NCBI GenBank assembly: GCA_965644295.1
Contig: CBFFRP010000431.1
Location: forward strand, 124,001-188,000
DNA length: 64,000 nt
Direction: 5' to 3'
DNA from: Paraphysomonas bandaiensis
Taxonomy: Eukaryota; Protista; Chrysophyceae
In this document: positions 1-64,000 of the stretch, piece after piece
How positions within the stretch are numbered: the stretch's first letter is position 1
Layout: every line of letters begins with the position of its first letter
Notes under the pieces: generated by a model
Told to the model about the DNA's origin: nothing
Databases searched by the model: none
Seen by the model: the letters and a program-made list of their open reading frames with translations, nothing else
Program-made: the position numbers and the translations under genes

Positions 1-882
1 CTTTTTAGTTGTAACAACCTCTTCCGCTATACGACGAGGAAGAACTTTTGTTACAAAATGTTCCTAATTTAACATTATAAACAGTGTTATTATTAATTCA
101 CAGTATAAACCTGAGCAAGTATTACTGAGGGTTTCATACAAACAAATTACAAGAATATAAGAAGATAATGAAGCTAATGAATAGTGAATTGTTTCTTAAG
201 ACATCAGTGTCGATGATATCTGAAGAGGTTTACTATAGTGATATATATCCAATCGAAGCTTTTACTTATGAATCCCTCACAAGAGACAGACGCGTGATTT
301 TAAATATAGACGAATATATACATACAAAAAAAAACAGCGAAACAGACATTCAAATTAACGCTATACTGCCATACATACAGAGTTGAGACTGGTATACATA
401 CATGTACAGCAGCAGTATATAGCAGAGCTGTCCATGCAACTACCATACATAGGTATGATATGGACACTGGACAGGACATGTTGTGTACATATGGACTACG
501 ACATGACGGTTGGTATACAGCAGTGTAGTATGGCTCCGTCATCGTTTTTTTACGTATATAGTAGGAACGTATGTATGTAAGTGGAGCCTATCGTCGTATG
601 TATGTATGTCTACATATCGCGAAATCATATGTTGATTGATAGGAGACTCGGGGCATCAAATAGGTCTTATTCATACGTAATTTTCACTATCCCGGACGTA
701 CATTATACACTTACTAACACTTACAGTGTATTGTTCATAAGGCTAGTTCGCTTTGTATTGTTTCATTAGGTAATAGTCACTGTATCTCACTTGTGTCCTT
801 AGCAGTTCATTAATATGCATATATGTGTTTGTAGACTTTATTATTGATCGGTATAACTATTAAATAGCCATCAATAATAGTA

Positions 883-1689
883 ATGGAAGACCATGGGAGC
901 GATTTTAGTGACAATGATCTCGACTTTGAAGATTTTTTTGATTTTGCATCGCCCAAGAAGGTTACATATATGCACATTGTGGATAAAACACTATTAATAT
1001 ACTGTATGTCGTACAGAGATCATATAGTGAAGTAGATTGTCCAACTGTCAATCACACTTATGAGGTGCTTCCAGATACTATGTAAGTTTGTGGTTCTATT
1101 GAATTATAAGGTTTAAAGCCTGTTTAGTTCCTCGAATCCCTGCAATCATGAAGACACATCCCCGTGGGAAATTTTCCCTATCGATCAGTGGGCAAAAGTA
1201 CAGATTTTGGGGCGTATTGCGGACTCGCGAAAGGTCTTGACCCCAGAAACTCACCGAACGCGCTCGACAGACGGAATTAATAGCATGAAAGTAGTATATG
1301 ATGCATGTGAGGAGGGCACCAGCTTGAAGAAACGCCGGATGAACGACGACAAGTCGATGTTAAGCTCGGATGCTAGAATAGAACACAACAAAATGCCAGC
1401 TGTAGCGCTTGCTCCTGTTTCTGTTGCATCTCTTTTACGGCAGCCTGAGGCATCTGATGTACCTAGTAGACCGAAGAACATGAAGGAATGGTCACAATTG
1501 TTTAAACAGAGTTCGGAATTGTATTCGGCCATCACTTCAAAGAATGATTCATGTAGAGACTATAAAAAAGCGGAATTAGTGCAAGTGTACATGTTACTGC
1601 AGTCTGCTGGGGAGGCACTTGGAGTGAATGAGATATTAATAGGCCACGTGACTGAGAAACTGAACGTTCTTTTCCCCACTAGGTCATGA
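883..1689 (+). CDS. Hypothetical protein, 3 exons (883-960, 1017-1081, 1128-1689)
   Basis: ATG at 883. GT-AG introns 961-1016 and 1082-1127 join in frame to ORF 1207..1689. No recognisable domain. Confidence 0.55.
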
Positions 1690-2112
1690 CTTTTGACATA
1701 TATATCAGCATCAGTTGAGTAAGCTGGACAGATGAAAATCATTGCACAGCAGTGCGGGATACAGAGTTATTATTGCTGATGCTTTACTTTCACTGATACT
1801 AATAAAAACATTAGAGTGTATTTGTCCTTTGTTCGCACAATTACTACCCGACTTGCGTAACAATTACTTGGTTATAATTGGACTACATATGGGATCTTAC
1901 ATAGTTCCTCTTTGCATTAAGAGATTGAATTATCATGAGCACTATACATTTCACGCTTACTATTCAGTCAGAGAATTTCAGTGAGTAGATGTAGTTTATA
2001 GCACACATACATGTTCATTGTTAGCAATTAACAAGCGAAGTGATTTTCAATAACAATGCAATTAACTGGAACAGCAACAATAGTTGCAATTATACTTGAC
2101 TACAGCGTGCGT

Positions 2113-2284
2113 TAAATAATTGATAATTGCTTGTTACGTAGCCCTGGCACCAATGAACTAAATAAGCTTTTATGCTGACATTAAATTAAAACAACGTAAA
2201 TAATTGATAATTGCTTGTTACGTAGCCCTGGCACCAATGAACTAAATAAGCTTTTATGCTGACATTAAATTAAAACAACGTAAA
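2113..2284. repeat. Exact tandem duplication of an 84-bp unit
   Basis: taaataattgataattgcttgttacgtagccctggcacc...ttaaaacaacg occurs at 2113-2196 and again at 2197-2280, followed by taaa. Confidence 0.95.
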
Positions 2285-2503
2285 CTTCGTTCTCAAATCG
2301 AAATGCTGATGTTAACCTTAATCCTAAAATATGATATTATTATTTTGTAGTCTCGTTAATTCTTGTGATCAATTAATATTTCAATAAGATAATCACATTG
2401 ATGTTGAACAAATATTACGACTAATTCACACGGACTCAGCGCTCCATCACGTTAAATATCGGCGTTCTATGTCTATCATGGACTAAGCCGACAGTTAATA
2501 GTT

Positions 2504-4871
2504 TCACAACTGAGAAGTATTAGTACAACGTACCTCACTTTCTTCCCATAAATTGTTGGATGAGCTCTTCACACTAACACTCACATCATCAGCGAACAAC
2601 GGACGCTCAACAATGAGGTCCGCAGATTTTAGAAGTTCTGTTCCTCCCTTTGTGGAAGTAGGAACGGAGGGGGCTCTTGCCTCTAGTACACCCACTTGAG
2701 GAGATACTCCTGCATTTAGCATGCTTTCGGTTAAAAATATGATGCAGATATTCCTTTTCATACCTGTCTTGTTTTTTCGATGTTTCGTGAAAAGTTGGAA
2801 GTCGAACAAGCTTGGGGCTTCCATTTCTAAACGCGAGGTGCTTTTAGGTAATGCTATCTCTTCACTTCCATCATTTTCAGTGAACGTGCTAGCTTGGGTT
2901 CTGGACACTGTAGGAGAGCTACAGATGCTATCATCCAGACGGTCGGGATCGCACATACTCAACCCTTCAGATTCCTCACATCCTGAGCTGTACCGTACAC
3001 AGCCGCTGCTTTCATCGCCCCTACAATCTTTTTCACTTATATCTAACATTACTGGAGGAAATGACTTCTGTCCGTCAGCTTTGACATTCACTTCAACGGG
3101 CCCCTCCGCTCTCCCCACTTGGCCATCCGTAATATCTCCCGATGTCGGAGCAGCAGGAGGCAGAGAAGATGCTGCCTTCAGTGTCCGTACCTCCTCTCTT
3201 AAAGCCTCTACCTCTCTTTCTAATTCCGCAATGCGCGATTGTTGCGATGTGTGTACCGCTATGGGAACACAAGCACCCTCTCCATGGTCTTCACTTACAT
3301 TTCCTTTGCCACCACTACGAGCCCCATCGGAATCTACACTCTCACGCAGCTCAGCCATTGATTCCATAGAATGTCTAGGGCCAATCAATGACGAAAAGCA
3401 GAGGTCTCTCGGTTGTGGCGTATCTGCCGCGGACGTCTCACACACACTTGAGTGGTCATTTGTCAATATCGGTACCTCTCGTCGTTGTCTTTGGGGAGCA
3501 GAGGAGAGTACACGATAACTAGGAGATTCCCCTACAGTCGCGACTGTAGGGCTAAGACTAGAAGGAGATCTATCATAGCGCCTTGATGAATAGCTGTTTT
3601 CAAAGGCAGCAATTGCCTTGAATTTACACACAACGGACTCAGCAACACCCGGTCCAGCATTGTTATGTGCCATCAAATCAGTCATACATTCGAGGCCAAC
3701 GCATGCTCCTCTCCCGTCCCCACCATTTCCATTCATATTAGACACTTCATAAAAAAAAACACCATAGTTTGTAAATACTCCCAGTAGAAATACCCCAGTG
3801 TCTGTCCACACCCTCTCTAAGACATGTTCGCTCTTCAAAAACCTGATACAAGCGCCCCACACCAGGGGGTTCCGAGGAATAGAAGTGGGATCCGGATCAG
3901 TCAAACTAGTTGATGGAGGTCGTACCCACGCACCGACGACAGGAGTCGACATAGTAGATGTGCTTCGGCTGTCCCACTCAAGGAGTGGAACGGCTCTCCT
4001 GGCTGCAGTCAGTGTCAGATATCCCATACAGTGTGGGAGTGGACCTGGTGTAGAGTTCATCAGGGCGACGGCAAGTGGGGTAGACTCAATCGGAAGTGCT
4101 GGTATCTGTACCAAACGCAGAGTGGCATTAGGAAGAGTAGCTTCCAATCGTAACGTTACTCCTGATGAAGTTGAGCGCAGACGGCCAGCTGCTCTTATCC
4201 GCACACATGATCGTAAATTAAACTCACGTGCTAGTCGCAGCCCTTTGTCAAGGTTTTCCACTAGATTTCTGAACAGGGTTATAAGCAAATTCCCAACAAA
4301 CTAGTTCTACAATCCTACCTGGTACGCTGTTCATCAAATGCGAGAGATGGGTCATCAGTGCTCCGCATAGAAAGAGGTATCCGGAGTGTGCAATTAGACT
4401 CTGTCTTTGGTACTCCGGCATCCCCTGAGCTAACGCGAACTACTTCCAGACCGTATTGCTCTGGCACAGATTTCAGCGTTGACCAGTGATTGACTGGCAA
4501 TCTGTGACGCTCTAGCACAGTCATATTGCTCACAAGGTTTACTAAGCACTCTATGTCACCGTAATTGTTGGCCTGAGTAACGAAATCGTGAACAATATGC
4601 GGAGCTATATATAGATAGGGCAGCACATCAGAGGGATGTAAATAAAATATTTTACTGCACACTGATCGATTCCTACAAGAAGTAATGTAAAATATATGAT
4701 TAGAATAACGTATATACCATACCATAGTTTGGAGCGGTATTGAGGGAATGATATACGATTGCTATGACGAGATATGACAGGGTCTCTGCTCTCTTGCTTC
4801 TCAATGACAGTTGAATCCTCCTCTGAGAAGTAAGAGGATTTTTGCCGATTATTAGTTGTTTTATTTTGCAT
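2504..4871 (-). CDS. STIL: STIL (SCL-interrupting locus)-like centriolar protein with STIL N-terminal domain and coiled coil; multi-exon, 3' end uncertain
   Basis: The spliced N-terminus FPQYRSKLWNRSVCSKIFYLHP and the blocks IPALPIESTPLAVAL, GYLTLTAARRAVPLLEWD, PVVGAWV and NPLVWGACIRFL..VLERVW..GVFLL..FYEV parallel metazoan STIL_N (GYLTMDETRKLLLL..D, PLVGIW, PQVWACCLRY, ERVF, FYE). Coiled coil RIAELEREVEALREEVRTLK. Introns near 4672-4722 and 4270-4319. Confidence 0.75.
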
Positions 4872-5410
4872 ATTTTCCGTGTATATATAGGTATGTATAT
4901 GGTGTGAGGTATATGTATATGTAGAGCTATGACACCTTCACTGACTGATAAACTCCTGCTATTCTAAGTCAGTTATAGAGGGCTTGTATAGATACATGTC
5001 CACGAAGTGTCTGAAGTGAGGAAACTGCTTGTTTAAGACTAACGATATGCGGTAGATGGATAGACTGTGCTGTATGCTGCACTGATCTGCTGAATCTGGC
5101 TATAGTGTACAGCCGTATACGGGGTATATATACCGCACACTATAATTCCAGTGTGTAATAATTCCTAGTAAAGTATTACACGTATACATATATATACTGC
5201 TGTAGATAGCATCCCCCCGTGTTGTCCACTGTATGTACGTATGACCCTACTATACGGCTGTATACAGCAGCTGTCGAGACCAATCATGTACATTCTATTC
5301 TTCATCTACTCGACATGCATATGGAGCATATGTCGATCTGACCATATTAATAAGCCAGTCAATACACTCATCATGATAGATATAAATAACTAATCAACAC
5401 ATAGCTTATC

Positions 5411-7206
5411 ATGCCTGAACTATTCACTCCAAAAGCACTAGGATGCTTAGTAACAGGAGACGACATCCCTCGTGTATTTACCTCTATATGCGTATATGGG
5501 GCAGAGATTGGATATGGAGCATGCTGTGCCTCTATTGCTCTATCTATTCCTATTATCTTTACTAGATATAGCTTATCTCCTGTGTCACTTGGGTCGTTGT
5601 TTTTGTGTGCAGGTGTGGGGTATATTATAGGCTTAGTAATCTCTACAAGGACTATTGAACACTTGTCTTTGCCCATATCGAAAACTGGTATTGTATGCCT
5701 CTCTGTTCTCGCATCGGCTATATTTGTTCTATGCTCAGCATTCGCAGCCAACGTCTATGTACTGAACGTTCTGGTGTTAGCACAGTTCATTGGGTTTGGG
5801 TGCGTGGAATATTTTGGTACCATAGTGCTACTTGAGATGTGGGGACAGCGGATACAACCTTGGCTTCAGGCGAAGCATGCATTACGAGCAGTAGGAGGAG
5901 TTATACCGAGTACGTTCCATTCATCTGGAAGTATAAGAAGCATGTGCATTGCATCTGCTGTTGTATGCGTTCTTGCATTGATGGGTGTTTTGTGTGACTG
6001 GGGATATTTGGCTGTGGTACGTTACAAGACAAGTCGGAGCAGTACAATAATTGCTGAGTCCACATCATTGCTTGGACAAAGTAGTAGTAGATCGCGAGAG
6101 CGGATAAAGATACCCTCTATATGTGAGGAGGACTACATGGCAGCCGAATATGTTTTGTTGGAGAGCACATTGGACCAGGCCACAAGTGTACAATTGGGAA
6201 ATAAGCTCACGGAGCTGGTAACCCATGTCCTGGATGCAACTGAATACTGCAATGTTACACAGAAGCAGAGAAATGACCCATTTTATGAACCAAGCATTGT
6301 CAAGACCCTTTGTTATGCAACCCCAGCCGTCGTAGCCAGTATGCAGCGTAGTTTGAGTAGCCGACCAGTAGCATTAATACCGCTAACGGCTGTGGTCATG
6401 CTAGCGTGTCTCTGTTGTGTATGTGTAGCTGTGGGGGAGTCTTATACGGCCTGGACTCTTTATTTTCTAATACAGCGGGACCAAGTGGAAGATGAGCACC
6501 ACTGTGTGATCTTGCGAGTCTACTACATTGCCAGTACACTGGCTTGCTGTCTTAGTGCTCCTCTGACTGTGCGTGTTTCTGCATCCGCCCTACTGAGGGG
6601 ACTTCTCGCGACAACCCTACTTACAATTATTCTTGGGTTTACATTAAATAAGTCTTTGATCAGCGTATTGTGTGTGACAGCTTTGCTAGGATGGTCTATT
6701 GGTCCAATGATTCCACTTCTTATTGCTGTTGTAAATGACTATGGATACTCAATGTGCGTACACCCATTAGTGTACACTATATTATGAATGTACTTTGTTA
6801 ACTACGCATGCTTCCTGAATTCTCTCTTATTTGTGCTCTATATTTACCACATTACCATAATTACGATACGTTTGCTCCGTAACAATTGAATGACAGGGAC
6901 GCATTGGCAGTTCGGGCAGTATTGATGGGGGCAGGTATCGGGTTGGGCTTCGCACCATTTGTAATTGGATTCATAGTTACTTACCTCGGTCATAACAGCA
7001 TACCATTAGCGTATGCTGTACTGGTTGCGAGTCTCATAGTATCATACGCAGGGTTTCACTTTTATCTGTTACGACAGAAAAGCGTATCCGCTCAGCCATT
7101 CCATATAGATAATTCTGGTCGATTTAACTCATATCAACGAGCACAATCTATACTATTCGATAACAGGAGAGGTCATACAACACGCACTGCCTGGAGAATG
7201 TTATAA
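5411..7206 (+). CDS. Major facilitator superfamily transporter (MFSD4/FucP-like), 2 exons
   Basis: Two bundles of hydrophobic helices separated by a long loop. Motif EMWGQRIQPWLQAKH. Intron 6754-6896 joins ORFs 5411..6787 and 6886..7206 in frame. Confidence 0.7.
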
Positions 7207-7899
7207 TCTCTACAGCTAAACTTTTGACAATTGTATCTAGTCACCTACAAACTTTTGTGTCATTTTGTTATTATTTAATATTTTGTGCTAATTTTGTTCA
7301 CTTTTGTGCTCCCATTGGCTTCACGTTATATACAATGATAATAATGAATTGAGAGTATGCGACTCGAACTTTTATATCGGAGTTGACAGTCGAAAGTCGA
7401 AAATATGTGTATTGTAATAAAGGTGATTGGGTTGAGCTTTGTAAAACTTTGGTACTTGCGTACTAGTATTGGAAGGTATGTAAAATATTACTCTACACGT
7501 GATATCTTCAGCATATACAACATATAACAGTACATGAGGTGACAGTATAAGTATATTCATGGTAATATGAGATACACTGTAAATTTGTAGCAGGCAGATG
7601 TAAAGGAGAATTAGTTTAATGTGCATGAATATGATGTGAAGTTGTTATAATAGCATAACGTTTTGGAAGTAAACATAATAATTTATAGCACTACAAAGCA
7701 AGCGTAGGGCTAACATTGTAAGAGCTTACCTTGAGTTAGTGAAAAAATCACACATTCACAGACCCATGACCCATGATTAATGATTACTAGCATTAAATAG
7801 GTATCGTTTGTTTGTTAAGTTCCAACCTGTAATCAATTCAGAACTTCTAATATTATGAATCTGCTGTATATTCTAATAGAGATCTCACACTGTCCGCAC

Positions 7900-8400
7900 A
7901 TTATCAACAGAATATCAAAACATTCTCAGTGAAAATCTCCATGAATGTATTGTCAGTTGAGGGTTCAAGTTATACCCCACAGTGTCTGGTGGCAAATGAG
8001 ATGACGAAACCTCACGCCGAGCACATTTCTGTTTTATATTTGTTCCATGTTATATTTATTGGCCAACGTTCTCTACACAGAAATGCATTTCTTGTTTGGT
8101 TTTTGTGAACGAGTATCACTTGGCTATAATAAGAGGCCTTGCTTGGTTGAATGATTTTATAAGTAATTCTAGAATCGGATGAGCCTGTTGAGTTCTGCTC
8201 TTTGTGAGCAATTGAAAGCTGTAGATATAAGGTATCTAACTTATAACTTGTAGTATCATTTAGAGTAAAGTGTTGTTCAGTTAGGTCATTTTCTAATAGG
8301 GTCCACACAGTATGTTAGACAATAGAAGAAGGGGATGCTGCTAGGAAGAGTTATCAGGTTCAAGAAGTGCTTGAAGCAAGGAGTGCTTCCTCTCAAAAAG
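7900..8400 (-). mobile_element. Degenerate Ty3/Gypsy LTR-retrotransposon reverse transcriptase fragment
   Basis: Frameshifted pieces RAELNRLI / IIQPSKASYYSQVILV / KPNKK..FCVE resemble the Gypsy RT N-terminal block (IIxPSxSxYxSxVxLVxKxxxxWRFCVD). Contains stops and frameshifts; boundaries approximate. Confidence 0.55.
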
Positions 8401-9759
8401 CTTTAAATAGTAAACATCGACGCGATACTCGGGTGTCCTATTATATTAACATCTATTGTATATATGACTGTGAATATTATTTACATATAGCAGGTGTATG
8501 TGTTGTCGGCTTAACTGTAGTATTATTCTAAAATAATAAACAATATTATTTACACTGCTCAAAGATATCTACACCAGGTTTTATACAATATACAGGTCTA
8601 GGTACTACCCCAATTTGTTGTAGAGTTTAATTTTACAACCATTGTTTTACCCTTTCTTTAATGGTCATTTCGTAGGACTCATTCATTTCAAGAGAGTTTG
8701 CAATAAAATTTTTATTTCGAACGCCCTTTTTTGACTCCTTCCATGATTTATTCTTATGGTTGACCCTCGAGCAAGATTTGACATTCCAGTTACCCTTGTG
8801 ACCCACACATTCAACAAGCTTCTTTCGAACCTGGTAGAATTTCGTACGCATTGACAAGCACGAGGACATTTTGAGGCTTCGTGGACTATGTTGTATATTG
8901 CAATTAGACAAACATTTATTGGCCTTCTTAATGACCATCCTGCTACCATATATCCAACTGGTAAGAAAATATCAAAGTGAAGCGTCTCTAGACACAGGGG
9001 TTACTAACAATGACAATATGAGCTGAAGTGTGGCTAATATATCAGTAGATAGATAGAATGTAGTATTACATTATTGTAATGTGAGAATATGTAACCGTTT
9101 TCCATCTCATTATATGCAACCAGAGCATGGTGGGCAAACCTATCCACCACATCGTGTCAAGCTGAGACGATTTAGCTTCTCTCAGAGCATATTAGTGAAA
9201 TCCAAGTATCATGTAAGAAATGAACATTGAGATGTCTTAGACCTATACGAACAAGTGTCGAATACCTCAACGGATGCCCCGCCTTCTTAATTAGTAGACG
9301 TAGAGAGGTATGTATGGGATTCACGACAGTATGTCTGTGTGCAACTATAATTCAACCCATAGATGAATAGACATGAATTCTTAATAGGTCATAATATCAA
9401 GTACAGGAAATAGACAGCCTATGAATGGAACGGTCATGGATATGTGATGGATAGCAGACAGATACATACAGCAGCAGTGGAGATGTGGATATCTTCGCTT
9501 GTTGTCTGTCGTGTGAGTGTTGTTCTGGAATTTTCAGGAAGTATTATCAGAAACCCAAATAACCTAGAAATTTGACCTCCAAAACTAAGAAATTATAGAT
9601 AGTTTATCAAAATACCTCAATTTCTAGACTAAGATGCACACATACTCTGTACACACCACAGTACATACATATACAGGCAGGTGTACTGTCAGTAATTTAA
9701 ATATGCAGGGTGGTCAATTCCTCATCATTACCATCAATTACTTGAATTAGATATTAATA

Positions 9760-12257
9760 ATGGATGATTTTTTATCAGAAGCTACAGCAAAAGGTCTTCA
9801 TGTTGTGGATAACAATAAACTAAGTGAAAGTTATGCGGATTATGATCAAATATTGAGAGAAACAGAACGATTATGTGAGATAGAAGATCCTGAAGAAACA
9901 CCATATAAATCAAAGTATGAAGCAAGAGATTTATTAGATTCTCTTTGCAATCGAATGGAAGCGAATAGAACAATTGCTTCATTAGAAAAAAATGGTGATA
10001 TGGTGAAAGAATTGAATTGGCGTATAGCGGCTGTGAGAGTGCGTATAGCGAGTATTGCTTGGGAGGTTGAGGAACCTCATAATACGCAAGTTGAGTTAGA
10101 ACTTGCTGCGGTATGTCAAACTATATAATATTATAGTGGTATATGTTTGATTTGTGTTTCATTTTGCAGGAGTTTTATGCACCTGGAGTGGTCAGCACCA
10201 TCAATGAAATGTCCGGAGAGGTGGAATCTGAGGCTTCAAAACAGGTAGATGACAGCATTCGCCCCCCTGAGGTGGAAGTGAAGGATGCAAGTCTCTGCGC
10301 TGATACGATGAAGTGTTTTAATTTGATGGGTATTTTGTGGGCGGGTCGAGACCATCTGAAGAGGTAATTGTTTTAGATGCCGTGGTGATTTCGAATGAGT
10401 GATCTGCTTCCAACGTAGGTCTTTTCTGTATTTATTAGCAGCTAAAGAGTACTACGACCGATGCTCTGGTGTTGATATTTCTACAGCGGTGCGAGTGGAG
10501 TTAGAGTCGACCCTTACTCACAACCTTTTCTACCTTGCACAAGCGTATGGTAACATCGGCAACGCTACACTCTCTTCCCTGTACTGCCATATGGTAGAGT
10601 CGATTAATTACTCCATTTTTTCTTTAACATGCTTTGAGGCAGACCCTACAAAGACAGCTGAATGCGGGCCTTAAGGACACAAAGTCTGCGATTGAGTGGT
10701 GCAAGAACTGCATGGGGATGGCAGATTTCCATATCGCACTACTGGTACGAATTATATTTTACCCATCCTTCCGTATGGAATCTCATTTTACTACGCTTTG
10801 TGCCACTTTACTCCTTGTGTATCATAGAGCTTTCATCGAGCAGCTCATGCATTGGGTGCAACTGAAGTGATCCTCAGCCGCGAACTCGGGGATGCCGAGT
10901 CGACAGGTACTATCGAGGAAAAAGGGGAAGATCAGCCCAGCCTCACCCAAGATGACCGCGATAAAATTGGAGAGATTAAGGTGGGTAGTAACTGCTATGC
11001 TCCGCTTGTGAATATCTACTGTGTTCATGAACTACGCACGTATACTTGCTACCTTTTCAGGGTATACTTGTGATTAATTTTATATGCTGTGGTTGCTTGT
11101 GCTATTGCCCAGATGGATCTTAACCGGCGCTGGATCACACTCGACACGGCAGTGTTGAAGCGTGCATACGAAGAACAATTTTACGAAAACGAGGAGGACC
11201 AAAAGCCAACTGTGTTTGGGTTCGACAAAAATGCTCCTGAATTAGATGGATGTATTTTTCAATCTCTTGATGTGCCTGTGGTGCCTCTCCTCGGGAAAGG
11301 GGAAGTGAAAACATTTGATGACGCCAGAGCTGTGTACCTGCGATGCGCTGCTCGATTGGAGACTGCTAAGAAGAATTTCCCTATTGACGGTACTATGATA
11401 TATGATTTAATATGATTATGCAAGTATTTGACACTATAAGTAATATACCATTTGTGTACTAATAGGATTTGTCACCGACCATGTGACTCTTCTACGGCAG
11501 CACAGTCAGCTGTATCACTACCTTGCAGGTTTCGAGTCCGATATTAAGCGCAAGCTTGCAATGGAGATCCGTCGTGCAGACCTATTGAAGGCCCTCCCGA
11601 ATTCTCTCAGTCGAAATGCATTCGAGGGCCTCGTCAAGGGCGTGTCGTATGAACTGGGAGAAATCTACATGAATGCACTTGAACTCAAAACCCAGAAAAT
11701 ATTGAGCAAAACATCAATAGAAAGTATGAAGGCCGTTGATCGAGAAAAGTGCAATGAGTACATTGCTTGTAGTATCGCGATGTTTTTGAACTTTATCAGT
11801 TTTTATATTAAATCTGGTGATGGACCACCAAGGTCTGGGGAAATCTTTTCCTCTATGCAATTGACTGAATTGATGCAGTTTCCTTTTTTGCAGCCTTCAT
11901 ATGGTACGTACGTCGTGTATGTGATACCCATGCTAATACCGTACACGTGTATCATCATTAGATTTAGTGGCGGAGGAAGAGGTCAGACCACTTCTTAATT
12001 CCCACTTTTTCATATGTAGACTCCTGTCCAAGGTTATTCCCAATCCAAAGAGCACTCCTGCGGAGAAGACCAAGCCCATGGTGGCTGCTCTCAAGCGATA
12101 TCAGTGGCTAAAGGATGCAGCGCCCGAAATTTGTGAAAAGAAAGGTACAAGCGTCAGTGATATCTTTCATGACGAGATTCGAATATGCGAAGAGATGACC
12201 GCCCTATTGCCACCGAAGATAGATAGAATGCATTACTTGGGAGAAGGGGGGCTATAA
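9760..12257 (+). CDS. KIFBP: KIF-binding protein (KBP/KIFBP) homologue, about 8 exons
   Basis: PYKSKYEAR, THNLFYLAQAYG, YCH-QTLQRQL, EWCKNC, TFDDARAVYL, and F.IDGFVTDHV..LRQHSQLYHYLAGFE...RKLAMEIRRADLL are characteristic KBP blocks. Consistent GT-AG introns. Confidence 0.88.
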
Positions 12258-12374
12258 TTACCTAATACAATTCTAATTTTGAACTTTGTGCATGCTGCTG
12301 CACACTGTAGCTTACTTTTGTGAGCAGATACATAGTTCAAATAATATCCTGTTTGGCGCTTAGTACTCGGTGCA

Positions 12375-12672
12375 GTAGTGAATGTCTTATTATTAGTAAC
12401 AGGCGTTTGAAAGTCAGTACTTAACTTTGATACCTACTATTTAACTATTTAACACCACGAAAGCTATTTGTGCGTCACTGCAAGCACCAAGGTGCAACCA
12501 CTTTCGCTCTATCACTCAAAACAAACGCAGCGAGCAAGCAGAATCTTGATATACCTGCGTTCTCATCTGCTGACTTCATATTATTATTGAGTCCTTAATG
12601 GGAGCAGCTCGGATGCTTGACTTTATAGTGAATGTCTGATTATTAGCAATAGGCGTGTAAGAGTCAGAACTA
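12375..12672. repeat. Interspersed repeat family, copy 1 (with a partial internal re-start at about 12626)
   Basis: Shares gtagtgaatg..ttattagtaacag..aagtcagtact, gcaccaaggtgcaacca, ctatcactcaaa, gatatacctg and tctgctgacttca with 13111-13400 and 27533-27860. Confidence 0.85.
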
Positions 12673-13110
12673 GTGTTGAAAAACAAGTTAACTAGCTAGT
12701 GCGTAACTATGACATACACATGCATGCGTTTGCTGCAAATTAACGACAAATCTTGAGCATATATAAATTTCACCTAATCTCATAGTTTATTACAGACAAT
12801 ACCATCTAGTTCTCATTATTGCTTGCGCTTGTAACAGAAGAGCAATAACTGTACATACAATGAATAAACTGATTATTACCCAACAGCCCTATAGTAGTAC
12901 TCCAGCTCCACACTCTACTACTCTAGTACCACTACTTATTACCAGATACTAGCCGGGGGTCTCTGGAGCTTAAAGTCACTTCTGATGCATTTCTCTTTTT
13001 ATCACGACTGAGAGCATTGCGCAGTAAGTCGAGCTTATCCACTACCTCATCTGCATGGTCTTCTTTTTCCATTTCAAACACGGTTTCATGATGTAAATCA
13101 GCACATAAAT

Positions 13111-13400
13111 CCTACTATTTTCTGCTACGAAAGCTGCTTGTGCGTCACCGCAAGCACCAAGGTGCAACCATCTCCGCTCTATCACTCAAAGCTCAAAGCA
13201 AAATCTTGATATACCTGACATCTGCTGACTTCAGGATTATTGAGTCCTTACGGTGACCTAGCCCGGATGCTTGACTTTATCAGGCAGCCCAACACCCAGG
13301 ATGCCCTTGTGGAGGGCCCATTCCCGGATGCCTGTTTATTTGTCAAGGCCCAAAGATCCTACACAAGTGACACTTATTGGTGTCTCTTTCATCACACATT
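13111..13400. repeat. Interspersed repeat family, copy 2
   Basis: Aligns by eye with copies 1 and 3, including ggatgccctt..gggcccattccc and acacaagtgacacttatt shared with copy 3. Confidence 0.85.
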
Positions 13401-13753
13401 CATCGGTTAGAATGGTGACTATTAAATTAGTGGTTCTAGTTTTTGTATTGCATTAGTATTATGTATATGAAATACTTTCCATTGAATACCACTGTTGAGT
13501 GTGTACCTACTAAGAACTAGTTAATAAAGCTAAAATATATGCTCAATTTAATCTAGATAATGCATTCTGACGTAGAATTACCTCTGCATTAGTGTTGGTG
13601 AGAAATCATAATTTTTGGAAAAACCTACATTTTACTAACTTGTACATCATAGTAATTGAGAACTAGTACTCGGTTCCATAGCACATACACGTATTTCTTG
13701 GGCATCTTATCTCATAAAAATGCACACTATGACAACAGATTTTCATAGAACAG

Positions 13754-16700
13754 TCAAGCCCAGCTCGTAGGGCGAGTGCAGTCATGTTTCACATTAGCAT
13801 CCTGGGGGATGCAGTTTTTGCCATTCTGACTATCCGAATTGGCACCATCATCCTGCTCACAATCGGAAAATGCTACGTTTTGTTCGCATTCCAAACTGTC
13901 TGATTCAGGAAAAATAGCATCTATCACTTTCTCAAACTCAGCCGTAGCACAATTATCCCCGCTATCCCACTGACCAGTGGCTTCAAGAACTTGAAAACTA
14001 TCTCTATTGACGACGTCTTGTTTCTCTACATTAGAGGGATGTGTACGCGTTACCTTAATATAACCAAAATCATGGTGGTCGCCGGCGGCAATCTGCCCTA
14101 CTTGCTTGCAGTCATCGCTCCCCCCACTCCACACGCCTGATGACGAATATGAACGTGCTGTCGACTCGGCCTCGATGTTGCCCCACAACTGGTCCAATTG
14201 GTAATCATACCGTTCGGAAGAATCCCAACCATCACTATCAGACGAGTCTAATTGTTCGCTCCCACATATTTGCTGTTCATGCTCACGCATCTCTACTTCA
14301 ATATTGCCCCATATTTTCGCCGCATCATGTACAGCGCTGTCTTCGGATACATCGGAACCGTCGTCCCACTGAGCAGTATTTGCTGTAGAGGGTTGACTAG
14401 GCACACGACTGCTCCTGCAGCTGCTATCGCGACAGTCACTGCTACTAGAGTCATTACCAACCAGATGTCTGAAGAGCGCGCTCGCAATATCGTGATCGTT
14501 GTAGCTTTCGAGTAAAGAATCCATCAAGTCATCATCGGATCCCGAAGGTATTTCAACACCGTTCCTTGCGAGGCTGGCAGACAAAGGCGGTTGAGCACTG
14601 AATATATGTTTAACTGCTTGAAGGCATTTGTCGTTTCCGTTAGTACATTTCATATCACCAGATTCCACCGAATGACACACATCAACTGGATTCTCGAATA
14701 TATCCCCTGGAAATACTTTATCATTGCACTTTTTCGATGAAACTACAGCTTCACTGCAAGACACTGAGCGCTTCCTACCAGACAACGGAAGAACAGCAAC
14801 CGCATTCCTATGCTCATTTCTTTTATTGTGACAGTATTGACCCGCCTTGTACAGTATTATTAGACCGATTGGAATGCACCACAAAGGATTTTCCCACAAC
14901 ATAAGCCAGAGAATAGATAGACCACAAATCGCAAGCGGTTGTAATAGATGTATAGTAACTCGTTGAACAGTGGGTGAACTTGCTCCTAACTGCTGCAAAC
15001 CACTCAAAATTACTGCGGTTAGGATAAATTTCTTTCCGCGATTCGAACCCAAACCGACTCGCCAAAAGTTTGAGTAATACGTTGGCTCAAACTTCCATTT
15101 ATTACCAATTTCACCAGGAAGGTAGCTGTGGTAGGACCGGATAATAACGCTCTCTAACAGATCAGGAAACATCTGTGCTACATTCGTGGAAACAAATAGA
15201 TATCGAGGTGCATCTAAAACGACATTCACTGCACGACTTCCCTCCATGCATACCCTTTGGACAGCCTGATGATGATGTCAGCAAATATATTGAAGAAATG
15301 TTTCGTAGAACAGTGTTGCTGCACTGCTATATATAGAACATGCTAAAAAGCTATCTACGAAAGAAAAACCTGATGGATAGCAAAACTTGCACTTCTGACT
15401 TCATTTCTCGCCAAGTCTGGTATAATAAAATGCACAAACGCACATTCCGTCGTCTCTGCACATGAAATTAGATGCCCACTTTTTTGTAGAAGAGCGATAG
15501 TCATACCATAAAATATAATCTCAATTATAAACTCTGGAAGTCGGACGCGGTATTTTATAAAACAACATTAGTTGTGTTGGGTGGTTATAAAAGATGCACT
15601 TACGAATTATGCACGCCATTAAGTACATTTCTTGCCAAGCCAGACCTCTCTCCAAACCCCGCAACATGGAAAAATATACGAAGAAAAGATTTAAGAGAAC
15701 AACAACGATCCAGGCAAGGGTTTTCACTTCTTTGGTTACGACCATCGAGTGCCGGAAACTGCACAGTTTATCCGAATCAGTCGATTTAGAATAGTAATAA
15801 TAGTATGGATCATGCTAGCGCCTATATATACATGTATGACTCACTCTTCTTCAGCCTTGGATTCAAATATCTTTGCAACTGGCGTATCTCTTCCAAGGAG
15901 GTCTAAGCAGAATAAATGAAGTAGTTCTAACCCAATGTGAACATCCGGTGCAACTTTGAGCTTTTCGTGCTTAGCTTTCGTTTCAGACTGAACCAACTCG
16001 ATTTCTTTGCGAATTAGATCCGCAGCACTTACATGAGAGGAACATAAAATACCACGATGATGACGGTAAAATTCGCCAGTTGGATCAATTCTGTATGCGT
16101 GAATGTGGTTAAAATAAAAATCACACTGCAGCGAAAATATATATATAGATATTTCTTGTGCGCAAACTAGCAATTAAACTATAAAGGCAACTGCACGTCA
16201 CGCAAAAAGACTTACCCCCACACGCTGTCAAATCCTTCCTGTTGCTTGGGTTTCAGAATTCTACGCTGCTCCGAAATATCTACAACAAGCTCGGCGAATA
16301 AATTATCCACACATTCAGTAGCGGCATCCACGTAATTCTCGACCGTAGGATTCGGAGATACTTTCGACATGCGTTGCTTGATCTTGATAACACTTCTCTG
16401 CCTGGAAATATTGCTCTTTCTGCGCTCAATTTGGAGAGTGTCATGATGCTCGTCAGTAGCTTTTATTTTTTTTAACATGTCTAGTGCGGAAGCAGTGGCC
16501 AGAGCTTGCGCTTCTACTGTTGTATCCGGTACGTTTCGAGCAACTTCCACAGTTAGCGTAGGACGTGAGATGGTTCTCGTTCTATGCTTAGCAACCTGCC
16601 GGAGGTTCCCTATTGCATCAATCGAGGCCTGTGACACCCTTCTTCCTACAGTCGATATTCGCTTGCCCACATTCGTCGTAATTGCAGAGGCACGTCTGAC

Positions 16701-19700
16701 TGCACGATTCATTGCCGTTGTGGCCTTCTGCGCCTTCAGAGAGTCCGCAGTGGGAGCAGAGAGGACGTCAATAAAAAGAAAATCCACCAATAGATTCACG
16801 GGCGCTACGAAAATAAATAAGTATTGTACATCATGTGAACAAGAAACCCCACGAAAAATAAAATGCACTCACGATACCAACACTTACCTGTAAACATGGC
16901 AACTACTGTTGATATGATTACCACGGCCTGACACACAATCAATACAATCACAATATCACAAAGAATTGTCAGTTACCTTGACGGTGAGAGCGACACTGTC
17001 CTCGTCGTATACACAGGCATAGCCACCTGTGTTATCTGGATCCTCCACATACGTCCACTCACACATTGGCTTATCGGAGTCAAATGGTGACCTTTGCGAA
17101 AGACACCTCTGCTCAGTGTCGTATCCAGCACATGTACCGTCATCTACTGGATACTGCGATAATTGCAATTATCCAAAGTATAAGTACATCAAAGGTACAC
17201 AGAATGCAATATATGCAAATAATAAAAGAAACATGCATAATAAATGCTATACTCATACAACTCACACCTGAACATCATAACATAAGGCCAGCATGAACAT
17301 CAGCATGCTTTGAATAGTCAGCAAGTGAACACCAGTCAGCATGCGCACGTTGTCAGCATTCGGACCGCTTGCTGTAAACAGTACAATATACCGATGATGC
17401 TTACGAATTTCTCTCCAAAAACGATTCCAAGTCGATTCTGTGTGGTATACAGCCGGAAATATTTCGTTAACATACGTAATCAAATAAGCCTTAATATCCT
17501 CTGGCGATTTGGAACCCTTGGCCATCGTCTTTTTCTTGCTCAACAGGGAGCTCATTTCTACGTTGGTCTGCCCATACCCTCTGATACGCCTCCAGGAACA
17601 GAGAGATATGCCTAGCAAACCACCAGCCCACAAAAACCCATACAGTAGTATAATGATCATGGTATCTTCAATATCTTGCAAAGAGTTTAAACCATCGGCA
17701 GCTTGTATCGTATCGCCGAAATCCTCGACAATAATCGTGGACACTGCTACTACTTCCAATGCGCCAGATTCTTCAATAAAATTGCCGGTAATCTGGCTTA
17801 CACGCTGTCGCGGGACATACGACAGGCGCACGCACTCACACATTGTCGTTCGCTCTGTGTAGGAAATCACAGTGCAATTGAAATCCGACCCACTGAGGAC
17901 TCTGCAGCCTGGGGAGGTCGTCACACTCGGACAACGGGTCTCAATATAGGCCCCGGTGCCGTTGCACTTGTGGGTAATCATGATATCGCCTACCGGCCCA
18001 CCAGGACAAGTGTGCGAATAGATGTTCAGGTCCCCTTCTTCACATGTCGTGTTCACAGATCTATCACTGGGAAGTACAACATAGCTCTGAGGGCCCATGT
18101 TCTGTATTACTAATGAAATCACCGGAATGTCTTCATGTACCGTTTGGTCTACAAATTTCACACGTATTGCATTGGAAGTGAATTCACTGGGGTCGTCGTA
18201 CAGTTTCGATTTTATGGACATAGCCACAAACTCCTGCTTTGACTTTGTGGAGTTATGCAAGGTAACAGTTGTTGGATATGCATTAGATGCTTGTTCCAAC
18301 GGTGTTTGCGGTAGTGTGAGTTCATTGCTCGTACTAATAAACGGGGAAAACACCTGGGCTTTCAAGCGAAACATACTATTAATACTGTCTATTGGGTCTT
18401 GTCCGTCAACCATTTCCGACGCAACAAGAGTCCCAAACGCATCCAACACACTGATTGATTCTAATAACTCTGACAACTGACGACGCGTTGAATTTGACAC
18501 AGTGGACACGGACGAAGCCAAAGCAGCCGCATCCACAGCATTCAACACATGCAAAAGACTATCATACGACATTTCGTACGTACCAGCATTGCGCACAATT
18601 AATGACGATACTTCCAGAGCGATCTCAGATGCATCGGGTGATAATTCATCAGGAGATTGTGTCAATGACGTTAAACTGGACTGCCATGCAACTATACTGT
18701 CTTCACTTGGTTCGTCTGAATGTGCCACAGACTGTAGTCCCTGCAGCAGCTGAAGTCGTAGTGCTCGTTTTTCAGCCATTAGTTCGGAGCTAACAGAACA
18801 TACGCTACCACTGAACCCCTCATTGCACTCACACACGGCTTCGCATGAGGAGTCAGAAAGTGCACAAAACTTCACAGCTTTCCCTGAATTAGATTGACGA
18901 ATAGTGCAGACACCATTACCCGAACAGTTCTGACTGCATTCTTTAGACATCGGTATGCACATACTACTCGTGGTATTACACCGAGTCCATCCAGTACAGT
19001 CGGAGTCGACAGTGCACATTGCCGTCGCGGAGTCCCCAGTCGAATCCAAAGAAAGGACATCACCATACAGACAAGGTGTGTTGTCGTCTCCTTCTGCTCC
19101 AACATAGCCGGCTAGACAGTGACCACAAGTATGATCCCTATCGGAGCATTCTGCACGGAATAACAATGAACAATTCGGTGCATTTGAACAGTCCCGGACA
19201 TTCATCATAGAGCTTACTACAGCGAGTACCTCCTTTACGCCATCAATATTTCCATGTGTAATATCTAGTTCAGAGGACAGTTTCGACTGCAATGCAGACG
19301 GCGATATATCCAGTTCATCAACAACGACTGTTGTTTCCACGGTGGAAACTGCACTTAGCGCATCATACACTTGCACAACGCACACAACTTCATATCCTTT
19401 GCTGACATGTCCAACAGGCAATGATGATGTACTATACGCTGCTTCCGACCGTCCTCGCACGATTCCTAAACCCGTGCTCTGTACATATCCGAATTGGTAC
19501 GACATTGGTACATCATCATCGCTCCAGCGGGATGCAGAGAAAATGAATTTTGTTTTTAGTGCTGTGCCGTTCCTCGGTGTGACCACAAACTGGCCAAGTA
19601 AAGGGGCACTATTGACAACAATTTGTACAGAAGCTTTACTATCCCATGCTTTCAATGTGAAAGTGTATGGTAGTGTTCGACCTAATAAACTTGACCCCCT

Positions 19701-22700
19701 GATCACGAGATTGACTGGATGGTCGCCCGGAGGAAGCGTTTTGAAAATATCAATACGACTGATGGCTGCCAGGTCAATTGAATCATCGTCCACCGTCCAC
19801 GAAACATTGGCACTGCTGAATAGTTGAACCGATCCTTTCACAATGATGTCACGAACTGGGTTGACCTTTTCGGATAATTTTCCGTATGATATTGATGTTA
19901 TTGGAGAGGACGGTTTCGTCACAGTTACTTGTACGGCACTCTTTGATTCTCGAAATGCGTCAGAAACAGTTAGCGTGAATACTTGGACAGAATTAACACT
20001 CGAGGCAGCTGCTGGTACAACTACAGCATACGATCCATTAAATTCCGCATTAACTCCACATAAAGAAGACAACTGAGGTTTTATTTGATAGCACGTCCAC
20101 GAGAAGTTTAATTTAGCTGAATCCTGCGTTTGTACATCGGAATCGTAGCTATCTGTCCCGTCTAGAAGTAGAGATTCCCCGAGACGCACAGACTGTTCTG
20201 AGCCCCCGTGCACAATGGCAACCAGATCGTTGCGAAGAACTGCGACTTGTACACTCGCTGTGGCATACAGTCCCGACACCGTACTAGTAGCTGTAACTGA
20301 AAACTCATATACAGAATTCGGTACTAAGGAATACGGCGGCAGCTTGAATTTCGACTTCGCAATCGCAATGGACCACACCGAGCTGTCCACTACATCATCT
20401 CTGTATACCTTCCATGAATAAGATATATCTGAGTATGAAATCGTACCATCGCACTTCGGCGTGTATGCTTGAGTATCCAGAAGGAACATTTTGTCAGCTG
20501 TCATAGACCGCAACTGTGGCCCCAATATCGATACAACAGGTACTACATTGTTGCTTACTTGCAACTGATGTGTAGCCAATGAACACGACCCCATGAAGTT
20601 ACATAGTGTCACATAGAAATCATAATAGTATCCTGCTATCAAGTAATCATGAGGAATTGGGGTTGGAGGACTTAGCACATAGGTCGACGCGAAAAATGAC
20701 GTTATATCAGCAGCGCTCTCGGTATGTGTACTCTCGACAACAACAGAAAACGACGCCCAGTTCCGACCACCATTTCCGGTAGAGGATGACAAGTCCAGGA
20801 CAGGATTGTCACAAGGCCCAGTAACTGAAGGACCTGATATAGCTACCATAGGGGCCTGTGGTGTGAGTGGCGGAAGGACTTTCACTGGTTCATTAGAAAC
20901 AGAATTCCATGTCAAACATTGTTCGCGAGACAGCTTGCAAAACGCTCGCAAAGAGTCCTGAACAACCGAGATATTACTTCCCACTTCTATACCACTGGCT
21001 CCCCCTAATACCATTCTCACTTTCACCGAGCTAACCCATTCGCAACTTGCAGCGTCGCTGCCATCAAACTCAAACAGCTTTGAGCAAGTATACACATTAG
21101 AAATATATCCTCTGTCCGTAGGGGAGTCGAATGTTGCAGTGATAGATACACCATCCGATGAAAAACGCGCACTCCTGAGTATTGGTGTAGCACTTTCAAC
21201 ATTTGAGTGTTGTACGGTGAATGTATCGCCATCAGGGTATCGTACTTCGTAATTGGACGCATCTGGGCCACTTAAAGTGTGTAACAATTTATATTCACCC
21301 GGCTCGCTTCCAGACAATGCAACTACCTGACTCCTTGACCACGTTTTCGAGTTTAGAACTATATTTGATGGAAAAAATGGTTCAACGCTAACAACAGTCC
21401 CTGTATCAGTTGTATGTTGCGCAAACAACTGGACAGTGACTTCATATAACGGTGCAGCATTAGTTGTCACAGTCATGATATCTATGACATCAGTGCCTTC
21501 CTGAAACGATATCCCGACAAGATTAACTGATATCTCCTTACAGCAACCAGTCAATATGGTGTGCCTTGAGTGAAAAATACTAGCATCACTACTTGTTACA
21601 CCATATACACTACTAGCCGCGCAGTACAGGTCATATGGAGTCGCTGGTTGCAAGTCATGTATAGTAAGTGTCACTGGTGACAAGTCCGCTGATACCACAG
21701 CAAAAACGTTTTGAACAAAAATAGCTTTCGTCGATGATGGCATTGAGGACATCGGGTATGCTGCGCAGTATAATTTCCCGGCCTTCGACAAAATCCCAGT
21801 TACTGACACAGCAGAAGATGTGGACGTGTAAGAAAGAGATAAAATTTCTGGTGCAGGGGAGTGAGATGGAGCAAAAGTGGGAGTCGAACTAGGGTGACAA
21901 GTACTCGGCGCTGAGGAAGGAGAAGCTGACGGAAGCGTACTTGGCAAAGGAGTCGGATTACTAGAAGGCCTTGTTGTTTCACCATTCTGAGTAGGGTTGA
22001 AACTAGGCTCACCGGTTGGTCGTCTAGTAGGCCCTTCAGTGGGAATTGTAGTCGGTTGCCCAGTCGGAATACACGAAGGCTCTCCAGTAGGTTGGCTAGT
22101 AGGAATATCTGTTGGCTGACCAGAAGGCATGCCACTAGGAAGGGCTGTTGGTATACCTGTAGGCCCAACCGTGGGATGCCCTGTTGGTTGCCGGGTCGGG
22201 TATGAGGAAGGCAGCGCACTCGGCACACATGTTGGAACAGCTGTTGGTTGTCCAGTAGGGCGACAGCTTGGCAAACTCGACGGTTGTCTGCTAGGTAGTC
22301 CAGAAGGCAGACTTGTTGGTAAAGCTGTTGGTTGGTCACTTGGTTGATTGGTAGGTTGGCTTGTAGGTAGACCTCTTGGTTGATTAGAGGGCCCACCAGT
22401 TGGAAAAGCAGTTGGTTGACCAGATGGTCGACAAGAGGGTTGACCACTTGGCACAGCAGACGGTTGACCGCTTGGCTGACTTGTCGGTTGACTAGAGGGT
22501 ATACTTGAGGGATGACTTGTGGGAACAACAGTAGGTTGATCGCTGGGTTGACTAGTTGGCTGGCTGGAGGGAACACTAGAGGGTTGACCACTTGGCACTG
22601 CAGACGGTTGACCGCTTGGTTGACTTGTCGGTTGGCTTGTGGGTTGAATGGAAGGTTGTCCTGTTGGTTGACTGGAGGGTATACTTGAGGGCTGACTTGT

Positions 22701-24497
22701 GGGTACAATAGTCGGTTGACCGCTGGGTTGACTAGTCGGTTGACCGGAAGGTAACCCAGATGGCTGACTAGTTGGCTGGCTGGAGGGAACACTAGAAGGT
22801 TGACCACTTGGCACTGCAGACGGTTGACCGCTTGGTTGACTTGTCGGTTGGCTTGTGGGTTGAATGGAAGGATGTCCTGTTGGTTGACTGGAGGGTATAC
22901 TGGAGGGTTGACTAGTCGGTTGACCGGAAGGTAGTCCAGATGGCTGACTAGTTGGCTGGCTGGAGGGAACACTAGAAGGTTGACCACTTGGCACTGCAGA
23001 CGGTTGACCGCTTGGTTGACTTGTCGGTTGGCTTGTGGGTTGTATGGAAGGTTGTCCTGTTGGTTGACTGGATGGCACAATAGAGGGCTTACCAGAAGGT
23101 TGCCCAGAGGGTAGGCTAGTAGGTTGTGTAGGTTGCCCTGATGGCTGTCCAGAGGGCTGTCCAGAGGGTAGTCCAGTTGGCACCGTCGTAGGGTATGAAG
23201 TGGGCTCACTAGACGGTTGGCCGCTTGGTCGAGTTGTGGGGTTAGCGGAGGGTTGTCCAGAGGGCAGTCCAGTTGGCACCGTCGTAGGGTATGAAGTAGG
23301 CTCGCTTGACGGTTGGCCACTTGGTCGAGTTGTGGGATCAGCAGTGGGTTGTCCAGTGGGTTCGCTTGACGGTTGCCCACTTGGTCGAGTTGTGGGATCA
23401 GCAGTGGGCTGTCCAGTGGGTTGACCACTTGGACTACTAGTTGGCTGTCCGGAAGGCTGCCCGGTAGGCTGTGTTGGAATGCTTGTTGGAATTTGTGACG
23501 GCTGTGTGGACGGCTTGCTGCTAGGCTGAGCAGTGGGCTGCCCCGTTGGCTGAACTGATGGTCGGCTGGAGGTAGGTACAGCAGTTGGTGACACCGACAA
23601 TGGCGTAGCTTCACAGGCATAAATTTTACTGTCAGTACAGTCCATTTTATCCCATGTATTATCTTTTTTTAATTTAATACAGTCTTTGCCACTGTCATCA
23701 GAGAACCCGCTTTTAAAATTACTGTAACCTGAAATATCTGTTCCATCATCCCAAATGTAGGTTCCTTCGTTGTCAATATCAGTGAGGCCAATGTACATGT
23801 CTTCACGTGCAGCACTACCACAGGTGCCTTCTTCACCAGTCAGTGCAGTCAAAAAAGCATTCATTTCATCTGCTGAATTTATTGACACCATATACCCCCC
23901 TAGGTTAGAACACGTTGAATGTATTGCGGCATACGTATCAGCTGAAGTGCTGATATAGTAGCAGTAGATATCATATGCATTAAACGACGCCGGGCAAACA
24001 ACTGAGGCTGGCGCAGGAGTAGGTGAAAACACACAACCTGCCACTACTTCTGCCTCACACACATATCCTTTGGTTTTTGTGCAAGTCTCATCGTCCCACT
24101 GGTTATCGCTTTTAAATTTCGCGCAATTTTTCGAGTCGTCATTTCCCGGACTCCCGCCTTTCCAGTTAGTGTAGCTACCAGTGCCCGATCCATCGTCCCA
24201 TATCCAGGTACCTTCAGTCGCGCTGTCTGTATAACCAATAAACATATCACCCCTGTTGCCTACACAATTCAGAGCAGAAACCATGGCAGTTTGTTCAGTG
24301 GAAGTGCCAATGGAAGCCATATAGCCTCCCCGGCTAATACACTCATTTCGTGCATCAGCATATGATAATTCGTTAATACTAATGTAGTAACAATAATTAG
24401 TGGTGTATGTATAAAACCCTGAAGGGCAACAAATAGATTGAATCTCCGGCACAATGACAAACAATACACATAATACAACTATAAAATTATTTCTCAT
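13754..24497 (-). CDS. Giant polycystin-1-like surface protein: signal peptide, 2 C-type lectin domains, Pro/Ser/Thr (PT) repeat stalk, PKD/REJ module, EGF-like Cys-rich region, GPS-like motif, multiple TM segments, acidic C-tail; multi-exon
   Basis: First exon of 2411 codons. Two CTLDs (C..GG.MASI, FIG.TD..EGTW.W.DG, WDD..C). REJ hallmarks (LVAIVHGG..SV....LLLDGTDSYDSD, VNSAP..G.F.VTP..GTAL.T.F..A..WSDDD.P.SYQF). EGF CSGNGVC. GPS-like C..NCTVISYTERTTMCEC. Downstream TM-encoding exons 13754-17170 on the same strand with splice sites. Confidence 0.82.
21860..23590 (-). repeat. Coding tandem repeat: PxxQ (PSGQ/PTSQ/PSSQ) tetrapeptide array with higher-order DNA duplications of about 60-240 bp
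   Basis: Block IQPTSQPTSQPSGQPSAVPSGQPSSVPSSQPTSQPS recurs three times (about 22550-23050) almost identically at DNA level. ADPTTRPSGQPSSEPT occurs twice. Confidence 0.95.
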
Positions 24498-25249
24498 TAT
24501 TCATATATTAATGTATTAATAAGATGATAATAAGATCTATAATCATATGTACGACATATTCATGTAATTATATATATAAGAGTGTTAATAGGATGATTCT
24601 TCTTGTATGTGTATCTTCTCTATAGAAATTCATACATACAGACAGTTCAAAGCTGACATATCCTCATAACTACGACGTATGTGTGCTGTTGACGTCGTCA
24701 TATGTTGGAACCCCTCTCCCTACCACAACGTGCTGATGATCAAATTATCGTAGACACGACATACGACGTAGTCGGATGTAGGAATTCGAATTCCTAATGA
24801 TATCTAGATATCCGGCAATGTGGTAGATAGAATACGTTGTATATAGAATATACGTATGGTATACTGTACCTCTCACCACCTTTAAGCGCGACCACAGCCT
24901 TATTGGGACAAACACCCTGGTTGGTACAAGTTGTTATGTTCTGAGAAAATTTGCGGAACCAGAGGCAGTTATGATGTTTTTGGCGACTAATTATCATACG
25001 GGTTGGTATATACAGCAGTTTATACCGATATCAGTTCAGTCTCGTCAACACTATAAAACACAAGGACTCAATCATAGTACCATAACATTATTATAACAAG
25101 AGTATTGATACGAAATTATTATTCTTTACATCATTAAAACGTGACTCATTTATATCGTTGTGAAACTAAGACAAGGACGTATTGCATTTCCTCATAAAGT
25201 GTTTCCAGTCAATCCTTTATATTGACTATATACATTTCATAATATAATT

Positions 25250-27231
25250 ATGATCATTCCAAAGGCCTTTAATCCGAGAAGGCGATCTATTGTACCAGAG
25301 GGACTTGGACCCCGTGAAGCTGGATCGAAGGTTCTTCCGTTTGATAGCATTCGAAGTCATTTCAAAGGCGGGATACTAACACTAACTATAGTCCAAGGCG
25401 AAAAGTTATATGGATCCGGTAAAGTGTTTGGGAAGGGTAAATATTCAGCTTGTGCAGTGGTGAAATGTGGTGATGTCGAGCTAGGACGATCCAACATTGA
25501 GCGGGGCATGCTAAGTTTTGCTAATCGTAAGTGGAGTTGGTTGGGGTTTGAGTCCAGTTTTAAGCCGATGATGGTGTCTCCTTCTTTTACTCCTGTCATT
25601 AAAGTTGTAATATATGACTGTGATAGAGATGAAGAATCACTTCCATTAGGTGAAGTTCAAATCGGTCTTCAACATATCAAGACGAATGAGGAGTATATAT
25701 GTGAGCTGCCAATCGAAAGGATTAATAATTTTGGGGTTCCTGCAGCTCAAGGTATTCTTAAAGCACGTGTACGTTTTGCTCCATTTGATTCGAAACCACT
25801 AAAAGAAAATAGTCAGATAGCTATTGATTCAATTGTTTCTAAGAATATATCTTTTGGTGTTGGATGGGATACGGATGTACCTAACTCCAGTTATGCTTTT
25901 GGGGCATCTTTAGTAATCTTCGACTCCAGCGGAGCCTATATAGAAGATATTGACAGTGAACGCAAGCAGAGCGACAAAGGAATTCCTGTCGAGTTCAAGC
26001 GAGTAAGTCGCGACGATGGATTTTTGTCTGACAAGGAAGAGATATGCTTCGATGTTAGCAATTCTGTTGCCCAAAATATTACTGCCTATTTTTTGGTTCT
26101 TACTGCAACTGATGTAGCCTACACTCTTCAGCAAATTAAGAACGTGTACTGTCGTGTTTTTGATTACACGACAAAGGTAGAGTGTTGTCGATATGAGGTT
26201 GAGTTCATGGAACCAGCCACATCGTGTGTGCTAGCAAGAATACATTGGGACACAACAACTAAGGTATGACACTACGATATTTGTTTTTTATTAATAAGTA
26301 TTTCTGATATCCGTTATCACAGAAGTGGTGCGTGTCTGCTTACCGCGCACTAAGCTATGGGGCTCGTTCTGTTGGTTTTCTTATTCCTAACATGAAAGAC
26401 ATGCTGTCAGATATTATCCCGGGATGTCGAGGCTCTCCTACTGATCGCCTAATCTCTCTTTCCAGAGGGGACTCAGTTGCGTTGCGTGATATGTATGAAT
26501 CTTTTACTGGCGAGGTGACGTATGCAGTTAACTGGTATTCCGATGAAGGTAGAGGGGTTGATTTAGATACGGGATGTATATTGGTGTCCGCTGAAGGAGA
26601 TATTTTAGATTGTGTGAGTTTCGAGAAGCTGAAATCAGATTGTGGCAACGTCATTCATTCTGGCGATTCTAAACAAGAAGGAACAGAAGAGATTCAATTG
26701 TTTCTTGAGAAACTTGGCTCTGGAGTTTGCTACTTGGCATTTTATGTCATATGTTACGAGGAAAAGCCACTGTCAAGTGTAGAAAAATGTGTGGTGGAGT
26801 TGAGGGACTCAGCAACTGACCGCGTGTTAATATATGACAAACGTGGAACCCGTTCCTGTGGAAAGTCTGCATGCTTAATGAGTGTTATATTTCGGTATAA
26901 TTCCCAGTGGTATTACTTGAATTCTTCAAATGAGGCTACGGGACGTACTGTACAAGATAATACCACACATTTGAAGCAGTATATAGCAACTGCCAAATTG
27001 CTGGAGGCGCAAGCTGCCACGAGTTCTAGTGTGGCTCTTAATTCGTCAACATCAACTGCTTCTGCGGAAATCGAGAGCGAGAGTTGCAATGAATGTAATG
27101 TAACCTCCAGCAGTGTATGTAAGGTTATAGTTGAAAGTGTTGTGGGCGGCAATGAACAGAATTTAGACTTAACTGATGACGAGATTGAAGCCCCTGAAGA
27201 GTACGAAATTCGAACCGCTGAAGCTTTGTAG
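25250..27231 (+). CDS. C2 domain + two TerD-family domains, 2 exons
   Basis: C2: GILTLTIVQGEKL..IKVVIYDCD..PLGEVQIGL. TerD1: ISFGVGWD..ASLVIFD..DKEEI. TerD2: VNW..VDLDTGCILV...DCVSFEKLKS..GNVIHSGD..GTEEIQLFLEKL. Intron 26264-26322 in frame. Confidence 0.75.
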
Positions 27232-27532
27232 TGCAGGGAGAGTAATTGTAGTATAAAGTATTTACCATAAAAATGATTTTATTAACATATAGTTTACATG
27301 TTTACATCGTATTTTAGTATTTTATTTATGTAGTAGTTAACATTCGTATATTAACGTAAATAGATTTGAACAGTCTAAAACCTACAATAATAATATGAGT
27401 TACATTCGCTAGATTTATATGGCTTTTCTCTGTCGCCGCTTAATCTTCAACGTGCTCCTAAACAGTAAACAGCCATAACTACTAAAATATTGCCAATCGT
27501 AAGTGTAGTAGCTGCAGTTTTAAGACTGATAG

Positions 27533-27860
27533 GTAGTGAATGCCTTATTATTAGTAACAGTCGTTTAAAAGTCAGTACTTCACTCTGATATTCTACTATT
27601 TAACGCTACGGAAGCTGTTTTGTGCATCGCCGCAGGCACCAATGTGCAAACACTTCCGCACTATCACTCAAAGCGAACGCCGAGAGCAAGCAGAATGTTG
27701 ATATACCTGACATCTCATCTGCTGACTTCAAGATTCTTGAGTTTTTAAGGTGAACAGCCCGGATGCCCTTCAGGTGGGCCCATTCCCCAATACCTGTCTA
27801 TTCATCAAGGTCCAAAGACGTCTACACAAGTGACACTTATTAGTGTCCTTTGTACCACAC
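27533..27860. repeat. Interspersed repeat family, copy 3 (longest)
   Basis: Covers both the copy 1 segment and the copy 2 segment, in the same orientation. Confidence 0.85.
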
Positions 27861-28520
27861 AAGCACTTGGCTATGAGTGGGGAGATCAATATCTGCTGAC
27901 AATATATATGCGGTTCACGTTTGTTTCCCAGAGAGAATCTCTCCGGACTTATCTCCCAGAACACCACGAACAGGTGCGAGTCCGACTTTGTTGAGGGAAG
28001 ACTGATAGGTATCATCGTGAGTCAAGGCAAATACAGCAAGTAGAATTCACCAATGAACGAATAATAGAAGAAAAACATTCATTTGATAAATAATATACAT
28101 TGAGGTGATCATAGAAAGAGCTCCATTAAATCGAGAGCAACACACTCTTAGGTAACAAATACAATCGACAGGTAAGCGGTATGGGTAACGTAAAATCTGT
28201 CCTTCCGCATATCGACATTCAGTTGGATAGTTTCAACAAATCGTCCTAATTATTTTATACAATCGTCTTAATATCATGAAGTAAGTTAACACTATTGTCG
28301 GAGCACAGCCACGCCATAAGAATCAAACAATCCCTTTATAATCATATGAACATATAAGATTGTTTTGACTGTCCTATTGTCATTACATTTCATCGTAATC
28401 AGTGTTACACTTAAAGCTTAATACTGATTTTCATTTAAAGAGTGGAACTTAAATCTGTCCATCATAGATACCAAGATATGCATGTACCTACCTATCTTCC
28501 TACCAGTACCTACCGACATA

Positions 28521-28572
28521 TACAGCAGTACAGAGTATACACGCATACATACAGCAGTACAGACTACAGCAG
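28521..28572 (+). promoter_or_regulatory. Triple TACAGCAGTAC cluster upstream of the RluA gene (example of a recurrent upstream motif)
   Basis: TACAGCAG at 28521, 28550 and 28565. The same 8-mer recurs upstream of several other genes. Confidence 0.45.
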
Positions 28573-28693
28573 TACATACCCTTGCTTATGGTGCGTGTAC
28601 ATGTGTCCACTGAATGGTTTGCTTGGTGTAAGCTACGTCGTCAGGTCGAGATGTTACCTCAGATACTAATACATTGATTAATTACTCATAAAA

Positions 28694-29573
28694 ATGTTTC
28701 GTAGTGATTCTCTCCGTAAGTTTCAGATAGGACGAAGATTCTCTAGTTTCAAGGACACAGTTCTCTATGAAGATAAGCAGGTTATCGCTATAAATAAACC
28801 AGCAACAGCACTTGTACAAGGAGATAAGAGTGGAAGCTTTAATCTTTTAGATGCAACAAAAGAATATATAAAATCTATATATCAGAAACCTGGAAATGCT
28901 TTTGTTGGTCTTGTACATCGGTTAGACCGTCCTTGTAGTGGGGTACGTTAGCAGTGATATTAGTATATTGCTACAATGTTTTATACTGTATTTGCATTAG
29001 GTGATTGTGTTTGCTAAAACTTCTAAAGCCGCTGCAAGATTGAGTGAATCGTTTCGGTCACGAATGGTTAATAAGCATTATGTGTGCGTTGTTAATGGGG
29101 CGTTACATGGTAGTGGTACACTGCATCATTCTATAAAAAAGACAAGCATGGAAAAAGTTACTGTGTTAAAAGATCTCTCGCAAGAAGCTCACAACCAAAC
29201 GCTTCGGGGTGCTGTTGAGGCCAAGTTAAAATACAGTGTGCTGGAGAATATTCCAACACCCAATAACAAACACTGCCAGACACAGACACTTGTTCTCATT
29301 GAACTGGAAACTGGCAGAAAACACCAAATACGCGCACAGCTTTCATTTATCGGTCATCCTATTGTTGGGGACATGAAGTACAATGCTCCCCAGTCATTTA
29401 GAGAGAGAGACATATCACTTCACGCCTGTTCGCTGACTTTTCCTCACCCAGTACTCGATAAGAATATAACATGTAGTGCAAGGGTACCAGAGGTGTGGGA
29501 AAAGAGACATGGGAATGTTGTAGTGAGCAGTGTAGATAAATTGATAGCGTCATTGGAAAAATATAACTATTAA
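28694..29573 (+). CDS. RluA/RluD-family RNA pseudouridine synthase, probable mitochondrial targeting, 2 exons
   Basis: VLYED..IAINKP, VHRLDRPCSG (catalytic Asp), ETGRKHQIRAQL..IGHPIVGD.KY, LHA..L.FPHP. Intron 28943-29000. Arg/Ser-rich N-terminus. Confidence 0.92.
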
Positions 29574-30396
29574 TTTTTATAATTTAGCGCTTCGTACTCT
29601 CGGAGAGCTGTGTCTGTGGTGAGACATAATGCTCCTATAGATAAATGACACCGTAGTATGCATTATGCATTGGCTAATTCATTGATTCTTTTCTTACTCA
29701 CTGAGGACTACAGAGTCAAGAACACTAAATGTTATGTGTGTAAGATACAACCCTCTACGTTGCATGCGAAATGTATCAAAATCGAAGGTTAATTAAAAAA
29801 GAAATGTAACAGGGTAATTCTTTGCGCACAATTATATATTTTATGACGTGGTACAAAATACATAACGTCGTAATGTACTACGAATGGGACGTACTTTTTT
29901 CATCAAGCAACCTTAACCCAGCTCTGCACTACAATTTCGTTTATCATTATTTAACCGAAACTTCATAATCTGGAAAACCTTTGTTCTACTCCAAATCTTC
30001 GATTTAGTTTCGTTTTATTAGAACAACTAAATACTAATACTTAGGAGATATTGCCTCTACAAGAAATTTGTTGGCGAGCTAATTCCATATTAGTAAATGC
30101 AACTGTTATTCGCTCTTTAACGTACTTTGTGGTGAATACCATGGCTTATGAAGTTTTAAGTGTAAAGTACTTTTTAAAAATACTGTTAACTTGCTACATG
30201 CTACACAATATCTAACAATCCATGTGCCATAGCAAATATAACTTGTCTTAAAGCTTTGCTGAACTCATTGTAAGTAAACATTGATAAAGTGACTAAAGAA
30301 CTATTGTGTGTACATGTCATAATGACTTGTAACGACTTGCTGAATCGACACTACATTTATACCAATCTCGCATTATTTCTAATATGCACTGGTGGT

Positions 30397-32712
30397 CTAC
30401 AAGTTGCTATGTTCGGATGAATCTGAGAGTCGGACAGATCTTGCACCGGTCCGAACATCCTTGTTCAGTTTTTGCATATACCACGATCTGGCGGATATCT
30501 GAACATTACAAACAAAGTGATGCTAACATATGTCAGAAAGGAAATAAAAATCGTACCTGTAGAGCTACACCAAGACATATTATAGCAAGAAAAAACATAG
30601 CCAAGGATGCCTGTATTTTGCTCACGGGTGCGCCATCCAAACAAGATGGGGACTGCAAAATCAAATTAGAGCTTAATATTGATACGACACTTAATGAACT
30701 ATATGAATTACGCTTGAAGGCATTATACTAACCATGCTGCCATAGGTAGTGCCAAAAGTATGGAGAGAGTAAGCTGTCTTGTCAGGTCCAGGTCGAACAT
30801 ACTTCCAGTAATCCGTTTCCTCTCCTGTGGATATCCGCAAATTGTGTTTGTCAATAACAAATTGTATACCACATTATAAGAGAAATCAAACGCAAACATG
30901 TGATCATATTATCCTGCTGAGTTCTGAATTTTCATGAACAAGAGAGGTGTATTGCTCACCTGGACAATCACCATCAGGTCCAGGGCATTGTCCATTAGGA
31001 CATTTCTCATCATCTTCACAAATACCATCACATAAGCCGTCAGGGTTCGCACAGTAGCCATCTGGGCATACGTAGTCGTCATCACAGTCCTGTTATGCCC
31101 ATCATCAGGATAAAGTACAAATAAATTCGAACTAAGTGCACTACTTTTAGTGCACTGCAATGCGAGTATTGTATAATTCAGTCAGCAAGGTATAAATGAT
31201 GTGAAATGAAAATGAATATAAACTTTAATATCCAGCATTGAATACGACCTCTCCAGGACATCCGCCTTCATGATCAGCACACACTCCCGATGGGCATACG
31301 CCGTACCAGCAGTTCTGGACGAATACTAGTGTTTCGTCGTTTCTAAATTCCACTGGTTGTTCCAAAGCCACAGCAGCTAAAACACGATGCAGTAAGAGCA
31401 TTGTCAGAACGCCTTAGTATGCGTCAGATGAAAAAAACGGATCCGACAATTATAACACAAGAGATAACAACCTGTGACTCCAGCTGATATGAAGAACAAA
31501 AGAAGAGTGGCATCAGCGCATAACTCGATAACTTTCCCATATGTACGAAAAAAAAACAGGTCCACTCTACGTGTTAAGTAATGATACCTGTGAGAGGGTT
31601 GCTATAGTGTATGGAAGTGACAGTATATAACAGTACTACAGGCCACGGCGGAAATAGCAAATGAGTATGGTCAACAGTACAACTGCATCTTATCTAGATT
31701 TGGATAACATAGCAAGAGTAAACTTACTTCGGAAAGGTATACTGTCCGACTGTGAAACCTGAATAGTAAGTGATGAGCACACATGTGTACAGTACAAAGA
31801 TGTATACGATGCGATGACAAGATATTATATGCACGGAGGCGCGCAGCGTCTACCAACATTTTTATGTGCTTGAATTTCAACTACTCACTGGGAATATATT
31901 TTTGGCCGAGGTTGTCAATTGGCAGCAGGTAGACTCCACACATCGCAGCTGAATACACAAACCCAATAACAGAGAGTCCTAAAACCATTTGATAGGGCGT
32001 GAAGTCGAAAGAGCCATGTTGGAAATACTCGTCACAGCGGCGCTAGGTAAACACACGATGGTATTAATGACAATGAAAGTAATATAAGGCAGATACTTAT
32101 TGAAAAGTAACTTTTCCACAAGAATCACTACACAACTTGTACTTCGTATTCACGACTAATGAGGTCACTTACTGGGATCAAATGTTCTGCACTAACAACA
32201 ACTCTATTGATATGCGGTACAGATGCCATGCAACTCATCGATATGAGGCAAAACATTGCAATTAGCACTCGGGTCCAAAATATATTTCTACTCAGGGCAT
32301 CTTTCGGGGTTATCATATCCTTGGTCCCTTCGTACAAAAACAGTGGTACTTCACTGCTAAAATCGATCTCACTCATATCATCTCTAATGTTTTCTGTTTT
32401 GCTTGAGTTATTTAACGATGTTGCAAGTCCATCTACATCTTGTTGATAACGACTAAACAGTTGAACAGATCGCTCATATACATCTCCAGTATTACTATTA
32501 ATCGATACAATATCTGCCTCTGCTTTGGATAGATCTGTTGAGTTTAATTTACGAATACCTTGTTGGATATCGTCGCATAGTCTAGTGATAGTAGTCTGAG
32601 GTGCTGTATCGTTATGTCGTATGGGTGTATTGCAATTCGTACTAATTTCAGTTGCAGTCTCACAGCAATCATTCAAATCATCAAAATCACTTTCTTCTGT
32701 ATTATATTCCAT
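30397..32712 (-). CDS. Four-TM MARVEL/CASP-like membrane protein with Cys-rich insertion, multi-exon
   Basis: Exons encode TRVLIAMFCLISMSCMAS, FDFTPYQMVLGLSVIGFVYSAAM, Cys-rich CPDGYCANPDGLCDGICEDDEKCPNGQCPG, and C....SKIQASLAMFFLAIICLGVALQ-ISARS ending at TAG 30397. Internal exon structure is partly uncertain. Confidence 0.5.
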
Positions 32713-33170
32713 CTTATAATTGATGATATTCTTATCACAGTGTTACTGGGAATTGAAGCGATATATATATACCTCTCTTGTTAAGGTATATATATATATG
32801 TATCTGTATATCTGGCTGCACCATTCCACTCTATGCCCATTACTTGAAAATTTCAAACTCATATCCACGAATCAAATATCTTCTTATATAATTTATAGTA
32901 TTTAATTGGATAATAAAAACAGAGAAGATATTCCAATCAAAAATAGATACTAATATTTTATTGGATATTAGATAGAAGTCGAAGGTTGTTCTCGACAGTA
33001 GCTACATATATGGCTATATGCCTATATGTATACTATACGAAGATTTGGTATAGTAGTCAGTGAATCTATAGCTATATATAAGCACAGTATAGTCTACATA
33101 TAGCCTCTCAGTTCATTCTATAATACACTAAACTCTGACCCTCTACACCTCATATATCAGACCACCTTAT

Positions 33171-34370
33171 ATGTCATCCAAAGAAAATCCTACCACTAAT
33201 AGGATAAATGAAACAAAGAAGAAATACAATGATGATAGTCGACCTCTTTTAGATAGTAGTGAGCATTCTTTATTAGAAATGTGTACCTCATTAACATCAA
33301 TAAACCATACAAATAATCATATATCAAATACAGATCAACCCATACAATCTCATACAGATGATGATGTCTCTTCTCAGGGGATAGATAACGAGGAAAGGTT
33401 TCGATATTATCATCTACGATCAAAACTAGAACCCTCACTTGAACAGTGGTGTCATATATTATTATCATACAAAGCAACGATGTGGTGTCTGATTGGTATC
33501 AGTCTTGCTTATATATCACTACTTATTCGATATGCATATTTGCGGGTGGTCAACAGTCCCACTAATGTCGTGGCGTATCTGATGTGTCATATCATGGCAC
33601 AGTTTTTTGCAGAAATTTTGTGCAAGTTCGCAGTGGTGTATTATGACAAAAGGGTATTGCATTACCGTCGCATGTATTTTAATTTGGGTTCAAAGACAGC
33701 CTTCATATTCGTTATCTTATTTCTGAATTGTGTGGCAACTATCCTAGGATCTGTTGACGACAATCATCCGTCAAGCTTTTCACGGTGTGTTATGACAATT
33801 TGGCGAGGGTTAATATCAGTTTTATGTTTATGTGTCGCTAATGACAATACATACTTTTCTTCTCTCTACCACGAGCACTTCTTTCTCAGGGGCGAAAAGC
33901 GTGTTTACCTTCACTCTACCATTGATTTGGAGAGAGCTGATGATCCGACCTCAGCAATCGTCATCCCAAAATCGTCTAATGATGTTATTATAGCACGTCT
34001 TCAAGAGCTCATGCCGACTTTGACACTTTACTATTGGGTTTTGTCACTGAAGAGTGCATTCAATGTTCTTAACTCTGCAATTTTTTTTATTTTATCTGTT
34101 GGGGTAATTGGACAGTCCAGACGCACGGGTCTCTTTTTCTACAATGTGTTCATGATTATAATAATGTCCGTACTGTCATATACATCGTTTGAGAGTATTA
34201 CTGGATTTAACAAGGTTATTGATCAACTTGGCTTGTCGCTGCAGTCGTTAGATATGAACCTTGGTTTGCATGTGAGAGTGTCTTCCTATGCTGTGGACGA
34301 CAGATTTCTTGCGCTGACAGTTGGAGCAGCACTGCTTCAAGTTGTTCTGAAGACATTTGGAGTGTCGTAG
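33171..34370 (+). CDS. Single-exon multi-pass (about 7 TM) membrane protein, possible gustatory-receptor-like/7TMIC family
   Basis: 399-aa ORF with a hydrophilic ~100-aa N-terminus, no signal peptide, and seven hydrophobic segments. C-terminus VRVSSYAVDDRFLALTVGAALLQVVLK. Confidence 0.65.
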   Translation: MSSKENPTTNRINETKKKYNDDSRPLLDSSEHSLLEMCTSLTSINHTNNHISNTDQPIQSHTDDDVSSQGIDNEERFRYYHLRSKLEPSLEQWCHILLSYKATMWCLIGISLAYISLLIRYAYLRVVNSPTNVVAYLMCHIMAQFFAEILCKFAVVYYDKRVLHYRRMYFNLGSKTAFIFVILFLNCVATILGSVDDNHPSSFSRCVMTIWRGLISVLCLCVANDNTYFSSLYHEHFFLRGEKRVYLHSTIDLERADDPTSAIVIPKSSNDVIIARLQELMPTLTLYYWVLSLKSAFNVLNSAIFFILSVGVIGQSRRTGLFFYNVFMIIIMSVLSYTSFESITGFNKVIDQLGLSLQSLDMNLGLHVRVSSYAVDDRFLALTVGAALLQVVLKTFGVS

Positions 34371-36045
34371 TAAATATAGGAAATTGTCATAAGAACTTAT
34401 AGTGTCATAAAACTGATTACTTAATGTTTTTGTTAAGTTACTACAAGCCTGCATATCAGAACGCTCACGCTGTGATATGCTGTGGTCGAAGGATTTCTAG
34501 CACTACCTGTTGGAATAGCTTTTCTTCACGTTACTCTGAAAACGTTTGAAGTGTGTAGTAGATTTAGCTGGTTGTTGTAATAAAATATGGTGTCGTAGAA
34601 TATATGGCTCAATTTGTTTGTTTAACTCCAACGAGCCTGCGTATCTGTCCACTCACGAGACGATACTATTATTATTGAATCATTACGAGACATAATTTGA
34701 TTGTTGCTTTGCAGTTAATATTCGAAGCTTTTTTCATACGTAGTGTAGAAGAAAAGGACTACTTGACTTCCAATATATATACTATATACATACATGATGT
34801 ACAATGTACCAAAGTAGGAAGTGGTGTCGGGTGTCGTGAGCTAGCTCTATTCAATGAGAGAGGACTAGAAACTTTAACGTCTTTCTTTGTGTATTGCTCA
34901 TACAGGATACGTCTTAGATAGATAGTAATAATAAAAATATATTCGCAGAGCAATGTATGAGAAATTGGTGTGATTATTCTTTTCAAGTCAGATAACTCAT
35001 ATCAAGAAGCAATGGAGGACTAAATAAATTAAAGTAGGTGATAAGTGATAACGCAATACTCAACGAGAGTAAAGTTGCCACTAGATGATTTAGACAAACT
35101 CATCAAAGTCGGACTCGCAGTCTTAAGTTTAAGACTGAATTGATGATGTTGAAGTTGGACTAGATCGGTACTTAACAGACTTGTAATAAACAAAAATAGG
35201 ATAAGCTATTTTTTCGGCTACATTATGTTGATTTTGGCTTAGGATTTTTGGTTTCTAACAATTAGATGAATAAAGTGATAAAATACTTTACTATACGATG
35301 AGCTATCTCAGGATTGTAAATTATTGATAGGATGAAGTGCAATTAATGATGTTAGAATTGTTTTTTTTAGCAATTTAAGTTACTGAATTATAACCCTTAC
35401 TTAATTAATGCAGTAGTCAGCAGGAACAGCATTACTACATGAAAAATAATGATGGGCAGCAAGCTAGTTTGTAAATTTAATGATGGGTAGCACGATAGTT
35501 TAGACAAACTAAATTATATTGGCTATATAGCTCTATAGGATAGTGTCAAACTAGGATTTTATAATTTAGATTGGTAGAGTAGTGAGAATATAAATTTAGT
35601 TAATGACAATAAATAATGATGAGAGATTGTGATTTTACTCATTGACTCTTCAGTGAGTTAAAGTTCAGTTATTTATCTAATGTCAAGCCTTGGCCTTCCC
35701 TAGTTATAAATGTATTGATTTCTTTATTATTGCTGTTGTTGATTAGGAAATCTCCTCCAGTGATAACCCCTCTATTTATTTATTTATTTATTTATTTCGG
35801 CTACAGTTCGTATTTCTTGGACAGTGAATTATAGTGAATTATATATTTTACACATTCTATTTTGGTTGAAAAAGTGTGATGACGACATGTGAAAATAAAT
35901 CACAGGAGGGGTGATACAGCTATTTGCAGTGATAAGTTGAATTTTTTAACACTTTTGCTGACAAAAACAATACTAAATATACAAAAGACCACGGAGTAAG
36001 CATAACTATATTAATGCGCTATATTCTAAAATGACAACGAGTACA

Positions 36046-39000
36046 TCACCACTTCTTAGATTTATATCGAATCGCTTTGGCCGTAATACCCATCAATTTA
36101 ATATGCTCTCGATGAACTTCATTTGAACACAGTGTCCGTAGTGTCTCTGCTGCCGCATCTCGACTTGATTTCGTTCCACTTTCTAGCTCGTGTGCTAGTA
36201 GCGATACTGCATCAGATCGCATGATGGCAGCAGCATTTCCGGGATCTACAGCCAGGTTTCGCAATGTTCCACAGGCTTCTTCTTTAGCGGATGCACCTCC
36301 AGTGCGCAAAACTTGCAATAAATGTTCCAAAGCACCAGCATAAATCACGGCGTATTGATTTTCTTCGTGTTTGTACGAAATGTTTTGAAGAACTCCTGCA
36401 GCAACTGCACGGCAAGTATCATTATCGTACTGAAGCATCTCAATCAGCATCTCAATTCCGCCAGCTTTCGCAATCGCTGCTTTGTTCTCATGTGAATTGA
36501 ATGCTAAATTTCGCAACGCCCTTGCAGCCATAGTCTTGCAATTTATTGGAGAACATCGGAGAATATCAACTAATATTTCAATCGCTCCAGCCGCTGCAAT
36601 AGCAATGCGATTAGATTCGATACATGCCAGGCTCCTCAGGGCTCCTGCAGCCATCTCCTGACACCCATAGTTTCTCTCATTCAGCATATCTACAAGCGGT
36701 AAAATCACTCCTGCTTCTGCTAGCGTAATACTATTTCCATCTTCACCAGATAATATCCCAATGGTAGAAGCTGATGCCTCTCTGACCGCATCACTCTCAA
36801 GTGGTGATAACATTGAAACTAGGTGGGTAGATATTCCATAAGACATTATTTGTGATTTAACTAATTGACTCTCTCGTCCTAAATTTCGAAGAACTGCTAG
36901 GGCTGCAATTTTAGTTTCTGACGTACTCTCATCATCTAGATTACCAACAATATCAGAGACACAGTCTGACTCCAGGATAGCTTTGCGGTATTTCGACACC
37001 CGACAAAAATGACTCAATGAGATTACAGTATATTCACGGCAGTGAATCGATGGGTGAGATAATAATTTTATGAGCCTGTGTAGCACTCCAGCTGCCACCA
37101 GTTCTTCCTTATAATCTTTCTTGTGAAACGCTAGCTGTCTCACTACATCTACTGCAAATTCACAGCATATCTCATCCTCGTGATTCATCATGGCCACGAC
37201 AGGTGAAATCCCATTAGCTTTCACTATGCGAACACAGTTTTCGGCATCCTTAATGATCATCCGAATTATTCCGAGACATGAAGTGGCACACGTTGTGTCA
37301 GTCAATTCTTCCGTTGCGAGGGAGTGAACAGCAGCCACTACAATATCGGCCTCGATTAATCTATCTATATATTTTTCTCCAAGAAAGAAAAGAATGGCAG
37401 AGGCTTTGGATTTGCACTGTGCATTTCCCTCGTGAAGAAGCTGCACAAGAATAGACAACCCGTCGGCATTTGCAATGCGCTCAGCTGTTTCATCCACACT
37501 GGACAACACTTCCAGTATCGACAGCGCGAAGTAGACAGCATCACTGCCCGATAAATTAAGCAGTTTTACGAGTTTCGGAACCATGTCAGAATCAACGAAT
37601 ACATCTTGAACAGCTCTGCTTATAGTACGTTGGCATGACAGCACCTGATGCAATACTCTCAAAGTTGCCAAACGAATCTCACTATTTTCATTCTGTATCT
37701 GTGCGACAAGTTGAGATAACCCCCCCAGTGTGCATATGTTTATCGCATCTTGTTCAGAAAAATGAACACTCATCAATGACCGCGCAGCCATTAGCTGCGC
37801 TGAATGAGCATCGTTACTCAATATATCAACGAGATCACACCCAGCTTCTCGAAGTTCACTGTAAGTAAATCCTAAAGCTACCATTTCTTCTAACGAATGA
37901 CCGTTGAGCACACACTGGCTCGCAATTACACCGAGACATGTACCACATTCACGTAGTTCTGCTAGCGTAAAACCATGCTGATAGAGAAGTGCGGGTGCGT
38001 ACCCTAGACTTATCAACTCCCTTGCAGTAAAATTGCCCTCACGTAGTTGAGATATAGTAAAGCCGTATTCCTTTAATACCAGTGCGTCTAATCCTGCTTC
38101 TTTTAATCCATACAGCAAAGGAAGTTTAGAACTACTTTCGATCTTCTTCGTATTTGCATTGGATGTATCATCACAGTCGTTGATAAGAACACGTACTACT
38201 CCACGTATGGCCGAATCAATATTAGAAATATCAGCGTGAAGTCTACTCCTCTCATCGGCACATGATTCAGATATGCGTCCATCGGCCAAATATGTGTTCA
38301 AAGCTATCTTGAGCGTAGATTCTATTTCGTCCATCGGAAGCAACCGACTTAAACGAGTGAAAACAAACATTACCGTATGAGCAAGATCTGTGGCATCCCA
38401 CGTAATGGTGACTTCAGCATTACCACCTTGAAAGCTGTACCTCACATTCACTCCACCTTGACAATTGGGTACCCCAAGTTGCCTTAATATATAACTCCCA
38501 ATATCACTCGCCAATCCGCTTAACTTAGCCTTCATATGGGCATCAATAACTGCACTCATATACTCCAGCATCTCAATAAAGCGACCCAAACGAACGCTGG
38601 ATGTGTCTTCCATGAATAAGCTCTTAAGCGAAGATCCCCAAAACGATTTCGCTTTTTCAATACTGCTGCGGCACATATTGTCTATTGTTGTGCGCAAACG
38701 ATGCATGTACTCTTCAATATGATTCGCTGGATTTAAACACCCTGACACTTCCACATTTTTCACAGATGTGTCCAGTATACCATGCAGAAGTGGGTTTAAA
38801 ATATCCATGCTGTAAGTTTCCTGAATTTTTGAAAGACCTTTCCTCAAGCAGTCTTCAATAGCAGTCATTACTGCATTCTGTAAATCAAACACTACCTTCG
38901 TGAGAGTTACATCATCCATATCACTGCGAGGTAATATAGGCAGCCCAAGAGCACCGTTAGATATCAATAACTCCTCCTTCTTCCTCAGAAGTTGCTGCAA

Positions 39001-40696
39001 GGTTGCAGGGACCCAATTCTTGCTCATATAATCGAGATACATACGATTCAGCTTTCCAACCAAAGACGCTGTGCCCGCTGTACCAGAGGAGAGCAAGTCG
39101 CTACAACCGTTTCGCTTGAACCAAAGGGGCTCTGACCTGGCCTGACGAACAAGTCTTCCATAGTTAGATTGGTCTTTGGCGAATACGTCCATTCCGGAGG
39201 AGAGGTCATCATCAGGTGCCCCATATGAAGACTCTTCCAATCCATCTGTAAGAGCACTGATGTCATCGTCATTTTCACGTTCATTCACTTGACTTTCTTC
39301 CTCGTCGTGGGGATCATCCCCGGCATTCATTGTGCATACATATCCATGAGGATGAAGGGGAACTGAGCCGACAGAGACATCTTGCATGACACTTCGTCGA
39401 AGTTCACGTATCGCCTTACGACTGATGAGGTCGCATTTCGTAACCACCCCAATAGTACGTGCCTGAAATAGAATACATAAATTATTCTCTGTCGCAATAA
39501 ATATATTTATGTATATGTTTCAAGAAATATATTACACATGCGCGTGCTATGTTCTGGAAGTGCATTGCGTACAGAACAAGTATGAAACCACTGATAGGTG
39601 CCAGAAAAAATATGTACATGATAACATGTGTGGCACTTAAAAAACCCACATGTAGATCGTATTTCTGGACAAACTCCATGGCAGGGGAGCAGGAAAAGCG
39701 GGATCCCGCCTCCACCACAGCCAGAAACAGAGAGTTCGGATTAGATTCAATGTAATGTTCAACTATACACCTCGTATCGGTTGGCAAAGACCCTCCTGCA
39801 GCCACAATGCCAGGCAAATCAATGAGGTCTATGCTAGGTACGTTTGGTGAAGAAACATGCAGCATAAGGTATTGGTCCATACACACACCACCATGCTGAC
39901 CACATTGCTGCTGAATAATGCCAGACATCGCATACTTGACATCCACATGAGCAGCATCCATAGATGGAAGCACAGTAGTCGGCTCAATCTCTTCGTGAGT
40001 GGTTGAGTCCAGTACACTCAATGTCGGCATACAAGGCTCTTCAGCGTATCTTAACTGAACATGAATGGGCAGTCGTGTGCAAATATCCTCTCCACGCGGA
40101 AAGATGGACATCATAGCCAATCGCTCCAATATCGAACTTTTGCCGCTACTCTCGTTACCAATGACAGCCACCTTAGGTGGGTCCCATTTCGGCAATATGT
40201 CAGCTAATAAGGGGCCCAGGGAGTCCAGTTGTTTGAAGATATTACCTAAATATTTTACGGAGATGATTGGGTTTGAAATGTCCATGGTCATTTCGTGCTG
40301 AGGTCTATAAGAATCTAACTGCTTTGATATAGCTGCCAAACACCTGCCTATCTCCTCGTTATCTTGTAGACTAGACCCCATTCTTTCTCTAGTCCATGGA
40401 GATATAATCGGCTGCCCTTTCGATGTGCGATCTTCAAACCATGAAAGTATGGATTTTCTGGAGTATGTATGCCCATCTACATGTATGATATTAATGAAAA
40501 GATGACCTAAACAATAAGATGTAGGCATATATACATATATATACACATACATATATATAGATGCATATATACATATACTGTACATGCCTTCTGCTATGAC
40601 CGGATCCTCTAAGATTTCTTGCGAGATAACATCTATGAGCACAGCCGGTAGATCATAACTATCGCTTAGATCTTTCAATGAAAGAGCTCGAGGCAT
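36046..40696 (-). CDS. U-box + dynamin-family GTPase + 10-residue LxExGFT repeats + armadillo repeats, 3 exons (40588-40696, 39650-40476, 36046-39462)
   Basis: U-box: ISQEILEDPVIAEDGHTYSRKSILSWF..SPWTRE. Dynamin: G1 GNESSGKSS, G2 ICTRLP, G3 LIDLPG, G4 RTIGVVTKCD (restored by splicing). ARM repeats such as AAGALRSLA..NRIAIAAAGAIEILVDIL. Confidence 0.85.
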
Positions 40697-41382
40697 ATTA
40701 TATATATGTATATATGTATGTATGTATGTAGCTGTGCGCTAGAATGCAGTCATGTAATGGAATGGAAAACAGGTCACTGGAGTGTAAGTGTTATGTTCAA
40801 AGAGGGGAATAGAACACTTTGATATGATTATTATTAAATGTGTAAGCTAATATTGATTACTAGTGACTATAAATACAAGTTATATACTTGTATGGAGATC
40901 TAGTATGAGACCTTAAGTATGATGAGTGGTATACAGGTACATTCACACCCTTGTGGCTGAAGATATTGACCTCACTATGTACTTCGACTTTCAGGAAGTG
41001 TACCTGGATACAATGCACAGGTACAGTACTTGAAAATATCAGATACATATAAAAGTCCACACGTACATATATGTATCTACTGCTGTAGATATCTTCTATA
41101 TCCATAGTAGGAAGCAAATATATATACAGCAGTACACAAGTACAGTTTAAATATATCAGTACATATATTTTAGGTACATCATTCATAACTCTGACTGAGT
41201 TTCATACCATAATATCAAGATAGGAGGTTCAATCCTCCATCAGGCACTCATATAAGTGAAGAGCACTATTGGAGATATTCTCTAATCTAAAATTTAGTTC
41301 TTATAACACACAAACAAAAGTGAAAGTAAACTATTTCATTGTATTGTATATACACACATATATCATCAGCGAATAGTTAAAC

Positions 41383-44300
41383 ATGGAGAATATTGCTTTT
41401 AATAGCGCTATGCATGACTTCACAGGCTCTCATAGACTAGAATCAGAAGATCCTAGATGGTCAACTTTATTCCAGTATCCAGAAACACTCATGTTAAAAG
41501 GAAATGAACCGATGTGGAAGTCATATTGTTCTCGATTACTCTCTAATAATATTACGACTGGGAATTTAATTACTTTATTGGAAAAAACTGTTAGTAAAAT
41601 CAGACAGGTGGTGATGAGTAGAAATAAAAGTGGAGCGTTGCAGCAGTGCTGTGTAGCAATGCATATAACTGGGCTAATTCTGCACAGCTTTATTTCACAA
41701 GTACACTCATCTGAGGTAAAGCATCTTCTTCTGTTACGATTAGGATTCAAACATCTGTATCTATGTCTATTGGATCGCTTACTGTGTATTACTAATATTG
41801 ATTTGATTTGTAGATGCGGCGTCAGTTAGGCTTGCCACAGAGCTACAATGCTTCAGTTGTATCCAGAGGGCCTAGGAACGCCAATTCAGTATCGTCTGAT
41901 CCGTTCGCCCACGGGGAGTGGGTGGTCCAAGAGCTTCTGGAGGAAATAGTGGAGCTTTTACATGCCAATGCGCACGTGTAAGTCTTTGGTTCCTGCTGCA
42001 TGGTATTTAGCATATATTTTTCTGTACACTATGACTGTTAGCGGGAGTGGACATGTCTGAGATATGTGTTAGTTTTTGACCTGCTACGTTTAATATTCTG
42101 CAATAGGACTTGGCTTTACGATGCGTTTTACTTCGCATGTAATTTGCTGTTGTGTATGTTGAGCTCTCAATTGTACATACCATCTGCACAAGGTCCTGAT
42201 GCACGAAGTGAGATGTCCAGAGACCCACAGCTGAATTATTGTCAACAGGAGTCTGAAGATAATATATTTATGAGCTACTTGTTCGTCATAGCTTCAGTTC
42301 AGATGAAGGTATGGGGTTGGTGCTGTTATATTTAGTTGTAGCGGATTCATCTCTTTCTTGATTAGTTTGACATCTTGTATATTTTTTGTTTATCTCCATG
42401 TAAATTTAGGATGCTCTTCATCGCCCAGATATTGCTAGTACAGATGCTCTTCCATGCAAGCTAATTAAGTCTCTTATAATGCACACAACTGCCGCGGCTT
42501 CAATCCCCTCGTCTCTTTCCATGAATCGCCTAGTTAACTTCAACCACAGGCTTTCGTCGAGTTCCTCTTCACAATTTAGTTCGATTCAATCCACCACTGA
42601 AGCTGAAGTTGAAGTGCGTCCCACCAATTCGATTTCAGTATCCAACAGTGCACTCTCCTCTGTTGGGGTGTGGAGCATCATTGGCTCTTGGATTAATATG
42701 CCCCTCAATGTGGTGAGGCATGTAGCTGCTTATTATTTGGATGATTATTGGATGTACGGATATTCATACCGGACAAATACCCCCCACTCAAAGCAAATTG
42801 CATCTCCAAATAATGCAGGGGGTAGTGTTGCCAGCAGTGATGTTTTGGCTGAGAGAGCATTGAGTGTTTTACACGTTTTAATTCAAAATAAACGGTGAGC
42901 TACATGTGGCTTATATATGCATTATTAAGGCAGTGCAATGGGAGTGCCTTTCGCACCAGCAAGACTTACTTGATGTAAATTCTCACGCGGCGTTTCTATA
43001 TTATTGTGTGTCCAGCATAAGTAGTGTAATATGTCTATTGTGAAGTGTCCTAGCGTATCTTTGTTTATGATTTGGTGCCCATTCTGAGATTTTGTGTTTT
43101 TAGATCTAGGCGCGTCGACAATTCTACGGTGCCGCATAACCCGTTTCGCCAGGCCTTCTGTATGCTTCACGACCAGAATATGGAAGCCGTGCTACATGAC
43201 GGAGATGAAGAGATGGGTGTTCGACAAGGTGCTGGAGAATTCAGGCTTCATGTTGATTTTAGAGAACTCACGAGAAGTTTAGCCAGGTGATGCCATGGAT
43301 TCCTGTGCGTAGTGTGTTTGTGTGTATTACCCCTATTTGGGCGTAGCATTAAAGTATTCCATATTACTTATGACGTGCATTGATAATCATGTGTATAGCC
43401 ACGTATCATCGGAGAATCATTCCATGTTGATCTACTCGTTACTACAGTCGCACCCGACTTACCTTCCATCTATAGCTGCGTCAGGTATGCGTTCTATTAT
43501 GATGAGTGATATGTGACGTGGCTTCACTATAGGTGCAGTTAAGCCGCTGTTGATAGCTCTTCTTGAGCAGCTATACAACATCAATGAAAATAGCTTATCA
43601 ACGACACGCGTTGATGCGTTGTACGTTGTAGTTATTAATATTCTTATGATAGTACAGGACTCATCGTTGAAGCCTGTCTTATGCAAGCTTCAGCTTGATA
43701 CACAGCTGAGTTGGTACAAAGAAAAGTGTCTATCCAATGTACGCCAAGTGTCTATCAAATGTATCTATTCTCAACACCATTTTAATGACTTTGTCACAGT
43801 CTTGTCCTTTTTTGTGATATATATAATTTTTTTTCCAGGTATCGATGGGCGACCTGGTCGTACTCTGCGTTCTCCGAGGCGCAGTGAACAGCATGTTTGC
43901 GATTAAGGACTCGTATTTGCTAACCAATACACTAGCTGTACTGATGGACATTGCCCCTTATTTGCAAAAAGTCCATTCGTATACGGCTGAGAGATTGGTG
44001 TCAGTTACTTACAGGTTCGTTAGCGACTGACAGAAGGCATGACGTATTACGTATATATTCTGCAGATTTGATGCAATAGTATATATATTGAAGTCGGTAT
44101 TTTTTATATTCTAATACCACCCTATAGGTTGTGCAAGCGATATAGTACTCTGATGAACAAAGTCAAATCTCATCGATTGAACCCTAAATTCCACCAGAAT
44201 AGTGTGACCCGGGACCCCCATGCGACGCTTGGCGAGCCCACACCTTCAACTTCAAAATCCAATGTCGAATCATCTAAGAATAATGAAATTGAGAAAGAGG

Positions 44301-45962
44301 AAGCAGAAGTAGTTATTGGAGCGAACTACCTTCCCTCTGCGGCGGAGTCAACGTAAGTGCGAAAACTATATATGAATATACTCTGTTCATACATGCTTCA
44401 CCTAAGTATTTATTACTTTTCAACTACTACCAGCTATTCGTTGTGTATATAGTCGAATATGCGTTGGTTTCAACGTGTTGGTATCCACCCCTAACGTGTG
44501 AATTTCGCAGTGAAGTGAACATATACAACGCAACATCAACAGAAGCCCAGTACTACAAATCACAGTCATCTGAATCGCAGTGGGAGGACTCGTCAGCCAA
44601 TAGATTGCAACGCATGGAAAGCTGTGGACAAGACTTGCCAGAAGACTTCGATTTTAGATTAGAAGTAATGGAGGAGACACTGTATGCACTCATACTTACC
44701 ATAGGGTGTGCTTTAAGGTAATTTGTTGGCATACCACGATATATATGTATTGCATTTGAAGCATGCTTGGTATGTGTGGGGGTGGTTGTTTTTTGTGGTT
44801 TTGCTCATATCTTCAGAATTATATATCAGCAAAATATGTTATTTGTGTATTTCGTACTTAAGATGTTGGGTTTTTATTCTCTGCTGATGTGTCGTTATGA
44901 TAACGATCACTATTGTATCAAGCAGAGGAACTCGTCGGAAGTCTAATATACATCTTGTGTATGCTCTGGCTCGGAAACACGACGCTGTGTGTGAAGCCCT
45001 TTCGAGCCCTGAGATATGTAGTCTATTCAACTGCGACACGAGAAATATATTTGTGGAAACTGTTAATAAAGATACGTCATTTGATCTGGAGAATTCGGAC
45101 GATGAGTCTACGATTACGACAAGTACTAAAACTGCTGAAGCTACCGACTCGAATACTGTTATGCAGAGAAATTGTAGTCCCGAGCCCAGAAAAGAAAGAA
45201 TGGATAGATACAATTCGCAGTTGAAAGCAAACAAGAGTATTTTGACATTAGCTGATATAGCGGCACTTACCAGGAGAACTGTAAGAGTGCTAGAGGAGTT
45301 TTCCAGTGGTAATGGCGGCGATAATTCTGGAATTCAAACAGCGGATGATGTAAGTCTGAATTGACTTCTATAAAGACTACAAGATATATAATAGTTGCTT
45401 TGTAGCTTTTAGTAATATAATAGCTCCTAATTGTTCAATGCACCATCGATAGTATATTTAGATTTATGGACTAAAGCATGTTATACTTGACAATAGTCGT
45501 GATGTCTACATCGCATGTTTTACGCTGTACTAATAGTACGTCTAACTGTTTTGTAGGCATTGCGAGTGTTGACTGAAAATATTGGCGACGATGGTACATG
45601 TTTACCTCCATTCAGTGCGACTGAAGAATGTGAATTGACGTTTCGTTATGAAGAGGGAGAGAATCCAGAGGCATTTTTTGTGCCATACATATGGGAAACT
45701 GCGGTTAGTATGTGCTGAATTTGATATTACGCAGAGTACTTGTCGCATATATATGCTTTGTGTGGTATTTAGGAGAGATTACAAACAAAGCCTTATTTGG
45801 GGCTTAATTATTAGTTGCCTTGACATCATTGATTACGTAACATTGGTTTGGGCAGGTGAGAAAGTGTGTGGATGTGGCTTGGGACACGGAGCGGATCTCG
45901 CTGTTCGACGTGTTTCCTTACGATTCGGCAGTAGAGCCTCCTGTAGAACAAAAAGATGGTGA
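41383..45962 (+). CDS. DYM: Dymeclin, many exons; 3' end approximate
   Basis: NPFRQAF, VDFREL, LIYSLLQ, LLEQLYN, LYVVVINILMIVQD, WYKEKCL..VSMGDLVVL, KDSYLLTNTLAVL..APY...HSYTAERLVS, NIHLVYAL and LTFRYEE.ENPEAFFVPYIWE are dymeclin blocks. Confidence 0.88.
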
Positions 45963-46647
45963 CTATGAGGACAGGAGCAATGTATCAGACATCGTTTGAG
46001 GGAACCGAGTTTTGCGTAGATAGATATATTGTCAGCTGTGTGCATATGTAAGAGGGAATGTAAAGTTAACGAATAGCTAATCACTATAGCCGATAAAATT
46101 CCAACTTCATAGTAGCAAAGGGTAAGTTCGACTATGTTTTTATGTCGCTAGTAACACTGCGTTCGGAGCGCACAAAGCACTTACAATGCGGACAATTTAA
46201 AAGCTTAATATATGATGCTCAAGTTATTCGTAATATTATTGTCAGCACATCTCACATCTCTACAATGGTTGAAATCTGCGCTTTACAAAGCCTTCAACAA
46301 ATCTTGTCGACATGAAATTATTTCACCGCCATCTGACTAAACGGTTACCAGGCCCTGGCCAGACTGGATTATTGAATGCAGAAATTGCTGGTACCATTTA
46401 CACTTTGCTTGCGTAGCTCAACGATTACATCATATGCCGTGCATGGTTCCGGATACCGTATTTTACACATCTACCCCAACGCAAAGAAAATATACGAAAC
46501 CATGACATAATTGTTACTGTATATATACTTAAAATATATCTAGATCGACATGTAAACATATACTCCAGTATGTTAAGTGTACTATTTTGACCGCTTTTCC
46601 TATAAACAATAGCAAAATAGTTAACATCAACAGATGCTGATCACATG

Positions 46648-49145
46648 TCACAACAATATAACCTTTATACTCTCGCGCAAGGATTTATATCTCCTAATGC
46701 ACTGCGATGTAGACTTTCCCTGAGTCGCTTTAGAAATTATCACACCACACACACAAGGCTTCACCTTGACCCCGCTTGAAATTGCCTGCCACCTCTCCGA
46801 TGCACTCATGCCTAACGACGTGGGATACAATTTTAAGCCAGCTTCTGCAGTTACATAATATAAGACACGCGATTAATGCAATTAACAGCATCAACCTAAT
46901 TGTTTTTGCTGTTCCACTGTCCAAAATTCATCTTCTCTTGTTTTATCTTCTCCATGCCCATCACAAGGATCACCAGATGGTTTCTCTTGAATGTTTCCGG
47001 AAGATGTTTCATCTCGCTTGCTTACATTAGATTTGGTAGAACTCAATTGGAAGCTGTTCTTCCTCAAGGCTTGATATTCACGGATGCACTCATCTTTAGT
47101 AAAGAGTTCGTTTGGAGCAAGCTAGCCACAAATAGATATGAGTATAGTTTCATAAGAATAATTTCGTTTCACACTACACCTGTTGATTCATGTGGTTGGC
47201 AATAATTTCCCAGCGTTGCCTCTGGCCAGGGGGGAATTTTTGCGCCGCCTAAACGAAGTAAACGCCACATCGTAGACACTACCAGATAGTATGTACCTTG
47301 GATAGTGCACCCATCTCTTTCGATGTCCACAGTCGATCTGCTACTATAGTGTCCTTTGCCTTTATGTCTGATGCGCCCGCACACAATGGCTCATTGTCGC
47401 ATGGTACTGGCGGATCACACACTACATCGTTTTCCAACGCAGGCGCAACTTCCGTACGACTACATTGTACAGCACCAAAATCACAAACGCAGGGAAAAGA
47501 AATTAAAGTGAAGTCACCTTGTTGTCTGCTGTTTCACTTCCACAGTTTTCAAGAGGTGGTCCATTAGCGCACGCGCGTCCACAACTAAGGCGGGGTCTTG
47601 ACTCGCAGATTCTAGTCTTTGCAACACGTCGATGTATTTCTCAACTACTCTCTTTAATACACTACCACTAAGATCGTATCATACATATTTTAGGTTGTAA
47701 CCTGGGTATTTATAGATAAACAAAATGCTTCTAAGAGTTCTTCTGAGATTGACTCTTCATCACCTATTTCCCCCCACTCAAGACTATGATCAGCAGGACC
47801 AGCTTCAACTTTTTTATCTCCTGGATCTTCGAATACACCACATTTTTTCTGTGTACTGTCGTCGATTCCAGCTGCTGCGAGAATAAGACTGTCCACGTGC
47901 ATATTTAAGAGTGAAAATAGTTCCCGACGCTTCACACGTATGCCTCTATTTTGTGAGCGAGTGACTGCTACCGGCTGATGGGGCTTAGGAATCACGGGGC
48001 CACGTCTATCCTTGACGGAACTCTGTGCATATCGGAATAGTCGCGGCAGATAAGCACAGAGAATAAGTGTTCCTAATGAAATACTATTAGTCGAAGGTTC
48101 ATTAATACGTAATTAGTATGACAATACACTTAACAACTATACCTATAATGGCAATTGTGGATAAAGGATTGTTTCTAATATCTTGTAAAGTCGTATCTTT
48201 TTCCCATGACCACAACTCGTCTTCGTCATCTCCTACGATACAATAACTTAAACCAGAGATCACATAGATATATACATTGCATACACATAAAATGATGCTA
48301 AGATGACAACGGCATGGTTCGAAGTGAACTTACCTGTCTGTTGGAAAAAAGCTCTGGCCTCCTCATATGTCCAATCATTTCTGCAAAAAATTAAAAATAC
48401 GAAAGCAATATCAAAATGAACAATTGTCACTTGTTTAACGACTACTAAAATGAGCTTATTACAAACTAGGCCACTTATAAAGCACACCAATATTGTACAC
48501 TAACCTGCTTTTCTCTCGAGGCCCAGAAGAGTCACGATGCTGCATGCTAACTAACCCAATCTAACATCATACGTATAGTCAATCCCGCTCTTTTGTGGGC
48601 GTAGTCATACCTTCTGATCAATCCATTCCCAGTTAAAATTATATTCATCAGGGTAGTCTAGTATATTATCGTGCATAAGGATGTAATCATATCGTTTTCG
48701 CTTCACCTTATATGAATAGTTACAAGTAGAAAATACTAAACATATCACATCACTTTTGTATCACTGAGAACTTCATATGCCTTTGCTAACCGAACAAAAT
48801 TTTCTTCTGCTTTTTTCTATAAATAATTTATATAAACATATGCATCATAAGTCTAGTTCTGTATAACCTTATCAGCTTCAGATGTTAACTGCAGCTTATC
48901 TATAAGACAGTATTAGATCCCTTATAAGATACATAGAGAGAGGTGTGTCTACCAGGATGTAATGATATCGCTAATTTACGATAAGCTTTTTTAATTTCTT
49001 TTGTAGTGGATGATTCAGATACACCGAGAACATGATAGTATGATCTCCCCCACATCTTCTCCCATTCAAATAAACCACTTGAATAAGTGAGATGATATAA
49101 TTGTAATGTTATTAATATTGTAAATAATGTGACGATATTCTTCAT
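46648..49145 (-). CDS. ER DnaJ protein with signal peptide, J domain, TM and C-terminal SANT/Myb domain (DNAJC1/ERdj1-like), multi-exon
   Basis: Hydrophobic N-terminus. YYHVLGV....[17 protein letters not shown]|DK (HPD split by an intron), [17 protein letters not shown]. Last exons [38 protein letters not shown] form a SANT domain. Confidence 0.75.
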
Positions 49146-49311
49146 AATGAATAGGATGATATATGGATAGTATGTTCACTGGTATGTATGTGTGTATATG
49201 TTCATAGTAGACTTACTAGAAGACACGAAGACACTGACTTGATTCTTTCAAACCATTTACCACTTCGACCAAATATTATTGGGACCAACCGAGTTCCTTC
49301 ACAAGCACTGG

Positions 49312-49763
49312 ATGTATGTACATGTATGTATGTATGTATGTATGTATGTATGTATGTATGTATGTATGTATGTATGTATGTATGTATGTATGTATGTATG
49401 TATGTATGTATGTATGTATGTATGTATGTATGTATGTATGTATGTATGTATGTATGTATGTATGTATGTATGTATGTATGTATGTATGTATGTATGTATG
49501 TATGTATGTATGTATGTATGTATGTATGTATGTATGTACAGTATGTATGTATGTATGTATGTATGTATGTATGTATGTATGTATGTATGTATGTATGTAT
49601 GTATGTATGTATGTATGTATGTATGTATGTATGTATGTATGTATGTATGTATGTATGTATGTATGTATGTATGTATGTATGTATGTATGTATGTATGTAT
49701 GTATGTATGTATGTATGTATGTATGTATGTATGTATGTATGTATGTATGTATGTATGTATGTA
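49312..49763. repeat. (TATG)n microsatellite, about 450 bp
   Basis: Near-perfect array, interrupted at about 49321 and 49539. Confidence 0.98.
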
Positions 49764-50024
49764 TACATGCAGGTCGTATGGTTGGGGTTTTTCGAGGGAT
49801 TTTCTGCGAATCTTAGTAAAAATTGAGTATTTCAATATAATATCAAGTAGAATTGGGAATCGGGGATTATATATATCTTAACCAATGGGAGAGTTGGAAT
49901 TCCCCTGTATGTTATTGGTCGTCAGTACAGTGGTTTTCTCCTAGATATTCTACGAGTATATATGCTCCATGGTCGTTGTGGAATATATAAGCTATAAAGT
50001 ATACATAGATAGAGACAATAGTTA

Positions 50025-52534
50025 ATGGAGACATCTGATTGCACCATGCAATCGAATCAGATGAAATTCCAGTCTATTCCTATCAAAGAATTCTGTTTAG
50101 GGGTCTTTTTAGTTTGTGGATTTTTATGTTTTTTGCCTTATTATTTGGATCGTACAGCAGACTATAGTGCATTCGATCCACAATCAAGATTCAATTGGAA
50201 AGAATATCGTTTCTTAATCCTTTCATCATCCTCTGCTGCTCTTCCGATGATGTTCGACACAGCACTTGATTATAACATACCATTCCATCAAGCTTTACCT
50301 CGGTGGACCATCGTACTTACACTGACCATTACGAATCTAATCCCGTTTTTCTATCTGAGACAGTTATCAGATTATTCAATTTCACTTGCTGTATGCTGTA
50401 TTTTTGCCAAAGCTATACTTGTTAAAGGTGCTCTTCTTAGTTACATTCTCCACGACGGTTGCAGTATGAGGACCGTGCGTGAGGTCCTGTTGATTTCTGT
50501 TTTTTATATTGCAGGATTATATGTCAAGCTTTGGAAAATATTTGATACGAATGGTGTAACTGTTTGGATGTTAACAGTGAGCAATATATGTACAGGTGTA
50601 TCTCAGTTGGTGTTATTTTTTATATGCGTTCGGCGATGTTATAGATGGCGATTTGGTAAACAGCCGTCGGGAGGGCTGCAAACTTTTTACGCAGTGTTGT
50701 CGTTTTGCGACACACTGATTAAGTATCTTGTGGTAATTTCCTTCAAGCAGCCAACATATATGGTTATTGTGGAGATCGGATTGTGTATACTGGCAACAAG
50801 TATTCCTGGACGTGAGGCGCGGCACCAACGGTCTATAGCAGAGGTACGGCTTGTAGTTACTTTCTTGTTCCTTACATTAAATTGTGACAGCATACCATTA
50901 AATCTAAACGAAACTTTGTGAGCTATATTTCGCATGAACTTCGCACCCCACTGAACATAGTGTATATGGGAATTCAGCTGCTTGCCGCTAATCTTAAGGA
51001 TTTCAAGGGTTTTGATACAGATGACACTCTCGATATTGTCAAAGATGTAGAGGGATCGTGTAGGGTTGCGATTGATATTTTAGATGACTTCTTGATGGTG
51101 AACAAAATTGAAGGCAATAATTTAGCTCTAGAAAGGGAATTGGTACCGGTTATGGATCTCTTACATTCCGTCGTAAACCCCTTCGATATACAGGTAGTGC
51201 AATGTGAATCGCGTATTTCACGATGTAATGAATTTCTGTGAGTATCTGCCTTGTAATTACATTAAGTATGGAATACAAACACTAATTTTATTCTGGTATT
51301 CAGGCTCGCCAAAATAATGTGAAATTCTTGCACTCTGGAAGCGGTCATATTGACCCTGCCATTCATGACACTATGGTAAATGTGGACATCTCCAAGTTTT
51401 CCCAGGTCATACGCAATCTTGTATCGAATTCCCTCAAGTTCACACCACCTGGTGGACAAGTGAACTTGTTTGCATATCTGAAATCAAAACCATCTGCTGG
51501 CAGTTCAGGATCCTTCAACTTTCCGATGGGATCTTTAATTGAGTGTGCAAGTAGTGGACATAATGGACGCATACTTGATGAAACAATTGCCGAATCTGGT
51601 GTGCGACGACTGAAGCGAAGCGGCGCGTGTGTACCTGACTGCTCCATTGTACGAATAGAAGTACATGACACGGGCCCTGGAATATCTCAGGTATATATAT
51701 ATTAACGTCGCCTAAATGCAACTGCTCATGCTCTAATTTCGCATGAATTAAATATATCTGCACAGGAGAATCAGAAGCGTCTCTTTACTGAAATTATTCA
51801 GTTTAATGCCAACAAGCTTCAGAACGGTGGTGGATCTGGTCTTGGCCTGTGGATATCAAACTCTATTATGAAGCTGCACGGTGGGTGCATTGGTGTCGAG
51901 TCAACGATGGGGAAAGGGTCCATGTTCTTCATTGAGATAGATGTTGCTTCGTATGGCACTGACCGCAGTCCACGACTCTCACCTTGCAATCAATGTTCAC
52001 AACGAAATAAATATAGATCCATTGTGGAAGTAGACTGCTCCGGGGTAGAAGGGGACTGGGTAACCTGTTTAAGTCAGGAGGGGGATTGTGAAGTTGGGGA
52101 CAAGCTTCTGGAGAGGGTGTTGATTGTTGATGACTCTTCTGTCAATCGTAAAATGCTCAGTCGCTTAATAGCTCCTAACGCGCGTCATATATTCCAAGCA
52201 GAAAATGGTAGTCAAGCTGTTGATATGGTCGCCAAAAGTAAGGATCAGTATGACTTAATATTCATGGACGTAAATATGCCTATAATGGGCGGAATAGAAG
52301 CTACGACTCGAATAAGAGAGATTGGGTGTAAATGCTATATTGTATTCCTTACAGGCAACGCGATGCCAGAAGATAGAGAATCATATGTAGCTGCCGGTGG
52401 AGACAATGTGCTCATTAAACCATGCAGCATCAACGATGTGGACAACATCGTTCAATGTATGTTCCTTTTGTTTTATTTTAAAACTTACTAACTCTCTTTT
52501 CACAGCTCTTTTGCGACGGAACTGCACGTCATGA
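50025..52534 (+). CDS. Membrane-bound hybrid sensor histidine kinase (TM region-HisKA-HATPase-REC), 5 exons
   Basis: H-box FVSYISHELRTPLN, N-box QVIRNLVSNSLKFT, G1 VHDTGPGIS, G2 GGGSGLGL. Receiver LIVDDS..DLIFMDVNMP..LTGNA..KP. Introns 50844-50890, 51194-51303, 51691-51765, about 52457-52505. Confidence 0.92.
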
Positions 52535-52999
52535 ATATTAATTATCTTTTTCTTATTACGACAATAGTACCATGAGCTGCGATTACGTTTTTAGTGTGAT
52601 CATATGTGTATATATTTTATGTAACTACACAACAACTAAATTATACGGATATCTCATGTGAACGACATGTAGATGTGTGGAACGTATGATTTAGTATATG
52701 ACAGTGTTTATATCACTAAGTCGTAGCATATATATTCACCTTTCGATGGTGATTTTGTTGTCATATTGTTTGTTGCTATACAAACAAATGTTTCCTGACA
52801 CATTGAAATAATAATTTAATGAATATAAAAACTCTTAGCTACAAATAGGTAGGATAAGATGATAAAAAAAGAAAACTAAGTTTCATGTGTGACGTACCGG
52901 CATTGTAATCATTGAAAGGGCAGATGGTTAGATTATTTCAAACTTGGTACCTGATATCTGTTTGATCACGTGATACAATGTACGAAATACGTCGTGACA

Positions 53000-54723
53000 A
53001 AGTGTATTGGGTACTACAAGCGGAAATGATATCATGCCAACACAATGTATATAAGAATGTCTGATTATTACATCAGAACGGTCGCGTACAGAAACTAGTT
53101 TTAAATCTATAGACTATAACTAATAACTGGACTTGCGCTTTACTACCAGTGGCGGGCAACCGTCTCGGGACAGCTTGTGCATCGCTGTGAGCACCATGGT
53201 GCAACCGTCCCTTGTAATGAGGTTAGTCGGGGGGCCTACCTTTTTCGGCAATGTGTCTGGCGGGCCTGTACCATGGGTTATGTGAGGAGTGAATGGGGCG
53301 AGATGCAGATGAGAGTGTAAGTCGGTGGTGGAGATGATTCTGGCCACAAGTAAGGAGGAGTTGTTTCCGGAGTGGTTGCGCTTGCCTCTGTCGGGTTCGG
53401 GCTCTTGTAAAGGATAGAATTCTAGGGGTGGATGTCGCCTGGCGTAGCTGGAGTATATTTGGTGTCGGGTGAGTATCCTGGGACCGTTGCTGTAAAGTGT
53501 GTCGGTGTCGTGACCGGTGTTACTGGTGTTGTGTCTGCGTTGTGGTGTCAGAATCCCCTATTTCGAAACATGCGGATCCCTCCATTTTATAGAGGGAGCA
53601 GGATAGAGGTGATGGATTTTTCGAAGGCGTGGAATGCCATAAAGGTAAATCAAGTTAGATGTATGTGCTGATGGCAATAATTGTATATGATTGCAGTCTA
53701 AAAAGCCGACATACTTTCCTCAGAGTCGCGTACATCGCCGCCTTCGAGATGGTGGATAAGGAAAGCACGGGGTTTTTGTAAACCCTAATCTTTTCTGTCG
53801 TATATACTCAATGGTATGGTATTTCCACTCAACTACACGAAGACTTCAGATGTATGATGGGAAATGTGTAAGCGCATATATTCATTTTTAATTTTCTAAT
53901 GAGATTTTGGGACGGAATATGCATCAACCGAACTAAAGAAAATGTGGCAATCAGCTCTGACAACCTGCAAGTCCCAAGATATCGATAAAAGTGGGTTTTT
54001 GTTTCCCGGGCTAATATTTATATTCATTAAAGGTTTAGAGACTTATCTGGGCAAAGCTATGAACAGCGAGGCTATTAACTCCTTTGCCAACACATACCTA
54101 ATGGGAGGTTATGTTGACTATCATACATGTTTTCGCATTTACCTGAACAATGTGATGAACGCTGGGAATTCAACTACTGCAAAAGTACGTTTCAGGTGGC
54201 CCTGTTGTGACAACATCTCATAAGGTTGGTGCGACTCATTCATGGGATTTCAAATATTCTAAACCTCTTCTGGACACGAGCATAATATCGGCTATTCAAC
54301 CTAGTTTTTAAACAGCATAGAGAAGCCACTACACTGGAAGCGGGAGTGCAAGCAGCCGCTATTATCGAGACCATCTACTTTGGCTTCGACATTCCTTGAT
54401 TCTTCTATTGGATTTAAAAAGACTTCTCCAGCTGAATTTTCTTTAAACAATTACGAGCCCAAAATAATTGCTGTGGCACGCAAGGTGGCCGCACATCCGC
54501 AGTACTTGCATTTCAAGAATAAACTCAAGCGGGCCCAACTCGTGAACCACAAAGGATGTGCATCGGTTAGGAACTTCAATGCAATACTTGCGATGCATAA
54601 CATAGAGTTGTCTAAAAACACAAAACTGCAATCATGCGGGTGTTTCGAACGAAGGGAATGGCAAACACAGTTTCATTCGAAGAGTTTATAGACGTATATT
54701 CTGTGCAGCGGCCGGGCATATAA
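53000..54723 (+). pseudogene. Disrupted EF-hand-like protein gene
   Basis: EF-hand-like segments AFEMVDKESTGF/VNPNLF, QDIDKSGFL, GGYVDYHTCF and TVSFEEF lie in different frames, with frameshifts near 53775 and 54620. Interrupted by the GC-rich insertion 53105-53635. Confidence 0.5.
53105..53635 (-). mobile_element. GC-rich insertion, probable 5'-truncated non-LTR retrotransposon 3' end
   Basis: Abrupt GC rise against AT-rich flanks. The minus strand is C/A-rich with decayed Pro/Thr-rich coding (THGTGPPDT) and ends in short ttag/tag-rich repeats. It sits inside an exon-like segment. Confidence 0.45.
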
Positions 54724-56077
54724 GATGTAATAGCAGTATTATTTAAATAATAAGAAAAAACAGAAGGAGAGAAGACGAGCATAATATTACAGAACAATGA
54801 GAAGGTCAAGTGAAACCAACGCAGCTTTGATCAGGGCAAAGCAAAATTTAGAAAACATAAAATTATATACACTATATATATATTATATATAGTAGTATAT
54901 AGACAGGACTCCATCATCCCTTAAGTAGGTATATAGACCCTTTGTTCTCTGAACAAAATATTCATGTACTTCCTCAAGTTCTCTTCGAATAAAATGTCTT
55001 AAAATCTTTCTGTCTGGGGGTTAATAGTTATTAGTTTCACATATAATTATATCAAATACAATTCACAGATACGACTACAACACGAAGCGACCTCACACAC
55101 ACAAAAAACAACATACTGAAAATGGTTGGTTACGATTCAAACCAAACCGCATCTTGAAATGATCTGCAGTTTGTTTGTACATCATTGCCGAAATAGTTTT
55201 GGACTGCACAAGATACTTCCTTCCCACCATACGCAGTATTACTGGCTCGGAGAGTATCTGAACAAACCTTCCAACATCAGTTAGTATATTCAACTATCGA
55301 AGGTTTGTAGTTACATTGTATAATAGTTTTATAGCTTACTACTCATGTGGAGTCCCCCAATCAGTTGCCCGAGGAAAAAGAGTTGATGAACGAGGTCGTC
55401 GAAAGCACTCCAGATACGGCATTAATATTGCGAGTTTAGACAAAGACGAAGATACTACCGATTCTGATGATTTCAGTTTCACGCCGCCAATGAAGAAACG
55501 GGGATTTCAGTGGCACAATATTGAAAATCGGGAAAAAAGACCTCGAAAGTATAGTACGAGGCCACAGCTGGCACAGCCCTTTACAGATGGAGTCGTCCGG
55601 CAGTGTATTATGCACATCGATTGTGAGCACTCTCCAACGGGAATTTTTACGAGCGAGTTACACATAGTGCCTCGCCGAATGTAAATGTACCCACAGTAAA
55701 GGGTACTTCCCCATTAATTATACATGAAGGGGATAAAAAGCTTTGAGGTGACCTGAAGCCCACTTCGTTTATAACTACTACAGGAGCCATGAGGACTACA
55801 AGAGCATTGCGCCCATAGTCACTCAAATTTCTAATGGAAAGAAGTTTTTAAACAAGAATACTTTTTAAATCGACACTGCCAAGCAGCTCCTGTTCTATCT
55901 GCAGTTAAAGACTGAAAGTATAAATTCTGCGTGAACAGACATACCATGTGAACTGAACAAGACATCTCTCATATAAATGGAATGCTACCAAGAACATTAT
56001 CAGTCTTAACCAGAAGTTAATCATACACTTATTAGTCAAGCATACGTACTTGCACTATACTATCAACCTTATAATCC

Positions 56078-59000
56078 TCATCGCAACAGCGCAACAGATG
56101 GTACCCCGTCAACCCCTTTCCACTCCTCGATATTCCTCATTATTTTTTTAGCATGAATATTTTTCGTCACGCCAATTTCCTTTATATCATCGATAGTTTC
56201 ACATAACGTCATCATTTCGCCATCAACACGATTCTTCTCGAAATCAGATACATACATTGATAAATCGATATATCTTAATAGGGAGCAGACCTCATCGACG
56301 GTTAAAGAAGTCAGTGTTCGAGTGCGCGGCTCTCCACCCACCACAGGAGTACTTAGTGCTGTCGTAGAAGTCAATTCATTAGGCTTCTCATTAACAGTAC
56401 TCTCTATACTGCTGCAATCATCCAGTTTTGCTACATCCGTTTCTATCTGTTGAAGAACCTCCACTACTTTTTTAGAAACAGCTGCCAACACCAAGGATGC
56501 GTCGACTACAATAGACCAAGTCAATATGCAAAGGTGTTGCAGAAGCCTCTTTACGATACCCTTAACAGACAGCTGCTGTACATCAGGTGGGATTTCAATA
56601 CCCTTATCTGCTAGCAGTCGTTTAGCTAAACCCAGCGTTGCATCAGGAATACACTCAGGAAGTGTATCAACAGTTTCTTCCTGAAACAAGTCACCGATAG
56701 TATTCGCCAGCTCGTTCCGCTGGCCAAATAGTATGGGAAGTACAATGCGGATTCTATGGCCAGATGCGTGACTACTATTGTGCGTAATGCACGCCAACAC
56801 AACTATCCATTCAAAAAGCAGATTATCTTCCACTGTGGGGTCATGTGTCTGCATCTTACACAGCGAATCCGAAGAAATTAGTGGCACCACGACATACGAG
56901 TTAATTATTGCGTGAACAAGATTCTTCAGAAAGTTCTCCCCCTCCCGCAGTCTTTGACAATCTAAGAATGTACTGACGGCTCGATGTGACGGAGCTAATG
57001 AATACAACGACATTCTATCAAATAAGCCTTGGGCAAATGTACTATCAAACTTTCCCCAACGATATGATATAAATATATCATATTTTTCTTGTGCCTTGAA
57101 TTGTGACAGCCAGCCACCATATCTAGTTGTAATGTCACTAAAGTCAAGAAGGCGACGTCCTCCCCCACCGCCATGTAACAAATTCAGCGCAGTGTGTTTC
57201 TGTACAGATTGTCTAACCTGCTTCAGGCGTATGAGAAGCACATTGCTGGTCGTGCCTTGGGTTGATGAATCAGAGTCAATGTACGGTAATACGGTCATAA
57301 ACAATAGGCATTTCATACACTCGGCAATTGTTTTTTCAATCTGACTCCTGAGTCGCTCATAGACTGCGACTGGACTCTCTCCCTCCACATCAACTCTCAC
57401 AGCATTTTCCCTGTTCATCAGCACAAGGCGGAAACACTGAGATCCAAAATATAATATGGCTTGATCTCGGCGTAAACCACTCAGATCTATTTCTACAGCT
57501 CCAACAGAGGTCTCCAGTGACCAGGAAACAGCTTTACAGATAAGGCGTTCAAATAAGCCATTCGGTAGAAATCCCATCTGACGACAGTCATCCCAGTTCA
57601 ATGTCGTTTGAGCTTGCAAATCCTTCGACGCAGTGAACACAAAATAAAACGTATGAAGCTTCTTTGCTTTCGTCCAGTTATCATCAGATAAAGGTACAGT
57701 ATCAACTGGAAGAAGCGCAGGAGCGAGATACTTTTTAGTCGATAAAGAGGAAGAATCATTAAGTACTGCACTAAAACTGTCAGCAGCGTCGTCGAAATGC
57801 CCGTCTGCTGAGTCGAGCAGAGGAACTAGTAGACCATACTTAACCATTAGTTGAACCAGCATTGCAGCATGCTGACGAACATCCTGCAAGAGAGCTATCA
57901 GCAGAGTACTCGATATCACACCAGATCGAACCATACGACCCCAGTCACTATTGTGCATTTTCTTTACTCTCTTGTGGACATCCAACGAATGGTATGTACT
58001 ATCAACACTGGTGGGTGCATGCTTGCAAATGACAACAGACGCAGGAGTTACAAAGTACTCAATAGGGTCCAATATAACAATATCTCTAAGACCTTCTTCC
58101 GCATGCCACATCACCATTCCCATTTCGTGCAAAAAATACAAAAACTTTGGCACGAAGGACATCTGTATATCGCAAGATAGACAAATTTTTTCAACCTCAA
58201 CATAATTCAGATATGATGATTTCTTCTCCTTCATTCTATCCAAAGCCTTGAGCCAACTGAGCGGCTGCTCAGCGTGTACATAGCTGGAATCATCTATGAC
58301 TTGTTCCACACATATCAAGAGTTTCTTTAATACCGGATCATCTCTACCAAGAGTGTTGTCGACTGGAAAAAAAAATAGATCTGTACAGCCATTGACTCCC
58401 AGCGCACCAGTGTTTTCAACCACGAATGGCCATGCAATACTACTACTAAACATGTCATAGAGAAGTGTCGATATACCTTCATGCTCGCTCACGTCATTTA
58501 TTTTATCTTTCCTTGTCCCAACAAGAAATATCGGTGCCACTGACCCTCCTTCTCCTTGTGTATGGACCACTATTGAGTTCATCCAAAATGTCATGTAATC
58601 CGTACATTCCTCTTTTTCTTTTTCATCGGCCCCGTTACATAGCCATTCCATATTAAACACAAGCAGATAAACTCCATACTTAGTGAGAAAAAGTGGATGA
58701 ATGACATTGAAAACAGACTGTCCACCAAAATCAAACACAGACATGATAACCTTCGAATCAGCTGTTTGAATACTATCTGCAACACATTTCATTACCAGCT
58801 CACTCTCCGGCACATTAGCAGGTTCTGGTGAGCGCCTTTCTTCCTCATCCTTCACCTCCGTTATATTAGGTTTAATAGCAGGCGTATCCAAACAATTTCG
58901 TTCAGCGGATGCAGCCCGTATGTCGGATACAACAGATTCTGGCAGTTGTTGAAGACATGGATTCTGATCATCTACACGTCCATTTACTTCAACTTCACCT

Positions 59001-60626
59001 GATGTATTCGTAAAATAGTCTTCAAACTGATAATCCGTCCCATCCACACACGCTTTTGCCTCTGAGAATGGAATGTCGATTGCAAATTCCATATCAGGGG
59101 CACTTTCTCGCTGCTGTCGCTCATCCATTACCATCATAGCAAGTGCTGCCTCTAGCTCTCTTTCTGGTTTCTTAAATTCATTCCAAATACCAGCACGCAT
59201 AGATGCATATTTCACATCGCAAGTGAACTGATTGATACCCACTGTAGAGCTAGTATCCTGAAAAGATTTTCCAACAATGCTGTTTGTAAGTGCAGTTTTC
59301 CCTGCCCTACCCTCACCGACGATCATAATTTTACTTCTTCCCCAAGGCTTCTTGCCTAATCCAAAGAATAATTAACAAAATAGATCACATCAACGATAGT
59401 TTACCTTTCTTAAAAGCATTCATAAGGTCAGTCTCAGTCAAATTCAGATCGTTTTGGGAGGAAATTAACTTGTTTACGTCTTGAGCATCATCTGACGACT
59501 TCTCTTCTGCCTCAGGGGACTCACTTTCCGGTTCCGTGTTCATTTTATCTTCAGGTATAGTCTTTTTTCCAGTGACATTGTACTTCTTCACGTCCTCTGG
59601 GGGTTCAAGTTTACTAACATTCACAAATAATTCTGTTCCCAATACATAGAGCCGGGGTGTATTTCTTATTCTTGTAGCGAAGTTATTTAGACCATTCTCA
59701 TCATAGCCGGGTAACTGAAACCCCAGTGTATAGCTACCCGCTTTCTCGCATATATTAATAACTAAACATGTTCCGAACGACGATTGCCGAACGCTTGTAG
59801 TATTCTGTAACAAGTATTATCTAGATACGATTCGGTATCATAAATATAGTACAGCTACGACATGTTGTGTTGACATGCATACACGCAATATAAATCGCAT
59901 ACTTACAATGAGAAAAAGGGGAACAGAAACGTTGTATTGAGGTAAAAGTAAGGCGTGCCATACCACCCTGTAGGTAGTAAAGATAAATACTCCGATACTC
60001 CCAGTACTATTCGACAAATTCGACGCCCCATCAATGCGTTCCAATATAACTTCCTTTTCTAGGAGTACTAGTTGCCGTTCTTTATCCACAAAATTCATAG
60101 AACGCATGATTACTTCTCGGTACAGGTGGGTTTTGTCATATGCTCTATTCATGCATTATGCTTTAGAAGTTAGATTGTCTTGAGATTACACGACTCACCG
60201 CACTGCCCTGATTGCATGATTCAGAGAGTCCGCATTTTCGTATCCATATTCAAATTCATATTTGCTAGTACCTCTATTGGCGCGAATACGAAATCTTTCA
60301 TTGGTCACTTGAACTGATACAATACATCCCAATCCTATACAGCAATTCGTTCGTGCTGAAGCACTACTTATAAAGATATATCGTAAAGATGTTACTTGTA
60401 GTTTTCCAGCACTGTTCCCTGATCTCAGGTCCTTCATACCATCAATAGTACCTGTCAGATGACATGTTATGTGTTACATATACGTATATATCAGATGATT
60501 CGTACTTATAAGAGTCTCTCCTTCACAGAGTGATAATACAGATGAGCTCTCATCAAATAATAACAACTTATCACGCATACTATCCTCATACTTCGATGAT
60601 TCCTCTTTACCGAATAACCCCAACAT
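56078..60626 (-). CDS. BBS5-Roc-COR-TIR-SAM fusion protein (Roco family), 5 exons (60506-60626, 60199-60451, 59907-60144, 59405-59804, 56078-59355)
   Basis: All four GT-AG introns keep frame. BBS5: GKLQVTSLR..IGLGCI, KYEFEY, RAYDKTHLYREVIMRS, QLVLL..E...I.G.SNLS..G.IGVFIFT.YRVVWHA..YNVSVP, RQSSFG.CLVI..GSYTLGF. Roc: KIMIVGEGRAGKT, STVG, VFDFGGQ, VGTRKD. COR: PLSWL, FLHEMG, IVILDP. TIR: YDIFISYRW, TFLD..L..G, NLLFEW. SAM: LTVDEV..LL..IDL..Y...F....VDG. Confidence 0.88.
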
Positions 60627-60722
60627 CTTACAAGAATAAGATGCAGATGGGTGCTAGATAATATGGTTACTAAGAGAGTTATACGTTACTTCGGACAGCT
60701 TGTACTGCTGTGTACATTTAGG

Positions 60723-61150
60723 TATGTATGTATGTATGTATGTATGTATGTATGTATGTATGTATGTATGTATGTATGTATGTATGTATGTATGTATGTA
60801 TGTATGTATGTATGTATGTATGTATGTATGTATGTATGTATGTATGTATGTATGTATGTATGTATGTATGTATGTATGTATGTATGTATGTATGTATGTA
60901 TGTATGTATGTATGTATGTATGTATGTATGTATGTATGTATGTATGTATGTATGTATGTATGTATGTATGTATGTATGTATGTATGTATGTATGTATGTA
61001 TGTATGTATGTATGTATGTATGTATGTATGTATGTATGTATGTATGTATGTATGTATGTATGTATGTATGTATGTATGTATGTATGTATGTATGTATGTA
61101 TGTATGTATGTATGTATGTATGTATGTATGTATGTATGTATGTATGTATG
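60723..61150. repeat. (TATG)n microsatellite, about 430 bp, perfect
   Basis: Uninterrupted tatg array. Confidence 0.98.
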
Positions 61151-61302
61151 CTGCATGTATATGTAATGTTTTATGATGTTCTTTCCATATCTAAAGATGC
61201 ACTGCGCAAGTTACCACTATAAACATGAGGCCTAGGAAAGCCTTACGGCAGGAATATTTACTGAAACAGGGAGATTATGAATATCTGTGATTCAATGGAC
61301 TA

Positions 61303-62183
61303 ATGTACACATTCACTAAAATGGTGTGCGGGAAACCGTTCACAACCCGTGAATTCTATTCGATGTGTGTTTACGGCAACATCAGTGCAGATGTCCCTCA
61401 TATTCAACAAGAATCGAGTTGGGACTGTGGAGTTGCCTGTTTGCAGATGGTTTTAACATGGTCTCGTATATCTGACTGTGATACAGTAAGCAGTTTGTTA
61501 GAACTCAAATCTCATAACGACTGGAGCAAGCCACTGTGGACGATTGATATATTTTGCTTCTTAATGGAGAGTGGAGTGGATGCTACATTTTACACTCGTT
61601 TCCTGGGTACTGGCGCTCATCATCAGTCTATCGATTGGTACACGAAAAATATGGGTGACGACGATGTTCGCGTTCAAGAGTTATTTGATAAGGCGACCTC
61701 AAATTGTTGGCCTATAGAAAAGGTAGGGACTTTAGAATTGATTGTTAGTGTAGATCTGATTGTACACATATATTTTAGAGGCAGCTAGGTGTTGATGAGG
61801 TTGCTCGGAGGTTGGATGGTTCAACTGTCGCTATAGTCCTTGTCGATGCTAACATCTTAAATTCGTCAGCGAGGTATTAGAAAGTGCTTTATGTGTTGGT
61901 GTAACTTATTGTACTTTATTTGCGTGTGGTATAGTATTTCGTCTGAGGGGTATTCCGGACACTATGTGGTTCTCTATGGGTATAACTCTTTCACGGGATT
62001 ATTCACCTGTCTTGACCCTGCGAGGGCTTGCGGTAACTATGCATTCCCGTAACGCATTTCCTTCGCTCATATGTACTAATATCAGGAGTACGGTGGGTGT
62101 CAAGCGCACAGCTAGATGCTGCTCGGTGCCACGTTGGTACGGATGAAGATATTGTCTTTTGCCGCAGGCGTCCACTGTTGTAA
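61303..62183 (+). CDS. GUCD1/plant GC1-like ('guanylyl cyclase domain', papain/C39-like fold) protein, about 4 exons
   Basis: VPHIQQESSWDCGVACLQMVL, LWTIDI, IVLVDA, GYSGHYVVLYGY, LDPA and ARCHVGTDEDIVF match the GUCD1 pattern. Confidence 0.8.
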
Positions 62184-62448
62184 GCAAAGAATGTCTTATA
62201 CGTCAGAAGTCATCTTGTTTTCTCCTTTAGTTTTATAATACGTTCCTTCTATTAGTTTATTTATAAGATGTATATATCCGGCTGTTACATGTAATTTCAC
62301 GGGACCGCTTAGCTCATACGAAACTTATTCATGTGTTGCACATATTTATTGTATTAAATTAACACATAATAAAGGTCAAAAAGTATTGTGGCACTAATGC
62401 GGGTACCAATAATAGATAATATAAGTCTTTATGAACACACTCTCGTTG

Positions 62449-63310
62449 TTAACTCCTATGATTAATAACCTTTTCAACCAAATCTGGTAACAATTCTGCA
62501 GCGGTGCCTCGCAGATGCATATCGACTACGCCCATAGTAACCAGAGGAGTACGCTCGTCTGGATTTACTTCGATTATAGTGGCCCCTCTCTCCTTGGCGT
62601 ATTGCGGCAAAGATGCTGCAGGGTATACCACTGAAGACGTACCCACCACAAGCATTACATCGCCACGAGACAGAGATTTAGCAGCTGTAAGCGATCTAGC
62701 CCATTCATTTTGTGGCAGGGATTCCGTGAAGAGAGTTACATCAGGGCGCGGATATCCACCGCAAGACTCGCACTTAGGAGGATTCTTTCGAACTGATTCG
62801 TGGAGAGGATCAGGAATGTTGATAGAATCGGCACATTTTATACAGCGGAATCGTTTAATAGTACCATGCACTTCATACACGCTGTCAGGATTAGCCCCAC
62901 TAGCTTCATGGAACCCGTCCACATTCATAGTGATAGTCGAATAGTTACCAGTTTTAAACTGTTTCTCTAACCTTGCTAATGCAGTATAACCAACATGAAA
63001 GTTTGCCGATGCGATAGGTTCATAGAATGAACTGAGGAAATATGACCACACAAGTCCAGGAGTTAAGCTCCACCCTGACAAATAAATGATATGTGAAGAC
63101 ATCCATAATAATGCACTCACCAATAGGAGTTCCACCATAAATAATTGCCAAGTTACCAAATATTCCACTCCAGAACCCTCCACTACCTCGAAATGTATCA
63201 ATACCGCTATCCTTAGACATCCCAGCCCCCGTAAAACACACACAACGATTAGCCTCACTAATTTTTTTCGCTGCTAAATTTAACATATCAGTATCAGTAT
63301 TTGTTGACAT
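62449..63310 (-). CDS. Sirtuin NAD+-dependent deacylase (CobB/SIRT5-like), 2 exons
   Basis: FTGAGMSKDSGIDTFRG, TMNVDGFH, EVHG, Zn ligands CIKC and CESC, RPDVTLF.E, VGTSSVVYPAA, IEVNP. Intron 63075-63120 in frame. Confidence 0.92.
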
Positions 63311-64000
63311 TGAAATCAGGGATTGTTTATTGGATATGTATCTTTTACTATCTACAACAAACAGTGTGGTGTATGGGCCCCTTAATCACACCATCACACA
63401 CACACACATCATAGGGCGCATCTTCTGTAGAAGGTTTCGAACATGGTAGGATTTTTCTGGGATATATACTAATATACTGATACACTTTTGTACATGTACA
63501 GCAGTATACAGTACTACGAATGACTAGCAGAGTGTTCCAGTATTGGTCTAGAAAATGCGACATTTTTAGAAAGCCAGAAAAACTTACGCATGACGAAGAG
63601 GTCACTGTAGATTACAGCCAACTGAAGCCACGACAAAGAGGACATTCCACCCCCACTTAGTTAATAGACACCAACAGTGAACCAGATGATAACAGTTGTA
63701 TTCTTCATTGCATAGAATCGTTTTAATTCTTGTTTTGGTTTCGCTTCATGCGCATTCTCTCTCATTTAGTGACAGCTGTGCACCGTATAGCTGACTGAGA
63801 GATTTCTACAGGAGCAACCATGAACTACATACAAGTCTTAATTTGAGGACACTGACAATACATTAATATGACAGTGATAGTACTGCAACTGAGACAGAAA
63901 CAAATGCAGTGCGACTTCCTTTTTATTGTCTTCATGCGGACGATGTAGTCTTCGAGCAAATAGTGTAAATTTGTATACCCAGAAACACGATAAGAACGAG

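Follow-up and report, generated by a model that had tools for sequence, protein, structure and literature searches.

One expressed gene, encoding a 1429-aa BBS5-like/Roc-COR-TIR-SAM chimera, occupies positions 56078..60626 (stop codon included) on the minus strand of the window, that is, of the whole 64,000-nt stretch of DNA that was analysed, whose numbering is used below; all the features described lie on the same strand. Its five exons (exon 1, 60626-60506; exon 2, 60451-60199; exon 3, 60144-59907; exon 4, 59804-59405; exon 5, 59355-56078) join to 4290 nt, and the spliced frame of 1429 aa has a single, terminal stop. Exon 1 encodes aa 1-40 and ends in phase 1. The four GT-AG introns predicted in the first-pass annotation are borne out at the same coordinates: intron 1 (60452..60505, 54 nt), intron 2 (60145..60198, 54 nt), intron 3 (59805..59906, 102 nt) and intron 4 (59356..59404, 49 nt, phase 1), the last of which is the decisive junction. 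The spliced translation likewise upholds the in-frame reading of this junction, AFKKG being followed by KKPWGRSKIMIVGEGRAGKT. The entire gene is spanned by an RNA contig of run X8 (5385 nt) and by one of run X9 (4510 nt), both of which lack the four introns at the predicted places; a contig of run X12 bridges the 49-nt intron plus one 54-nt intron (intron 2), and a contig from a polyA metatranscriptome, X17, bridges intron 1. The RNA contigs end at 60657-60659, giving a 5' UTR at 60627..60659 from which an upstream ATG is absent.

BBS5 is normally a stand-alone subunit of the BBSome. In the present gene, the Pfam profile PF07289 (BBL5) matches three consecutive exons colinearly, in each case above its cut-off of 23.8 bits: exon 2, which encodes the first PH-like domain (profile positions 39-103 of 334, 32.6 bits, E 5.6e-08), exon 3, with the start of the second PH-like domain (124-199, 79.5 bits, E 3.1e-22), and exon 4 (203-276, 26.9 bits, E 3.1e-06), which encodes the end of that domain followed by an acidic linker and by DLMNAFKKG, the first half of a motif that precedes the Roc domain. 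Similarity to canonical BBS5 delimits a tandem PH-like core at aa 18-235 (59712..60575, introns included). No PF07289 match beyond profile position 276, in the C-terminal region (about 277-334), was detected in the fusion protein, and the family-conserved BBS5 positions after about aa 240 are lost in the fused copy. Of the first-pass description of a complete, divergent BBS5-like region, the divergence and the tandem PH-like core stand, whereas completeness does not, the C-terminal third not being detectably conserved. The fused module keeps 36 of the 49 family-conserved BBS5 positions and, in each of the two PH-like domains, the residues that define the fold; the 337-aa BBS5-like frame is open, with intact splice sites, despite 67% divergence.

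A separate canonical BBS5, which the first-pass annotation had proposed to look for and which its idea of a decoy or paralogue requires, is encoded elsewhere in the genome (344 aa, at G000:C80), as are BBS1 and BBS9. The fused module is 33% identical to this canonical BBS5 (E 1e-41), and no intron position is common to the fused BBS5-like part and the canonical gene. The branch leading to the fused module measures 3.58, versus 0.24 for canonical BBS5, which corresponds to a roughly 15-fold faster rate of evolution. At the level of sequence, these comparisons establish that the N-terminal module is a fast-evolving BBS5 paralogue and not the BBS5 orthologue of the organism. Its long branch could reflect relaxed constraint rather than diversification of a sensor.

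A Pfam check of exon 5 matched every domain that had been assigned to the rest of the protein, namely Roc, COR-A, COR-B, TIR and SAM, the COR and TIR scores being below the cut-offs. The Roc GTPase domain (58505..59332) is recognized by PF08477 (51.3 bits, cut-off 27), by its motifs and by its fold. On inspection, its nucleotide-binding motifs are intact: the P-loop GEGRAGKT (59294-59317), DFGGQ (58718-58732) and TRKD (58505-58516). The gap between the Pfam-matched stretches corresponds to an insert of about 140 aa (58760..59200), which is common to the relatives and predicted to be disordered (in the exon 5 protein, residues 86-198 have a pLDDT <50). COR-A and COR-B (57206..58264) are borderline in Pfam (35.2 versus a cut-off of 35.3 bits, and 21.6 versus 27 bits, respectively), and a 735-aa structure model matches the C. 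tepidum Roc-COR (E 4.6e-18) as well as LRRK1, LRRK2 and M. barkeri Roco2. According to this match, COR directly follows Roc in the fusion protein. As modelled, the protein is thus one that carries a Roc-COR tandem, for which GTP binding and hydrolysis are predicted.

The TIR domain and a helical extension (56507..57085) were modelled with a pLDDT of 84. The Pfam TIR score of the fusion protein, 18.5 bits, is below the curated cut-offs, while that of its relative P0001 is above (29.8 versus 28 bits). Foldseek matched the model to the TIR domains of flax L6/L7, SARM1, RPS4 and RUN1, and structure comparison places the modelled fold closest to the TIRs of plant NLRs. The putative catalytic residue is Glu1186 (codon 56810..56812, in DNLLFEW), which 31 relatives share without exception and which a profile alignment pairs with SARM1 E642. 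The protein ends with a SAM domain (56111..56311; PF00536, E 5e-11), which gives a profile match to the SARM1 SAM at E 1e-10 and a fold match to the Shank2 SAM.

The Roc-COR-TIR(-SAM) chassis defines a family that occurs in protists and marine metagenomes, named homologues coming only from Ochromonadaceae sp. CCMP2298 (41-46% identity). Three members are present in the genome, together with at least 13 other TIR loci. The proposal that BBS5 substitutes for a repeat sensor agrees with what is seen across the family, since the relatives carry varied modules at the same N-terminal position: ANK, TPR, WD40, C2, actin, Hsp70, kinesin, Rab or UEV. The Pfam scores of these modules are high for actin (380 bits), Hsp70 (618 bits) and Ras/Rab (180 bits), and C2 is matched four times; the kinesin match is partial (75 bits), the UEV match is short and barely above the cut-off (33 versus 27 bits), and WD40 is also among the weaker or partial matches. 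The actin fusion is encoded by one ORF without interruption, on a 47.7-kb contig, and the same holds for the Hsp70 fusion, on a 10.5-kb contig. About 40% of the scorable members carry another N-terminal module. Such a module is not obligatory, however, since 41 of the 67 relatives with a locatable P-loop motif have short N-termini. In P0001, the closest of the Roco relatives, the N-terminus is 358 aa long and bears no similarity to BBS5.

The first-pass annotation had proposed looking for paralogues with other N-termini within the genome itself, and one is present there, a Rab1-like-Roc-COR-TIR gene. Its spliced model and the 1314-aa ORF P0024, found on a 4161-nt environmental contig, share 99.8% identity, which indicates that this paralogue is spliced and expressed. 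In both the BBS5-like and the Rab1-like gene the fusion intron is in phase 1. The idea that a shared fusion intron is the scar of exon shuffling was nonetheless rejected: the two introns lie 4 and 19 codons before a conserved Trp, so that they are not the same intron. A ciliary theme among the relatives was also considered and dropped. The WDR35/IFT121-like match of P0002 scores 40 bits, well short of the cut-off of 80, and is therefore a generic WD40 match, and the dynein-stalk matches are coiled coil.

Other BBS5-Roco fusions were sought by phmmer with exon 3 against 1.84 billion representatives. None was present in the best 150 of 320 matches, and no match among those 150 exceeded 48% identity. 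The long BBS5-containing proteins in this set of 150 were either bacterial repeat proteins or combinations of BBS5 with RING, metallo-beta-lactamase or TPR domains, and none of them contained Roc, COR or TIR. Exons 3 and 4 were also used to scan metagenome contigs, twice, and again no BBS5-Roco fusion emerged, although records of the genome itself may be missing from that collection. Literature searches retrieved no published description of a BBS5-Roco architecture, in agreement with the first-pass view that the architecture is undescribed, Roco-TIR as such being already known (PMC11378527, PMC9334734). These searches thus brought up neither a paper nor a database protein in which BBS5 is joined to a signalling enzyme; in the present gene the join is verified in RNA-derived contigs.

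The genomic sequence lends itself to another reading, in which two genes lie side by side, a BBS5-like gene ending at 59385 and a Roco gene starting from the ATG at 59326, and in which the joined form is a read-through product or an assembly artefact. Indeed, if intron 4 were retained, the frame would stop at 59385 after seven codons, yielding a 344-aa product of the size of BBS5, and an ATG is available ahead of the P-loop. The RNA data speak against this reading: intron 4, across which the first-pass annotation had proposed an RNA check, is spliced out in X8, X9 and X12, which come from three cultures and three studies (one run from each), and no contig retaining it was seen among the RNA contigs examined. 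This splicing evidence consists of assembled contigs, as opposed to single molecules spanning exon 1 to exon 5, which leaves room for minor isoforms; intron-retaining or internally initiated forms may accompany the fusion transcript. The second line of evidence is the pre-Roc motif, D330-K346 (59330..59429), which is conserved across the family and is split by intron 4 (DLMNAFKKG/KKPWGRSK). In a comparison with 37 relatives, it aligns with Y[ML]KEAL.QGKKEW[RG]RSK. Since the end of the second BBS5-like PH domain and the first half of this Roco motif lie together in exon 4, the join is built into the DNA itself. A protein starting at M348 would lose the motif, with no more than three residues left ahead of the P-loop glycine. 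Furthermore, the Rab1-like sister gene is laid out in the same way, and its model agrees with a spliced ORF. The two-gene reading is therefore very improbable and, on the present data, already largely refuted.

How the chimera works can be approached by analogy with known switch-and-output proteins. The most likely scheme, which I regard as probable though well short of assured, is that the N-terminal module is an input, Roc-COR a switch and TIR an output, in a protein with a role in defence or cell death. The N-terminal module would bind a ligand, or be bound or modified by a foreign factor; Roc-COR would respond as a nucleotide-dependent switch, altering conformation or oligomeric state; the TIR domain would then act as an NAD+-cleaving or signal-producing enzyme, and self-association of the SAM domain would gather TIR domains, as in SARM1. 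The process served would be cell-autonomous defence or regulated cell death, and the BBS5-like module might be a bait or sensor mimicking a BBSome subunit, in parallel with the integrated domains of plant NLRs. A bolder and distinctly tentative extension is that the Roc-COR-TIR(-SAM) proteins form a class of marine protist immune receptors equipped with host-protein baits (BBS5, Rab1, actin, Hsp70, kinesin, UEV, C2) on a GTPase chassis, an independent invention of the principle of NLRs with integrated domains. In the present gene, the bait would then protect ciliary trafficking or the BBSome from a factor of viral or parasitic origin, and the response would be NAD+ depletion or TIR-made signals.

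The same domains could instead serve in the housekeeping control of ciliary or membrane signalling, the PH pair being a targeting device that anchors the enzyme at the flagellar base, on phosphoinositide membranes or on the BBSome. Targeting to the BBSome or to such membranes is one of the two roles put forward in the first-pass annotation, the other being that of an integrated decoy for pathogen effectors. Retention of the fold-defining residues in both PH-like domains is consistent with such a function, and the presence of BBS1, BBS9 and canonical BBS5 in the genome indicates that a BBSome is available for docking. The Rab1-like module of the sister paralogue is also a membrane-traffic protein and, to judge from the titles of PDB entries 8fo9 and 8vh5, the Roco protein LRRK2 is recruited to membranes by Rabs. 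However, the 15-fold acceleration of the module relative to canonical BBS5 and the loss of the conserved BBS5 C-terminal region would not be expected if contacts with the BBSome had to be kept. Moreover, the output is a TIR domain with the candidate catalytic Glu next to a SAM domain, a pair of modules known from SARM1 and immune TIRs, and the actin or Hsp70 found at the same place in relatives are implausible address labels. A targeting role is thus rather unlikely. The long branch and the missing C-terminal region would suit another interpretation, namely that the fusion is young and lineage-restricted and that its BBS5-like part is a decaying passenger, only Roc-COR-TIR-SAM being of consequence. 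The searches described above, which found no BBS5-Roco fusion elsewhere among the representatives (best 150 of 320 matches) or the metagenome contigs, agree with this interpretation, as does the existence of many relatives that lack a large N-terminal module. Yet a 1-kb stretch containing four introns and evolving neutrally should have been broken by the time its identity to the parent had fallen to 33%, and the module has no stops, no frameshifts and no broken splice sites. Its four introns are accurately spliced, and the substitutions have spared conserved positions of the PH core (36 of 49 kept). That the module is a mere passenger is accordingly quite improbable, and the input-switch-output scheme with a role in defence or cell death remains the one I favour.

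If the N-terminal modules are baits, integrated-decoy immunity would have arisen a second time and independently, in unicellular plankton and with a GTPase in place of the STAND ATPase, and the modules would point to the host machineries attacked by marine viruses and parasites. If they are address labels instead, the present gene would link a TIR enzyme and an LRRK-like switch to ciliary trafficking. On either reading, a single gene with a clear putative catalytic residue offers a tractable case for the coupling of a Roco switch to its output.

Several known systems share part of this architecture. The TPR-ROCO-TIR of the red alga Chondrus crispus and the ROCO-containing TIR proteins of Aplysia (PMC11378527; PMC9334734) resemble the fusion protein in combining Roc-COR and TIR in one polypeptide, and they have been proposed to be immune components. 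As described, they are set apart by their other domains (TPR, LRR, Mbt, EF-hand or death domains) and by the absence of BBS5, and a C-terminal TIR-SAM pair like that of the fusion protein has not been described in them. The LRR-Roco proteins of brown algae (Ectocarpus and others) are stramenopile Roco proteins with N-terminal diversity, proposed to be pathogen receptors (PMC3341825; PMC11378527). Their diversity, however, comes from exon-shuffled LRRs, whereas the present family swaps whole unrelated proteins, and they are devoid of TIR and SAM. Among PDB sequences, the family TIR-SAM profile matches SARM1/TIR-1 best (E 1e-10), and the alignment takes in the SAM as well as the TIR. SARM1 is nevertheless an NADase of ARM-SAM-SAM-TIR organization, while the fusion protein has the reverse order (TIR, then a single SAM), lacks the ARM sensor and, unlike SARM1, bears Roc-COR and a BBS5-like module upstream; it is not a SARM1 orthologue. 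With canonical BBS5, the fused module has the tandem PH-like domains in common, but it differs in not being stand-alone, in its non-conserved C-terminal region and in its very long branch. Lastly, the integrated decoys of plant NLRs (RRS1-WRKY, RGA5-HMA) consist of a switch-plus-effector chassis that carries copies of host proteins targeted by pathogens (PMC4246468). Their switch is an NB-ARC STAND ATPase, whereas that of the fusion protein is a Roc-COR GTPase, and neither Pfam nor structure matches revealed a STAND NTPase core (NB-ARC or NACHT) in it. The resemblance to these decoys is one of functional analogy only; a trait in common is that the integrated domain copies a host protein that is also encoded separately, here canonical BBS5.

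The fusion gene is read from the minus strand in five exons (60626-60506, 60451-60199, 60144-59907, 59804-59405 and 59355-56078), with four introns between them (54, 54, 102 and 49 nt in 5' to 3' order) that all start with GT and end with AG. Once spliced, the exons total 4290 nt and encode a 1429-aa frame with a single stop at its end. When exon pieces were searched against Pfam, PF07289 (BBL5/BBS5, 334 positions) matched exon 2 (profile 39-103, E 5.6e-08), exon 3 (124-199, E 3.1e-22) and exon 4 (203-276, E 3.1e-06), the three matches being colinear on the profile and all exceeding the cut-off of 23.8 bits. Exon 5 gave Roc (51.3 bits) and SAM (43.2 bits), together with COR-A (35.2 bits versus a cut-off of 35.3), COR-B (21.6 bits) and TIR (18.5 bits), the last two also under cut-off.

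The fusion-gene stretch is contained in 20 public sequencing runs, and contigs of four of these (X8, X9, X12 and X17) were aligned to 55800-60720. A 5385-nt contig of X8 and a 4510-nt contig of X9, which come from different studies, extend from the 3' UTR to 60657-60659 and lack all four introns at the predicted places; the skipped ends are CT..AC on the plus strand, that is, GT..AG on the gene strand. Contigs of X12, a third study that bears the organism label of the assembly, span introns 2 and 4 without either, and a contig of X17, a polyA metatranscriptome, spans intron 1, again removed. The 49-nt intron at the last junction, across which splicing had been proposed, is therefore removed in X8, X9 and X12. 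No contig of the four runs retains intron 4 in this interval; since such contigs document what is present, not what is absent, and do not establish single molecules, there may also be minor isoforms. That the BBS5-like and Roco parts are instead separate genes is very unlikely. Immediately ahead of the P-loop, relatives have in common the motif Y[ML]KEAL.QGKKEW[RG]RSKIMIVGEGRAGKT, which reads DLMNAFKKG followed by KKPWGRSKIMIVGEGRAGKT in the window, the residues AFKKG and KKPWGRSKIMIVGEGRAGKT flanking the last junction as first annotated. Intron 4 interrupts the Gly338 codon within this motif, so that the exon with the BBS5 PH2 domain also encodes the first half of the motif, and an independent start at Met348 would leave just three residues ahead of the P-loop glycine.

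Between the 5' end of the gene and its divergent neighbour, which encodes a Guanylylate_cyc_2 domain (PF09778; 61303-61785, plus strand, E 9.6e-24), lies a perfect (GTAT)107 microsatellite of 429 bp (60722-61150). Elsewhere in the window are a homologue of STIL_N, a centriole assembly protein (2507-4288, minus), a TerD-domain protein (25250-26266, plus), and, on the minus strand at 36049-40696, Dynamin_N (39485-40696) with decapeptide repeats and an ARM/HEAT array (36049-39447) after it. A 2411-aa open frame (17265-24497, minus) has the architecture of a polycystin-1-like receptor, with a REJ domain, PT repeats and a pair of C-type lectin domains.

The source genome (G000; 62.6 Mb in 669 contigs) was found to encode the separate canonical BBS5 for which a search had been advised, at C80:137119-138429. 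Modelled as five exons, it encodes 344 aa; it covers profile positions 1-334, with scores far above those of the fused copy. BBS1 and BBS9 are also present, which indicates that the organism has a BBSome. The two BBS5 copies share 33% identity over aa 18-235 (E 1e-41) and no intron positions when the gene models are compared. At 49 positions shared by at least 80% of 53 full-length BBS5 representatives, the canonical copy keeps 49 and the fused copy 36; the losses lie mostly past about aa 240, where an acidic linker stands in place of the BBS5 C-terminal region. The BBS5-like region, first described as complete, thus keeps the PH core but not the conserved positions beyond it. In a maximum-likelihood tree the branch of the fused copy measures 3.58 substitutions per site versus 0.24 for the canonical copy, and a weakly supported group (SH-aLRT 87) holds both, which makes a lineage-specific duplication plausible. 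Intact frame, splice sites and PH-core residues despite this divergence argue for selection on the fold. The fusion gene is not a BBS5 orthologue, and no orthologue of it was found beyond the source species group among the best 150 of 320 matches of exon 3 to 1.84 billion representatives or in two metagenome scans with exons 3 and 4.

A model of the Roc-COR region (735 aa, 32-sequence alignment, pLDDT 74.8, pTM 0.74) matches C. tepidum LRR-Roc-COR at E 4.6e-18, and further C. tepidum Roc-COR (3dpu), LRRK1, LRRK2 and M. barkeri Roco2. Motifs G1, G3 and G4 are intact, and a Roc insert of about 140 aa, predicted to be disordered, is common to relatives. In a C-terminal model (367 aa, pLDDT 84.2) the TIR resembles those of SARM1 and of flax L6/L7, RPS4, SNC1 and RUN1, and the final 70 residues match SAM domains. 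The motifs D.F.SYRW, F.D and DN..xEW are invariant in 31 relatives; the best PDB matches of the family profile are SARM1 chains (E about 1e-10), and the invariant Glu1186 (codon 56810-56812) falls on SARM1 E642 in the profile alignment. By fold and motifs the product is a true Roco, and it is a true TIR-SAM protein; it is neither a SARM1 orthologue nor an NLR.

The exon 5 protein has 271 relatives at E <= 0.001 and identity of at most 46%, chiefly from marine metagenomes and protist transcriptomes, Ochromonadaceae sp. CCMP2298 being the sole named organism. Nearly all have the TIR region, even in the absence of a Pfam flag for it. Among 67 with a locatable P-loop motif, the N-terminus extends at least 120 residues ahead of the P-loop in 26 and is short in 41. 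In the long N-termini Pfam recognises Hsp70 (618 bits), near-complete actin with a coiled coil (380 bits), Ras/Rab (180 bits), four C2 domains and part of a kinesin motor (75 bits); UEV is matched over a short stretch (33 bits versus a cut-off of 27) and CDC48_N below threshold. Precomputed Pfam assignments add ANK, TPR, kinase, FYVE and WW. Both the actin fusion and the Hsp70 fusion consist of one unbroken ORF, on contigs of 47.7 and 10.5 kb respectively. One actin-coiled-coil-Roc-COR-TIR gene (L017:1191-7980, JGI contig Ga0606094_0128) lies directly 3' of a separate 349-aa actin gene, with an LRR protein on its other side.

The genome itself yielded three family members. On C1, upstream exons of a minus-strand gene (110828-114572; locus L014:1574-5572) encode a Rab1-like G domain with Ala for the catalytic Gln (WDTAGAE), fused to Roc-COR-TIR; the solved structures nearest to this domain are Rab1A and Rab1B. 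In the part at C1:110828-113704 no ATG precedes the conserved motif; the exons join through GT-AG introns, the last in phase 1, into an open frame. Over 1246 aa this spliced model shares 99.8% identity with the ORF P0024 (1314 aa), located on an environmental contig of 4161 nt, which indicates that two members differing in their host-protein front ends are expressed in the organism. P0024 also begins with three copies of the repeat SGRSRAPEPLLVPTADDG. The remaining member, on C239, apparently starts about 50 residues before the P-loop. With at least 13 further TIR_2 loci within long open frames (for example C280:32850-33173 and C111:17249-17572), the TIR repertoire is sizeable for a unicellular organism.

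Architecture, transcript, intact motifs and a modular family are established by this analysis; a working scheme can be drawn from what is established for Roco proteins, SARM1 and plant TIRs. In this scheme the N-terminal module would serve as input and Roc-COR as a nucleotide-dependent switch, SAM-assisted self-association would bring TIR domains together, and the TIR output would consume NAD+ or produce nucleotide signals. Housekeeping proteins of the kinds found as modules are known targets of pathogen effectors, and the BBS5 copy evolves fast. I therefore favour the view that the BBS5-like module may act as a bait or sensor, either for defence or for regulated cell death; the chief alternative is a targeting role at the BBSome or on membranes, and the data fit both readings.

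Literature searches for BBS5 combined with Roco, TIR or domain fusion returned nothing relevant. Brown-algal LRR-Roco proteins are candidate receptors (PMC3341825, PMC11378527). Roco-TIR proteins are known as TPR-ROCO-TIR in Chondrus and also in Aplysia (PMC11378527, PMC9334734); these likewise join Roco to TIR, but the front end is TPR in Chondrus and BBS5-like here.

Follow-up and report, generated by a model that had tools for sequence, protein, structure and literature searches.

A gene in a 64,000-nucleotide stretch of DNA (hereafter the window) probably encodes a multidomain Roco switch in which a BBS5-like tandem PH-type module, a Roc GTPase domain, a COR region, a catalytic-type TIR domain, a linker, and a SAM domain follow one another. 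We favor the view that this protein is a putative immune or cell death TIR NADase and give this reading a probability of roughly 60%. The most economical model would be a GTPase-gated TIR enzyme that is activated by clustering. All features described below lie on the reverse strand (-), and positions are those of the window.

Roc, COR, TIR, and SAM are encoded in one frame by an open reading frame (ORF) of 1,082 amino acids at 56078-59326, with its stop codon at 56078-56080. The Roc domain (58502..59355) matched Pfam PF08477 with an E value of 5.6e-12 (46.4 bits, the cut-off being 27), and the Ras family scored 29.4 bits. Its P-loop (GEGRAGKT), switch II (DFGGQ), and G4 (TRKD) motifs were invariant among the paralogues, and an acidic insertion of about 145 residues was found between switch I and switch II. 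By score and motifs, the region is a Roc G domain with intact nucleotide-binding elements. The COR region (57206..58264) scored just under the cut-off for COR-A (PF16095; 35.2 versus 35.3 bits) and below it for COR-B (PF25497; 21.7 versus 27 bits). COR-A exceeded the cut-off in paralogue L005 (39.5 bits) and was detected at E<=0.001 in 32 of the 41 full-length relatives. The predicted COR lies directly C terminal of Roc, the arrangement that characterizes Roco (Roc-COR) proteins.

The TIR domain was located at 56450..57085 (ORF residues 748-959, about 210 residues), with insertions after alpha-C and in the alpha-D/alpha-E region. The motif YDIFISYRW starts at residue 749 (nucleotide 57082), and LLFEW starts at residue 836. 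As a single sequence, residues 748-829 scored below the Pfam cut-offs of both PF01582 (18.5 versus 21.3) and PF13676 (18.6 versus 28), and the best PDB sequence match was the flax L7 TIR (E=0.003). Because this single-sequence evidence was weak, we collected relatives for a family profile. A profile of three TIR regions, taken from the window gene and two paralogues, was searched exhaustively against 1.84 billion representatives and recovered 1,677 cluster representatives at E<=1e-3, 674 at <=1e-10, and 184 at <=1e-30. Against the PDB, the family profile matched flax L7 (4.6e-8), At1g72930, L6, and ROQ1 (about 6e-7), SARM1 (1.2e-5), and RUN1 (1e-4), and two relatives, P0023 and P0001, exceeded the Pfam TIR cut-offs.

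An AlphaFold2 model of the TIR, built from a 68-sequence alignment (A3), reached a pLDDT of 92.8 and a pTM of 0.91. When this model was submitted to Foldseek, the best 15 rows (E<=0.001) were all TIR structures, and feature and shape searches of the ESM Atlas returned TIR clusters only. With VIA-align, in which the matches were likewise all TIRs, RUN1/RPV1 gave a Z score of 15.2 over 160 to 165 aligned residues, and AbTir and the SPARTA TIR gave about 12.5. The superposition on the human SARM1 TIR that the preliminary description had proposed as a check covered 140/140 residues at Z 13.3 and 24-25% identity (model 9-220 versus SARM1 561-700). The structures nearest to the model, namely, RUN1, RPP1, L6/L7, SARM1, TIR-1, AbTir, and SPARTA, are all enzymatic TIRs. 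Relatives, family profile, and model together identify region 56450-57085 as a TIR domain with the flavodoxin-like, five-strand alpha/beta fold, far beyond chance despite the sub-threshold Pfam scores. The presence of a TIR had already been claimed in the preliminary description; the peptides quoted there all occur in the translation of 56078-59326(-), and profile and AlphaFold2 model agree with the claim.

The same description had called the TIR SARM1-like. This is correct insofar as the domain has a TIR fold with a glutamate at the E642 position, but the likeness is not specific to SARM1, since the scores of plant TNL TIRs equal or exceed those of SARM1. A specific kinship with SARM1 was therefore rejected: plant TIRs were higher by both profile and fold, and the SAM domain is nearest to liprin-beta1 (7.3e-9 versus 0.04 for SARM1). 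We also rejected a SARM1 orthologue as judged by architecture, as the order here is BBS5-like, Roc, COR, TIR, SAM and not ARM-SAM-SAM-TIR. Within the structural alignment, SARM1 had the highest identity, although plant TIRs scored higher. Given the plant scores, the TIR would represent its own clade among the catalytic-type TIRs.

The GAA codon at 56810..56812 encodes E839 (E1186 in the spliced protein), an alpha-C glutamate that corresponds in position to SARM1 E642. It had previously been assigned to the catalytic position by an alignment made by eye, and this assignment was reproduced by the HMM end points and by the structural range. Family profile positions 7-104 aligned to SARM1 563-650, and the glutamate, at position 96, is eight ungapped positions from the end, leading to residue 642. 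In an independent, shortened profile (A4), positions 3-66 corresponded to positions 34-95 of the SARM1 chain, that is, to native residues 590-651. By this arithmetic on HMM end points, which is distinct from a residue-by-residue alignment, D789, G796, and E839 correspond to D594, G601, and E642 of SARM1. PDB titles name E642A in 7cm7 and G601P in 6o0v as SARM1 mutants. The model puts E839 within the first turns of helix 96-109, which is flanked by strand 71-79 and strand 126-128; a glutamate critical for NADase activity has been described at exactly that helix location (PMC7075850).

Among the aligned relatives (27-46% identity), E839 was kept in 67/68, D789 in 68/68, and G796 in 64/68. The 68-sequence alignment further showed conserved Y, D, F, S, R, and W residues in the beta-A motif and a conserved motif D-N-x-L-x-E-W, and both the beta-A (YDxFxSYRW) and the BB-loop (FLD...G) motifs were conserved alongside the alpha-C glutamate. 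Sequence comparison thus supports the assignment of E839, as a conserved alpha-C glutamate, to the position of E642 in SARM1. The residue at -4 from E839 is an asparagine rather than the tryptophan of SARM1 and plant TIRs.

The lack of this tryptophan would fit a TIR that is a noncatalytic homotypic adaptor, like those of MyD88 and most TLRs, in which case TIR and SAM would only form a scaffold downstream of the Roco GTPase. Both domains are indeed classic protein-protein interaction modules, and about 70% of all TIRs keep the glutamate, including some that are regarded as adaptors (PMC7075850). We nevertheless consider a pure scaffold unlikely: the divergent relatives retain the glutamate as well as the beta-A and the BB-loop motif, enzymatic TIRs are the closest structural matches, and Glu-bearing eukaryotic TIRs that were tested proved mostly active (bioRxiv 10.64898/2026.04.20.719644). 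If the TIR is an enzyme, it could also act on nucleic acids, as a 2',3'-cNMP synthetase/nuclease or in NAD-RNA decapping, and not on free NAD+. The plant L7 TIR is reportedly such a 2',3'-cNMP synthetase/nuclease, and the best PDB sequence matches here were the flax L6/L7 TIRs, including the L7-dsDNA complexes 7x5k-m. TIRs can also decap NAD-RNA (PMC10937652). However, the similarity to L7 is limited to the generic N-terminal 72 residues, and an activity of this kind seems very improbable to us. We retain a putative NADase as the preferred reading of the TIR.

Downstream of the TIR, a low-complexity Ser/Thr-rich linker (56303..56449) had no Pfam match and was not alignable with the paralogues. 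It leads into the SAM domain (56117..56302; ORF residues 1009-1070), which scored well above threshold with PF00536 SAM_1 (E=5e-11; 43.2 bits versus a cut-off of 23) and also matched PF07647 SAM_2 (E=2.3e-8; 34.5 versus 20.5). This agrees with the earlier placement of a SAM at about 56110-56300. The preliminary description had likewise proposed a GTPase in the same protein and a TIR located before the SAM, the reverse of SARM1, and this is the domain order of ORF 56078-59326(-), with Roc-COR upstream. Its further proposal, that TIR and SAM were assembled independently, is in good agreement with our data. Compared with the PDB, the SAM was closest to liprin-beta1 (7.3e-9), followed by caskin and DGK-delta, and matched C. 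elegans TIR-1 at 0.0017 and SARM1 at 0.04. Since a SAM occurs in only 3/41 relatives and the one here is not nearest to that of SARM1, the TIR+SAM pairing would be independent of that of SARM1. Many SAM domains polymerize, including those of DGK-delta, caskin, and the SARM1 ring. A two-copy prediction of the SAM complex gave a score of 0.00, a "no verdict" output that counts neither for nor against self-association.

To define the 5' part of the gene, RNA contigs of four runs (X8 to X10 under one species label and X12 under another) were compared with 55800-60750. The gene is transcribed and spliced, as spliced transcripts were found in all four runs and under both species labels. In X8 and X9, one contig each extends from 55800-55889 to about 60658 and lacks four GT-AG introns. 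Removal of three of them yields the coding exons of a BBS5-like N-terminal module (59405..60626) at about 60502-60626, 60199-60447, 59907-60144, and 59405-59804, which begin with an ATG at 60626 and match Pfam BBL5 exon by exon. The remaining GT-AG intron, of 49 nt (59356..59404), separates this module from the Roc exon, and its joint is present in contigs X8, X9, X10, and X12. The stop codon of the BBS5-like frame (59385-59387) lies inside this intron, so that splicing eliminates the stop and lets the BBS5-like frame read on into that of Roc. The junction reads NAFKKG on the BBS5-like side followed by KKPWGRSKIMIVGEG in the Roc frame, and the in-frame spliced joint is also given as NAFKKG followed by KKPWGRSKIMIVGEGRAGKT. 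These residues line up with the pre-P-loop residues of the paralogues. The computed spliced ORF encodes 1,429 amino acids from the ATG at 60626. A loose end of the X10 contig (about 59488-59498) was considered as an alternative 5' exon and rejected as a chimeric contig, because its sequence maps to contig C599 of the same genome and has no more in common with the window than some 10 nt of microhomology (ATCTGACGA).

We are fairly confident that the BBS5-like module is fused in frame to Roc-COR-TIR-SAM in this single 1,429-residue protein. A single RNA molecule cannot be proven from Logan contigs, and they could have merged overlapping BBS5 and Roco transcripts; the Roco protein would then start at an internal methionine, and in-frame Met codons are present in the last BBS5-like exon. 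We find this rather doubtful, as the 49-nt GT-AG intron is spliced in four runs with loss of the stop codon and maintenance of the frame. Moreover, an in-frame stop lies 15 codons 5' of the first methionine of the Roc ORF, with no earlier ATG, and this ORF provides only three residues ahead of the P-loop glycine, where the paralogues have 40 to 70. The fused module itself would be a divergent second copy of BBS5, since a canonical, better-scoring BBS5 is encoded elsewhere in the same genome (contig C80).

The in-frame BBS5-like module could point to a different role for the whole protein, namely, that of a trafficking or ciliary Roco resembling LRRK2, with BBSome-type membrane recognition in flagellated gametes and a TIR-SAM tail that is regulatory or localizing and not an effector. 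Roco kinases do work in membrane traffic (PMC9290818). However, the better-conserved canonical BBS5 is encoded elsewhere in the genome, Pfam detected BBS5 in 0/41 full-length relatives, the accessory modules show a variability like that of immune receptors, and the catalytic TIR motifs are conserved. We therefore regard a ciliary function as quite unlikely and keep the reading as an immune or cell death enzyme.

To place the protein in its family, we compared it with its relatives. Two paralogues in the same genome (contigs C239 and C1) have TIR regions that are 37-39% identical and the same Roc-COR-TIR layout, and no SAM was detected by Pfam in either. Pfam counts among the 41 full-length relatives were 38 for Roc, 32 for COR-A, 18 for TIR_2, 3 for SAM, and 2 for ankyrin repeats, with Laminin_G_3, ART (ADP-ribosyltransferase), FYVE, EF-hand, and CDC48_N found once each. 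The SAM, being rare in this set and undetected in both paralogues, is thus an accessory that a few members add to the constant Roc-COR-TIR core. The TIR of the Roc-COR-TIR family mostly escapes Pfam. A description of the protist Roc-COR-TIR family as such was not found in the literature; this very large family, the TIR-then-SAM tail, and the BBS5-like fusion are newly recognized here. The constant core with its variable modules (SAM, ankyrin, FYVE, EF-hand, lectin-like, and ART) looks like the layout of NLR/STAND-type immune or death receptors.

Several known systems share parts of this architecture. Like SARM1 and C. elegans TIR-1, the protein combines a SAM and a Glu-bearing TIR with equivalents of D594, G601, and E642. 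However, SARM1 and TIR-1 are NADases built as ARM-SAM-SAM-TIR with two SAMs, whereas a single SAM follows the TIR here, and the place of the autoinhibitory ARM domain is taken by Roc-COR and the BBS5-like module. The plant TNL and TIR-only proteins (RUN1, RPV1, L6/L7, ROQ1, and RPP1) gave the best fold (Z 13-15, 155-165 residues) and profile matches, and the TNLs likewise join an NTPase switch to a TIR effector with a glutamate at the catalytic position. They differ in having an NB-ARC STAND ATPase, an N-terminal TIR, and an LRR, in place of which we found a Roc-COR GTPase, a C-terminal TIR, and no LRR. Bacterial TIR defense effectors are active on oligomerization. Thoeris ThsB, AbTir, SPARTA TIR-APAZ, and TIR-STAND/Avs-like proteins share the TIR fold and the catalytic glutamate (Z about 12.5), but the gene described here is eukaryotic, intron bearing, and Roco fused and has no operon partners. 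With the Roco GTPases LRRK2, C. tepidum Roco, and the Dictyostelium Rocos, it has in common a Roc-COR tandem whose P-loop and switch II are intact; unlike them, it has no kinase and no LRR, its output domain is TIR-SAM, and its Roc carries the large acidic insertion.

ROCO-TIR proteins as such have been published. TIR+ROC-COR proteins were annotated in Aplysia (PMC9334734), and a TPR-ROCO-TIR was annotated in Chondrus crispus (PMC11378527), in a study whose only mention of diatom ROCOs gives them at most four copies in each species and no TIR (PMC11378527). These proteins also combine Roc-COR and TIR in one polypeptide, and an immune or signaling role has been proposed for them. No C-terminal SAM and no N-terminal BBS5-like module was reported for any of them; they were annotated by Pfam and compared here by description. 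In addition, Glu-dependent production of cADPR in E. coli was described for TIRs from many eukaryotes, and the domain abbreviations listed for the figure of that panel include Roc and COR (bioRxiv 10.64898/2026.04.20.719644). The panel provides a general functional precedent for eukaryotic TIRs that carry the glutamate. As ROCO-TIR architectures and catalytic eukaryotic TIRs had both been published, the gene would extend known ideas and not overturn them.

TIR NADases require self-association to form their active site, as in the assemblies of SARM1, RUN1, ROQ1, RPP1, and AbTir. In the mechanism that we propose, the nucleotide state of Roc-COR would control dimerization or conformation, and the SAM would add homotypic clustering. 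Once clustered, the TIR domains would build composite active sites, where E839 would cleave NAD+. The result would be either a loss of NAD+ or a cADPR-type signal, as part of stress, antiviral, or cell death signaling. Input and localization would depend on the variable modules at either terminus, and the BBS5-like module might provide membrane or phosphoinositide targeting or serve as a sensor or decoy. A nucleotide-dependent monomer-dimer cycle has been described for Roco proteins (PMC5714945). Points that speak against our explanation are the sub-threshold Pfam score of the TIR, the asparagine at -4, the rarity of the SAM among the relatives (3/41), and the derivation of the E642 match from alignment end points.

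A transcribed Roco with an enzyme-type TIR, from a family of more than 1,600 clusters with swappable modules, represents a concrete candidate for an intracellular immune receptor. We know of no characterized intracellular immune receptors in diatoms. Viruses and programmed cell death shape diatom blooms. More tentatively, and at less than even odds, we hypothesize that Roc-COR-TIR proteins are GTPase-based, NLR-analogous receptors for innate immunity or programmed death in diatoms and other marine protists. In such receptors, a Roco would serve as the switch in place of a STAND ATPase, the TIR NADase would be triggered by exchangeable modules that act as sensor or decoy (here, a duplicate of a BBSome subunit), and SAM polymerization would boost the response. 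Receptors of this kind could bear on virus-driven bloom termination. The pairing of TIR and SAM would have arisen a second time, independently of SARM1.

The same genome (62.5 Mb, with introns present) contains at least 11 further TIR_2 genes of a more canonical kind and at least 7 silicon-transporter genes. Taken with BBS5 and the marine data, these features suggest that the source is a marine diatom, probably a centric one. Parts of the 64-kb stretch were present in marine metagenomes and in polyA metatranscriptomes.

The genome carrying the window (G000) also harbors a canonical BBS5 gene on another contig (G000:C80:137119-138429, loci L006 and L008-L010), which covers positions 1-334 of the Pfam BBS5 profile and scores higher against it than the fused copy in the window. 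Because of this, we take the BBS5-like module of the fusion gene to be a divergent duplicate. The stop codon of its frame (59385-59387) lies within a 49-nt intron (59356-59404, minus strand). In a transcript that kept this intron, translation of the BBS5-like frame would stop after ...KKGKLSLM*, so that the same locus could give rise either to a stand-alone BBS5-like protein or to the 1429-aa fusion. No contig keeping the intron was seen among the four RNA runs.

One contig from RNA run X10 passed from window positions ~59488-59498 to a separate locus (L012, G000:C599:17190-17225), with the switch at a microhomology of about 10 nt (ATCTGACGA). Since this joins another genomic contig, we judged it chimeric and rejected an alternative exon. 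Further upstream, there is a perfect (GTAT)n microsatellite of 107 copies (60722-61150; 100% matches, 0 indels). It lies about 60 nt upstream of where the transcript contigs start (~60659) and some 95 nt upstream of the ATG at 60626, and so belongs to the promoter or the 5' part of the fusion gene.

Within the Roc G domain, we found an acidic and poorly conserved insertion of about 145 aa (58770-59200; ORF aa 42-187), located between switch I and switch II. This insertion is present throughout the family, with variable length. Domain architectures also differ among the Roc-COR-TIR relatives: P0001 carries two TIR domains in tandem, P0031 has the order FHA-Roc-COR-TIR-SAM, and individual relatives in alignment A8 harbor ART (NAD:arginine ADP-ribosyltransferase), FYVE, EF-hand, Laminin_G_3 or ankyrin modules.

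Beyond the window gene and its two paralogues, at least 11 TIR_2-positive ORFs of 123-877 aa were detected in this genome (11 places scoring above the Pfam cut-off; for example, C280:32850-33173, C111:17249-17572 and C25:44814-45227), which gives it a sizeable TIR repertoire.

The genes neighboring the TIR gene encode a Sir2-family, NAD-dependent protein (62449-63310, minus strand), a Guanylate_cyc_2/C39-like protein (61303-62052, plus strand) and a hybrid histidine kinase (HisKA-HATPase-receiver; 50025-52491, plus strand) with a multi-pass membrane N terminus.
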